From Nemertoderma westbladi (lineage: Eukaryota > Animalia > Xenacoelomorpha), in contig JAUCBJ010007477.1 of assembly GCA_032718475.1 (NCBI GenBank), positions 76,933 through 140,932 of the forward strand: a stretch of DNA of 64,000 nt, read 5' to 3'. The notes below the pieces were generated by a model. The model did no database searches and was not told the DNA's origin. It was given only the letters and a program-made list of their open reading frames with translations. The translations under genes and the position numbers were made by a program. How positions within the stretch are numbered: the first letter of the stretch is position 1; every line of letters starts with the position of its first letter. Shown here one piece after another: positions 1 to 64,000 of this stretch.

Positions 1-260
1 CCGCTTTGCAGGACATTGCTTTCGCCGTGAGGACCAGCCTGTGCATAATCTTGTACTTTGGCAGCCTCATGGAGTGAATAAGCATGGTGGACAGCCCATG
101 ACTTTCTTGAGACGCATCTTAAAGGACACTGGCCTTAAAGATGCGGATGATCTAGCAAATGTCATGGGTGATAGGGAGTTGTGGCGGTGCAATTTTGTTG
201 ACAAGCCGGCACAGCATTCTTAAAAATGCAGCTGCAATGCAGCATGCCGATCCTAGTAGT
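1..260 (+). mobile_element. 3' end of RTE-clade non-LTR retrotransposon inserted into a Polinton minor capsid gene
   Basis: ORF 41-223 LWQP..G..TFL..LKDTGL..L..M.DRELWR resembles the RTE ORF C-terminus. It ends in a (TAG)n tail that joins minor capsid sequence, which is intact near 58600. Confidence 0.75.
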
Positions 261-397
261 ATTTCCTTTAGACCCACGACCCAATCTGTGCTGACGGGGA
301 TAGGTTTGGACAACTCAATCGTGAAATCGCTGGGAGTGTTATCGGGATATTTATCTAGACTGGCGTTGGAAGTCAACGTTAAATGTAAGTAATCCAT
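261..397 (-). pseudogene. 5' fragment of minor capsid (penton/PX-like) gene
   Basis: MDYLHLTLTSNASLDKYPDNTPSDFTIEL matches 57854-58738; cut by the RTE insertion. Confidence 0.85.
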
Positions 398-411
398 AAT
401 AATATAATTAA

Positions 412-1070
412 TTATTGTACGTGATCAACCCACCGATGTGCTGCAAAACCAACAAATTTAACCAAATATTGCTTTTTGCCGCTTTTATTTACTTTTTCTT
501 TAATTATTTTTTCAATTGGTAGGAATTGAAATGGTTCTATTACCTTTTGGATTTCATGTCGATAAAATGTCCCCTTTATAACGCGCCCATTCGAGTCCAC
601 AACTTCGTACATAGGGTACGGCTCTCGATCCAATCTTATTCTATAAATTTCGAAAATTTCTACTGTATAATTAGGTGTATAACCTTTGTCAAATGGCTTT
701 CTAGCTAAACTCAGCCGCACCTTATCACCAACCTTGAAATGAACTCGACACTGTGCGCGACATTTTCTTTTATTGGGATGACCCACACTCCCATATAGTT
801 TTAAAAATAGGTCAGTTTCATTCTTTTTATTGACAGAGTTTGGTGCCATACCAATGGTTCTATGTATTGAATTATTATATGCAACCAATATTTTTGGCAA
901 TATACTCATCCATTCTCTATTCTGTCTCCTCGTGAAAATTCTGTACATGCGAGATTTGAGGGTGTGATTCAGCCTTTCACAGATACTAGCTTTAAATTGG
1001 CTAACTAATGTATAAAAATGAACATTATTATTCTGTAAGAAATCTTTCACCAATTTATTAACAAACTCAG
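412..1070 (-). pseudogene. Polinton RVE integrase, N-terminally deleted
   Basis: Matches the C-terminal part of 58753-59838. A deletion of about 1.2 kb fuses it to the ATPase 3' end and removes the first two catalytic Asp residues. Confidence 0.88.
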
Positions 1071-1759
1071 GTGTGGTGTTGGTGAGGTGTGTTAGAGTTC
1101 ATATTCGCGGGTTGATAAACAGTTTGCCCTAATGGGTTGAAAATATCACCCCTAACTCTTATACTATCATCCGTTTTTTGATGAAAGTCTAAGAGAAGGT
1201 GTGTGAATGGTTTTTGTGTGGCGTCACTATATGCTTGAACAATAAAATTGCTATTTTTTGGGTACACTTGCCGCGCTATATAGCTTATTTGACTTGCGTC
1301 GCGGGGATTTTTTGTGAAAATACAATATTGGGCATTTAGACTTCTAGTCCGTGTTTCCGCCCCTTTACTGAAGAAATTTTGTGTTATATAGATAATGAAA
1401 CAGGAAGTATGATGGCAGGTTTTTGTGAAGCTTTCTGTCAAACTCTCATCACTCTTACTTTCGCTTAACAAGTCGTCTATAATAATTAGATCGTTTTCGC
1501 GGAAAATAGAATTAATTTTTTGCGGTAAACCTTTGAATAGATGTGTTATACCCGGGAATTCTGGTGGGGTGGCGCCATAAAAGAATAATACACGGTTCGG
1601 GGTTATATCAAAAACTAATTTTTTATTTTTTACAATTTTTGATACCAACACTGTTTTTCCGGAAGAACTTGGACCCGCAATAATCATGGCCGAACCCATC
1701 TTGAAAGAGGCGTCGTATGATGTGATTGGTTCCCGTGATATCGTCGGCTCTCGGGACAT
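1067..1759 (-). CDS. A32/FtsK-like genome packaging ATPase (C-terminus altered by deletion)
   Basis: Walker A GPSSSGKT, Walker B LIIIDD, plus ITQN..RTRSLNAQY motifs. Confidence 0.88.
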   Translation of the reverse strand: MSREPTISREPITSYDASFKMGSAMIIAGPSSSGKTVLVSKIVKNKKLVFDITPNRVLFFYGATPPEFPGITHLFKGLPQKINSIFRENDLIIIDDLLSESKSDESLTESFTKTCHHTSCFIIYITQNFFSKGAETRTRSLNAQYCIFTKNPRDASQISYIARQVYPKNSNFIVQAYSDATQKPFTHLLLDFHQKTDDSIRVRGDIFNPLGQTVYQPANMNSNTPHQHHT

Positions 1760-1776
1760 TGTTGATAGGTAGCCAC

Positions 1777-2238
1777 TCAGTAGATCGGAAACCTAGAAAC
1801 TTGATGGTTGACGCGTGTGCCAGAGGTAGTAGGTCTATACCCCCGGCGGGATTGGGCTAATTTTCTGCCTCTTACAGCCGTTATTATGGGTGATATTTTC
1901 TGATAAGCGTTAAGCCCACTCATTAAACCAGAGATTAGTAGATTTATAAATCCGCCCCTTTGCACCAATCGTTTACGATAAATTCGAATGGAATACTTGG
2001 CTTTTGGTTTTTTAGCGATCTCGCGTATTGTTTTTTTATGGCGTTTTAACCTCGCGATTGTTTGCTCAGGAATTTTTACGTTACCATTTAATACATTTAG
2101 AATAATATTAATTAGAAAACTTATAAGTTCGTCGGTTCCGCCGACACGTAAGAAGGTTTTTCTACAGTTGGGGGAGGCGTTAGATAAGAACATTAAATCC
2201 CCATCAAATTGTTTAATTAAAGCTTTGAGTGATTTCAT
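1777..2238 (-). CDS. Conserved Polinton virion/core protein (PW/'GasderminX'-like)
   Basis: LNVLNGNV..LKRHK..R..A..LVQRGGF pattern with an adenain-type QRGG site; copy at 61274-61735. Confidence 0.65.
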   Translation of the reverse strand: MKSLKALIKQFDGDLMFLSNASPNCRKTFLRVGGTDELISFLINIILNVLNGNVKIPEQTIARLKRHKKTIREIAKKPKAKYSIRIYRKRLVQRGGFINLLISGLMSGLNAYQKISPIITAVRGRKLAQSRRGYRPTTSGTRVNHQVSRFPIY

Positions 2239-2399
2239 TACATATATTAATAACTTATATAAACGAGAACAATAATAGTAAGTAATAAAACACCACCACC
2301 GTTATAAATAGTATCGATTATATGCGTGGGTGGGGTTTTTCACGCGATAAAACCGAGCAATTATAGAAACCGGCACTCTTTAAAACCTAACATCAATAA

Positions 2400-3845
2400 T
2401 TAAGAACACAAATCCACGTTTAAAAAACCAAACGAGATCCCACAGGACAAACCTACAAAATTTCGAAATTATTCAAAAATGAAACTTTTAATTTTTCGAA
2501 AAATTTTATGAAATTTCTAATTAAATATTACTACCCAAATTACTAATAAAATTCAAACTTTTTTAAGTTTTAACAGACTGACTGACTGACAGACCGACAG
2601 ACAGACAGACTAGATTTATGTAAATGTAAAAACTGACATCAGAAATGAAATCAGCACCCCCTAAAACCCAAGACCATCAATAAAACACATTATATACAGT
2701 ATATATATATCAAGGGAACAATGATAATATCCGCATTTAAAAACCAAACGAGATCCTAAAGGGCAAACTTTCAAAATTTTTAAATTTTTCAAAAACGAAC
2801 ATTTTAATTTTTCGAAAAATTTTTATGAAATTTCTAATTAAATATTACTACCCAAATTACTAATAAAATTCAAACTTTTTTAAGTTTTGACAGACTGGCT
2901 GACTGACAGAAAGACTGACAAACCGAAGACAGACAGACTAGATTTATGTAAATTTAAAACTGACATCAGAAATGAAATCAGCACCCTTGACAACCTAAGA
3001 CTACCGATAAAACACGTTATATATATAATGTGAATAATGGTAATATCCACGTTTATTTAAAAACCTAACGAGATCCCACCGGACAAACCTAAAACTGACA
3101 CCAAAAAATGAAAAAATTAAATATTTCTACCTATTATACATTTTTATGGCGTTTTAACCTCACGATTGTTTGCTCAGGAATTTTTACGTTACCATTTAAT
3201 ACATTTAGAATAATATTAATTAGAAAACTTATAAGTTCGTCGGTTCCACCAACGCGTAAGAAGGTTTTTCTACGGTTGAGGGGGGCGTTAGATAAGAACT
3301 TTAAATCCCCATCAAATTGTTTAATTAAAGCTTTGAGTGATTTCATTACATATATTAATAACTTATATAAACGAGAACAATAATTGTAAGTAATAAAACA
3401 CCACCACCGTTATAAATAGTATTGATTATATGCGTGGGTGGGGTTTTTCACGCGATAAAACCGAGCAATTATAGAAACCGTCACTCTTTAAACCTAACAT
3501 CAATAATAATTAATAAAATATATTATATAACGCGAACAATGAATTAATTTTGACATACTGACGGACAGAAAGACCGACAAATAGACAGATAGACTAGATT
3601 TATGTAAATATAAACCGACATCAGAAATGAAATTGACGCCCTTGACAACCTAAGACTACCGATAAAACACGTTATATATATATATAATGCGAATAATGTT
3701 AATATCTGCGTTTATTTAAAAACCTAACGAGATCCCACTGGACAAACCTAAAACTGGCGCCAGAAATGAAAAAATTAAATATTAAATATTTCTACCTAAA
3801 TGACTATCTAAATTACCAATAAAATTCAAAAACTTTGGAAAAAAT
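2400..3845. repeat. Tandem ~330 bp repeat with (GACA/GACT)n microsatellite, plus a partial duplication of the PW-like gene (3134-3500)
   Basis: Recurring cgagatcccacaggacaaacc, gacagacagactagatttatg and tgacatcagaaatgaaatcagcaccc units; same array at 61900-62620. Confidence 0.8.
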
Positions 3846-3847
3846 AC

Positions 3848-4342
3848 TCAAAATATCCCGGGTCTTGCCATACACACAACATTTCGTGTGTAAAAAACGC
3901 AAAATGTTATGATATTAGAACTAGTTTTACCCCGACGATAAAACTGCACAAGAATATTATTAAATAACTCCGGCTCATATTTCACCTCCACATTATAATA
4001 ATTATCTAAAAAATGAAACCCAACCGTTTTCATTAATTTGCTATAGTCTATGTCTAGATTGTTAATAATATAAGTTTGGCTATTGATTGAAATAAAAGTT
4101 AGTTTATAATCAGTATGCTTATATATATACTTAATAATTTTTTTTATTTTAGGTGATTTACCGAGTACAGTGACCTTACCGCTCGGGAAAAAGAGACACG
4201 TCCATCCGCAAATTTTGGCGATATATTGAAAAGGCTTTAAGATGAGTTTTCCATTTCGAATTCGTTTAGCCAGCACATCGAATGATATGCACCCATCACC
4301 CAACCTCAAACTTATATTACTGTTGACAACGCTAAAAGACAT
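3848..4342 (-). pseudogene. TATA-binding-protein-like gene with premature stop
   Basis: FFPSGKVTVLG and YEPELFN motifs; CGA>TGA change relative to the intact copy at 62609-63169. Confidence 0.7.
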
Positions 4343-5780
4343 CGCAATCCGCTATTCTATAATGGGCGGCAGGCATATAAAGCTTAGGAGCGGGCGCTTT
4401 ACGATCCAAATGTGTTTTATAATGGCCGTAAGGTAGACTTTCATTAGTCGATGTGTAGTACCTTTTATCTTCCCACAGTGTTAGCGATTTTTTTCTTTGT
4501 GAAACGGTGTATATTTTATGTAAATTAGATTGAAACCTTTGACTGTATTCGTAATGCTCGCTAACCTCGTTATATACTTTTAAATATGATTCGTGGGAGA
4601 GTTTCTTTTTTATAACCATTTTTCCTACGCCTTTAGCGGCACGTTTTGGAACTGACCCCCCGCGAAAGCTATAACATTTTGGTCTAAGTAAAATAACCTG
4701 GTCAAACGGGATAGACTTCCCTTCATCCTTTAAATATCTATATTTCCCTTTCTGTTCTACTGTATACAACGGATGTGTAATAGGATAATTTGAACAGTCT
4801 AAAACTTTTTTTGATTGTAACGCAGATAAAAATTGGTGTTGGGATAAACCAACACACTGTAAAAAAAAAGAATCCGTGTCCCCACCTAACAAATTTATAC
4901 TACAATTTAATTCGGCTTCCATGGGCTTTAACTTATCGTAGAAAAAAGTGTAGTAATCTAACTTTGACAAGTCCAACACAGCTTGGCCTAAAAAAATAGG
5001 TTTATGCAAACAAACCGCAGTCTTAGATAGGACGTGACCTGATAATGAATCAGTGAACATAATTAAATTTTCGTGATTCGGCTTGGATAATAATAAGTCA
5101 CATTTCTCGATTGAATTACATAAGCGAAATGAGACACGGTCCCGTATATTCTCCATGCTTTTCCCGAAAAGCGCGCAATTTTTCTTTGCTGAGTGTTATA
5201 TTCAATAAAATCCTTAAAAATGTAACCTTGCTTAAATCTAATAAGTTTATGAACTTTAATCAAGCGCATACCATGATGAATATAAAAGCGCAATAATTTT
5301 AGATGCACACCGTACTCATACTTATCAAATTGGGTTAACATCAATTTTTTTGCTGGGCTATTGAAAATTTTATCGCCATTATAATGTCGCCAAAGACTAA
5401 TGCCTAATGTGTGGGCTGAGATACCTACTATCGAGTTTAATATGCTCCGGTGCAAATGGAAGCTCAGCTGTGGCATCATGAATAGTCATTGGGTATTCAA
5501 GGTCTACAATTGCGAAGTATCCATATATATCGTCAATTTCCAGACTCATGATATCGACACTATCAACATCCAACCATTCAAAGTCAGAATAAGGAAGTTT
5601 CTCTGACAAAGAACCGCTATATAAACTGTTGAAATCTAAATTATATAAATGAGCTTCAGGTTTATTAGGGTCGTATGTTTCTGTGCCTGGTATATTCGCA
5701 TTTGCCACATGAAGGTTGGTGTAAGAAACTCCACCCCTAATGGAATTTTCGAATGTTAAATACATTTCATGGTCTGCAAG

Positions 5781-8700
5781 TATGGCGTCTGATTTGAGCC
5801 AAAATACCTTAGAATTACAAATGTGTACCTTACATTTTTCATTAGCTTATATTTATAAGCATCGCTTAAAAGTATGGTATTTTATTTCATTTGAATTTAT
5901 ACATCGCTTAAAAGTAAGCTATGTTTATGTAGTTGACATTAATAAATCGCTTAAAAGTAAGGTATTTTTTACAAGTTCTGTTAAAACATCGCTTAAAAGT
6001 AAGCTATGTTTATGTAGTTGACTTTATTAAATTGCTTTAAATATGGTATTTAATTGCAGTTCTGTTCCAACATTGCTTAAAATTGTTTGCAGTAATATAG
6101 TTTAAAGTAAGCGATGTTTATACAGTGTCGTTTAAACATAGTTTAAAGTAAGCGATGTTTTTACAGTGTCATTTAAACATAGTTTAAAGTAAGCTATGTT
6201 TTTACAGTGTCGTTTAAACATAGTTTAAAGTAAGCTATGTTTTTACAGTGTCGTTTAAACATAGTTTAAAGTAAGCTATGTTTTTGCAGTGTTTTATCCA
6301 ATCAAATGCATTGTTGACAATATCTGCAATTAGTAAATAGATCACAAGAGGGCGCTGTTGAGCAATTGTTGTATTCCAGTATATGAACAGCTAGATCGAA
6401 TTTCTGATATGTAGGGTACACGGTAAGGACAGTACGGTTAACAGTATACAGTAGTTACACTGCAGTACGTACAGCATCCGAAAATTTCATCTCGGAAATT
6501 GTTAACCTAATACGGAGGTGCCAACAAATTTCAGAAGATGAGACATTTTCAAACTTAAATATAATAGTATTGTAGTAAATATATAAAGTATTGGCCACAA
6601 TCATCTACAACACATAACCGAATGTAATTCTTCTGCCTTGTAATGGTATGTTACCAATGCAGCTGTTGTTGGTGTATTATTCACCTATTGGGCCATTGTA
6701 TTTGCTAGTTCATGACAAATACATGGTGAAATTGGAAGTTCTAGAGAAACATCGACTTAATGAAATGGTGATAAAACATTTTGGTTTTATTTATAACTAA
6801 TATAGTTATAATTAAAAAGGTTCCTATTTAAGAAAACATAATATTTGGGCCCATTAAACTTGAATAAATTTAAATAAATATAATAATTGTCACATTACGA
6901 GCAAATTATCCTCGCAAAGCTTTACTTTTCCACAGCTTTTCTTTCTATTATGATATCATAATTAATAGTATCGGAAGGTATATACTTCATTGGGTATGGA
7001 AATTAGTCAATAATATGTGAAAGTTATTTACCTTTGTTTGTTACACATAAAATATCTGACAAGTGGGTGGTGAAAAAAACAGCCTTTATTGTGTCTAAAA
7101 CATTTAAATACTTAATGTGTGCTGGTTATGATTAATTTTGAAAATTGAACTTTTAAATTGAATAATATATACTGAAGAAGGCATGGGTGGGATCCGAAAC
7201 TTGTCATGCATGTTTCCCTTATCCATGTTACTACTCATGATTCATTTCAAGCACCCATCTTTTATCAGACGCTTGCAGTGATGTTCTGAAGTATGGCGAT
7301 TTTTGAAAGTTTCAATTTTCCAGATGATGGTATGGAAGTCTGACTTGCTGGTGGTACATGAAAATTGTACCACAGAACCCACCTTTGGTATATCTAACTA
7401 TTTACTAAATGTTTTGGGCTACCCACTAATCAGACCACTCTAACTCAAGCCTCAAAAATACAAAATTTGTCGAAAAGTCCAATCTTTGCCCATATAGAAA
7501 AGTTGGTCTGACAAGTGGGTGGTATTTATTCATGGTTTTAATGTGTATGAGACCTATTTATGTGTACAATAAACATAAAATGACACTCCACCCACTATAG
7601 TCAGAAAGATTTCCTGTAGATTTCATTGGGGATATGTTCGAGTAAATCGCAAACTTTGAACTGCAATATCTCGAAAACCAATACACCATCATCAGAAATA
7701 TTTCATCAGGTGTCATTTTATACCATTTCCGACCATATATCCAAAAATAAACGAAATCGATGACCCCATGCCACCGTGATTTATCGAATTTGGATGGAAT
7801 TACCCCGTACTGTCCGTACCGTGTCCCTTCATATCAGAAATTCGATTTTGCTGATCGAATACTGGAATACAACAATTGCTCAACAGCGCCCTCTCGTGAT
7901 CTATTTACTAATTGCAGATATTGTCAACAACGCATTTGATTGGACAAAACACTGCAAAAACATAGCTTACTTTAAACTATGTTTAAACGACACTGTAAAA
8001 ACATCGCTTACTTTAAACTATGTTTAAACGACACTGTCAAAAACATAGCTTACTTTAAACTATGTTTAAACGAAACTGTAAAAACATCGCTTACTTTAAA
8101 CTATATTACTGCATAAACACATACTTCATTTTAAGCAATGTTGGAAGAGAACTGCAATTAAATAAATGTGGCTGGCCACGAGAAAAGGGACCTTATGTCA
8201 CCGGAGGTCGATTTTGAGTTATTAGGCCTATGAGATGCAGAATTTTCCAGAGATTTTAACAAAAAAAACGGTGTCTCAATATCTATTTCCAAAAAAAAGT
8301 TATAGCGATATATGTGAAGGTGAATCGGGTAGCAAAAAAGATTTTATTAATAGCGGTTATAATAAGCGATTATTAAAAAAAATGGAAAATATTAATAATA
8401 TCATAGCGATTCTTACTATATAGTTAGGCAGCTCAATGTTATTCGGCTTTTTATACAACATTTAACACTTTGAAACTATTAATATTGTTCATGAACTATT
8501 TTAAAAAAAAATTTTGCAAAATTTTTTTTTAATTTAAAATTTTTTCAAAAAGATAAATTTTTTTAACAAAATTTAAAATTATCTGTATTTTGAATTCTTT
8601 ATTAGGATTATAAAATTTAAGAACTAACGAAGACAAAATTAAGAAAATGACAGCCATATCGCATTTAAAAAATAACTGTAGGCCTACAGTACCTACATAT

Positions 8701-9337
8701 TACAGTAGTACAATTACAATTTATTACAGTCCTAAATTCAGACATGAAAACCCTAAGACAGTGTTATATACAACACTGCAACATCTTATATTGCTTCCTG
8801 TAATTAGTTATTTCCTAGGTATCTTGAATATCAGAACCAATTTGAATTTCCCTCATCGTTTTATGCATTTCTAAATTGATAATCCAATTAAATTTGTTCA
8901 AAAATAGAGGGAAACTTTAAACGCGATTATCTCAGAATCAGGTTTTGCGACATAAGGTCCCTTTTCTCGTGGCCAGCCACAAATACCTTATTTAAAGCGA
9001 TTTATTACAGTCAATTACATAAACATAGCTTTCTTTTAAGCGATGTTTTAACAGAACTTGTAAAAAATATCTTAATTTTAAGCAATTTAATAAAGTCAAC
9101 TACATAAACATAGCTTACTTTTAAGCAATGTTTTAACAGAACTTGTAAAAAATACCATACTTTTAAGCGATTTATTAAAGTCAACTACGTAAAACATAGC
9201 TTACTTTTAAGCGATGTATAAATTCAAATGCAATAAAATACCATACTTTTAAGCGATGCTTATAAATATAAGCTAATGAAAAATGTAAGGTACACATTTG
9301 TAATTCTAAGGTATTTTGGCTCAAATTAGACGCCATA
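5781..9337. mobile_element. Non-autonomous foldback-type DNA element with long modular TIRs and 6-bp TSD
   Basis: Ends TATGGCGTCT...AGACGCCATA. TGCAAG is duplicated at 5775-5780 and 9338-9343; the empty site is seen near 34908. Arms contain ~39 bp subrepeats. Confidence 0.85.
8167..8981. mobile_element. MITE nested in the right arm of the foldback element
   Basis: TIR TGTGGCTGGCCACGAGAAAAGGGACCTTATGTC with its perfect reverse complement at the other end. Confidence 0.8.
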
Positions 9338-12247
9338 TGCAAGTAGACGAATATGTGACTTGGAAAATCTCATACCCGCGTCCCAACTAACCCCCGCCAT
9401 CGTGTAATAGTTCGACACCTCAAGCGAATAATGTTTAGTACAATATGCACGAAAATTTTCAAAAATATCGGCTAGCAGCAACACGTCAAGATGTAAGTAA
9501 GCTTCCAAATAATCAAAAAGTGTCTTACATTGAAATTGCTCCCACGAAAGATGTGCAAATGTATATTCTTCAGGGCTAATAGATGATAATGTTAATTCAC
9601 TGCAAAACTCTTTTGGATGCGGTAATTTAGTATCCCCCAATTTACTTAAGGAATCGACATATTCGTAAGGAAAAACTGACTTATGGCGTAAAATTTCGTC
9701 GGTAACATTTGGATATAATTTTCTCATTTGCTTCACGGTGTGTGGAATAATGGTTGTTAAATCTGACACATCTTTTGTCAAAAACCCAGCCAAAGCAGAA
9801 AGGGAAAATCCCATAAACGCGAATGAATCAATAAACTGTATAGTTATTGATTTGCTGGTTGGGAGCCCTCTTACGTCCTTTTCTGGAATAGCATAACCAA
9901 GCACGCTAAGTGCTTCTGACGTTGGAATATCGATGCGGAGTGAGATATATCTTTCAGTATTTTTTGCAATGGTTTCAATGTTCCAATTTTTATATTTACT
10001 ACCAGCAAACCCTTTTTGTAAAATTAAATGTGAATCATAAAAAAAAAAAATTATGACAGACAACTGGGAATAGGTGACATTTAACGCTTAATTGTTTATT
10101 ACAGGAAATACACGCCGCACCAATGAAAGCCCCGTTGTAATGGTTGTGATGCATCACACTTGGATTTATATCTTTCCGAAAAAATGATTTACAATTAAAG
10201 CAATTTGTGGTACGCATATAAGCTTGGTATTGTGTGTGATCCAGGTGTTTGGGGTGGTGTGTGTTAAAGGTAGACCATTCATAACACTTAAATAAATCAA
10301 AAACCAGACTATCGATAAAATTCTGTACCGAGTTATTATCGATATTTTGTCTAAATGTAGACAAAAAATAATTTGGGGGGTTAATTAATTCACCGTTGGA
10401 GACAATCAAATATGAAACAGCCGACGGGAGATGTTCGGCTATATAATATTTTTTTACATTATTTGTTGGGGCTAGTACCACTTCGAAATCCATATATACT
10501 ATGAAAGGTGTGCTCACAGACTTATAGTAATTAGTAAAGCGTAAATTCAGTTTAGATGGCATCTCCTCTATTTGGCGCCCGTCTTGCCAACACCCTAATC
10601 TATGGCGTTCTAACGCATTTGGACTGTAGAAACCGCGAATACACCACTCACAACGATGACAATGATACTCGCTATTGCCTTCCCCACGACCATTAAATAA
10701 TCTATTTAAGTTAGAAACCCCGACGATGTGATTTGTTGAGGTTAAATTTTGACGTTCAATAAGCAATAAATTTAGCAATCTTTTGCCTTCAGCTTTTTTA
10801 GCGCTTGGTTGCCGTAGAAAGGAAATTTTTTCACTACTTCTATCAAAATACAATAAATTTATTAAATAATTTGGATTATTTTTTTCAAACTTTAGAATAT
10901 TTAGTTTCCATGATAGGGTAGAGTCTAATTCGCTTAAATTAAAAAACCCTAAATACTGATTATAAGAACTTTGGCGTGAAACATGGCGCAGTGTGTGATC
11001 ATCCGATATATGTTTTGAAAATTTTGCTGTCAGGACCGCCCACTTAAAACATTCACCTTCATTACACGGTACATTTATTATACAATGTTTATTTTTTAAT
11101 TTTGTTGGGATTGATTGGTTGGCATCACCGCTATGTCCGAAACGATATACCGATCGCAAGTATGACGCAATAGTAAGTTTGATGCGCGATAGAGTTACAA
11201 GTTTCCAGCCGCTACCCCGCCTAATAAATTGCGATATTTTTTCACCGATATGGGAAATGACTGTGTAGTACCATTCGTCAGAATCCGAGCTATTTTCAAT
11301 ATAATTATCTGTACCGATCGAAGTAAAATGGAATTCTTCTTGTAGAGTATAATTAGCATCATCGCGTTCCATTATCACCGAAGCAATTAACCACACTTTA
11401 TAAAACATATCAATAAAAGCCGATGCCGCCGTGTTAAAAGCGCGTGAAGCATATAACCCCATATAATTTAAATAATTCGGCACATCTGGATACATCTCAT
11501 TAGATGACACATTATGGGTATATTCCTGAACGCGTGATTCGTGGCATGTTTTTGATAGATGAAAACCTTCGTTCGGTGTATCTGAGCTGTTTGTAATGCT
11601 TACAGGCGAACCAACGTTGAGATCCGGTTGAAATGTCGGTTCTGATTGTTTTTGGTTATGTTTGCGTTTGCGGGAATTGTAATGGTTTTGATGGCAACTA
11701 TGTTCGATATATGAATCGAAGTTTTCAAAATCATCAGAGCATGTCGGGCAGGATAGCGTGTAACCGCAGTAGGTGTAATTCGGACGAGACAACCCGCAAC
11801 ATCTATTACTGTGAAATATTGCTATTCTTTCGAGTACAGTAGTTCGGCAATTACAATTATCGCAAACATACCCATCGAAATGTGTGCGTAAATGCCGTAA
11901 ATAATTTTTCTTAAGTATAGTACAACCGCAAAAAACGCAATTAATCTCCATCATTATAATTATTATTATTACGATTATAATATATTTATTAACGTAGGTA
12001 CAGAAAACATATTTACAATATGCCGATGAAAGAGATGCGGCAGATTTTATGTAGATAAATATATCCAATACCCAGTCAACCAGCCACCCACGCTAGAAAC
12101 CGTTTAACCAACCAAAATTTACTGAACTGACATTATCCTATTTATATGCTCTATTAACTATGTTGTATAATCGCGTGTAAGAGTATTGAAATAGTATTGA
12201 CATGTGTCACCACCCGAGTTTGGTGTTATGCGTTTAATGTCACATAT

Positions 12248-12880
12248 TTAATATGCGCGGTAAAATGCCGAATTAATCTCTTCCCCATACGGCGTTAAAT
12301 TCGTCGGTAAAACCCCAAAATAATCATCCGAATAAATATTAGAAACGTAGAGTATTGCCGCATTACATTGTTGGCATATAAGCTGGCATATTTTATCGCC
12401 CGATGTTACAACGTATTCCTTAGATGTGTTGTTAATCAATATAATTACAAGTTGATCTATATTACCGCGCGCGACGCTGGAATCGACCGCACATTCTGCA
12501 ACATCAATGCCAATTTTTGCCAAGCTAAAAGTCGGTGTAATTCTTCCAAAATAATTGGCGGGTAAATATATTTTAACACCCGTCTCAATTAACATTCGTG
12601 AGTGCGGCTCTATTGTTCTATTCACGGCGCTATATATGTCAATCCCAGCTGGACTATATGAACCGCATACAGGCGCCCGAGCTGCTGGGCTTAACAATTC
12701 AATTTTAATTGGAATAATTGAATTAGGACCGCGGTAACTATTTTCAGCTTGTATTATTGGAAACATTTTTTCATTACGACGTATTTTACCTAAAAAAATA
12801 CCAAAAAGAAAGGTAACAATGAAAAATATATTTGAAAAAATAATCTTATCTATAGACTCAAGCTGCCCTAGTATTGCCAT
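12248..12880 (-). CDS. dUTPase-derived protein, probably catalytically inactive, with N-terminal hydrophobic helix
   Basis: AGIDI (motif I) and GDKICQL (motif IV) are kept. RSG is replaced by TFS, motif III is degenerate and Gly-rich motif V is absent. TM-like segment IIFSNIFFIVTFLFGIFLG. Confidence 0.75.
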   Translation of the reverse strand: MAILGQLESIDKIIFSNIFFIVTFLFGIFLGKIRRNEKMFPIIQAENSYRGPNSIIPIKIELLSPAARAPVCGSYSPAGIDIYSAVNRTIEPHSRMLIETGVKIYLPANYFGRITPTFSLAKIGIDVAECAVDSSVARGNIDQLVIILINNTSKEYVVTSGDKICQLICQQCNAAILYVSNIYSDDYFGVLPTNLTPYGEEINSAFYRAY

Positions 12881-13480
12881 GTCGCTTAATCAATAATATT
12901 TTGACCAATGGGTATATTTATAATGGGTGTGTCTTTAAAATGTCGTTCGCGCGCCGCAATCGTTCGTTTTTAGTAAAAATGATTACAGAAAAATATCTAT
13001 CGGGAGAGAAAAGTTTGCGATGCCAACATTAAATTAAATTCGCTCATGCTTAAAATTATGAAACTTCTAAGAAGCTACACAGTTAATACAGTTGACGTCA
13101 ATCAATTTAACCGTGAGTAATATTCTGCGGAATTTCTGGGGTGTGTCTTATAAAAATTTATATAGACCGCATTAATCGCCACCGCAAGCTGTTACCACTT
13201 ACGTCAACCAATTTAAGCGTAAATAAATATTTCCCTCGAAATTTGTAGGAAGTTTTTCAAAAAAATTCTCTCAGGACAATAGCGATTAATCCGGTTGAAT
13301 GGTTAAAATATACCCGTTTTCCCGATAGCCCATCATTATATTATAAATACGTCGTAAATATACTTTATTTCGTCATTCGGGTTAATTCATTCATTATCAT
13401 ATTTTTCGCACATTGTATAGCGTGATATTATTGTATTTTTATTTTTACACTTAATTATTAATATTTCGCAAAATTTGTTG

Positions 13481-14797
13481 ATGGAATCTGTGAAACCATC
13501 ACAACCAAAAATGATGTCATTAAGCGGTAGCTCTACTGATAGCGCGCCCGCCCCATACGTATCGGTGATTACAGGTAAGAGTGTGTGGGGCCTCGAGTGT
13601 TTGGGGGAAGGAATAGAAATAAAAGCATTTAACGGGAAATACGTTCGATTCAACCGTTGGGGTGATACCAAAGGACGCAACATCGTGCAAGAATCGGTAA
13701 GTCTTACTTACCAGAACATAAGATTCCTGTTTGACTTCCTCAATTATAATAAAATAGCCGTTGAATATTACAAGGAATACACATACAATACACAATACAG
13801 GAATACACAATACAATTTGCTTATAACACCGATAAATCATGCGTACTTACGCATTGGGAAAAACGGCGCATCAATTTTTATCTCGCGAAAAATTCTAGAT
13901 GTCTTACAAAGCATCTACGGCAAAGTCGTTCTTTCCCGTATTGAACCAAAAAAGAAGGAAATTCATGATGAGAATTTTATGGAGTTCGAAGATTGTGGGT
14001 ACATTGGATATATCTACGACTTTGAAGGGCAACGATTTGTCGGCGTTTGGGAAGCGGATGATATAGGTAGACAGCGGAAGGGTGTTCTATATTACGATGG
14101 GTTGAATCTCAGAGCGGATGAATTCTGTTTGCTCGACTTTAACATAGATAAGAATGTTAACGAGAATATCGATGAGGTTAGTATGAGGTACACATCAACC
14201 GTTAACAAAAACGGGATATATTTGTCCCACAACTTCGACACCAAGGTTATTTTCATCCCTCGAAACAACACAAATGTCAAGATAATTAAGCAATTACAGA
14301 AGTACGCGGACCACGATATTCCGTCTGGGTGTGAGTTTCTACCGATTAAAAAGTTAGTTGTTGAGGCTGCGATTGATGAATTAGTGGACGAGGAACTAAT
14401 GAAAGTGGTAATGCCGAACAACGCTAGTCAGCTGAAGACGTCCGAAGCAGTAAAAGTCGCTGCTAAGAAAATGGATGAGAAAAAAATCTGGTTGCCTGCG
14501 ATTGCAGAAAATGAACGGGTAGACGGCGCTGAAAAAAAGAATGATTATAAGGATATTGATACCCTCGTTGGGGGTGTGAGCGCTCAGATGAAGATGAAAA
14601 CACCTAAAGCCATGAAAGAACAAGCGCTTAAGCGAAAAATTGATCTCATCGTGAATAAAACACCTAGCTATGAGTATGAAGATATCAGCGACTTCGAAGA
14701 GGACATCGTCAATGATACGGATGATGGTGAAGACATTTTCAATGAAATCGAGACTAATGGGCAACCTCAAATAAAGAAGAATAAACATTCAGTGTGA
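13481..14797 (+). CDS. Polinton accessory protein with two putative PC4-like ssDNA-binding repeats and an acidic/NLS tail
   Basis: IKAFNGKYVRF..SVSL and YDFEGQRFVGV..GLNL..EF resemble PC4 VRDFKGK..IDIR..GISL..QW. Long intact ORF; several copies in the window. Confidence 0.5.
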   Translation: MESVKPSQPKMMSLSGSSTDSAPAPYVSVITGKSVWGLECLGEGIEIKAFNGKYVRFNRWGDTKGRNIVQESVSLTYQNIRFLFDFLNYNKIAVEYYKEYTYNTQYRNTQYNLLITPINHAYLRIGKNGASIFISRKILDVLQSIYGKVVLSRIEPKKKEIHDENFMEFEDCGYIGYIYDFEGQRFVGVWEADDIGRQRKGVLYYDGLNLRADEFCLLDFNIDKNVNENIDEVSMRYTSTVNKNGIYLSHNFDTKVIFIPRNNTNVKIIKQLQKYADHDIPSGCEFLPIKKLVVEAAIDELVDEELMKVVMPNNASQLKTSEAVKVAAKKMDEKKIWLPAIAENERVDGAEKKNDYKDIDTLVGGVSAQMKMKTPKAMKEQALKRKIDLIVNKTPSYEYEDISDFEEDIVNDTDDGEDIFNEIETNGQPQIKKNKHSV

Positions 14798-14996
14798 ATC
14801 TTCGAGCGGTAGAAACTTTATTATATAAATAGACCATGTTTCTGGTTGGTGTCATGGTAACGGTTAAATTATTATTTGTGGGTTTAATGAATTATCGATT
14901 GAAATAAAAATGTTATATAGATTTAGTTATTTATTTATTATACATGCATTTACCGGTATTTATTATTATTATTATTATACATATTATTTATTATAC

Positions 14997-15438
14997 ATGG
15001 ATGTGGTTAGAGAAGATGAGATTGCAGAGGATGAGATTGTGGAGGATGATGAGAGTATCGAGGATGATGAGATTGTGGAGGATGGAGATGATAATGAGAA
15101 CGAAATGATACTGGTAGCAATGTATGTTGACAGAAAAAGAAGAAGCGCGAGTGCAGAGATTGTTAGAGCCTAGGAATGCGTGGGAGGTGATAGAAAAAAA
15201 GTATTATATGGAGGAAGAGGCGAAGAAAAACAAGAGTGTGTGGGGGGAAGATTGGGAGTTGGAGATGGCGGCTGAGGGGGATAGGAGAGCAAAGGAGGCT
15301 GAGAGGTGCGCGCGGGAGAAGGCAATGGAAGAAAGGATTGAGATGTTGATGGGAATGTTAGAGATGTTAGGCGGTGGCGGAGGTAATGGCAATAATGTGG
15401 TGGATGTAGATAGCGAGGATAGTGGGATAAATGGGTGA
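14997..15438 (+). pseudogene. Acidic Trp-containing accessory protein (frameshift near 15125)
   Basis: Paralog of intact 49721-50146; WGEDWELEM and C-terminal DSGING. Confidence 0.65.
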
Positions 15439-15761
15439 GGTGGTGGAAGAAATTTTAAAATAGTAATGGTGATGGATTTAAGTATAATAATCAAATTTGT
15501 TGGTATAATGATAATATTATAAATACAATAACCTTACTTCGCCGTAGCTCGCCCCACAACTCATTAATGGCGCCCATATGCTAAGGCTTCACTCGCTTCA
15601 TGGCTCGCCCCATTTTTTCAATGTTGGAAAGGAATGAAGGGGATGTTGGGTGATGGTGGTAGTGGTAATGATGTTGTGGATGAGGAAGAAGATTGGGTAG
15701 ATTATATACCACCACCACCTACCGAAAATTAATGTAAGTAATAATTTCAAGGAACAAGGAA

Positions 15762-16157
15762 CTAATGAAAGTGGAAATGCCGAACAACGCTAGTCAGCTG
15801 AAGACGTACGAAGCAGTAAAAGTCACTGCTAAGAAGATGGATGAGAAAAAAATCTGGTTGCCCACGATTGCAGAAAATGAACGGGTAGACGGCGCTGAAA
15901 AAAAGAATGATTATAAGGATATTGATACCCTCGTTGGGGGTGTGAGCGCTCAGATGAAGATGAAAATACCTAAAGCCATGAAAGAACAAGCGCTTAGGCG
16001 AAAAATTGATCTCATCGTGAATAAAACACCTAGCTATGCGTATGAAGATAACTTTGAAGAGGACATCGTCAATGATACGGATGATGGTGAAGACATTTTC
16101 AATGAAATCGAGACTAATGGGCAACCTCAAATAAAGAAGAATAAACATTCAGTGTGA
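15762..16157 (+). pseudogene. Duplicated 3' part of the PC4-like gene
   Basis: Near-identical to 14396-14797. Confidence 0.8.
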
Positions 16158-16381
16158 ATCTTCGAGCGGTAGAAACTTTATTATATAAATAGACCATGTT
16201 CGTAGGCAGTGTTGCTGCAACGAGCCGGACATGGTTAAATTATTATTATTATTTTGTGGTGGTAAATTATTTGTTGGTATAATGAATTATCGATTGAAAT
16301 AAATATTATATAAATTTATTTGTTTATAGTATTATACATTATTATTATTATTATATACACATTTATTTATTATACGTGAAT

Positions 16382-16832
16382 ATGTTGGGAGAAAATGAGC
16401 TTGTGGTGGATGAAGTGGATATGGATATGGAGGAAGAGGAGGAAGATGAGGATGTAGCGAAGGAGAACGAAGAGATATTGGTAGCGATGAATGATGAGGG
16501 AGAGAGAAGAAGCGTGGCTAGAAAGATTGATAAATCCAAGGAATGAGCTGGAGGAGATAGAAAAAAAACATTATTTGGAGGAAGAGGCGAGGAAGGACAG
16601 CGCGTGGGGAGAAGATTGGACATTAGAAATGGAGGCGGAGGGGGACAGGAGAGCGCAGGAGGCGGAGAGATGTGCGCGGGAGAAAGCAATGGAGGAGAGA
16701 ATCAATATGTTGGAAGGAATGATGGGGATGTTGGGTGATGGTGGTGGTGGTAATGATGTTGAGGATGAGGAAGAAGATTGGGCAGATGGTGATAGCGGGA
16801 TAAGCGGGTGGGGTGGCGGGAGAAATTTTTAA
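16382..16832 (+). pseudogene. Acidic Trp-containing accessory protein, second paralog (frameshift near 16490)
   Basis: Matches 41331-41771; EEDWADGDSGISG. Confidence 0.65.
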
Positions 16833-16859
16833 ATAAAGCGGTGCCGGATTTAAGTAAAT

Positions 16860-17610
16860 GATCAAATTAAAATAACCTTACTTCGATGCTATCACTCACT
16901 TCATGGCTCGCCCCATAGGTAGAATAATCAAATTAAAATAATATTATAAATACTATAACCTTATACTCACTTCGCGGCTCGCCCCACAACTTGTTGCGTA
17001 GTGATAAGTATAAATACAATAACCTTACTTCGATGCTATCACTCACTTCATGGCTCGCCCCATAGGTAGAATAATCAAATTAAAATAATATTATAAATAC
17101 CTTATTCTCACTTCGCGGCTCGCCCCCACAACTTATTGCTTGACAATATTGGTAGCCACCGTTAGTCTGTGTTTATTCACCTTTTTTAGTTGTTGCGTCT
17201 GTAATAGTCTATCATGTTAAAGACTTTTATAACAAACGTCTGCAACCCACTTACTATATTGGGTTTTACCTATTGCGGTTCAAGGTCAAACGCCAACCGG
17301 TAGACACGAATTAATTAAATTACTTCCGTCTGCGAACTGGCCTTATACCGCATATGTCACATATACACAGTGGTGACATATGTTACATATGCACAATGGT
17401 AACCATGGTAACCATAGTAAGTGGGTGGGGCAACAATGGTAATCATAGTAAGTAGGCGGGGCAAGAATGGTAACCATGGTAACCATAGTAAGTGGGTGGG
17501 GCAACAATGGTAATTATAGTAAGTAGGCGGGGCAAGAGCCGTTCGGCAAATTCTTTAACATGGTAGACTATGGCAGACACTGTCTTATTCCAGGTGTTTA
17601 CCATACTACT
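16860..17610 (-). repeat. Type-1 Polinton terminal inverted repeat with subterminal tandem repeats
   Basis: Reverse complement of 52073-52930; repeated cactcacttcatggctcgcccc units; ends ACTACT. Confidence 0.88.
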
Positions 17611-17984
17611 CACTGTGGAATAATGCAAGAATAAATACATAGAGTAATAAAAGCATGCAAAATGTTGACTTATATATACAGTAAGTATTTAGCCTAACAA
17701 TAACACTTTAACACTTTTCAAATAATATATAGGGAGGGTTTCATAAATTGATAAAATATTACGTGGTGTTCGAAAAAGTTCCATGATACTCAGCAACAAG
17801 CTACCCTTAGCAGAGTAAAAGAGTAAAATGTTCATTAGGGCAACTGTGAATAGGGATAACATATCCCATATAACATCAAACTAGATAAACAGATAAAATT
17901 GTTTTTTTTAGTTTTAAATGTTGGGGGTAATGGTCCCCTTAAATGAACAGTTTTATTGCTTTATAACAAGTCCATTAACTATAT

Positions 17985-18230
17985 ACTACTACTACAATCG
18001 GTGTGCTGCATTGCAGCTGCATATTATGTATTTTTTTACATATATATTAAGATGTTGTGCCGGCTTGTCGACAAATTTGCACCGCCACAACTCCCTATCG
18101 ACCATGACATTTGTTAGATCATCTGCATCTTTAAGGTCAGTGTCCTTTAAGATGTGTCTCAAGAAAGTCATGGGAAGGTTCACCATGCTTATTCACTCCA
18201 TAAGGCCACCAAAGCAAAGCAACAGCAAAG
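17985..18230 (-). mobile_element. RTE retroposon 3' fragment (diverged)
   Basis: TFLRHILKDTDLKDADDL..DRELWR, similar to 41-223, with a (TAG)n tail on the minus strand. Confidence 0.72.
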
Positions 18231-18823
18231 CGCAGCTGGATTCCTCAGAGAATGGGGGGTTGAGGTAAAGGTGTTCTCCATACCAGCTGGTGGGGTTATA
18301 TAGATGCTCCACCTGCTCATAGACCTCGAGAGAGGCTGCATAGATTTCCTCCATCCACGCCTTATCTCCTCAGATTCGTCCCTCCAATAGTGGAGGTATG
18401 GGGTCACTGGTTCCAGCCTGATTTCTTCACTCTGGGTACTGAGGGGTGTGGTTAGATCAATGATGGTAGGATCGGTTGAGGTGAAGACTAGTGTGGTGGT
18501 TGGGGAGATGAGTGTGGTGTCAATGCTGATGGTGTGAGCGGTTGAGGTGGAGGCTGGTGTGATGGTTGGGGAACGAGTGTGGTGTCAATGCTGATGGTGG
18601 GAGCAGTAGTGTAGAGTGTAGTAGCCGGCTTTGTGACAGTTGGACTACACTGACACCACACCCATTGGGTGTCATATGACACCCAATTGTCACCCAATGG
18701 GTGTCATTGGTGCCAGAATGCATATAATTAATTCCTGTTCAATCTGCATATTGCTTTAACCTACTTTTGTATACTATAACATTAATTTATTATATCATAT
18801 TATTTAAGGAATGTCAATATTAA

Positions 18824-19213
18824 TTATAACTCACACCATGGTTCCTCCCTAAAATTTTTGGGGGTCTCCCAGTTATCCTGAGGGAATGGATTTTTATTGC
18901 GGTTCTCCTTGGCCACCGCTTTCTCAACTTCCCGATATTCTTGATAAAAATATTGGTAGTACCAATTGGAGGAGGTCCGGAGGCGCTCCAACCTCTCCTC
19001 CTCCAATGCCCGAATCTCGAGCTACCACTCAAACATCTCGTTGTCCCACCCCATTTCCTCCTCCTGTTCTTTAATGAATTGAAGGTAGAGAGTGACCACT
19101 TCCGGTCTACTTTCCACGGTCTGAGTACTGACGCTTGTGGATGTGGTGGTGTTGGGCGCGGCTGACTGACTGTTGGTGATGGACGCCGTTGAGGTTAAAA
19201 TGATGGTGGCCAT
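18824..19213 (-). pseudogene. Divergent acidic Trp-rich protein gene with one in-frame stop (19022-19024)
   Basis: ORFs 19022-19213 and 18824-19006 are in the same frame; EEERLERL..NW resembles EEARLERL..NEW of the acidic family. Confidence 0.45.
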
Positions 19214-19789
19214 GTTAAATAGTAAGTAGGTAAAATAAGAAGTTTAAAATAAATTATCAAAATGTGATGTTTAAAATTGTAAAAGTTTCTACAATCATAT
19301 GAAACATCATAAATAGATTATTTACTCCTTTTTTTTTAAATATAAAATATCCCTATAACACTGTTAACATTAACACCAACAGTAGTATGGTAAACAACTT
19401 AAATGAAACAGCGTCTGCCATAGTCTACCATGTATATAAACCCAATATAGTAAGTGGGTTGCTGACGTTTGTGTCTTTAACATGATAGACTATTACAGAC
19501 GCAACAACTAAAAAAGGTGAATAAACACAGACTAACGGTGGCTACCAATATTGCAATTAATTCTACAGTTATTGTCAAGCAATAAGTTGTGGGGGCGAGC
19601 CGCAAAGTGAGAATAATGCGGTATAAGGCCAGTCCACAGACGGAAGTAATTTAATTATATCGCTAAGCAACAGGTTGTGGGGTGAGCCGCAAAGTGAGTG
19701 TAAGGTTATAGTATTTATAATATTATTTTTAATTTGATTATTATACTTAAATCCATCACCATTACTATTTTAAAATTTCTTCCACCACC

Positions 19790-20219
19790 TCACCCATTTA
19801 TCCCGCAATCCTCGCTATCTACATCCTCCACATTATTACCATTACCACCACCACCACCCAACATCTCCAACATTCCCATCAACATCTCCTCAATCCTTTC
19901 TTTCATCGCCTTCTCCCGCGCACACCTCTCAGCCTCCCTCATTCTCCTAACCCCCTCAGCCGCCATCTCCAACTCCCAATCTTCTCCCCACACATTCAGG
20001 TTCTTTTTCGCCTCTTCCTCCAAATAATAATTTTTCTCTATCTCTTCCCACTCATTTCTCGGATTCAACAATCTCTCCACCCGCGCTTCTTCTTTTTCTC
20101 TCTCGTAAATCGCCACCAGTATCATCTCATCAATTTCATCCGCTACAATCTCATTTTCCTCCTCCTCCTCCTCCATCAACCTCATCCACCACAATCTCAT
20201 TTTCTCCCTCCTCATCCAT
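19790..20219 (-). pseudogene. Acidic Trp-containing accessory protein (5' frameshift)
   Basis: Near-identical to 49721-50146. Confidence 0.65.
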
Positions 20220-20469
20220 GTATAATAAATAAAATAAATATGTGTATAATAATAAATGTATGATACTATAAATAAATATATTTATATAACATTTTAATAA
20301 TATTTATTTCAATCGATAATTCATTATACCAACAAATAATTTAACAAATTAAAATTTTCCACCACAAAATAATAATAATTAGTTAACCATGTCTGGCTCG
20401 TTACAGCGACACTGCCTACGAACGTGGACTATTTATATAATAAAGTTTCTACCACTCGAAGATTTACAC

Positions 20470-21513
20470 TGAAGGTTTATTCTTCTTCATCCGTATCATT
20501 GACGATGTCCTCTTCAAAGTCGCTGATATCTTCATACACATAGCTAGGTGTTTTATTCACGATGAGATCAATTTTTCGCTTAAGCGCTTGTTCTTTTATC
20601 GCTTGAGGTGTTTTCATCTTCATCTGAGCGCTCACACCCCCCAACGAGGGTATCAATATCCTTATAATCATTCTTTTTTTCAGCGCCGTCTACCCGTTCA
20701 TTTTCTGCAATTGCGGGCAACCAGATTTTATTCTCATCCATTTTCTTAGCAGTGACTTTTACTGCTTCGTACGTCTTCAGCTGACTAGCGTTGTTCGGCA
20801 TTTGCACTTTCATTAGTTCCTTGTCTGCTAATTCATCAATCGCAGCCTCAACAACTAACTTTTTAATCGGTAGAAACTCACACCCAGACGGAATATCGTG
20901 GCCCGCGTACTTCTGTAATTCCTTAATTATCTTGACATTTGTGTTGTTTCGAGGGATGAAAATAACCTTGGTGTCGAAGTTGTGGGACAAACATATCCCG
21001 TTTTCATTAACGGTTGATGTTTAATGTTTAATGTTTAAGGTATTAGAAAGCCTAAGCTTGTTGAACCTGTACAAGTAAAATCAACAATCGAACAATAATA
21101 CAAAATAAATCTAAGTACGTTGATATATGTAAATAAGTTATGTTAGAACTACATAAATTATATTTAAAATAGCATATGTAATGGTTAAAATCTGGTTAAA
21201 ACTACTAGTTCGCGAATAATAGTTAAAAAAAAAAAAGTTTAACCTCTAAGTAAAATAATTATATGTTGAATAAAAATTGGAGGATCAGTAGATTACACTA
21301 AAAGGTTTTACATATAATAGGTATAACATATCTTTGAATTCATAGAGATTATTTAAAACCTCGTTTGTAAAAAAGGTTTGTTAAAAAATGAAATAAAATT
21401 AATTAAAAATATAAAAAATATATGATAAAACAACGAATGAAAGTTGGTGTACCTCATACTAACCTCATCGATATTCTTGTTAACATTCTTATATATGTTA
21501 AAGTCGAGCAAAC
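20470..21513 (-). pseudogene. PC4-like gene 3' half, frameshifted and interrupted
   Basis: Matches roughly 14125-14797. Confidence 0.75.
21021..21445 (-). mobile_element. 3' UTR fragment of a CR1/L2(Crack)-like retroposon
   Basis: Interrupts the PC4-like gene. On the minus strand it has an ACAAGCTTAGGCTTT motif and a (TAAACAT)n tail. Identical copy at 51648-52072. Confidence 0.5.
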
Positions 21514-23880
21514 GATTTTCGAGTTTAAGATCTGGCATATGGTGGCGCAGTATTTTCTGATTACAGTTGTACGAATTAACTCAGGCTTTTGGCAGCCAGC
21601 TGCTTCAGAATATTTATTTAATACGTCGTGACCTCTGATAGGCTGTAACCCATCCGACTTAAATACACGTTCGTGGGGACTTCGCGCAGCACGAGGCCTA
21701 GTTATTATATACAAATTAAAATGCAGCGACTGTATCACAAAATCAGGTTTTGAGAAATTTACCCACACCACCAATCAATCAAAGAAAGGTGGACAGTACG
21801 TGTTCACCCCTTTTAATCTCCCCCCCCCCCCCCCCACCCTTCCCAACCACCAATACATAACCGCGACATCTACCACCCACGGAAGGGTAGCACGAACTTA
21901 TTTCCAATCGCACGTTAAATATGCAAAGCCAGGTGGTTTATAGGAATATAATAAACGCAGTACTCGTTTTCATTATAAGCCTCTTTGCGTTCGTCCTGTT
22001 TTGTATTTAAATATATTTCTTAAACGCAAGCTAGGACAATCTTTATAATAATAATAACTAGGGATGCGATCAATATGTGAAGCCAGGTGGTTTATATAAT
22101 AATTTAGTCAACGCAGTACTCGTCTTCATTATATGCCTCGTTGCGCTCGTCGCTTGTCCTGTTTTGTCATAAAATATTTTTCCTAAACGCAGACTGACGA
22201 TCTTTATACAGTTATAACTATGCGAAGTTTCGAAACTGTGCGAGTAACTGTTGATACATCTATGTGGAGATGTGTGATATGTGGAGATGTGTGATACAAC
22301 GCCAACGCATCTTATGCCGATGTAGTAATATGGGTATTGAAATAATATTAAATCAATGTACACTCTTAAAGCTGCAGCGAAAAAATGTAGCTAATTTCCT
22401 AGGTTACATATAAAATAATAATATTATTTTTAAGAACATTAATTTTACTACTTTGCAAAAATTCAATTAAAAAATAACCAGACATATACATTGTGGAATA
22501 AACTATTTCAGAAGCCTACAACAGCCATGCCATGGATTGTATTTATGTTATTATATCTGTCATTTAACTGAGATAGCAATAGTAGTAATAGTCGAACGGT
22601 TATGCGGCCCGTCCAGCCTATAATAAACACAATTCAGTGATTGGGCTGGAATAGCAATACTGGTTGCCTCTATTACAATTCCTCTCAGGTTAGTCTACAG
22701 CCACAACTCCCAGCAGCTAGCTCCACACCAGCAGAGACTTGACCAATAATGGGAAGGATTAAATTTGTACTCAATAATTGTGCGGTTTAATTACGTTTAG
22801 ATCAATTAAAGACACATTTATTAAAGCAAATCACTTAAACTAATTAAAAACTATAATAGAATGGCGTATGGGGATTATATCTGTATAATTTTTAAGTATA
22901 ATTATTTAAATCTTATACTGTAAAACAATTAATTTCCTTTAAAAGGCAGGTTGAAAATGGCGTTTTCACCGCAATCAACTTAATTAACTAATTAACTGCT
23001 ATTATCTTAGCTTCTCGAAGGCCACACGGAAATTCTACTTGGAAAATTTCTAAACTTTTGCCAAACAACATGTGTACCAAGTTTGGATAGATTTCATCAA
23101 AGATTGGCCGAGTTATTAACGTTTAAAATTGAACACGACAGAACGACAGAACGACAGAACGACAGAACGACAGGTTGATTAATGGTACCACTACGCTAAG
23201 GCTCACTCACTTCGTGGCTCGCCCCACAAAGTCATTATTATCCAGACCCTTACAAAGAAAGAGCAACAGAGGCCTTACTTCTGGTGTAACCAACACGGGA
23301 ACTGGATTACGCTTTCCAATGGTAGTAAGAAGTCCCATACGCTTTGTTAGCTCCATCTCTAAGGGATTTAAACATTTCTTAACCTCTTCTGAAGTATGGG
23401 CTGTAACATCCCGGTTTAGACCATTTAAAACAGTGCCATATCTCATGGAACTCGGTTCCCTTGACCTCTTCTTATTAAATAATAAAAGTTGTACAAGTAC
23501 ACATTCCTTGACATCCCGAATGTTGCAATTTCCTGGTATGATTTGTGTATGATGTTTGATGAGTGTATCAATATATGATCTTAGTGCTATTATGTCTTTA
23601 GTTAGTGGTATCTCATTAATTTTATTGAATTTAGCCTTCTCTAGCGCATACTTAGCAATTCTTGATACAACAAAAGTCCATTCAGAGCCATGTAGATGAA
23701 GAAACGAGTCTATTTTCCTTTGTAGGTCGATATCATCATCTCTAACAACCTGATTGCGAATAAATTCTGCAAACTTCCTCAAAGACTGGCCAAATTTGAT
23801 CTTAGCAGAAGAACTTTAAACTTATTAGCAGCACAAAGCACCTTGTCAAAGTTTTTAGGGTTAATCAAGGCTACTGTCGT
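21514..23880 (-). pseudogene. Crypton-like tyrosine recombinase remnant split by ~1.5 kb of repeats
   Basis: LLFNKKRSRE, GKRNPVPVLVTP (23207-23782) and RGHDVL..GCQKPELIRTTVIRKYCATICQILN (21520-21670) match animal Crypton-type YR motifs. Confidence 0.65.
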
Positions 23881-24634
23881 ATTATAATTAAGTTGGTCAT
23901 AACACACCCCCCCCCCCACACACACACACACACCTACCGGTAGCTAGCTAGCTGTTGCATCTGACTTTACATACACTGACATATAACACAGCTATAAACT
24001 GCAGACACCTACCGGTAGCTAGCTGACTTTACACACTGACATATAACAAGACTAAACTGTAGAAGGGCTCCCCTTCTAGACTGACAAAGTACCGTTGGCT
24101 TGCTTTAGCGATACTAATAATAATAAAATTAAATTAACTCGACATGTGGTTCACGAATGCGGCATTAGAGTGGCCCGCCTAACAAAAGACTTAGTGGTAC
24201 TGTATGCCCCTTTTTCGAATGTAGGCCCAATATGGTTTACGGTTAACCTTTAGAACTCACGGACAGGCACGCACGCCTTCATTCAGCCAGTCATATAATG
24301 ACTCCTCAACTGAAAGCCGGCTAGCTCATGGATACAATAGGTGTGGCTAGCAATATATAAAATCCACCGCACACAACATTCACTCCATGTTGTAGGCCTA
24401 TATAAAACATAGTTAGTTTATTTATGTAAGTTTATTTATTATTTTTAAATTAGATATAAAACAGACTGATAACATTTAATGAGTTGAAATTTGAACTTCT
24501 CTCCAACTGTTACAATCAGGAACACTGGTCACAATTTGACAAATTTAGTAGGTACCGATAGGGGCTAATTAAGACAGTAACTACCATTTAATAGGTCAGT
24601 TAGTCAGTTAGTCAGTATCGATAAATCTGTCTCA

Positions 24635-25021
24635 TTACCGGTACCATTTATAAATTGGTTGCTGTTGCGGTTCCGGTTCCGGTTGTGAATGTGTCACAAC
24701 AACATCATTATCATCATCTTCCCATGGGTTGTTTGGGGGTAACATTGGATTTGTTATACCATCCTCCCAATTTTCTTGAGAAATTATACCGGTATCGCAT
24801 GTATGAATTTCGCTATCGCCGGGTTGAATTCTCACATTTAATGTGAAATTTTTCATTGTTTTAAAATCAGTTATTTCGTTTCCTCTGTTATTTTTAATTG
24901 CCATATGGAATTTGCCATCTTCAAGTTTTATACTAATGTCGACTATATTTGCCGCTTGAATGTATACATCACCAGCTTCAAGATCGAATTTCATAGAACA
25001 ACTCATCACACTTGCTGTCAT
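24635..25021 (-). CDS. Hypothetical intronless protein with acidic Trp motifs (ENWED, PWEDD)
   Basis: ATG-started 128 aa ORF in an AT-rich context next to the second TBP-like gene. Confidence 0.45.
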   Translation of the reverse strand: MTASVMSCSMKFDLEAGDVYIQAANIVDISIKLEDGKFHMAIKNNRGNEITDFKTMKNFTLNVRIQPGDSEIHTCDTGIISQENWEDGITNPMLPPNNPWEDDDNDVVVTHSQPEPEPQQQPIYKWYR

Positions 25022-25684
25022 TTTACTGTTACAGGTTGGTTATGATTATAATATAGTATAGTATAGGCTAGAGTATACAGGTATTTTTTTTTCTTATTTT
25101 CGTTAACAAAATTATAGTTCACTGTTAGAAAAATTGAGTTTATATATATTTTTTTAGAGGGTCGCAGATGTTTACATTACAAAATTCACATAGTTAACAA
25201 AATGCCTAACATAAACTTTTCCCATTCGGATTAGCGATATATGCTCTGTTCATTATTCTATTCTATTCTGAATAATGTAGTGAAATGCATAGCCAATGTT
25301 TTAATAATATGTATACAGGCTAGTAACAGATAGGGGGGCTTCGACTTTGACTATGAATACCAGTACATAGCCCTAAACTTTTCTCACCAGGCTTAGTGAT
25401 GTGTAATTTAGCCAGCAATAGCGATGCTCTCTGCTCACAGTCATAACTAACAGATGCGCAACCGTAGCTCACTCGCTAGCTGCGATGTTTAGCTAGCCAC
25501 TGTCTCTGGGTATACTATGCATACTAGGCTGTTACAAGCAGTCGCTCTGCTGAAGTTAGTTAGTTTCCCCAACTAGTTGTTGATTTAAAAAATATTCATA
25601 AATTTCTTCTCCCTCAAATTAATATATATATATATTTTACAGTAAAAAACCTCCATCACCAAACAACAATAAATTTCACTCTCT

Positions 25685-26089
25685 CTAATTATATTTTACA
25701 TCCAAAAACCCTCCACCAAACAACAATAAATTATTAACCAGTTTGTTGAATATAGGATAATATATATGAAATTTAAACGGAGAACACATTAATGTATATT
25801 TACTGGTATAGAAACAGCAAACAACAACAATATTATTTAATCTGACTTTACAGTTATTGAATATTTCTGGCTCGTATGAAATTTCTAGTTTGACATTATC
25901 AAATATAACATAAAACCCGATATTGTTTATAAGTAACCTATAGATTACAGTGTCAATACTAAAAATATAAGCACATAAATTAATAGATTTAAAAATCAAA
26001 TTAATGTTTGTTTTTTCAAATATATGCTTTTTAACTTTATTAAAATTATATTTTCTACCAAGAATTGTTATTCGTCCATTTGTAAACAT
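25685..26089 (-). pseudogene. Second, divergent TBP-like gene (5' truncated)
   Basis: MFTNGRITILG, SYEPEIFNN and CFYTSK align with 62609-63169; the upstream part is replaced by (TAAT)n and TIR sequence. Confidence 0.65.
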
Positions 26090-27011
26090 TAATAATTAAT
26101 TAATTAATTAATTAATTAATTCGTGTCTACTGCTTGGCGTTTGACCTTGAAAAGTAGGTGGGTTGCAGACATTAATTTGTGTCTACTGGTTGGTGTTTGA
26201 CCTTGAACCGCAATAGGTAAAACCCAATATAGTAAGTGGGTTGCAGACGTTTGTTATAAAGACTTTAATATGATAGACTATGACAGATGCAACATCTAAA
26301 GAAGGTGAATAAACACCAACTAACGACAGCCACCAATATTAAAATTCTACAGTTATTGCTAAGCAACTAGTTGTGGGGCGAGTAGTAGGAGAAGAAGTGT
26401 CCTCACCATAGTCCTCCCTAGCTTGGGCTATGGGCTACTTCTCGGAGGGCTATTAAAAAATGCCAAATTCCGGTGCTAAATTGCGGTGCATGCCATATGT
26501 CACCATCGGCAGTTGCCATCAACCAATCGTAGCGTAGCCTTACTCGACTAACTGACTGCTGTTACCTACTAACTAACCCTAATGTTATTCCCCTTTTCGC
26601 CACGCTACCACCACCACCACCACCACCACCACTGTATACTGTATATGGTGACGACAATGACGACGTAGCCATCTACACGCACCACGCATATACCCTCCCT
26701 CGATATTATATATTATATTATATCGATTGCCAACTCAACGATTTACCTACCGCCAGCTAGAGCTACTCCTCGACTGCTGTCGCCAAACCAACAAACCAAC
26801 CAACCAGCCAGTATGATACATGAAATTCCATCACGTTCCCGCTATGCGTATACGTACATTAGTGATTATTATTATTATTACGCAGAACCAAATAATTTTT
26901 AATTATACTGTATTTCCCTACCGGCTAATCAACCAATCAATAAACCGAATTTAGGCTAATAACTCGGTTATACAGTAGTAGTAATGGTTTACCCTATTTC
27001 TGCGACAATTG

Positions 27012-27156
27012 GACCTACTTCACACCTTGGGTGTTAAGTAGGTCATTAATTAATTAACCAATTAATTAATTGGTCGATTAAACAATTAATTAATTGTTTA
27101 ATCAATCGATTTGTATCAAATAATGTTGCCAAAGGCAATTTAATTTGATACAAATC
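27012..27156. other. Four consecutive hairpins/palindromes
   Basis: Stems at 27012-27044, 27057-27074, 27076-27103 and 27108-27156. Confidence 0.8.
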
Positions 27157-27500
27157 AATCAGATAGGGACGCGCGATGAATAAATTGTACTACAGCAAAC
27201 GAAATATACAATACAATATACAATACATTTGTATTATTTTTGCCATACAATAGGTAAAGGTAGAATTAAATAAAAAGACACAATCGAGACCCAAAACATA
27301 AATTACCCTCACACAAAAATAAAGTGGCCCCAGTTTGACTAATCCCTTTGAATCCATAGCTTCGTTATTACATCAATTCATCCAAGAAATTAGAATAATC
27401 ATCTACTCTTGCAATAGTTTGTATTCTTTTGCGTTATACTTATGAAGCAGTCCACGCGCATATTAACTCAAAGACAAACCCCTACCCAAACACCATGTGA

Positions 27501-27800
27501 TCAATCCCACACCTCTTCTCCCCACGCCATTGAACATTCTCCCTTCTTCTCTTCTTTCTCTTCTTTTTTCTCTTCTTTTTTCTGTTCTTTTATTATATGA
27601 AAAATTGAGTTCCTGGACCTATATTCGCAAAACCGCAAATGGTGATCCTTTTCAGCTTCTCTAAAGCTGTGTGCGGCTTGAAAAGGACACTGAACCATTT
27701 TTTGATTCGAAAAGTTCTTACGACATTTTCTTAAATGCGTAACATATTTTTCTGAATGAATTCTGTGCGTGGCATCATAAGGACATATGAAATATTCCAT
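27501..27800 (-). CDS. GTSF1: GTSF1/Asterix-like tandem CHHC (U11-48K-type) zinc-finger protein
   Basis: CPYDATH-x9-H-LRK-C and CPFQAAH-x9-H-LRF-C are both exact C-x5-H-x9-H-x3-C. The RKN linker is as in GTSF1. Ends WGEEVWD; intronless. Confidence 0.88.
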   Translation of the reverse strand: MEYFICPYDATHRIHSEKYVTHLRKCRKNFSNQKMVQCPFQAAHSFREAEKDHHLRFCEYRSRNSIFHIIKEQKKEEKKEEKEEKKGECSMAWGEEVWD

Positions 27801-28106
27801 AGTAACAAAAGACAAAAAACAAAATTTATTGAGATATACTTTTTAAAAAACTTTTAAAAACCTCACTTAATATTTTTAGAGATAATGATCTAACTTTACA
27901 TGGTTTTATTTATATAGAAAGGTCCACCTTAACATTTCAAACAGAACCATAGTTTTTGGTATGGCATGCGTGAAGGATTAAGCATCCCATGGAATCCCTT
28001 GTTGAGTTATACTCTACAATGAAATATAAAGACGCAATCGAGGCCCAAAACATAAATTACCCTCACACGAAAATAAAGTGGCCCCAGTTTGGCCCCGAGT
28101 CATCCC

Positions 28107-28358
28107 TCAATAATCTATGGCTGGTTGGGCTCTTATTAACCGTAGCATGACTAACCCAAACATCAATGCGTGAATGGGGCCTGCGTGAATGGGGCCTGCC
28201 ACAGAGCTTAAATTATTCAAACCCACAGCTTCGTTATTACACCAATTCATCCAAGAAATTAGAATAAACATCTGCTCTTGCAATAGATTGCATTCTTTCG
28301 CATTGTATTGCGAAGCAGTCCACGCATGCATTAGCTCAACAACAAAGGCAATATCCAA
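28107..28358 (-). CDS. Small hypothetical accessory protein; degraded paralog at ~27275-27490
   Basis: 83 aa ATG ORF whose sequence and 3' flank are duplicated on the other side of the GTSF1-like gene. Confidence 0.4.
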   Translation of the reverse strand: MDIAFVVELMHAWTASQYNAKECNLLQEQMFILISWMNWCNNEAVGLNNLSSVAGPIHAGPIHALMFGLVMLRLIRAQPAIDY

Positions 28359-28990
28359 ACGCCATATGTCAAATTAATTCCCAACCATCTCTTTACTACA
28401 GTGGATACTGCAGTTTTTTGTTTGAAGTAATTTCAGAGATGCTCTAGTATAACATTAATTAACATACCCATTCATTCATTACACACACTTTTCTCCAACG
28501 CACCCCCCGCTTCTCAATTCATCCCATTTCCCAACCTAACTAATGTTTTACATTTAATTAACCCAATGAAATGTGTTTATTATTCCCTCAATCCAATAGC
28601 GCGTCTCTCTCTCTCTCTCTTTTTATTTCTATTGGTTCCCACAAGCTTCACTTTTATTTTCATTGGTTATCCTTTCCCTTATAAACCCCCACCCTTCGCT
28701 TCGAACTTTACTTACAAAAATATTATTGACAATTTTACTTTTTATTTAAAGTTATAATACATTTATTGTTATACATAATATTATATTTTCTTCAAGATTG
28801 TTATACGTAATACATTTATTGTTATACATAATATATTGTTGCAAACATCATCAATCTGCAGGTAAGAACAATAAATTTGTGTTTTTATGAATTCGTTTAG
28901 TTTTAACATTATTACCTCAAAATAAATATCAACCCCGCGAAACCTGCCCAAACTTATTATTATTATTTAGTTTTTTATTTTATAGCAAAC

Positions 28991-30760
28991 ATGCCTAGAT
29001 CATCAACATTCGTTGACTGTCCTGTCTGCAATAAGAACATGCGCAGTGACAATCTCAACAAACATCTCGCATCTCATTTTAAACAATATTCATGCGATTG
29101 TTGTGGCACCTGGTCCTCCGATAAGAAAACTATGGTTAGCCATCTAGCGCTATGTACGCAAGGTGGGACTGGGTTCAGATTTATCAACGAAGAAAACACT
29201 TGCAAGTGTGGCGAATCATTCACTCTATCAGCCTTTAAAGAACACGATTGCTATACGCGTCTCTTCTCTCGGAAACGCAAACAATCTCAAACGCCCTTGT
29301 CACCACCACCACCACCTCCACCACCAAACATTCAATCTCCTAGGGTTGGCCCTTCTACTTCAAGACAACAGACTGGAGGTTCGACCAACAACCCATTTTT
29401 ACCATCAGTGAATAGCTCATCCCACAACCGCTTATTTACATATACAAACACGTTACTTACACCACAATTAGATGTAGAGTTAACACTTAGAGAAAATGAA
29501 AGTTATATTTGGGATAGAGTGAGTCAACATTTTAATAATGAATTTAATTTTATAAAAGTTTGGTTAACTATTTCTATCTTAATGGAAAGGGAGACATCTG
29601 AGGGTACTCAATTAGAAACCTTCTGTTTCAAATCAAACGCTTCAAATAATCAAATAACTTCTAATTTAGATTTTGAAAACTGGTTTTCGCAAACTATCGA
29701 ACGAATAGATGAATTAATAGCAGTCTTTGTTTGCATGGGCAGTGGTTGGAATATTGTTTCAATTAAAGAAATCAATTTACAAATTTCTACCTTCAATCGC
29801 AACCCCTATTTAAAAGGACACGGTGGTGGTTATATTCCTAAAATTTTAGCAAAGAAGAAGTGCATTATTAACTTAGATTGTCCCATCGGGGAATGTTTTA
29901 AGTACGCAGTAGTTGCTGCTGCTTGTTATAAAAAAATTGAAAGAAAGAAACAAAACATTAGTCGATTGTCAACATATACCCCATAATGTCCATGTTTGAT
30001 TTCAGTACGATGAGTTTCCCAGTAGATAGAGTAGTAGGCATCCCACGTTTTTTAGAAACCAACCCTTTGTACTGCATTAATTTATTATTTTGGAGTACTG
30101 ATAACACATTGAGCATTCTATCACAACCAGATTCAGAACATTGCTTCCAAAAAACTGTTTTAAATTTAATGTTTATAGAAGGTAATCAAAACAATCCAGG
30201 ACATTACTGCGCAATTGTCAACTTAAATAGACTTATTAAAAAATCAGGACAAAAGAACAAATCAATTTGTGAGCGTTGTCTGAGAGCTTTTTATACTATT
30301 AACTCATTGCAAACTCACCGAGAACTATGTTACTCGAGCAAACGACAATTGGAACAAATGCCTACACCAGATAAATTAAAAATTAAATTCAATCGATTAG
30401 ATAAAACATTATCCCCTCCCTTTTGCATATATGCCGATATTGAAAGCGTTTTAGAACCTACATCAAACCCTAAATTAGTTCAAAAGCACATTGCTAGCGC
30501 CGCCGCATTTTATACAGTACCAAATCGCGAGCTAATAAATCCCCCACAAACATCATTACAAATGTTTAGAGACACTGGAACAAACCATGTTATAGACGAT
30601 TTTCTCACTGCCCTCGAATCACACTGTAGGGAATTATACGAGTGGACTATTTCTGGTACAAACACCAATGTTCCTAAACATTTGACTCGAGCACAGCAAC
30701 AAAATTTTGATAATGCTACAAACTGTTACACTTGTAACTGTTCTCTAACCCCCGATTCAC
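28991..30760 (+). pseudogene. pPolB of a second Polinton family, 5' half (frameshift ~29985, truncated)
   Basis: N-terminal Zn fingers, GSGW, IIN..ECFKYAV, HY..I.NLNRL, CERCL and IYADIE; homologous to but divergent from 10035-11954. Confidence 0.85.
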
Positions 30761-31354
30761 ATGGACCCCCCCCCCCCCGCTGTCCCCTCACCGAAAGTTT
30801 GGGGCACCCTGCCGGAAACAGGTACTTGTTGGATGGGGTCGTCTGCTTCTGGATTTGGCTTTGCTTCGCTTCGTAGCTCTTGCCGCCGTCTCACCCACAA
30901 TAAAGTTGCGGCAATCTTCGAGGTTGATTTATCACCGCCTGTAGCCATTATGTCGATATGTTTTAGTTTATTTAGATAGTTTATAATTTAATAATTTAAT
31001 TAATAAAGTGATGCCGTTATCACTATTCCCGATGTTAATATAGTAAATTATTATAACAGAACTAGCTAATTTGGTAAGGCTAATTATCTATGCTTTGTAT
31101 ATGGCTTATTTCTTCTTTTGTGAAACCGGTCACATATGTAAGTAAATTGAACCCAGACCTTTGATTGTCGTTAGAGCGTTTAATTATTGTCTAATGCGCG
31201 TAGCGTGGATAGAGATTCTGGCCTTTGTGATTCTGGCCTCTGAGCCTTCACGCAGCACGAAGTAAGCAAGCATTTAGCATGTAGGTACTATTGTTGAATT
31301 TGTTGATTTTATTTATTAATGTTATTATATTAATTGTCGAAATTATTACTTACA

Positions 31355-31630
31355 TTAATTTTCGGTTGGAGGTGGCGTATGCGTTTCATCGATCATCCGT
31401 GGTGGGCACACGCACATCGGTCGTCCCCCGGCGATCGGCAAGACGATCGCCGGGCGTGCCGGGACCAAATCATCTTTATACCACCAGTTTACCTCCGGCG
31501 AGTGCATCGCCCGCACCCTTTGTGCCCACATAACTCTGATTAGATTCATCCTGTTCAATTTTTTAAATGTTGAAGGATGATGCACGAAGGGTTGAACAAC
31601 TAACGTTGGTTTCTTACCGCCTTCAGCCAT
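31355..31630 (-). CDS. Small subterminal accessory protein (CxCP...TPPPTEN family)
   Basis: Paralog of 52958-53239 with the reading frame conserved despite divergence. Confidence 0.55.
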   Translation of the reverse strand: MAEGGKKPTLVVQPFVHHPSTFKKLNRMNLIRVMWAQRVRAMHSPEVNWWYKDDLVPARPAIVLPIAGGRPMCVCPPRMIDETHTPPPTEN

Positions 31631-32023
31631 TGAAATTGAAATTAATAAATTAAGAATAATATTATAATTTAAATATTAAAGTGATTTTGGTATAGCTATT
31701 CCCAATGTTAATATAGTAAACTATTATAACAGAACTAGCTAATTTTGGTAAGGCTAATTATCTATGCTTCGTATCTATATATGGCTTATTTCTTTTGTGA
31801 AACCGGTCACATATGTGAGTAAATTGAACCCAGACCTTTGATTGTCGTTAGAGCGTTTAATTATTGTCTAATGCGCGTAGCGTGGATAGAGATTCTGGCC
31901 TTTGTGTTAACCACATAGGTTGGGCGGCAGATGCTTGGTATATAATGGAAAGAATTGGGCCCCCAATATGGCTATGTCTGATTATTCCGGTTTTACTGGT
32001 GCCCACACGCTAAAGACTTCACC

Positions 32024-32278
32024 TCACTTGTTGCCGCGTGAAGGTTTCAGCGATTGACGATGAAAATTAAAAAAATTAAAAAAAGAATAGTGCTGCGTGA
32101 AGACCCCACCCACGTCACTTACCACGTCCCATATATTTATTAAAAATATTGCTAATACTATACACCCAAGAAATAAATATTTATTATTAATATTAATGCT
32201 AATAATATTTTCACACACCGCAATTGAATATACCCATAACCGAAATAAATAAATTATTTTATTAATGAAAGTGTCCAC
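32024..32278 (-). CDS. Small putative membrane protein overlapping the protease 3' end
   Basis: Two hydrophobic stretches; copies at 53604-53885 and ~43114-43464. Confidence 0.4.
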   Translation of the reverse strand: MDTFINKIIYLFRLWVYSIAVCENIISININNKYLFLGCIVLAIFLINIWDVVSDVGGVFTQHYSFFNFFNFHRQSLKPSRGNK

Positions 32279-32693
32279 AGTAATAACAATAAATCATTGT
32301 ACCGCAAATTAGAGGTGAATATATTCATTGCTCCGGGATTTTTCGGCACCTCGGTTAGATAATACAGACAAAATAGACCACACTGAGTCGAATGTGGCGC
32401 TTGAAACATTTTACAATTCCAAGTATGCCTTTGGGTATATTTATGCAACCAATAGGATATTTTCGGTGGTGGGGCTTTACCAAACGAATCTAAATAATAA
32501 GCAATTCTGTTAACCACGCGTACGCAAGACCAGTGTTGCCCCGGTAGGCCTATACGTTGATTATTAATAATAAATGAATAATTTTGTTTATGCTTATTTT
32601 TTTTTACGTGTATTAGGTGTAATTGGTCGATTGCGTAAACACCGATGTATTCGGGCCCCACCGGGAATTTCGCTAATTGTATAGATCCAACAT
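32254..32693 (-). pseudogene. Adenain-like cysteine protease (5' frameshift)
   Basis: GQHW, YLDSFG, Q..STQCGLFC. Confidence 0.85.
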
Positions 32694-32787
32694 CTCAGCG
32701 TGCGCGTATCATTAAAAGTTTAAGATAATTTTTCTAATTCCATAGGCGGTGCGGCTTCGCTTACATTGTACTATGCGAGATCTTTAT

Positions 32788-34045
32788 TTATTCGGTTATT
32801 ATTTCCTTGGCTTCCGAAATAGATAGAAGAGCGTCATAGCTTGCCATTAATATAACGTTAATAGTGTTAACTAGGGCATAACTAAATTTCAGAATCAAAT
32901 GCCCGCTTGTATGTATACTAGGTTGAATCTCATGGCTTTGATCGCCTCCAGCGGTAAGATCTAATACAATCAAAGGAAATTGGGTACAAAACCGTTCTGG
33001 TGTTAGTGAGCAAAATACGCTGCTCAAGCTCTTGAACACGTTCATTAAACTTTCGAATTCTAACATAAAATTGTTTTCCGGAAAGTTAGGGCGATATGGA
33101 TACCCATGTATAATACGGGAGTCGATGTTTAGTTCAGCATAATTTAAACCGAAATGGTTAAAATGTAGCGGATTACTGCTTAATTCCCCGTTGAAGCTGG
33201 CGTTGGTAAGCCTTCCAATCAAAATATACTTAGGTAATTTCCCTTGGATTATGTTCGATTCCATATAACTGGACTGTCCGCCACCAATAGTGAAGCTTTT
33301 CACTTTTTGTTTTAACAAGTTATAAATAAAGTCATTTTTTTGTGACCCCAACAAATGCGCGCGCATAACCTCGGCATCAATCCTGTGGCGTTTTTTTTTT
33401 TTAAATTAATATTCATGATTTCAACTCTTGGGTTTGCCAAGCTTGCGGAGGGTTCAACTTTCAAAAAAAAATTATTCGATACTCGGTCTATACGAAGTCG
33501 AATGTTAATTCCTGGCGGCAGTAATTTGTCCTGACTTGTTAGGTCTAAAAAATTTGGGGCCACAACGAATTTAACATAATTCCCCCGAACGCCGTTCCCA
33601 TTAGCGACAGGTACCCCGCCTAGATTATTATCTGTATCTTCATAACCGCCAGCTCTTAAAATACCGCTTTTTTCGTTAGCATCTGTCAACAGTAATGTCT
33701 GAAACGTAGACTTATAGGCGTAGAACCCATTCGAGGTTTCAACTAGCTTTTCATTTAGGTACAACGAACAATTCTCAAACAGCGATCCACCCGGGTAATT
33801 GAGATGGTGGAGGGTTGTATCGTCGTTAGCCCTATCACCATCCCATGTAATTTTATATTTAATGTGAAATTTCGAATTCTTTAAATCAGTATATAGAACA
33901 TTTATTTGACTGGGGTATTAAGAACTCTATTTGCCTGGCATTCGCGTCAAGAGTAGAAATCAGGTAGATATCCAATAAATGTGAAGATGTATATTCTTGC
34001 TGATTTGTTTTACTCGAGAATAATGATAATTCTAATTTACACATT
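32788..34045 (-). pseudogene. Major capsid protein (PY/hexon-like), frameshifted
   Basis: Fragments match 54332-55582. Confidence 0.88.
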
Positions 34046-34051
34046 GTTAAG

Positions 34052-34573
34052 TTACATGAAAATATCACGACATTTATTATTTAGATTTTTACGTTTGCGG
34101 GCAACGTTCATACCCACACTTGGGTGTCGCCGTTTCCCGCTCCTCTTTTTTTTTACTTTTTGGGTTTGTAAATTCACCCGTTGGGCGATTTGGCGTGTCT
34201 TTGGATGAGGTTCTAACCGCGCAGCGACTTTATTTATCAAATCATCTGATTTAATGCGTAAAATACGTTTTCCTTCCGGTATTATGTATTTCTGCGCCGC
34301 TTTTGCTGCTTTGGGGAGTGCTTTAGTTAGCACCTTTCTCCCTAACTTGCGCACTAATATACCGAGGCCAGTTGTTAATATTCCACGCCCACGCTGACGA
34401 TTTTGGGCGTGTCGCTGGCTGAATTTATTATTCTTATTATTCCATACACCAGTAGAAGGGCCAAACCCGGGGAGAATGCTTCCAACCTTAAAAACGGGTA
34501 TATCGCTATAATTCCCACTTCCCAGTTGGATTTGTGGGGTGCTATATAATTTAAACAAATTAGAATCTGACAT
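34052..34573 (-). CDS. Basic core protein-like (QRGRG, 'Cupiennin'-like)
   Basis: Paralog of 55592-56119. Confidence 0.65.
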   Translation of the reverse strand: MSDSNLFKLYSTPQIQLGSGNYSDIPVFKVGSILPGFGPSTGVWNNKNNKFSQRHAQNRQRGRGILTTGLGILVRKLGRKVLTKALPKAAKAAQKYIIPEGKRILRIKSDDLINKVAARLEPHPKTRQIAQRVNLQTQKVKKKRSGKRRHPSVGMNVARKRKNLNNKCRDIFM

Positions 34574-34804
34574 TATTATTATGAGTATTTATTATAACGT
34601 ATAATAATAATTCTTTACTACATACGTATATGTGTAATCAACAAATAATATATGTACCACATAATAATACAATATAATTAATAAATATATATACATTAAT
34701 TTGATGACAACCATTTCCCATAACCAACTGCGAGTTTCATAGAACAGTAATTAAAACAAGAATCTTTATCAGAATGGTAGGCACAATTTGTTATTGCCGA
34801 ATAA

Positions 34805-35235
34805 TGTATGTTTCTGTGCCAGGTATATTGGCATTTGCCATATGAAGGTTGGTGTAAGAAACTCCGCCCCTAATGGAATTTTCGAATGTTAAATACATTT
34901 CATGGTCTGCAAGTAGACGAATATGTGACTTGGAAAATCTCAAAGCCGCGTCCCAACTAACCCTCGCCATCGTGTAATAGTTCGAAACCTCAAGCGAATA
35001 ATGTTTAGTACAATAAGCATGAAAATTTTCAAAAATATCGGCTAGCAGCAACACGGCAAGATGTAAGTAAGCTTCCAAATAATCAAAAAGTGTCTCACAT
35101 TCAAATTGTTCCCACGAAAGATGAGCAAATGTATATTCTTCAGGGCTAATAGATGATAATGTTAATTCGCTGTAAAACTCTTTTGGAAGCGGTAATTTAG
35201 TATGGCCCAATTTACTTAAGGAATCGACATATTCG
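34805..35235 (-). pseudogene. pPolB internal fragment
   Basis: Matches 5680-5780 plus 9344-9665 without the foldback insertion; cut at 35236 by another terminus. Confidence 0.85.
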
Positions 35236-36760
35236 AGTAGTATGGGTATAGCCTTCTTTGGCCCATTGTCTGCCATAGCCCATCATTGATGTCAATCATT
35301 GAATGCCTGCGTGTGTATGCCATAGCCCATCATTGATGTCAATCATCTAATGCCTGCGTATTGACGACTATTACCTACCAATAGGAACGCAGGAATAATC
35401 ACAGTTTAACCAATAGGAATGTAGGAATGTAGGAATGTGATGGCGGCAATATCCTACATTCCATTCCCGGTCATTGACCTCAACAGATTTAGCGCTTCCT
35501 TACTCGAATGCTTGCATGTGTCTGCCATACTTTATATCATAGATATCAATCATTGAATGCCTGCGTATTGACAACTATTATCAACCAATAGGAATGCTTA
35601 CAGTTAAAGAATGTAGGAATAAATCACAGTTTAACCAATAGGAATGTAGGAATATGATAGCAGTAAAATCCTACATTGAACAGTTTAATCAATTAGTAAG
35701 TCGTAGGACTTGATTACTGTAAGAATTGTTGACTGATTGATTGATTGACTGGCTGGCTGGCTGGCTGATCTACAGCTAAAACTACTCTAACGATTTTGTA
35801 GGAATGTTTGTAGATCTCTCATTCTATCCCCAATTATTACCCTCAATTGATTTACTGATTCTTCTCAATAGTGGGCTATGGCAGACACTGTAATTGATAT
35901 GTTATTGACTTTTAATTAACTTGTAATTGATATGTTATTGACATTTTAATTAACTTATCTTTTCTGCTAGGTGAGTAGTACAGAACCTCGAGTATAATAT
36001 AATATAATTTATTGAGTAATAAATTAATTCTAATTATTTTTTCGCTGAGGGGAGGATTTCGTACAGCACAAGTGCTACGTAACTGTAATAGAATAACAAT
36101 AACCCTGTTGATTAGAGCCAGTCTTTTATTACATAATAATATAATAATAATAATACAGAACTAACAACTACTATTTGTTTTACAGTTAAACAGTTTTACA
36201 GAATCACCATCCACCAATATTTAATGCCAAATCAAATTGTCTATATGTTGTTGTAGATGGATGATGCAGTGGTTCCTTCTCGATGATGGAGTTGTTATCT
36301 TAACCTATATAATTCAACAAAGTTTAAAGTTTTACTTTGTGTCTCTGATGAAGTCTATTTTATTAAATTATTTATATTTATACAGTATTTATATATTAAA
36401 AACGGATATGGAGAGGGAGTGTGTTATTGAAACAGTTGTCAATTATTGTTTTACTTACCTTCTGTATATGTAATTATACTGAGTATTGTAAAACTAAAGA
36501 TGTCATACTTAACTTAAATAGCCCTAGTTAGAAGGTTTACAAATGACAGTTAAAGTGTGTAAGGGCAAACTGAAATGGATCTCTGTTTCTACAACTAGTT
36601 TACTAGCATCGCCTTCACTCATACATTTTTGGGAAACACTCATACATTTTTGGGAAAGACGGTTTTCTTATATCTAACAGAGATTAGTATAATGTACTCT
36701 CTAATATAGGCTCTCGTGCCGCGCGAAGGCCCCACGAATGTGTTTTATTTACCGTGTTAA

Positions 36761-37134
36761 TCAGTCCCACGCTTCTTCTGGCCATTCCATTCTTTTTTCG
36801 TCTTTCTTTTCCTCTTCTTTCATTGCACCTTTTTCATAAATTGATTTACCATTTCTGTATTGACAGTATCTCAAATGATGCTCTTGTTCCGCTTCAGCAA
36901 AGAAGTGTGAGTCAATATTTGGACATTGAATAATTTTCTGATATGGCTGATTTTTTCGACATTTTCTTATATGTCTGACGAATCTGTCCCCATGGATCAG
37001 CTCTCGATCAACCTTATCAAGCCGGCACAGCATTCTTAAAAATGCAGCTGCAATGCAGCATGCCGATCCTAGTAGTAGTCCCCATGGATCCTATGGCAAG
37101 GGTCATATGGACAGACGATGTATTCGTTATCCAT
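36761..37134 (-). pseudogene. GTSF1: Second GTSF1/Asterix-like gene, interrupted by a short RTE insertion
   Basis: Removing the insert and one TSD copy gives MDNEYIVCPYDPCHRIHGDRFVRHIRKCRKN..CPNIDSHFFAEAEQEHHLRYC..WPEEAWD. Confidence 0.85.
36999..37077 (+). mobile_element. 5'-truncated RTE retroposon with 13-bp TSD
   Basis: Matches ~203-260 including the TAGTAGTA tail; GTCCCCATGGATC at 36986-36998 and 37078-37090. Confidence 0.85.
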
Positions 37135-37565
37135 TATATTATTATTATTAAAATGTTAACTAATTAATTAATAAAATTAGACTGTAAAAATTAGACTAAA
37201 ATTTCTAATACTGTAAATGTATCGATAAGTTGTTAACAGCAAAACTAAAAGGAACTAATATTTTAATATACCTTTTTTGTATAAATTAATTATGCACACA
37301 TCTGACGGTTGTATTCATTATAACCATAATTAACCATGAATAGTTCGTTCACCACCCCAATATAGAAGATGGCACATTTTTCCCAAGTTAATTGCGGAAA
37401 CACGCGTGAGGAGCGATGGTTGATATAGCTCGAGTAGATCTGATGCTTTAAGTTATAACTAATTAGTCACACACACACATGTTATATGTAATTTTTGTTA
37501 AGATTTACACTGCTCGGTTGAATGAATTTATATTAACTAGCGGTGGGGCATGACTCATATATTGA

Positions 37566-39062
37566 TTGTGGGACGGTTGTAAGTATTTGGCTACCATTAT
37601 GTACATTTTGGCTAGCAAACTTGACAATAATACGACTGACAATGCATTATTGAAAGACATCTGTATCCGTAATGCTATTGTAAATGTATCGCCACACCTG
37701 ATTACTTTCCCCTCCGATGACAATTTTTTTTATTTCCATGTATATGGGTGTATATTTAACGACTCAAAAAGGAGTTACGGATACATTTTAGAATTAGTGC
37801 TGGACCCACTTAGCAATAAATATATTGTATTCATGGATGACCTTTGTCGAGCTATCACGGATACAGATATTCTAGAAAGCAATGAAGATTGCGACCTCAT
37901 AATGCTTGGGTTAGAAGTCCATTCGAATGCTCAGCTGAAAAAACTGACAACATTAAATTGCGAGAAAACGAGCATTGTTTTAAGCCAGTATGAACCCGGA
38001 TACGACACGGTCCAAATAACTCTGGAACGTACCCCTTAGAACAGTTGGGCCGCTGGCAGTCTCTACGGCCATTTTAGATTGTGGGAAATATTGACCACGG
38101 GTTTGGGCTATACTACAGATGGACGGAATATATGTGGCACGGAAACAATTCCGATGTGGGCTGGGAATGCACGGGACTTCGATGGGCAATTACCTCTAAC
38201 AGGCTCGGATTGCATGGATAAAATAAAAGAATGGAGTTTAGAGGCCATTAGAGATCGTGTTTCAAATAATATCTATGTTTTGGGTTTAAGCACCATAGAC
38301 CGCATTATAAACAATATTACCATGGTTGAATGGATATATCTTTTTACAGAACATAGCAGAACACAGTAGAACACAGCAGAACACAATAGAATACAGGCGG
38401 AACATAGGCGAACACAGCTGTAATTAAAATCTACACCAAAAAATAACACACTTTGGAAAGTACCGGATTTAATCATACAACTGTAAGATGTCAATTACAT
38501 ATTTAAATTAAATGGCGGTTTTCCATATCCTCCAAAATAAATTACTTCTCATTATCCTGTAACCATGGAGAGTTGGTTAGTTCTACAGCAGTACAGTACC
38601 GGTAGCTGAGTAGGCCTACATCAGTACATTGGTAATATACTCTACACTGTGCCCGGTAATTGCCGGTAAATGCCTACATCTGTCTGTCTGTACAATGTAC
38701 AGTCTGTCAGTCTGTACATGTCTCTACAGCACTAGGCCTACTGCAGTACTGGAACAGGCTGACAGGCAGACAGCTGGACTAGTAACAGGTACAGGCCTAA
38801 CCGAACAGCTGATCGGGCAACTCTGATCAGGTAATTTATTTTGGAGGATATGGAAAACCGCCATTTAATTTAAATATGTAATTGACATCTTACAGTTGTA
38901 TGATTAAGTCCGGTACTTTCCCAAGTGTGTTATTTTTTGGTGTAGATTTTAATTACAGCTGTGTTCGCCTATGTTCCGCCTGTATTCTATTGTGTTCTGC
39001 TGTGTTCTACTGTGTTCTGCTGTGTTCTGTAAAAAGAACTATCCTGGTTGAATTGGATTAAT
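37566..39062 (+). pseudogene. Unknown accessory gene (~260 aa) with one in-frame stop and a MITE near its 3' end
   Basis: ORFs 37566-38039 and 38079-38369 share a frame; removing the MITE restores ..TMVELD*. Confidence 0.45.
38332..39044. mobile_element. Mutator/MULE-like MITE
   Basis: ~210 bp TIRs starting GGATA; 9-bp TSD TGGTTGAAT at 38323-38331 and 39045-39053. Confidence 0.85.
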
Positions 39063-39400
39063 ATCTTTGGCCTCTGGTGAAGGTGTTTTTATTTGTGCTT
39101 TATGTTAGAATTAGATTAATATCTTTGGCCTTTGGTGAATGTGGTTTTTTTTTTTTTATTTGTACTTCATGTTTATTTATAAATATTTACTTTCAACAAC
39201 TAATATAGTATAATATCCATATAAATATCATTATAAATATTTCACCAATACACCAATAACTACAACAACAACAACAACGACAAGTTATATATGTAATTGT
39301 AATATAATTGTTAAATATATATTCCCGACCTAAAATAAATTATTTTATTAATAACAGTCCATAAACCCATTTCAATAATAATAAATCATTATAATTTAGA

Positions 39401-40405
39401 TTATTGGAAGTGATTTTCACCGAAGTTGGGTCTATAAGGGTAGCCATGTACCACCTTCAAATCAACATTCAATTCCCCATAGTTTAAGTTGAAATGATTG
39501 AAATTTAGCGGATTGCTACCCAATTCTCCATTAAAGCTGGCATTAGTGAGCATGCCCAACAGAATATATTTCGGTAACCTCCCTTGAATTATACTTGAGT
39601 GAGTATAACTTGACTGCCCACCCGCTATTGTGAAGGTCTTCACATCTCGCTTCAATAAGTTATATATAAAGTCATTTTTCTGTGAACCTACAAGATGCGC
39701 TCGTGCCACTTCGTTATCGATTTTATGGCGTTTTATCTTTAGATTGATGGCCATTATTTCTACTATCGCATTTGTTAATCCGGCAGGAGGCTCAACCTTC
39801 AGGAAAAAATTATTCGACACGCGGTCCATACGAATTCGAGCAGAAATTCCAGGTGGCAGAAGTTTATCCTGAGCAGCCAAATCCATAAAGAGTGGCACAA
39901 TGACGAATTTGATAAAGAGTGGCGCAATGACGAATTTGATATAATTCCCACGGATGTTGTTGTCAGTGCCAACAGGGACACCACCCTGGTTATTCTCATT
40001 ATTCTCATAGCCACCAGCCCTCAAGATGACACTTTTTTCATTTGCATCTGTCAGTAGCAATGTTTGAAATATAGACTTATAAGCATAGAACCCATTCGAG
40101 GTTTCGACAAGTTTTTCGTTTAAATATAAAGAGCAATTTTCAAAGAGTGTGCCACCAGGATAATTGAGATGGTGGAGGATAGTATTGTCATTAGCTCTAT
40201 CACCGTCCCAGGTAATTTTATATTTGATGTGGAATTTGGAATTTTTCAAATCTGTATAAAGAATGTTTGATTCGGGTACAAAAAATTCGATTTGGCACGC
40301 ATTTGCGTCGAGAGTAGAAATCGGGTAAATGTCCAACCAGTGTGAAGATGTGTATTCTCTTTGATTAGCTTTACTCAAAAATAAAGATAATTCTCTTTTG
40401 CTCAT
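39401..40405 (-). pseudogene. Major capsid protein of a divergent Polinton subfamily, 3' truncated
   Basis: Homologous to but clearly diverged from 54332-55582; lacks the last ~90 aa. Confidence 0.85.
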
Positions 40406-40428
40406 AGTTTCAGTTTTATTTTCATTTA

Positions 40429-40781
40429 TTATGCAAATACATCATTGCAATGATTATTTCGCTTTTTACGCCTAACATTCATACCCACAGTTGGGTGTCG
40501 CCGTTTGCCCCCCTTCTTTTTTTTAGTTGCTGGCTTGTTGAATTCGTCGTATACGCGCTGGGCAATTCTACGCGTCTTAGGCCTCATACGGCCCGCCGCT
40601 TTATTCAACAAATCATCCGCTTTGCGACGCAAGAAACGTTTACCTTCGGGAATTATATATTTTCGTGCTGCTTTTGCCACTTTTGGAAGTGCTTTAGTTA
40701 GTACTTTACGTCCTAACTTACGGGCTAATAATCCAAGCCCAGTTGTAAGCATTCCTTTTCCCCGCTGTTTATTGGCTCGCC
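40429..40781 (-). pseudogene. Basic core protein-like gene, 5' end cut by a Polinton terminus
   Basis: QRGKGMLTTGLG...; homology stops at the AGTAGT at 40782. Confidence 0.7.
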
Positions 40782-41330
40782 AGTAGTATGATAAACAACT
40801 TAAATAAAACAGCGTCTGCCATAGTCTACCATGTTAAAGAATTTCCCGAATGGCTCTTGCCCCGCCTACTTACTATGATTACCATTGTGTCACCCCACCC
40901 ACTTACTATGGTTACCATTGTGCATATGTAACATATGTCACCACTGTGTATATGTGACATATGTGGTATAAGGCCAGTCCGCAGACGGAAGTAATTTAAT
41001 TAATTTGTTTCTACCAGTTGGTGTTTGACCTTGAACCGCAATAGGTAAAACCCAATATAGTAAATGTGTTGCAGACGTTTGTTATATATTCTTTAACATG
41101 ATTTCGTGATTTGATGAAAAAATGGGGCGAGCCATGAAGCCTTAGCATATGGGTTAAAGTTATAGTATTTATAATATTATTTTAATTTGATTATTCTACC
41201 TATGGGGCGAGCCATGAAGTGAGTGATAGCATCGAAGTAAGGAAGGTTATTGTATTTATAATATCATTATTTTAATTTGATCATTTACTTAAATCCGTCA
41301 CCGCTTTATTTAAAGATTTCTCCCACCACC

Positions 41331-41771
41331 TTACCCGCTTATCCCGCTATCACCATCCGCCCAATCTTCTTCCTGATCCTCAGCATCATTACCACCACCA
41401 CCATCACCCAACATCTCCATCATTCCTTCCAACATATTGATTCTCTCCTCCATCGCTTTCTCCCGCGCACATCTCTCCGCCTCCCGCACTCTCCTATCCC
41501 CCTCCGCCTCCATTTCTAATGTCCAATCTTCTCCCCACGCGCTGTTCTTCCTTGCCTCTTCCTCCAAATAATGTTTTTTTTCTATCTCCTCCCACTCATT
41601 CCTTGGATTTAACAATCTTTCTAGCCGCGCTTCTTCTCTCTCCCTCACATACATCGCTACCAATATCTCTTCGTTCTCCTTCGCTACATCCTCATCTTCC
41701 TCCTCTTCCTCCACATCCATATCCACTTCATCCACCGCAAGCTCATTTTCTCCCAACATATTCACATTCAT
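41331..41771 (-). CDS. Acidic Trp-containing accessory protein, intact
   Basis: 146 aa; WGEDWTLEM; ends EEDWADGDSGISG. Confidence 0.65.
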   Translation of the reverse strand: MNVNMLGENELAVDEVDMDVEEEEEDEDVAKENEEILVAMYVREREEARLERLLNPRNEWEEIEKKHYLEEEARKNSAWGEDWTLEMEAEGDRRVREAERCAREKAMEERINMLEGMMEMLGDGGGGNDAEDQEEDWADGDSGISG

Positions 41772-42384
41772 TCATAATAATAATAATGTATAATACTATA
41801 AATAAATAAATTTATATAATATTTATTTCAATCGATAATTCATTATACCAACAAATAATTTACCACCACAAAATAATAATAATAATAATTTAACCGTGTC
41901 CGGCTCGTTGCAGCGACACTGCCTACGAACATGGTCTATTTATATAATAAAGTTTCTACCGCTCGAGAACGAAGCTTGTTATGTTAAAGTTCTTTTACTG
42001 GTATCGGTGGCGTGTGGTTCAGTGATTCGATAATGCAAGAGGCATTCCCTGCCTGTACACAGATGCCGAGGCGCTGGTTATTATAATAATTGTCGAAATT
42101 ATTACTTACATTAATTTTCAGTAGGTGGCGGTATATATATAGGCACTATCGGTGAGTTGTCTTATCACCGTCCGGCGCCAACATAAATTTTAATTGCTAA
42201 TAACTCGGTTATACAGTGATTTGATGAAAAAATAGGATGAGCCATGAATTGAACGAAGCCTTAGAATATGGGTACCCACGCGGCGCGGAGTGAGCAAAGC
42301 CTTTAGCGTGTGGGTACTATTGTTGAATTTTGGCAATTATTTATTGTTATTATATTAATTGTTGAAATTAAATTATTACTTACA

Positions 42385-42838
42385 TTAATGTTGGGTGGGA
42401 GGCGGCGTTCTTGTTTCCCCCACCATTCTTGGGGGGCAGGCACAAGTCGGGCGGACTACCCCACCAACAATTCTACATGGCTCCGCAGGGACTACCCCTT
42501 CTTGCGGCGGATCCGGGGGGAACCACGGCGATAAGCCACGACCACGCCCTCGGGGCTGCCTATTTGGAAATACCGCGGCAATAGGCCTAAGAGGCCTACC
42601 AATCGCCGGATAAAAATTGATAGGCCTATACAACGTTGCCATCGGCGTATTAGGCCTTCTAAGGGGTTCGGGTTCAATGGTACCCCCGCGACTCCCCACA
42701 CCGTAAGTTTGGGGCACCCTACCGGAAACAGGTACTTGTTGGATGGCGGCTGGATGGACGGGATTGTTGTTGGTGGCAACGCTCCGAGACTGATTTATTA
42801 TCACTGCCTGTAGCCATTATATGTTTTAGTTTATAATA
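42385..42838 (-). pseudogene. Small Pro/Arg-rich subterminal protein (QQVPVSGRVPQT N-part plus CxCP..TPPPT C-part)
   Basis: Shares modules with 30757-30948, 47787-48163 and 52958-53239. Confidence 0.45.
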
Positions 42839-43440
42839 ATTTAATAATGTAACTTTATAATAATTTAATAATGTAATTAATAATAAAGTGAATTCGGTAT
42901 CGCTATTCCCGATGTTAATATAGTAAATAAACTATAACAGAACTAGCTAATTTTTTGGTAAGGCTAATTATCTATGCTTCGTATATGGCTTATTTCTTCT
43001 TTTGTGAAACCGCCCGCATATGCGAGTAAATTGAACCCAGACCTTTGATTGTCGTTAGAGCGTTTAATTATTGTCTAATGCGCGTAGCATGGATTGAGAT
43101 TCTGGCCTTTGTGTTAACCACATAGGTTGGGCGGCAGATGCTTGTTATATAACGGAAAGAGTTGGGTCCCAATGTGCTCTATACCAATTATTATTATTCC
43201 AGTTTTACCAGCCGCCCACACGTTAAAGTTGCGGGGTTTCTGTGATTGGCGATGAAAATTAAAAACGAATAGTGCGGCGTGAAGACCCCAACCCGCGTCA
43301 CTTGTCGTGTCCCATATATTTATTAAAAATATTGCTATTACTATATACCCAAGAAATAAATATTTATTATTAATTAATATTAACGCTAATAATATGTTCA
43401 CGCACTGCAATTGAATATACCCATAACCGAAATAAATAAA

Positions 43441-43883
43441 TTATTTTATTAATGAAAGTGTCCACAGTAATAACAATAAATCATTGTACCGCAAATTAGA
43501 GGTGAATATATTCATTGCTCCAGGATTTTTCGGCACCTCGGTTAAATAATACAGACAAAATAGACCACACTGAGTCGATTGCGGCGCTTGAAATATTTTA
43601 CGATTCCAAGTATGCCTTTGGGTATATTTATGCAACCAATATGATATTTTCGGTGGAGGAGCTTTACCAAACGAATCTAAATAATAAGCAATTCTCTTAA
43701 CCACGTGTACGCAAGACCAGTGTTGCCCTGGTAGGCCTATACGTTGATTATTAATAATAAATGAATAATTTTGTTTATGCTTATTATTTTTTTTGCGTAT
43801 ATTAGGTGTAATTGGTCGATTGCGTAAACACCGATGTATTCGGGCCCCACCGGGAATTTCGCTAATTGTATAGAGTCCAACAT
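43441..43883 (-). pseudogene. Adenain-like protease, frameshifted
   Basis: Matches 53861-54301. Confidence 0.82.
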
Positions 43884-43977
43884 CTTAGCGTGAGCGTATC
43901 ATTAAAAGTTTAAGAGAATTTTTCTAATTCCGCAGGCGGTGTGGCTTCGCTTACTTTGTACTATGCGAGATCTTTAT

Positions 43978-44471
43978 TTATTCGGTTATTATTTCCTTGG
44001 CTTCCGAAATAGATAGAAGAGCGTCATAGCTTGCCATTAATATAACGTTAATAGTGTTAACTAGCGCATTACTAAATTTCAGAATCAAATGCCCGCTTGT
44101 ATGAATACTAGGTTGAATCTCATGGCTTTGGTCGCCTCCCGCAGTAAGATCGAATACGATCAAAGGAAATTGGGTACGAAACCGTTCTGGTGTTAGCGAG
44201 CAAAATACACCGCTCAAGCTCTTGAACACATATATCGACAACTGTATACCTTTAAAATGTATGGTTATATTACCAGAGCGTGCTGTATTATCAATTATAT
44301 TAATTTGGCCTTTAATAAGGCTTTTGTTGAAGTACTCAATGATCCTTTCCAATGATAGGAAAGATCCTTCGGGGAGAGTAACATCTCTTGTAAACATTTT
44401 TTTATTTTTTATGGCCTTTATATAAATGTCGCTATTGTCATACCTGATACTAGATACGTACGTTAAACCGG
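43978..44471 (-). pseudogene. In-frame deletion fusion of minor capsid 5' part to major capsid 3' part
   Basis: Junction near 44228; N-part matches 57484-57720, C-part matches 54332-54582. Confidence 0.8.
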
Positions 44472-44475
44472 TTAA

Positions 44476-46025
44476 CCCTATTAGTACCGGGCTATAAAAT
44501 GTTGTACAAATACCGGGGAGGGGTCATATTGACCCCCCCCTCTAAAATCTACAAATATTTACGAAAACGTCTGATTTTTTGTTTGTACGTAGGTATCACT
44601 TGTCTGGATCCGACCGAAAAAAAAAAATTTCGAAAAAATGTACTGCGGTGGTTATATTGCAGCACCAAAATTACAAGTAGTGCACAATTTTCACCAAATT
44701 TGAAAGTTACATTTTCGGCTAATTATTTTTCAATACAGGTTTTCTGGGGTGCAAAATACATTGGAAAATATTAAAAAATGATATGATTACTATAAATGGC
44801 TGTTTAGTCCTCTCTGCGTAGGAAAAAAATGAAAAAAACAAGTAACCAGCACTTTTCAGTTAGAACACAAAATTTGTAATTCACTTATACGATGCTATAA
44901 ATTCACATTTTCAGGTTTTCGAGGGCGCTGATTCTAATGGAATACATTTCTAATATGCCAGATCATTGCTACTTGTATTTTTCGGCGTAATTTGGCAAAT
45001 TTTGGTGCTGGCACCAAATTTCGTACCCATCACCAAAAAGTACAAGTTTGCGATGTTCAGTGCTGTTTTATTGATTCCATCGGATTCAGGACCCTCATAA
45101 ACCCGTATAACGCAAGAAACAAGGTGATACTATCTACTTATCAATTTGCATATTTTCCGAAATTTGGTGCTGGCACAACAATTTTCACCCACCGGCGAAA
45201 AATACAAGTTTGAGAACTCTTATGAAATTTTTACTGATTCCATTGAATTCAGAACCATCACAAACCCGTATAACGCAAGAAACAAGGTGACACAATCAAT
45301 TGATATATTTGATGGTTTTCAAAATTTGGTGCTAGCACCAAATTTTGCACCCACATCCGAAAAATACAAGTTTGAGATGTCTAGATCGATAATTATATTT
45401 TCCATTGAATTCAGAACAGCCATAAACCTCTAAAACGCAAGAAATAAATTGTCACAAGCAATTTTATCTATTGAATGGATTTTCAAAATTTCGTGCTAGC
45501 ACCAAAATTTGCACACAGCACCGAAAAATACAAGTTTGATACGCTTGGTGCAACTCGTATATATTTCATCGAATCCAGAAACCCAAAAAACCCCAATTGC
45601 GTAAAAAACAAGTTTCAAACGATCAATTTACAAAATTGACTTATTTCGAAATTTGGTGCTGGCACCAAAATTTGGCACCCACCGAAAAAAACAGGTTTGA
45701 AATTTCTAAATCAATTTATATGAATTCCATCAAATTTCTAACACCAAAAAACCGGTGTAAATCAAAAATAGAGATGTTACAATCATATTTAATGAAATGT
45801 AATTTTCAAAAAACGTCTCAAAAAAAGTGCCAAAAGTAGGGTTAAAAAATGGTGCTATAACTCGAAAAGTACCCAATATTTTTGAAAACGGTTTTCACTA
45901 CTAGGAAGACAATAGATTTTTAGGAAAAGTCATAAAATTTCAGATTCCCAACTGCGTTTGTTTCAGAATTATAATAAAAAAACCACGGGGGGGGTCATAT
46001 TGACCCCCCCCCGGGTTTAATAGGG
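44476..46025. mobile_element. Non-autonomous piggyBac-like element
   Basis: CCCTATT...AATAGGG ends, TTAA TSD (44472-44475 and 46026-46029), empty site near 57725; internal ~165 bp tandem repeats. Confidence 0.88.
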
Positions 46026-46472
46026 TTAAACCTATTAACCATTGCCCTTTAGCGAAAGGTAAAGGAATTTGCAAATTTGTTTGGAAATCGCTGGCGCTAT
46101 TACGTGGGAATTCTATGGGGTTTGCGTTTGAGGGTAGTACAACGTAATAACTGTTCATTCTTGTAGTTTTTGTCGCCGTTGTTGTTTTTTGAGTTCTAGA
46201 ACTAAAATTGTTTTACCTCCATGAAAGACTATATGCTTTCCTTTATGGTCGCGAAGCGTTATACTAATTGTATCGAGCACTTTTTTATTTCTTAATTGTT
46301 TGTAATGTGTGTTTTTGAATTCCAGGTTGATGAATGAGTATGGTTCCCATTTCAAAGGGATTATCCGCAAAAGAGGCGCCATCGAATGTCCTACGTGAGA
46401 AGATTCAATCATATCTGTATATATAAACATTGTGTGTCTATCCCTCGTTATATCGCAAGGTTCGGGGAATTC
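46026..46472 (-). pseudogene. Minor capsid 1 5' end and minor capsid 2 3' end
   Basis: Matches 57725-58170. Confidence 0.82.
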
Positions 46473-46979
46473 GTTGTCCTCCTGAGATTCCACAATAAAA
46501 TACTTGCTGTGAACGACGGTGCAAGTATATTTATTGTAAGTAAATTTCCAGCTATTTGTTGCTCCAGTTTTTTGCGTTAAGGCCATAATAATAAATACGA
46601 AAAATATTACAAGTGATAAATTTTAAACCGTATCGCTGTAATAAATTGACACGACATGTTTGGATTTACCAATAACCGATATGATACCTAAAAACACTGA
46701 ACGGTATATTGTAATAAAAAAAATGTAGATCGTACTTTATTGATAACATATAGTCAAGAATAGTGAAATATAATATTTTGTATTTTTAGGTATCACATTT
46801 ATTATTGTAAACCCCAACTTGATTGAGTCAATTTATTACCATGAATATTAAAAGTGATGAATTTTAATAAAAACAAATTACAAGTGATGAATTTTAATAA
46901 AAACATTCAGTTATATATAATTTCTGAGTATAACACGTAAGCAACAAATACTGTATGTAGCATAGTCAACGACGAATAA

Positions 46980-47603
46980 GAAAAGAGATGGGATGCAATG
47001 TGGATAAATGGTTGGTTGGTTGGTTGGTTGGTTGCATGGATAGGAAATACGTGAAAGAATATGAAACATAGGGTTGTGCGTAATAATAATCAATAATTAT
47101 AATATGGCACAGATGCTGAGGGATCGGTTAGGATGAGTAACTACTATGGAAATGCGAGAACGTGTAGTTGACGCGTGGCGGAATTTCATGTATCATACTG
47201 GCTGGTTGGTTGGTTTGTTGGTTTGGCGACAGCAGTCGAGGAGTTGGCAATCGATATAATATAATATATAATATCGAGGGAGGGTATATGCGTGATGCGT
47301 GTAGATGGCCACGTCGTCGTTGTCGTCACCATATACAGTATACAGTGGTGGTAGCGTGGCGGTGGTGGTGGTAACGTGGCGAAAAGGTGAATAACATTAG
47401 GGTTAGTTAGTCAGTAGTCGAGTAAGGCGGGCATCGCAAGGTTAGGCTACGCTACGATTGGTTGATGGCAACTGCCGATGGTGACATATGGCGCGCACCG
47501 TAATTTAGCACCGGAATTTGGCATTTTGTAAAGGCCTCCGAATGGAATGCCCATAGCCCAAGCTAGGGAGGACTATGGTGGGGACACTTCTTCTCCTACT
47601 ACT
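46980..47603 (-). repeat. Type-2 Polinton TIR (right-end orientation)
   Basis: Reverse complement of 26381-~26950; ends CCTACTACT. Confidence 0.8.
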
Positions 47604-48415
47604 ATAGGGTGGGCAGCAGATGCTTGGTATATAATATTAATATGTAACATGGAAAGAGTTGGGCCCACTATGGCTATGTCCAAATTTCCCGGTTTTACTG
47701 GCAAGTTGTTATTAATGGCGCCCACGCGCTAAAGACTTTGCCTCACTTGTTGCCGCGTGAAGGTCTCATGAATGCGTTTAACTTTGTTAACTCTCCACAA
47801 ACGACGCGTTATAACGAATTACGCGAAGGCTCCGCGAATGAGTTTTAAGATGGTTCTTTCGCGATGGTTCTAGCCCTCGGCCCCCCCTATTTGGCAATAC
47901 CGTGGCAATAGGCCTAATAGGCCTATCAATCATCGGATGAAAATTGATAGGTCTATACGCCGTTGCCATTGGCTTATTAGGCCTCCTAAGGGGTTCAATG
48001 GTACCTCCACGAGCCCCCTCGCAGAAAGTTTGGGGCACCCTGCCGGAAACAGGTATTTGTTGGATGGGGTCTTCTGGGTTTACTTCGCTTCATTGTTCTT
48101 GCCGCCGTCTCGCCCACAATAAAGTTGCGGCAATCTCCAACACAGGCCGTTGTTGACTCGACATTTTATTATTATGGTGTTAAACAAAGTAAACAAAGCA
48201 AATTAAACAATAAGAACGAGTTAATAAATAAAACTAAACCTGTATTTACTGGTATAGTGTAATGATCTTTTCTTCTTAATAATCTTTTTTTTAATATTTT
48301 AAATTACACATCCTCACATAAAATACATAAAATTACATAGCACCCCATTGACATGGTTGATATAGTATTCAGTACTGCAGTATGTGAGAGATATGTGATC
48401 TTAGATAACAGTAGG

Positions 48416-48990
48416 AGTAGTAGGAAGAAAGGGTTCCCCCACTAAGTCCTCCCTATGTTGGTTGTTCTATGGGACTTTGCTCGGAGGGCTATTGGAACTG
48501 AGCTATTATGCACAATTTTATTGATTTTAATGACCATCTGCCACCACCATTGATTCGATTCGTTGCATCAAACAATGATCAATATTCAACTACGCGTAGC
48601 TCAACCTCGCGATGCATGCCTAGCCCCTGTTACTCTCCCTTTCGCCTCACTACCATGACAACGACAACGACGATGAACTAATATAGTATTCTCTCATCTT
48701 TACGATAGTCAGTGTGAGTGTTATATGAGACTTGAAATCTCGCTACGCGTACACGTTGTCACATTACACAGTTAAGCGAATGCATTTCCATGGTTACTTA
48801 ACCTAATCCTATCCCATCTGTGCCATATGATGCCTATATAGATTGCTATTATACTGTACGTTTTTATTATAATTATTTATTATTATTATTATTACACACA
48901 ACCCAATGATTTTCATTTGTACTGTATTTCCCAACCAATCAACCAACCAATAAACTGTATTTAGGCTATTTCATGGTTTAAGACCTGTAT
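48416..48990 (+). repeat. Diverged type-2-like Polinton TIR
   Basis: AGTAGTAGGAAG..AGTCCTCCCTA..CGGAGGGCTATT aligns with 26381 onward. Confidence 0.65.
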
Positions 48991-49720
48991 TATTTTTGAA
49001 AATATCTTATATATAATCTCTTGCTTTAATCACAATTAATCATTTATAATGGTTTTAGTTTAAAAGTTTTTACTTTGTTTGTTTGATTTACAATAAAATA
49101 AATTAAATAATGTCTTCTGATTCCGATATGAGTATTATGGTAAACAACTTAAATGAAACAGCGTCTGCCATAGTCTACCATGTTAAAGAATTTTCCGAAC
49201 GGCTCTTGCCCCGCCTACTTACTATGATTTACCATTGTGCATATGTAACATATGTCACCACTGTGTATATGTGACATATGTGGTATAAGGCCAGTCCACA
49301 GACGGAAGTAATTTAATAATTCGTGTCTACTGGTTGGCGTTTGACCTTGAACCACAATAGATAAAACCCAATATAGTAAGTGGGTTGCTGACGTTTGTGT
49401 CTTTAACATGATAGACTATTACAGACACAACAACTAAAAAAGGTGAATAAACACAGACTAACGGTGGCTACCAATATTGCAATTAATTCTACAGTTATTG
49501 TCAAGCAATAAGTTGTGGGGGCGAGCCACAAAGTGAGAATAATGCGGTATAAGGCCAGTCCACAGATGGAAGTAATTTAATTATATCGCTAAGCAACAAC
49601 AGGTTGTGGGTTGAGCCGCGAAGTGAGTGTAAGGTTATATAGTATTTATAATATTATTTTTAATTTGATAATTATACTTAAATCCATCACCATTACTATT
49701 TTAAAATTTCTTCCACCACC

Positions 49721-50146
49721 TCACCCATTTATCCCGCTATCCTCGCTATCTACATCCTCCACATTATTACCATTACCACCGCCACCACCCAACATCTCCA
49801 ACATTCCCATCAACATCTCAATCCTTTCTTTCATCGCCATCTCCCGCGCACACCTCTCAGCCTCCCTCGTTCTCCTAACCCCCTCAGCCGCCATCTCCAA
49901 CTCCCAATCTTCTCCCCACACATTCAGGTTCTTTTTCGCCTCTTCCTCCAAATAATAATTTTTCTCTATCTCTTCCCACTCATTTCTCGGATTCAACAAT
50001 CTCTCCACCCGCGCTTCTTCTTTTTCTCTCTCGTAAATCGCCACCAGTATCATCTCATCAATTTCATCCGCTACAATCTCATTTTCCTCCTCCTCCTCCT
50101 CATCAACCTCATCCACCACAATCTCATTTTCTCCCTCCTCATCCAT
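49721..50146 (-). CDS. Acidic Trp-containing accessory protein, intact
   Basis: 141 aa; WGEDWELEM; ends DSEDSGING. Confidence 0.65.
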   Translation of the reverse strand: MDEEGENEIVVDEVDEEEEEENEIVADEIDEMILVAIYEREKEEARVERLLNPRNEWEEIEKNYYLEEEAKKNLNVWGEDWELEMAAEGVRRTREAERCAREMAMKERIEMLMGMLEMLGGGGGNGNNVEDVDSEDSGING

Positions 50147-50231
50147 GTATAATAAATAAAATAAATATGTGTATAATAATAAATGTATGATACTATAAAT
50201 AAATATATTTATATAACATTTTAATAATATT

Positions 50232-50917
50232 CATAATAATATTCGGGGAACTCCTGGCGTCGGCGTTCGGTGCGCCCAGCGTTGAGCGGGAGGTGACCCT
50301 GTCCCGGGGGTACCTCGACAGGGAAGGTAGGGAGGTAGGGGGAGTGCGGGCGGATTTGGTCGCACGGGGGGTTTGGGCGAACCAGAGAGTGGCGTCGTTT
50401 GATATTGCGGTAATTAACGCTGACGCCACCTCTTACGCCCAGACCAACCGCTCGACCGAGTCCCTCCTGGAGCAGCGGTGCCGGTTAAAGAAGATGCATT
50501 ACCGGACCGTCTGTGAAGACCGGAGGATGTCGTTCACCCCTCTGGTGGGCACCACCGACGGTGTCTGGAGCGCCGAGGCACAGATCCTCATCCGCCATCT
50601 CGCCGAGACACTCGTGACCCGGCGGGATGGAATGCGAGAGAGGGGCCTCGCGTGTGTCATGGGGGGTGTTCGACGGCGGCTGCAGTTCGCGCTTCTCCGG
50701 TCCAGCTCCCTCTGCCTCCGGGGCGGCCGACGGTCGTGGCGAGGCTTGGGTTTCGGGGACGGGGCCGGTCTGCGAGGTGCGGGGCTGGCAGACCAGTGGT
50801 GATGGGTATTTGTATTTTTTATTTGTATAACGGTCTAATATATATATATATATATTGTGTTCAAATACTTATTAGATAATTACAGATGAATTATTATAAT
50901 ACAAATAGGCTAAAAGA
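50232..50917 (+). mobile_element. 5'-truncated CRE-like (RLE-endonuclease) non-LTR retroposon
   Basis: RADL..RGVW..FDI.V..KK..Y..FTPLV.TTDG..EA..LLRS..CLRG restriction-like endonuclease; GC-rich. 14-bp TSD ATTTTAATAATATT; empty site at 20291-20304. Confidence 0.8.
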
Positions 50918-51096
50918 ATTTTAATAATATTTATTTCAATCGATAATTCATTATACCAACAAATAATTTAACAAATTAAAATTTTCCACCACAAAATAAT
51001 AATAATTAGTTAACCATGTCTGGCTCGTTACAGCGACACTGCCTACGAACATGGACTATTTATATAATAAAGTTTCTACCACTCGAAGATTCACAC

Positions 51097-51647
51097 TGAA
51101 AGTTTATTCTTCTTCATCCGTATCATTGACGATGTCCTCTTCAAAGTCGCTGATATCTTCATACACATAGCTAGGTGTTTTATTCACGATGAGATCAATT
51201 TTTCGCTTAAGCGCTTGTTCTTTTATCGCTTGAGGTGTTTTCATCTTCATCTGAGCGCTCACACCCCCCAACGAGGGTATCAATATCCTTATAATCATTC
51301 TTTTTTTCAGCGCCGTCTACCCGTTCATTTTCTGCAATTGCGGGCAACCAGATTTTTTTCTCATCCATTTTCTTAGCAGTGACTTTTACTGCTTCGTACG
51401 TCTTCAGCTGACTAGCGTTGTTCGGCATTTGCACTTTCATTAGTTCCTTGTCCGCTAATTCATCAATCGCAGCCTCAACAACTAACTTTTTAATCGGTAG
51501 AAACTCACACCCAGACGGAATATCGTGGCCCGCGTACTTCTGTAATTCCTTAATTATCTTGACATTTGTGTTGTTTCGAGGGATGAAAATAACCTTGGTG
51601 TCGAAGTTGTGGGACAAACATATCCCGTTTTCATTAACGGTTGATGT
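51097..51647 (-). pseudogene. PC4-like gene 3' fragment
   Basis: Near-identical to 20470-21020. Confidence 0.75.
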
Positions 51648-52072
51648 TTAATGTTTAATGTTTAAGGTATTAGAAAGCCTAAGCTTGTTGAACCTGTACA
51701 AGTAAAATCAACAATCGAACAATAATACAAAATAAATCTAAGTACGTTGATATATGTAAATAAGTTATGTTAGAACTACATAAATTATATTTAAAATAGC
51801 ATATGTAATGGTTAAAATCTGGTTAAAACTACTAGTTCGCGAATAATAGTTAAAAAAAAAAAAGTTTAACCTCTAAGTAAAATAATTATATGTTGAATAA
51901 AAATTGGAGGATCAGTAGATTACACTAAAAGGTTTTACATATAATAGGTATAACATATCTTTGAATTCATAGAGATTATTTAAAACCTCGTTTGTAAAAA
52001 AGGTTTGTTAAAAAATGAAATAAAATTAATTAAAAATATAAAAAATATATGATAAAACAACGAATGAAAGTT

Positions 52073-52930
52073 AGTAGTATGCTAAACAACGGGATTGAGA
52101 CAGCGTCTGCCATAGTCTACCATGTTAAAGAATTTGCCGAACGGCTCTTGCCCCGCCTACTTACTATGATTACTATTGTTGCCCCACCCACTTACTATGG
52201 TTACCATGGTTACCATTGTGCATATGTAACATATGTCACCACTGTGTATATGTGACATATGCGGTATAAGGCCAGTTTGCAGGCGGAAGTAATTTCATTA
52301 ATTTGTGTCTACCGGTTGGCGTTTGACCTTGAACCGCAATAGGTAAAACCCAATATAGTAAGTGGGTTGCAGACGTTTGTTATAAAAGTCTTTAACATGA
52401 TTTGATTATTCTACCTATGGGGCGAGCCATGAAGTGAGTGATAGCGTCGAAGTGTGAGTGATAGCGTCGAAGTAAGGTTATGACGCAACAACTAAAAAAG
52501 GTAAATAAACACAGACTTATGGGGGCGAGCCATGAAGTGAGTGATTGGTGTTTGATCTTGAACCGTAATAGGTAAAACCCAATATAGTAATCGGGTTGCA
52601 GACGTTTGTTATAAAAGTCTTTAATGATTTGATTATTCTACTTATGGGGCGAGCCATGAAGTGAGTGATAGCATCGAAGTAAGGTTATGACGCAACAACT
52701 AAAAAGGTAAATAAACACAGACTTATGGGGGCGAGCCATGAAGTGAGTGATAGCATCGAAGTGAGGTTATTGTATTTATACTTATCACTACGCAACAAGT
52801 TGTGGGGGCGAGCCGTGAAGTGAGTATAAGGTTATAGTATTTATAATATTATTTTAATTTGATTATTCTACCTATGGGGCGAGCCATGAAGTGAGTGATA
52901 GCATCGAAGTAAGGTTATTGTATTTATAAT
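52073..52930 (+). repeat. Type-1 TIR with subterminal tandem repeats
   Basis: Inverse of 16860-17610; several ggggcgagccatgaagtgagtgatagc units. Confidence 0.88.
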
Positions 52931-52957
52931 TATTAATTGTCGAAATTATTACTTACA

Positions 52958-53239
52958 TTAATTTTCGGTTGGAGGCGGCGTATGTGTTTCGCCGACCATT
53001 CGCAGGGGGCATACACACATCGATCGCCCCCCAGCGATCGGCAAGACGATCGCCGGGCGCGTCGGGACCAAATCATCATTATACCGTGAGTTAAATTCAA
53101 TTGAGTGCATCACCCGCACCCTGCGTGCCCACTCAGCTTTTTTGAGACGAATCTTGTTCGATTTTTCCAAATTAAATGGCGGAGGATGATACTCGAAGGG
53201 TTGGACAACTAACTTCGGGTTTTTACCGCCTTCAGCCAT
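52958..53239 (-). CDS. Small subterminal accessory protein (CxCP...TPPPTEN family)
   Basis: Conserved ORF with a paralog at 31355-31630. Confidence 0.55.
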   Translation of the reverse strand: MAEGGKNPKLVVQPFEYHPPPFNLEKSNKIRLKKAEWARRVRVMHSIEFNSRYNDDLVPTRPAIVLPIAGGRSMCVCPLRMVGETHTPPPTEN

Positions 53240-53603
53240 TGAAATTGAATTGAAAATTAATTTAATAATTAATAAATTATAAGAATAATATTAAAAATTA
53301 AAATAATAAAGTGATGCCGCTATCACTATTCTCAATGTTATTATATAGCAAACTACAACAGAACTAACTACTTTGGTAAGGCTAATTTTCTATGCTTCGC
53401 GGCGTATCTATATTATATTATTATCTATATATTATTTCTTTTGCAAAACTGCCCACATATGTGAGTAAATTGAACTCAGAGCTTTGATTGTCGTTAGAGC
53501 GTTTAATTATTGCCTAATTCGCGTAGCCTGGATTGAGATTCTGGCCTTTGTGTTAACCGCATAAGTTGGGCGGCAGATGCTTGGGTCCCAATGTGCTCTG
53601 TGC

Positions 53604-53885
53604 CTAATTATTATTATTTCCGGTTTTACCAGCCGCCCACACGTTAAAGAGACCCCCGCCCGTAAGGTTTCTGTGATGAAAATTAAAAACGAATAGTGCC
53701 GTGTGAAGACCCCAACCCATATCACTTACCGTGTCCCATATATTTATTAAAAATATTGCTATTACTATATACCCAAGAAATAAATATTTATTATTAATAT
53801 TAACGCTAATAATATGTTCACACACCGTAATTGAATATACCCATAACCAAAATAAATAAATTATTTTATTAATGAAAGTGTCCAC
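53604..53885 (-). CDS. Small putative membrane protein
   Basis: Hydrophobic segments IIYLFWLWVYSI and YLFLGYIVIAIFLINIW. Confidence 0.4.
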   Translation of the reverse strand: MDTFINKIIYLFWLWVYSITVCEHIISVNINNKYLFLGYIVIAIFLINIWDTVSDMGWGLHTALFVFNFHHRNLTGGGLFNVWAAGKTGNNNN

Positions 53886-54301
53886 TGTAATAACAATAAA
53901 TCATTGTACCGCAAATTAGAGGTGAATATATTCATTGCTCTGGGATTTTTCGGCACCTCGGTTAAATAATACAGACAAAATAGACCACACTGAGTCGATT
54001 GTGGCGCTTGAAATATTTTACGATTCCAAGTATGCCTTTGGGTATATTTATGCAACCAATATGATATTTTTGGTGGAGGCGCTTTACCAAACGAATCTAA
54101 ATAATAAGCAATTCTGTTAACCACGCGCACGCAAGACCAGTGTTGTCCAGGTAGGCCTATACGTTGATTATTAATAATAAATGAATAATTTTGTTTATGC
54201 TTATTTTTTTTTGTGTGTATTATGTGTAATTGGTCGATTGCGTAAACACCGATGTATTCGGACCCCACCGGGAATTTCGCTAATTGTATAGAGTCCAACA
54301 T
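53861..54301 (-). CDS. Adenain-like (C5) maturation cysteine protease
   Basis: Catalytic H (GQHW), D (YLDSFG) and C (QSTQCGLFC). Confidence 0.92.
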   Translation of the reverse strand: MLDSIQLAKFPVGSEYIGVYAIDQLHIIHTKKNKHKQNYSFIINNQRIGLPGQHWSCVRVVNRIAYYLDSFGKAPPPKISYWLHKYTQRHTWNRKIFQAPQSTQCGLFCLYYLTEVPKNPRAMNIFTSNLRYNDLLLLQWTLSLIK

Positions 54302-54331
54302 CTTAGCGTACGCGTATCATTAAAAGTTTAT

Positions 54332-55582
54332 TTATTCAGTTATTATTTCCTTGGCTTCCGAAATAGATAGAAGAGCGTCATAGCTTGCCATTAATATAAC
54401 GTTAATAGTGTTAACTAGCGCATTACTAAATTTCAGAATCAAATGCCCACTAGTATGAACACTAGGTTGAATCTCATGGCTTTGATCCCCGCCGGCAGTA
54501 AGATCAAATACGATCAAAGGAAATTGGGTACGAAATCGTTCTGGTGTTAGCGAGCAAAATACGCCGCTCAAGCTCTTGAACACGTTCATTAAACTTTCGA
54601 ATTCCAACATAAAATTGTTTTCTGGAAAGTTAGGGCGATATGGATACCCGTGTATAATACGGGAGTCGATGTTTAGTTCAGCATAATTTAAACCGAAATG
54701 GTTAAAATGTAACGGATTACTGCTTAATTCCCCGTTGAAGCTGGCGTTGGTAAGCATTCCAACCAAAATATACTTAGGTAATTTCCCTTGGATTATGTTC
54801 GATTCTGTATAACTGGATTGCCCACCGCCAATAGTGAAGGTTTTCACTTCTTGTTTTAACAAGTTATAAATAAAGTCATTTTTTTGTGACCCCAACAAAT
54901 GCGCGCGCATAACCTCAGCATCAATCTTGTGGCGTTTTATTTTTAAATTAATATTCATGATTTCAACTCTCGGGTTTACCAATCCTGCGGGGGGTTCAAC
55001 TTTCAAAAAAAAATTATTCGATACTCGGTCTATACGAAGTCGAATGTTAATTCCCGGCGGCAGTAATTTGTCCTGGCTTGCCAGGTCTAAAAAAATTGGG
55101 GCCACAACGAATTTAACATAATTCCCACGAACGTCATTCTCAGTAGCGACAGGTACCCCACCTAGATTATTATCATTATCTTCATACCCACCAGCACTTA
55201 AAATACTGCGTTTTTCGTTAGCATCTGTCAACAGTAATGTCTGAAACGTAGACTTATAGGCGTAGAACCCATTCGAGGTTTCAACTAGCTTTTCATTTAA
55301 ATATAACGAACAATTTTCAAATTGTGACCCACCCGGGTAATTAAGATGGTGGAGGGTTGTATCGTCGTTAGCCCTATTACCATCCCATGTAATTTTATAT
55401 TTAATGTGAAATTTCGAATTCTTTAAATCAGTATATAGAACATTTGACTGGGGTATAAAGAACTCGATTTGTCGGGCATTCGCGTCAAGAGTAGAAATCG
55501 GGTAGATATCCGAAAAATGTGAAGATGTATATTCTCGCTGATTTGTTTTACTTGAGAATAATGATAATTCTAATTTACTCAT
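54332..55582 (-). CDS. Major capsid protein (double jelly-roll, PY/hexon-like)
   Basis: 416 aa; ELSLF..T, IEF, QDKLLP, LPK.I.VG...F.G...NP..F motifs typical of Polinton MCP. Confidence 0.9.
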   Translation of the reverse strand: MSKLELSLFSSKTNQREYTSSHFSDIYPISTLDANARQIEFFIPQSNVLYTDLKNSKFHIKYKITWDGNRANDDTTLHHLNYPGGSQFENCSLYLNEKLVETSNGFYAYKSTFQTLLLTDANEKRSILSAGGYEDNDNNLGGVPVATENDVRGNYVKFVVAPIFLDLASQDKLLPPGINIRLRIDRVSNNFFLKVEPPAGLVNPRVEIMNINLKIKRHKIDAEVMRAHLLGSQKNDFIYNLLKQEVKTFTIGGGQSSYTESNIIQGKLPKYILVGMLTNASFNGELSSNPLHFNHFGLNYAELNIDSRIIHGYPYRPNFPENNFMLEFESLMNVFKSLSGVFCSLTPERFRTQFPLIVFDLTAGGDQSHEIQPSVHTSGHLILKFSNALVNTINVILMASYDALLSISEAKEIITE

Positions 55583-55591
55583 TTTGTTAAG

Positions 55592-56119
55592 TTACATAAA
55601 AATATCGCGACATTTATTATTTCGCTTTTTACGTTTGCGCCCAACGTTCATACCCACACTTGGGTGTCGTCGTTTCCCGCTCCTCTTTTTTTTAATTTTC
55701 GGGTTTGTAAATTCATTGTATACCTGTTGGGCGATTTGGCGAGTCTTTGGATGAGGTTCTAACCGCTCGGCCACTTTATTTATCAAATCATCTGCTTTAC
55801 TGCGTAAAATACGTTTTCCTTCCGGTATTATGTATTTCCGCGCTACTTTCGCTGCTTTGGGGAGTGCTTTAGTTAGCACCTTTCTCCCTAACTTGCGGGC
55901 TAATATACCCAGACCAGTTGTTAATATTCCGCGTCCGCGCTGGCGATTTTGGGTGTATCGCCGCCCGAATTTATTATTCTTATTATTCCATATACCAGTA
56001 GATGGGCCAAACCCTGGGAGAATGCTTCCACCCTTAAAAACGGGTATATCGCTATAATTCCCACTTCCCAGTTGGATTTGTGGGGTGCTATATAATTTAA
56101 ACAAATCAGAATCTGACAT
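55592..56119 (-). CDS. Basic core/membrane-lytic precursor-like protein ('Cupiennin'-like)
   Basis: QLGSG, PVFKGG and QRGRG protease-type sites followed by an amphipathic basic helix; lies upstream of MCP. Confidence 0.65.
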   Translation of the reverse strand: MSDSDLFKLYSTPQIQLGSGNYSDIPVFKGGSILPGFGPSTGIWNNKNNKFGRRYTQNRQRGRGILTTGLGILARKLGRKVLTKALPKAAKVARKYIIPEGKRILRSKADDLINKVAERLEPHPKTRQIAQQVYNEFTNPKIKKKRSGKRRHPSVGMNVGRKRKKRNNKCRDIFM

Positions 56120-56382
56120 TATTATGAGTATTTATTATAACATATAATAATAATTCTTTACTACATACGTATATGTGTAATCTACAAATATAAGTAGCAT
56201 ATAATAACGCAATAATTAATTATATATACATTAATTCGACGACAACCATTTCCCATAACCAACCGCGAGTTTCGCAGGAGTATTTATTATAACATATAAT
56301 AATAATTCTTTACTACATACGTATATGTGTAATCTACAAATATAAGTAGCATATAATAACGCAATAATTAATTATATATACA

Positions 56383-56979
56383 TTAATTCGACGACAACCA
56401 TTTCCCATAACCAACCGCGAGTTTCGCAGAACAATAATTAAAACAAGAATCACTATTATCAGAATGGTAGGCACAATTTGTTATTGCCGAAAAATCGTGA
56501 AAAAGGCATTTGGTGTCATAATCAACATATTTTTCGTTTATGCCGTACGTTTCTAGAAGTGTTCCATTCACATTAAATTCATTTTTTAAAATAAATAATT
56601 TCGGTATTCCGCGTATTAATATTTGAAACCCCAACCGTTTTTTTTCTTGTAACCATTCCTGTATGTACATTTTAAATGCGCTTTGGTCCATAAATCCGTA
56701 GTCAAAATTAATGTGATGCGTAATATTGGCGAGTTGTGTGAGACGGTCGTATTCGCTTAAACTTAAAATTTTTGCAGGTGGACCATTAATAAACCATACG
56801 TTTTCTAATGATTTGATGGTAGTATTATAAGCCGCAAACTCTTTAAAATAAATGGTTGCAACGGGGTGTTGGTCGATCTGCGGAAGATGCGTATAATATT
56901 GGAAATCTACTATTATTCCCGGGTTTTCCAGCGTCGGGTAATAATCACGCCCACGGCTGCGACTTAGAAATTTATCCAT
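56383..56979 (-). CDS. Conserved Polinton DEDD-exonuclease-like protein with Cys/His tail
   Basis: VDFQ..KEFA..HHI.F..G..IRG..K..C..H..C pattern; 3' end tandemly duplicated (56130-56430). Confidence 0.55.
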   Translation of the reverse strand: MDKFLSRSRGRDYYPTLENPGIIVDFQYYTHLPQIDQHPVATIYFKEFAAYNTTIKSLENVWFINGPPAKILSLSEYDRLTQLANITHHINFDYGFMDQSAFKMYIQEWLQEKKRLGFQILIRGIPKLFILKNEFNVNGTLLETYGINEKYVDYDTKCLFHDFSAITNCAYHSDNSDSCFNYCSAKLAVGYGKWLSSN

Positions 56980-57053
56980 ATAGTCGCTATAACTTCAGAT
57001 AATCAGATAATAATAAATAATAAATAATTTACATCGATTAAATTGTGACTATC

Positions 57054-57857
57054 TCAATCAATTCGTATAAAATGAAGCGTCAATATTGAATTTCCATAAT
57101 GAAAGCGCAACAAATTTCCGGAATCTCCAATCAATCGAACTCGTATATAACGTAAATTAGATGTTGAATTAACTTTTTTATAGTAGACTTCCTCAACTTC
57201 ACGACTAATAATTTGCCCATATTCCCCTTCTATGGGTATGCTACGCAACAGAGGGTATTCGCTATTGTCTACAAATTGAGGTTCGACGCAATTGATATGT
57301 ATATTTATGTTGGGTTCCAGTATTTCGACAGCATTAGGATGCTTATGGCAGTCGTACTTATTATTCCACGAATCAATCCTTAGCAAGTGATAATCCCCCG
57401 CAGCATTTTGCACACACATAAAACCTTTGCCATCAACCTCGTGTTCTGTTAATCCTAGGTAACCACCCAAACGTTTACTGACAAATATCGACAACTGTTT
57501 ACCTTTAAAATGTATGGTTATATTACCAGAGCGTGCTGTATTATCAATTATATTAATTTGGCCTTTAATAAGGCTTTTGTTGAAGTACTCAATGATCCTT
57601 TCCAATGATAGGAAAGATCCTTCGGGGAGAGTAACATCTCTTGTAAACATTTTTTTATTTTTTATGGCCTTTATATAAATGTCGCTATTGTCATACCTGA
57701 TACTAGATACGTACGTTATACCGGTTAAACCTATTAACCATTGCCCTTTAGCGAAAGGTAAAGGAATTTGCAAATTTGTTTGGAAATCGCCGGCGCTATT
57801 ACGCGGGAATTCTATGGGGTTTGCGTTTGAGGGTAGTACAACGTAATAACTGTTCAT
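57054..57857 (-). CDS. Minor capsid protein 1 (penton/PX-like)
   Basis: YVVLPSNA..N.A.DF.T.L..W.IGL..I; C-terminal PLLR.I..YY...I.V.L..F..LTLHF. Confidence 0.85.
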   Translation of the reverse strand: MNSYYVVLPSNANPIEFPRNSAGDFQTNLQIPLPFAKGQWLIGLTGITYVSSIRYDNSDIYIKAIKNKKMFTRDVTLPEGSFLSLERIIEYFNKSLIKGQINIIDNTARSGNITIHFKGKQLSIFVSKRLGGYLGLTEHEVDGKGFMCVQNAAGDYHLLRIDSWNNKYDCHKHPNAVEILEPNINIHINCVEPQFVDNSEYPLLRSIPIEGEYGQIISREVEEVYYKKVNSTSNLRYIRVRLIGDSGNLLRFHYGNSILTLHFIRID

Positions 57858-58738
57858 TCTTGTAGTTTTTGTCGCCGTTGTTGTTTTTTGAGTTCTAGAA
57901 CTAAAATTGTTTTACCTCCATGAAAGACTATATGCTTTCCTTTATGGTCGCGAAGCGTTATACTAATTGTGTCGAGCACTTTTTTATTTCTTAATTGTTT
58001 GTAATGTGTGTTTTTGAATTCCAGGTTGATGAATGAGTATGGTTCCCATTTCAAAGGGATTATCCGCAAAAGAGGCGCCATCGAATGTCCTACGTGAGAA
58101 GATTCAATCATATCTGTATATATAAACATTGTGTGTCTATCCCTCGTTATATCGCAAGGTTCGGGGAATTCAACTCCATCCGCTTTGTTTGTATCTTTAC
58201 AGCCTAAGTTCAATAAACCATCATCTTTGTTATAGTGTATTGCCCAAAGCGCCCCAAGACCCATTAAATTATTTTTTAAACTCGATAACCCGAAAATATT
58301 TATTATATCTCCATAGAATTGGAAATAGCGGCCTTTCTCACAATGTAGACGAATTTTTGATGTATGTTTTTGGTAGTTAAACTTAACATCTTTGAAACCG
58401 TGGTGGGATATTGCGGGATTTTTCAAATAAACACTAATATGGTTTAAAATTGACTCAATAGAAGCATATAGACCAAGATTAAAATCGATTTCTATAAGAT
58501 TGTATGGAGCTATATGAAATTCCAAATCCTCATCAACCATATATTCACCAATTCTAATTCGAGATCTTTGTTCAATATTTCTATAGGTCGACACATACTG
58601 TATTTCCTTTAGACCCACGACCCAATCTGCGCTGACGGGGATAGGTTTGGACAACTCAATCGTGAAATCGCTGGGAGTGTTATCAGGATATTTATCTAGA
58701 CTGGCGTTGGAAGTCAACGTTAAATGTAAGTAATCCAT
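57854..58738 (-). CDS. Minor capsid protein 2 (penton/PX-like)
   Basis: LTLTSNAS..YPDNT.SDF..W.VGL.EI; FIYTD.IE.S.VG..APLLR. Confidence 0.85.
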   Translation of the reverse strand: MDYLHLTLTSNASLDKYPDNTPSDFTIELSKPIPVSADWVVGLKEIQYVSTYRNIEQRSRIRIGEYMVDEDLEFHIAPYNLIEIDFNLGLYASIESILNHISVYLKNPAISHHGFKDVKFNYQKHTSKIRLHCEKGRYFQFYGDIINIFGLSSLKNNLMGLGALWAIHYNKDDGLLNLGCKDTNKADGVEFPEPCDITRDRHTMFIYTDMIESSHVGHSMAPLLRIIPLKWEPYSFINLEFKNTHYKQLRNKKVLDTISITLRDHKGKHIVFHGGKTILVLELKKQQRRQKLQE

Positions 58739-58752
58739 AATAATATAATTAA

Positions 58753-59838
58753 TTATTGTACGTGATCAACCCACCGATGTGCCGCAAAACCAACAAATTT
58801 AACCAAATATTGCTTTTTGCCGCTTTTATTTACTTTTTCTTTAATTATTTTTTCAATTGGTAGGAATTGAAATGGTTCTATTACCTTTTGGATTTCATGC
58901 CGATAAAATGTCCCCTTTATAACGCGCCCATTCGAGTCCGCAACTTCGTACATAGGGTACGGCTCTCGATCCAATCTTATTCTGTAAATTTTGAAAATTT
59001 CTACAGTATAATTAGGTGTATAACCTTTGTCAAATGGCTTTCTAGCTAAACTCAGCCGCACCTTATCACCAACCTTGAAATGAACTCGACGCTGCGCACG
59101 GCGTTTTCTTTTATTGGGATGACCCACACTCCCATATAGTTTTAAAAATAGGTCAGTTTCATTCTTTTTATTGACAGAGTTTGGCGCCATACCAATGGTT
59201 CTATGTATTGAATTATTATATGCAACCAATATTTTTGGCAATATACCCATCCATTCTCTATTCTGTTTCCTCGTGAAAATTCTGTACATGCGAGATTTGA
59301 GGGTGCGATTCAGCCTTTCACAGATACTAGCTTTAAATTGGCTAACTAAAGTATAAAAATGAACATTATTGTTCAGTAAGAAATCTTTCACCAATTTATT
59401 AACAAACTCAGTTCCTTGATCAACCGCTAGCCGTTTAGGTTTTCTATCTTCAAATATCGCGGCTAGGGCCCTTTTAATTTCGACCCCTGTTTTACGTTTT
59501 AGACCCAACGCCCACGCCTTCCGACTAAAACAGTCAATACAAGTAAGTATGTAACCGTAGCCATTATTCTCACCCCTAAAAGGTTGCATATCGCACAAAT
59601 CCGCTTGGTATAGATCACCAATACCGCTCGTGAAGATTTTTGATGTCGGGTAATGGCGCCTAGCCGGCGCGTGTAGGGAATACGTTCGTTGGGAGCTCAA
59701 CCATTCTTTTGCGCGATTTCTCGTAACTTTAGCGGCTTTCGCTAGTTTGGTTACGCTCGCGAAACCGGCAGCATTTGAAACATCGTAATATATTCTTCCC
59801 AGTCGTTTGTTTGTTCGATTTTCTACGATTCTCCCCAT
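58753..59838 (-). CDS. RVE (DDE) integrase with C-terminal chromodomain-like region
   Basis: QADLCDM, AVDQGTEF and ICERLNRTLK triad; IEKII..QYLVKF.G..W. Confidence 0.95.
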   Translation of the reverse strand: MGRIVENRTNKRLGRIYYDVSNAAGFASVTKLAKAAKVTRNRAKEWLSSQRTYSLHAPARRHYPTSKIFTSGIGDLYQADLCDMQPFRGENNGYGYILTCIDCFSRKAWALGLKRKTGVEIKRALAAIFEDRKPKRLAVDQGTEFVNKLVKDFLLNNNVHFYTLVSQFKASICERLNRTLKSRMYRIFTRKQNREWMGILPKILVAYNNSIHRTIGMAPNSVNKKNETDLFLKLYGSVGHPNKRKRRAQRRVHFKVGDKVRLSLARKPFDKGYTPNYTVEIFKIYRIRLDREPYPMYEVADSNGRVIKGTFYRHEIQKVIEPFQFLPIEKIIKEKVNKSGKKQYLVKFVGFAAHRWVDHVQ

Positions 59839-59962
59839 CGGTTGTGTCGTGTCGTGGAAGAAAACACTTGCAATGACAGTTAATACTTAATATGAAACGT
59901 TCAAAAAACATACTACTACTACTATTTTAATGTTATCCTGCGCTTTGTTTCCACACGTCGAT

Positions 59963-60424
59963 TTATTGTAGTCCTACGTATTGTTTCCACGCGTCGACGC
60001 GTTTTGTGTTGGAAGGGGTCACGCGGACCCTTTGCCGTTTCAACCAACCGCGACCAATTAATCGTTTTGGTATCCTTAATCGTTTTAATAACCCCAAAAA
60101 TGTTGCTTGTCCTGGAATTATTTCGGTGTTTTTCTTATTTTTTTTTGTAGTCAGCAATTCAATCAAATGATCAATATTTGCTCCGGGAATAAGTTTATTT
60201 TCTATATAGAGTTTATTATTATCGCTCCACCGTACTCTGTCTCGCGAGAATCGCATCAAATAACTCAACAATCGTTTGGCTTTCTGGGATGAAATTGTCA
60301 CACCATCTAGCGGTTGTATTATATTATTGCTTTTCTTATTATTATTATTATAAGTATCCGTTAATAAAGTAGAAACTAGATACAACTTCTTAAAATTTCC
60401 GAGGCTAATCTCGTTATTTTTCAT
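59963..60424 (-). CDS. Conserved Polinton hypothetical protein next to the integrase
   Basis: KAKRLL..W....L.I....IPGANI..LI pattern. Confidence 0.6.
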   Translation of the reverse strand: MKNNEISLGNFKKLYLVSTLLTDTYNNNNKKSNNIIQPLDGVTISSQKAKRLLSYLMRFSRDRVRWSDNNKLYIENKLIPGANIDHLIELLTTKKNKKNTEIIPGQATFLGLLKRLRIPKRLIGRGWLKRQRVRVTPSNTKRVDAWKQYVGLQ

Positions 60425-60545
60425 CGTTATATATCATTATTAATATATTAATACTATATACTAGAGTTCACGTTCATGGACCGATAATAACCTAATTTCG
60501 GTGAAAGTCTAAACAATGTGTGAAAATGGTTTTAGCGCGGCGTCG

Positions 60546-61256
60546 CTACTGCGGTATAGACTGAGCCTCGGGGCGTTGGTGAGGTGTGTTAGAGTTCATA
60601 TTCGCGGGTTGATAAACAGTTTGCCCTAATGGGTTGAAAATATCACCCCTAACTCTTATACTATCATCCGTTTTTTGATGAAAGTCTAAGAGAAGGTGTG
60701 TGAATGGTTTTTGTGTGGCGTCACTATATGCTTGAACAATAAAATTGCTATTTTTTGGGTACACTTGCCGCGCTATATAGCTTATTTGACTTGCGTCGCG
60801 GGGATTTTTTGTGAAAATACAATATTGGGCATTTAGACTTCTAGTCCGTGTTTCCGCCCCTTTACTGAAGAAATTTTGTGTTATATAGATAATGAAACAG
60901 GAAGTATGATGGCAGGTTTTTGTGAAGCTTTCTGTCAAACTCTCATCACTCTTACTTTCGCTTAACAAGTCGTCTATAATAATTAGATCGTTTTCGCGGA
61001 AAATAGAATTAATTTTTTGCGGTAAACCTTTGAATAGATGTGTTATACCCGGGAATTCTGGTGGGGTGGCGCCATAAAAGAATAATACACGCTTCGGGGT
61101 TATATCAAAAACTAAATTTTTATTTTTTACAATTTTTGATACCAACACTGTTTTTCCGGAAGAACTTGGACCCGCAATAATCATGGCCGAACCCATCTTG
61201 AAAGAGGCGTCGTATGATGTGATTGGTTCCCGTGATATCGTCGGCTCTCGGGACAT
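60546..61256 (-). CDS. A32/FtsK-like packaging ATPase
   Basis: GPSSSGKT, IIIDD, ITQN. Confidence 0.92.
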   Translation of the reverse strand: MSREPTISREPITSYDASFKMGSAMIIAGPSSSGKTVLVSKIVKNKNLVFDITPKRVLFFYGATPPEFPGITHLFKGLPQKINSIFRENDLIIIDDLLSESKSDESLTESFTKTCHHTSCFIIYITQNFFSKGAETRTRSLNAQYCIFTKNPRDASQISYIARQVYPKNSNFIVQAYSDATQKPFTHLLLDFHQKTDDSIRVRGDIFNPLGQTVYQPANMNSNTPHQRPEAQSIPQ

Positions 61257-61273
61257 TGTTGATAGGTAGCCAC

Positions 61274-61735
61274 TCAGTAGATGGGAAACCTAGAAACTTG
61301 ACGGTTGACGCGTGTGCCAGAGGTAGTAGGTCTATACCCCCGGCGGGATTGGGCTAATTTTCTGCCTCTTACAGCCGTTATTATGGGTGATATTTTCTGA
61401 TAAGCGTTAAGCCCACTCATTAAACCAGAGATTAGTAGATTTATAAATCCGCCCCTTTGCACCAATCGTTTACGATAAATTCGAATGGGATACTTGGCTT
61501 TTGGTTTTTTAGCGATCTCGCGTATTGTTTTTTTATGGCGTTTTAACCTCGCGATTGTTTGCTCAGGAATTTTTACGTTACCATTTAATACATTTAGAAT
61601 AATATTAATTAGAAAACTTATAAGTTCGTCGGTTCCGCCGACACGTAAGAAGCTTTTTCTACGGTTGGGGGAGGCGTTAGATAAGAACTTTAAATCCCCA
61701 TCAAATTGTTTAATTAAAGCTTTGAGTGATTTCAT
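61274..61735 (-). CDS. Conserved Polinton virion/core protein (PW/'GasderminX'-like)
   Basis: LVQRGGFINLL motif. Confidence 0.65.
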   Translation of the reverse strand: MKSLKALIKQFDGDLKFLSNASPNRRKSFLRVGGTDELISFLINIILNVLNGNVKIPEQTIARLKRHKKTIREIAKKPKAKYPIRIYRKRLVQRGGFINLLISGLMSGLNAYQKISPIITAVRGRKLAQSRRGYRPTTSGTRVNRQVSRFPIY

Positions 61736-61899
61736 TACATATATTAATAACTTATATAAACGAGAACAATAATAGTAAGTAATAAAACACCACCACCGTT
61801 ATAAATAGTATCGATTATATGCGTGGGTGGGGTTTTTCACGCGATAAAACCGAGCAATTATAGAAACCGGCACTCTTTAAAACCTAACATCAATAATTA

Positions 61900-62620
61900 A
61901 GAACACAAATCCACGTTTAAAAAACCAAACGAGATCCCACAGGACAAACCTACAAAATTTCGAAATTATTCAAAAATGAAACTTTTAATTTTTCGAAAAA
62001 TTTTATGAAATTTCTAATTAAATATTACTACCCAAATTACTAATAAAATTCAAACTTTTTTAAGTTTTAACAGACTGACTGACTGACAGACCGACAGACA
62101 GACAGACTAGATTTATGTAAATGTAAAAACTGACATCAGAAATGAAATCAGCACCCCCTAAAACCCAAGACCATGAATAAAACACATTATATATATATAT
62201 ATCAAGGGAACAATGATAATATCCGCATTTAAAAACCAAACGAGATCCTAAAGGGCAAACTTTCAAAATTTTTAAATTTTTCAAAAACGAACATTTTAAT
62301 TTTTCGAAAATTTTTTATGAAATTTCTAATTAAATATTACTACCCAAATTACTAATAAAATTCAAACTTTTTTAAGTTTTGACAGACTGGCTGACTGACA
62401 GAAAGACTGACAAACCGAAGACAGACAGACTAGATTTATGTAAATTTAAAACTGACATCAGAAATGAAATCAGCACCCTTGACAACCTAAGACTACCGAT
62501 AAAACACGTTATATATATAATGTGAATAATGGTAATATCCACGTTTATTTAAAAACCTAACGAGATCCCACCGGACAAACCTAAAACTGACACCAAAAAA
62601 TGAAAAAATTAAATATTTCT
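61900..62620. repeat. Tandem ~330 bp intergenic repeat with (GACA)n
   Basis: Same array as 2400-3130. Confidence 0.78.
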
Positions 62621-63169
62621 ACCTAAATGACTATCTAAATTACCGATAAAATTCAAAAACTTTGGAAAAAATACTCGAAATATCTCGGGTCTTGCCATAC
62701 ACACAACATTTCGTGTGTAAAAAACGCAAAATGTTATGATATTAGAACTAGTTTTACCCCGACGATAAAACTGCACAAGAATATTATTAAATATCTCCGG
62801 CTCATATTTCACCTCCACATTATAATAATTATCTAAAAAATGAAACCCAACCGTTTTCATTAATTTGCTATAGTCTATGTCTAGATTGTTAATAATATAA
62901 GTTTGGCTATTGATTGAAATAAAAGTTAGTTTATAATCAGTATGCTTATATATATACTTAATAATTTTTTTTATTTTAGGTGATTTACCGAGTACAGTGA
63001 CCTTACCGCTCGGGAAAAAGAGACACGTCCATCCGCAAATTTTGGCGATATATTGGTAAGGCTTTAAGATGAGTTTTCCATTTCGAATTCGTTTAGCCAG
63101 CACATCGAATGATATGCACCCATCACCCAACCTCAAACTTATATTACTGTTGACAATACTAAAAGACAT
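62609..63169 (-). CDS. TATA-binding-protein-like protein, intact
   Basis: ~186 aa with two repeats: IVN..., FFPSGKVTVLGKS (TBP IFSSGKMVCTGAKS), YEPEIFN (YEPELFP), VFYTRNVVC. Confidence 0.72.
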   Translation of the reverse strand: MSFSIVNSNISLRLGDGCISFDVLAKRIRNGKLILKPYQYIAKICGWTCLFFPSGKVTVLGKSPKIKKIIKYIYKHTDYKLTFISINSQTYIINNLDIDYSKLMKTVGFHFLDNYYNVEVKYEPEIFNNILVQFYRRGKTSSNIITFCVFYTRNVVCMARPEIFRVFFPKFLNFIGNLDSHLGRNI

Positions 63170-63178
63170 CACAATCCG

Positions 63179-64000
63179 CTATTCTATAATGGGCGGCATA
63201 TAAAGCTTAGGGGCAGGCGCTTTACGATCCAAATGTGTTTTATAATGACCGTAAGGTAGACTTTCATTAGTCGATGTGTAGTACCTTTTATCTTCCCACA
63301 GTGTTAGCGATTTTTTTCTTTGTGAAACGGTGTATATTTTATGTAAATTAGATTGAAACCTTTGACTGTATTCGTAATGCTCGCTAACCTCGTTATATAC
63401 TTTTAAATATGATTCGTGGGAGAGTTTCTTTTTTATAACCATTTTTCCTACGCCTTTAGCGACACGTTTTGGAACTGACCCCCCACGAAAGCTATAACAT
63501 TTTGGTCTAAGTAAAATAACCTGGTCAAACGGGATAGACTTCCCTTCATCCTTTAAATATCTATATTTCCCTTTCTGTTCTACTGTATACAACGGATGCG
63601 TAATAGGGTAATTTGAACAGTCTAAAAGTCTTCAGTCTTTTGATTGTAACGCAGATAAAAATTGGTGTTGGGATAAACCAACACACTGTAAAAAAAAAGA
63701 ATCCGTGTCCCCACCTAGCAAATTTATACTACAATTTAATTCGGCTTCCATGGGCTTTAACTTATCGTAGAAAAAAGTGTAGTAATCTAACTTTGACAAG
63801 TCCAACACAGCTTGGCCTAAAAAAATAGGTTTATGCAAACAAACCGCAGCCTTAGATAGGACGTGACCTGATAATGAATCAGTGAACATAATTAAATTTT
63901 CGTGATTCGGCTTGGATAATAATAAGTCACATTTCTCGATTGAATTACATAAGCGAAATGAGACACGGTCCCGTATATTCTCCATGCTTTTCCCGAAAAG
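63179..64000 (-). pseudogene. pPolB C-terminal part with frameshift near 63630
   Basis: GDTDS, LRPKCY, AKGV and EDKRY; small insertion relative to 4800. Confidence 0.88.

Follow-up and report, generated by a model that had tools for sequence, protein, structure and literature searches.

The question raised by this locus is whether Polintons carry a GTSF1-like gene as selected cargo in more than one family and, if they do, what such a gene would do for the elements. We addressed it in a stretch of 64,000 nucleotides of Nemertoderma westbladi DNA, called here the window, in which the original prediction had placed a second, divergent GTSF1-like gene (gene 2) inside a different type of Polinton terminus.

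Organization of the window

The window is a nest of Polinton pieces, one inserted in another, with ORFs matching pPolB, integrase and dUTPase and, more weakly, packaging ATPase and protease (Pfam). The AGTAGT-type ends fall into type 1 (17610, 19381, 40782 and 52073) and type 2 (26381, 47603 and a variant at 48416), to which the end at 35236 is added. Polinton-in-Polinton insertion was seen three times, type 2 in a type-1 end (26381), type 3 in a type-1 pPolB (35236) and type 1 in a type-3 core-like gene (40782); this triple nesting points to a cluster or to target preference. The main features are as follows.

27501..27800, minus strand: gene 1, GTSF1-like, intact (99 aa), lying in the interval from the type-2 end at 26381 to the start of a pPolB at 28991
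34908..35235, minus strand: fragment of a type-1 pPolB, ending at 35235 where the type-3 element cuts it; 95% identity to 9338-9665
35236..35720, plus strand: type-3 Polinton end (AGTAGT) with sub-terminal repeats, identified by recurrence in X1/X3 and relatedness to type 1
36761..36998, minus strand: gene 2, downstream piece, from the second half of finger 1 through finger 2 and the charged linker to the W-x4-W end and the stop
36999..37077, plus strand: 79-nt insert, a putative retroelement 3' tail ending in (TAG)n, with 13-bp duplications at 36986-36998 and 37078-37090
37078..37134, minus strand: gene 2, upstream piece, running from the start codon through the first half of finger 1; its Pfam zf-U11-48K match is weak and stays below the cut-off (E 0.079)
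37599..38322, plus strand: second type-3 cargo ORF, with an in-frame stop at 38037-38039 in the window copy; a MITE interrupts it near its end
38323..39044, no strand assigned: MITE with 214-nt inverted arms and a 9-bp duplication; X1, X2 and X3 each have contigs joining across it
39333..39400, minus strand: protease 3'-end remnant that shares 75% identity with the ends of three protease-like ORFs of type 1
39401..40405, minus strand: type-3 major capsid protein, C-terminally truncated, identified by Atlas features and gene order
40429..40781, minus strand: basic core-protein-like ORF, cut at 40782 by a type-1 end

The type-3 segment (35236-40781) thus holds, in order, its end, gene 2 (minus strand), an ORF (plus strand), the MITE, the protease remnant, the truncated capsid gene and the basic core-like ORF, which we take to be PZ-like; the type-1 end cuts the element there, and its pPolB and other end lie outside the window. 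Among pPolB, integrase, packaging ATPase and protease, the protease remnant is the sole survivor in this segment. In the type-1 sister family DNA_pol_B_2 and rve were above the Pfam cut-off, with Pox_A32 and Peptidase_C5 weak.

An internal deletion fuses the protease remnant to the truncated capsid gene at 39400/39401. Atlas feature matches at 0.97 named the latter 'Major capsid protein' and placed it in double-jelly-roll clusters (recognition 2254, just under the threshold of 2300); Pfam and PDB sequence searches returned nothing for it, and a single-sequence fold failed (pLDDT 33). The stretch 39401-40441 was first read as pPolB, a reading now replaced by capsid. We also saw in the capsid gene a 27-nt tandem duplication near 39885 that is absent from X1 and X3 contigs. 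The second cargo ORF had no significant Pfam match, and its first piece had no PDB match; long contigs in X1, X2 and X3 cover it and differ from the window at the stop codon. The window copy of type 3 is decayed (insert, MITE, stop and deletion) and has many differences from all three runs.

Other ORFs of the window were recorded in passing. The type-1 accessory ORFs include a dUTPase (12248-12889, E 1.9e-16), weak TBP-like ORFs (3848-4351 and 62609-63178) and a 458-codon ORF lacking a significant Pfam match (13421-14797). Between the capsid block and the integrase lie tandem paralogous ORFs (57054-57911 and 57854-58765; 25% identical, E 1.5e-12), presumably a duplicated minor capsid gene. A 202-codon ORF at 23207-23815, outside the mapped Polinton pieces, had no Pfam match.

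The end at 35236

The sequence AGTAGTATGGG begins at 35236 as an AGTAGT-type end, and so has the (AGT)2 or (AG)3 terminal motif given for Polinton/Maverick elements in the available part of PMC8097293. A sub-terminal repeat follows, 35301-35460 recurring at 35506-35677 (73%). This end had been predicted to cut a pPolB. The match of 34908-35235 to 9338-9665 ends at 35235, which places the cut exactly at 35236; the matching stretch sits in an ORF with Pfam DNA_pol_B_2 and continues as pPolB beyond the junction point.

We compared 35150-35720 with public contigs of runs X1, X2 and X3, all from one species. X1 and X3, which belong to two studies, gave one contig each with a match starting exactly at 35236; the flanks before this point differ from each other and from that of the window, so that one end was seen behind three different flanks. 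No contig starting at 35236 was found for X2 among the matches listed. Contigs of X1, X2 and X3 depart from the window at 35234 and continue like an uninterrupted pPolB. The original prediction depended on 35236 being a recurrent element end elsewhere in the genome; the comparison was run, and recurrence was found.

The end had also been called a third terminus type. The first 60 nt from 35236 aligned to the four type-1 ends with scores of 43-57 (shuffles ~17 +/- 6; 0/300 reached the score in each case), while the scores against type-2 ends were reached by 51, 92 and 44 of 300 shuffles. Similarity to type-1 ends and its absence for type 2 make type 3 a distinct sister of type 1, the main family of the window; the type-3 and type-1 capsids are 80% identical in amino acids at pS 0.77 (silent sites largely changed). 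The claim is refined in that the end is a relative of the type-1 ends. A further AGTAGT-starting end joins the type-3 sub-terminal repeat at 35313 in X1 and X3 and probably represents another subfamily.

Contigs of the public runs were also compared with window positions 34800-41000 in depth bins. Contig depths in X1 were 127 for the sub-terminal region, 127 for the nearer gene-2 variant, 108-113 for the next ORF and 134 for the capsid; the flanking type-1 pPolB had 2785-5241. As depth is not copy number and no contig of the runs spans terminus, gene 2 and capsid together, the linkage of gene 2 with the capsid gene in other genomes of the species is something we infer from similar contig depth. 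Joints from 36333 to ~36744 in contigs, with short sides, may link the sub-terminal region to the gene-2 3' flank; these were not counted.

X2 and X3 represent one sample, yet Polinton bins are ~5-8x deeper in X3 (690 versus 84 for the type-3 ORF, 108430 versus 18019 for a type-1 end), with the retroelement bin alike (642k versus 546k). This gap could come from library bias, from tissue or individual differences, or from free Polinton DNA, depth not being equal to copy number.

Two GTSF1-like genes

Gene 1 is intronless and has two Pfam zf-U11-48K matches (E 1.9e-10) as well as a match to PDB 6x46 (E 3.6e-12). In its structure model the fingers have pLDDT 87-95 and the tail about 50, and the best fold matches are GTSF1. 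It adjoins the 5' end of the type-2 pPolB, which is 31-36% identical to type 1; this pPolB is broken and gene 1 is intact. The 3' flank of gene 1 is duplicated across the gene (27261-27504 and 28015-28372, 82-92%), possibly as a trace of a lost second copy.

Gene 2, likewise intronless, runs on the minus strand from an ATG at 37134 to a stop at 36763-36761. It faces the terminus at 35236, the stop being 1525 nt away, as expected for the predicted GTSF1-like gene 1.5 kb inside the end and pointing at it. An insertion had been held responsible for the missing N-terminal part, correctly: the break amounts to 92 bp (the 79-nt insert and a 13-bp duplication) and disrupts the frame. A 60-nt part of the insert matches window positions 202-261, the end of a very high-copy repeat, at 100% identity, and the insert bin is the deepest bin in all four runs. 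The insert is probably the tail of a high-copy retroelement, its class being judged from its shape. One X3 contig joins 36985 to 37078 with the insert absent; no insert-free contig was found at this break for X1 and X2 among the matches listed.

Taken alone, the downstream piece of gene 2 had no Pfam match; it matches solved GTSF1 chains (E 0.004) and has 66% nucleotide identity to gene 1 over 202 nt. The two pieces together were predicted to differ from gene 1 at many positions and still to keep the hallmarks of the family, and this could be read directly: all eight C/H ligands (8/8), KCRKN and the W-x-EE-x-WD end are present, and the short length is kept, with 93 codons outside the insert (from coordinates) versus 99. 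Two tandem CHHC fingers are therefore found in gene 1 (by Pfam and fold) and in gene 2 (by its eight ligands). A second gene-2 variant in X1, X2 and X3 differs at 16 positions over ~200 nt, and its charged linker has a 12-nt indel; the indel keeps the frame, which has one chance in three and hence is weak evidence.

Selection and relationship of the two genes

We aligned gene 1 with the two gene-2 pieces over 85 codons, with codons around the break excluded. There were 46/85 identical residues, and identity at codon positions 1, 2 and 3 was 67%, 74% and 46%. We obtained pN 0.27 and pS 0.90, with pN/pS 0.30 (bootstrap 0.20-0.45; 0/5000 reach 1); pS is saturated, so no dS value is given. For the capsid pair of types 3 and 1 pN/pS was 0.14. 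In simulations of random substitution all eight ligands were kept in 0/3000 pairs at each of five divergences. This alignment of the reconstructed coding sequences, which the original prediction had proposed, shows purifying selection on the path between genes 1 and 2, whichever branch carried it. Should the families have taken up different host paralogues, host branches could carry some of the selection.

A scan of 1.84 billion representatives gave 550 matches at E <= 0.001. Among the best 150 of these, which were analysed, identity is at most 48% and the median length is 207 aa; 8/10 of the top matches looked up carry animal names. In a word-based homology search, neither the 72 candidates for gene 1 nor the 3740 for the type-1 capsid (E limit 1e-20) yielded a match, and a profile search gave 14 matches, none with >40% identity. 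Gene 1, P0158, P0119 and the capsid had no relative in the IMG/VR scans; none was found in phage records or in a metagenome scan with both viral genes either, and the viral fold library gave no match under E 0.001. Short Trp-ended GTSF1-like proteins do occur in metagenome records, outside any known virus; 0/15 of their loci convincingly match the Polinton core proteins of the window, most contigs being short. At these 15 loci we observed only two 36-residue matches at E 0.01, and the neighbours are cellular genes. In four of the 15, probably representing two distinct genes, a gap of 1.6-1.9 kb separates the fingers; genes 1 and 2 have no introns. One ORF (L003:28-1257) combines GTSF1-like fingers with a double-stranded-RNA-binding domain.

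Genes 1 and 2 are each other's best match, at 96.7 bits versus <= 68.6 for 156 other proteins. In a quick tree (140 rows, 68 columns, no bootstrap; 12/150 matches lacking canonical finger spacing were dropped) they lie on one side of a branch with SH-aLRT 93 (tool mark 95) and a stem of 0.94. Host GTSF1 is not known to be among the rows; change in the host lineage may therefore account for the long stem, and the captures may be separate. DNA similarity of the two genes is confined to the coding region, with no common flanking DNA. Gene 1 lies at the pPolB end of its element and gene 2 at the capsid end of type 3; this difference speaks for movement between families, or for separate captures, over plain inheritance in place.

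Two separate captures of short host GTSF1 paralogues, with the selection mostly host history and the genes riding along, seem to us unlikely. Such captures would fit the positions at different element ends, the unshared flanks, the broken state of gene 2 in the window copy and a comparison set not known to include the host paralogues; in the accessible parts of two papers, several GTSF1 paralogues per animal genome are common (PMC9539491) and some host GTSF1 proteins are short (PMC13650160). Against this, one gene family would have to be captured twice independently, each copy landing 1.1-1.5 kb from an end in outward orientation; beside its broken pPolB, gene 1 has stayed intact, and the diverged gene-2 variant has its frame-keeping indel, a weak point. 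One capture followed by transfer between families is likely, and that both genes are selected element cargo we hold with good confidence. Long-term selection as cargo in more than one family, as originally proposed, is upheld in part: the end recurs, gene 2 shares its segment with a capsid gene at similar contig depth, pN/pS is low and the genes pair; some of the selection may belong to host branches.

Predicted action on the PIWI pathway

In mouse GTSF1, according to the available text of PMC9385479, R26/R29/K36/K39 are needed for RNA binding and W98/W107/W112 for PIWI binding; GTSF1 speeds PIWI slicing via these basic residues and tryptophans, and C-terminal regions decide which PIWI a GTSF1 paralogue activates. 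GTSF1 and Maelstrom join Piwi on target RNA (PMC13269885, as far as the text is available). At the four basic sites the residues of both viral proteins are H, K or R, K and K; this state, 3/4 basic, is the commonest one, seen in 95/138 matches (among the best 150 of 550). Both have a W-x4-W spaced like mouse W107/W112, in a region that aligns poorly and has a model pLDDT of about 50; such a motif in the tail was found in 2/138 matches (among the best 150 of 550). Both end no more than two residues past the first acidic W[DE], as do 4/101 matches having it, while 94/101 have >20 residues behind that Trp, a region missing in both viral proteins.

Our leading reading, held tentatively and built on sequence comparison, is that two Polinton families carry shortened intronless GTSF1-like genes, likely from one capture; the encoded protein is predicted to bind PIWI and would most likely act as a competitor of host GTSF1, weakening piRNA silencing. 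A Polinton would have captured GTSF1 through an mRNA, and from this single origin the gene would have moved between families. Finger 1 of the viral protein may bind RNA and the terminal W-x4-W may bind host PIWI; competition with host GTSF1 would then weaken piRNA silencing of the element. Zinc fingers kept while silent sites changed almost fully suggest that the elements likely use the protein against germline defence. In the fuller form of this reading, about which we are a shade more hesitant, GTSF1 was trimmed to its fingers and a PIWI hook and passed between distant families, and acts as a dominant-negative piRNA suppressor, that is, a counter-defence. The inhibitory effect is the least supported step; the case for it is that nothing remains behind the last Trp and that the element would benefit.

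With its RNA- and PIWI-binding parts apparently kept, and 3/4 basic residues being the commonest state, the protein could instead be a working PIWI activator that boosts slicing, by which the element would limit its own copy number or suppress rival elements. Both fingers, the usual 3/4 basic residues and a Trp pair are kept, binding of RNA and of PIWI is required of mouse GTSF1 (PMC9385479), and the window itself shows Polintons nested within Polintons. We nevertheless regard an activator as improbable: the region behind the Trp pair that most matches possess is gone from both proteins, C-terminal regions set the PIWI choice of a paralogue (same source), and the benefit to the element would be harder to argue.

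It is more doubtful still that the cargo acts outside piRNA silencing, by binding tRNA or structured RNA for viral expression or through a non-PIWI partner. CHHC fingers are also found in U11-48K and TRM13 (PMC9385479), and the partner bound by nematode GTSF-1 is an RNA-dependent RNA polymerase rather than PIWI (PMC13650160); however, the terminal Trp pair is kept in both viral proteins despite saturated silent sites, whereas these residues are absent from the nematode proteins no longer tied to PIWI (PMC13650160). An artefact, with 35236 no element end or with a host gene between unrelated repeats, is hardly credible: host repeats do lie between the end and gene 2, and no single contig crosses the segment, but the end recurs, the pPolB cut is exact and depth is similar from end to capsid.

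Relation to known systems and significance

The viral proteins resemble GTSF1/Asterix (PDB 6x46, the GTSF1 chain of 9nhb/9nhc, PMC9385479 and PMC9539491) in their two tandem CHHC fingers with all ligands, their KCRKN, the basic face of finger 1 and, judged by spacing, the Trp pair behind the fingers. They differ in having 93-99 aa, ending at the last Trp-Asp (the median of the matches being 207 aa) and being <= 48% identical to any of the best 150 matches; their genes are intronless, lie inside mobile elements and are known from sequence alone. The elements resemble Polintons/Mavericks (adintoviruses; PMC8097293 and PMC8502044, accessible text) in the (AGT)2 end, capsid and protease remnant, in the integrase, ATPase and pPolB of the type-1 sister family, and in having cargo between the end and the core genes. 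The accessory genes named in the accessible text of these two papers differ in being membrane-active. The main texts of both are free of 'gametocyte', and that of PMC8502044 also of 'CHHC', 'piwi' and 'silencing', supplements being outside this scope. Host-type genes are carried as cargo by nematode Mavericks too (PMC11512509, accessible part); there, a fusogen and horizontal spread of cargo are described, whereas in our case the cargo belongs, as a cofactor, to the pathway by which its carrier is silenced.

We found no report of GTSF1 cargo in Polintons/Mavericks in literature covered by title and start of abstract, with supplements and most subscription journals outside the scope. Accessory cargo itself is already known; what appears to be new is Polinton accessory cargo that is a piRNA-pathway cofactor.

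Anti-silencing proteins encoded by elements, and viral decoys, include plant VANC, viral RNAi suppressors and poxvirus K3L. The proposed logic is the same, an element protein acting against host silencing, often as a shortened host mimic; we set our case beside these by logic, not by sequence. To our knowledge, none of them is a captured piRNA-pathway cofactor, and it is, as far as we know, an open question whether transposons of animals encode proteins that counter the piRNA pathway. Here a GTSF1-like cofactor lies inside two Polinton families, under selection, and one of its natural copies is intact and open to PIWI assays. If the protein is an inhibitor, it would be a direct counter-defence against piRNA silencing; if it is an activator, the element would be tuning its own silencing or that of its rivals.
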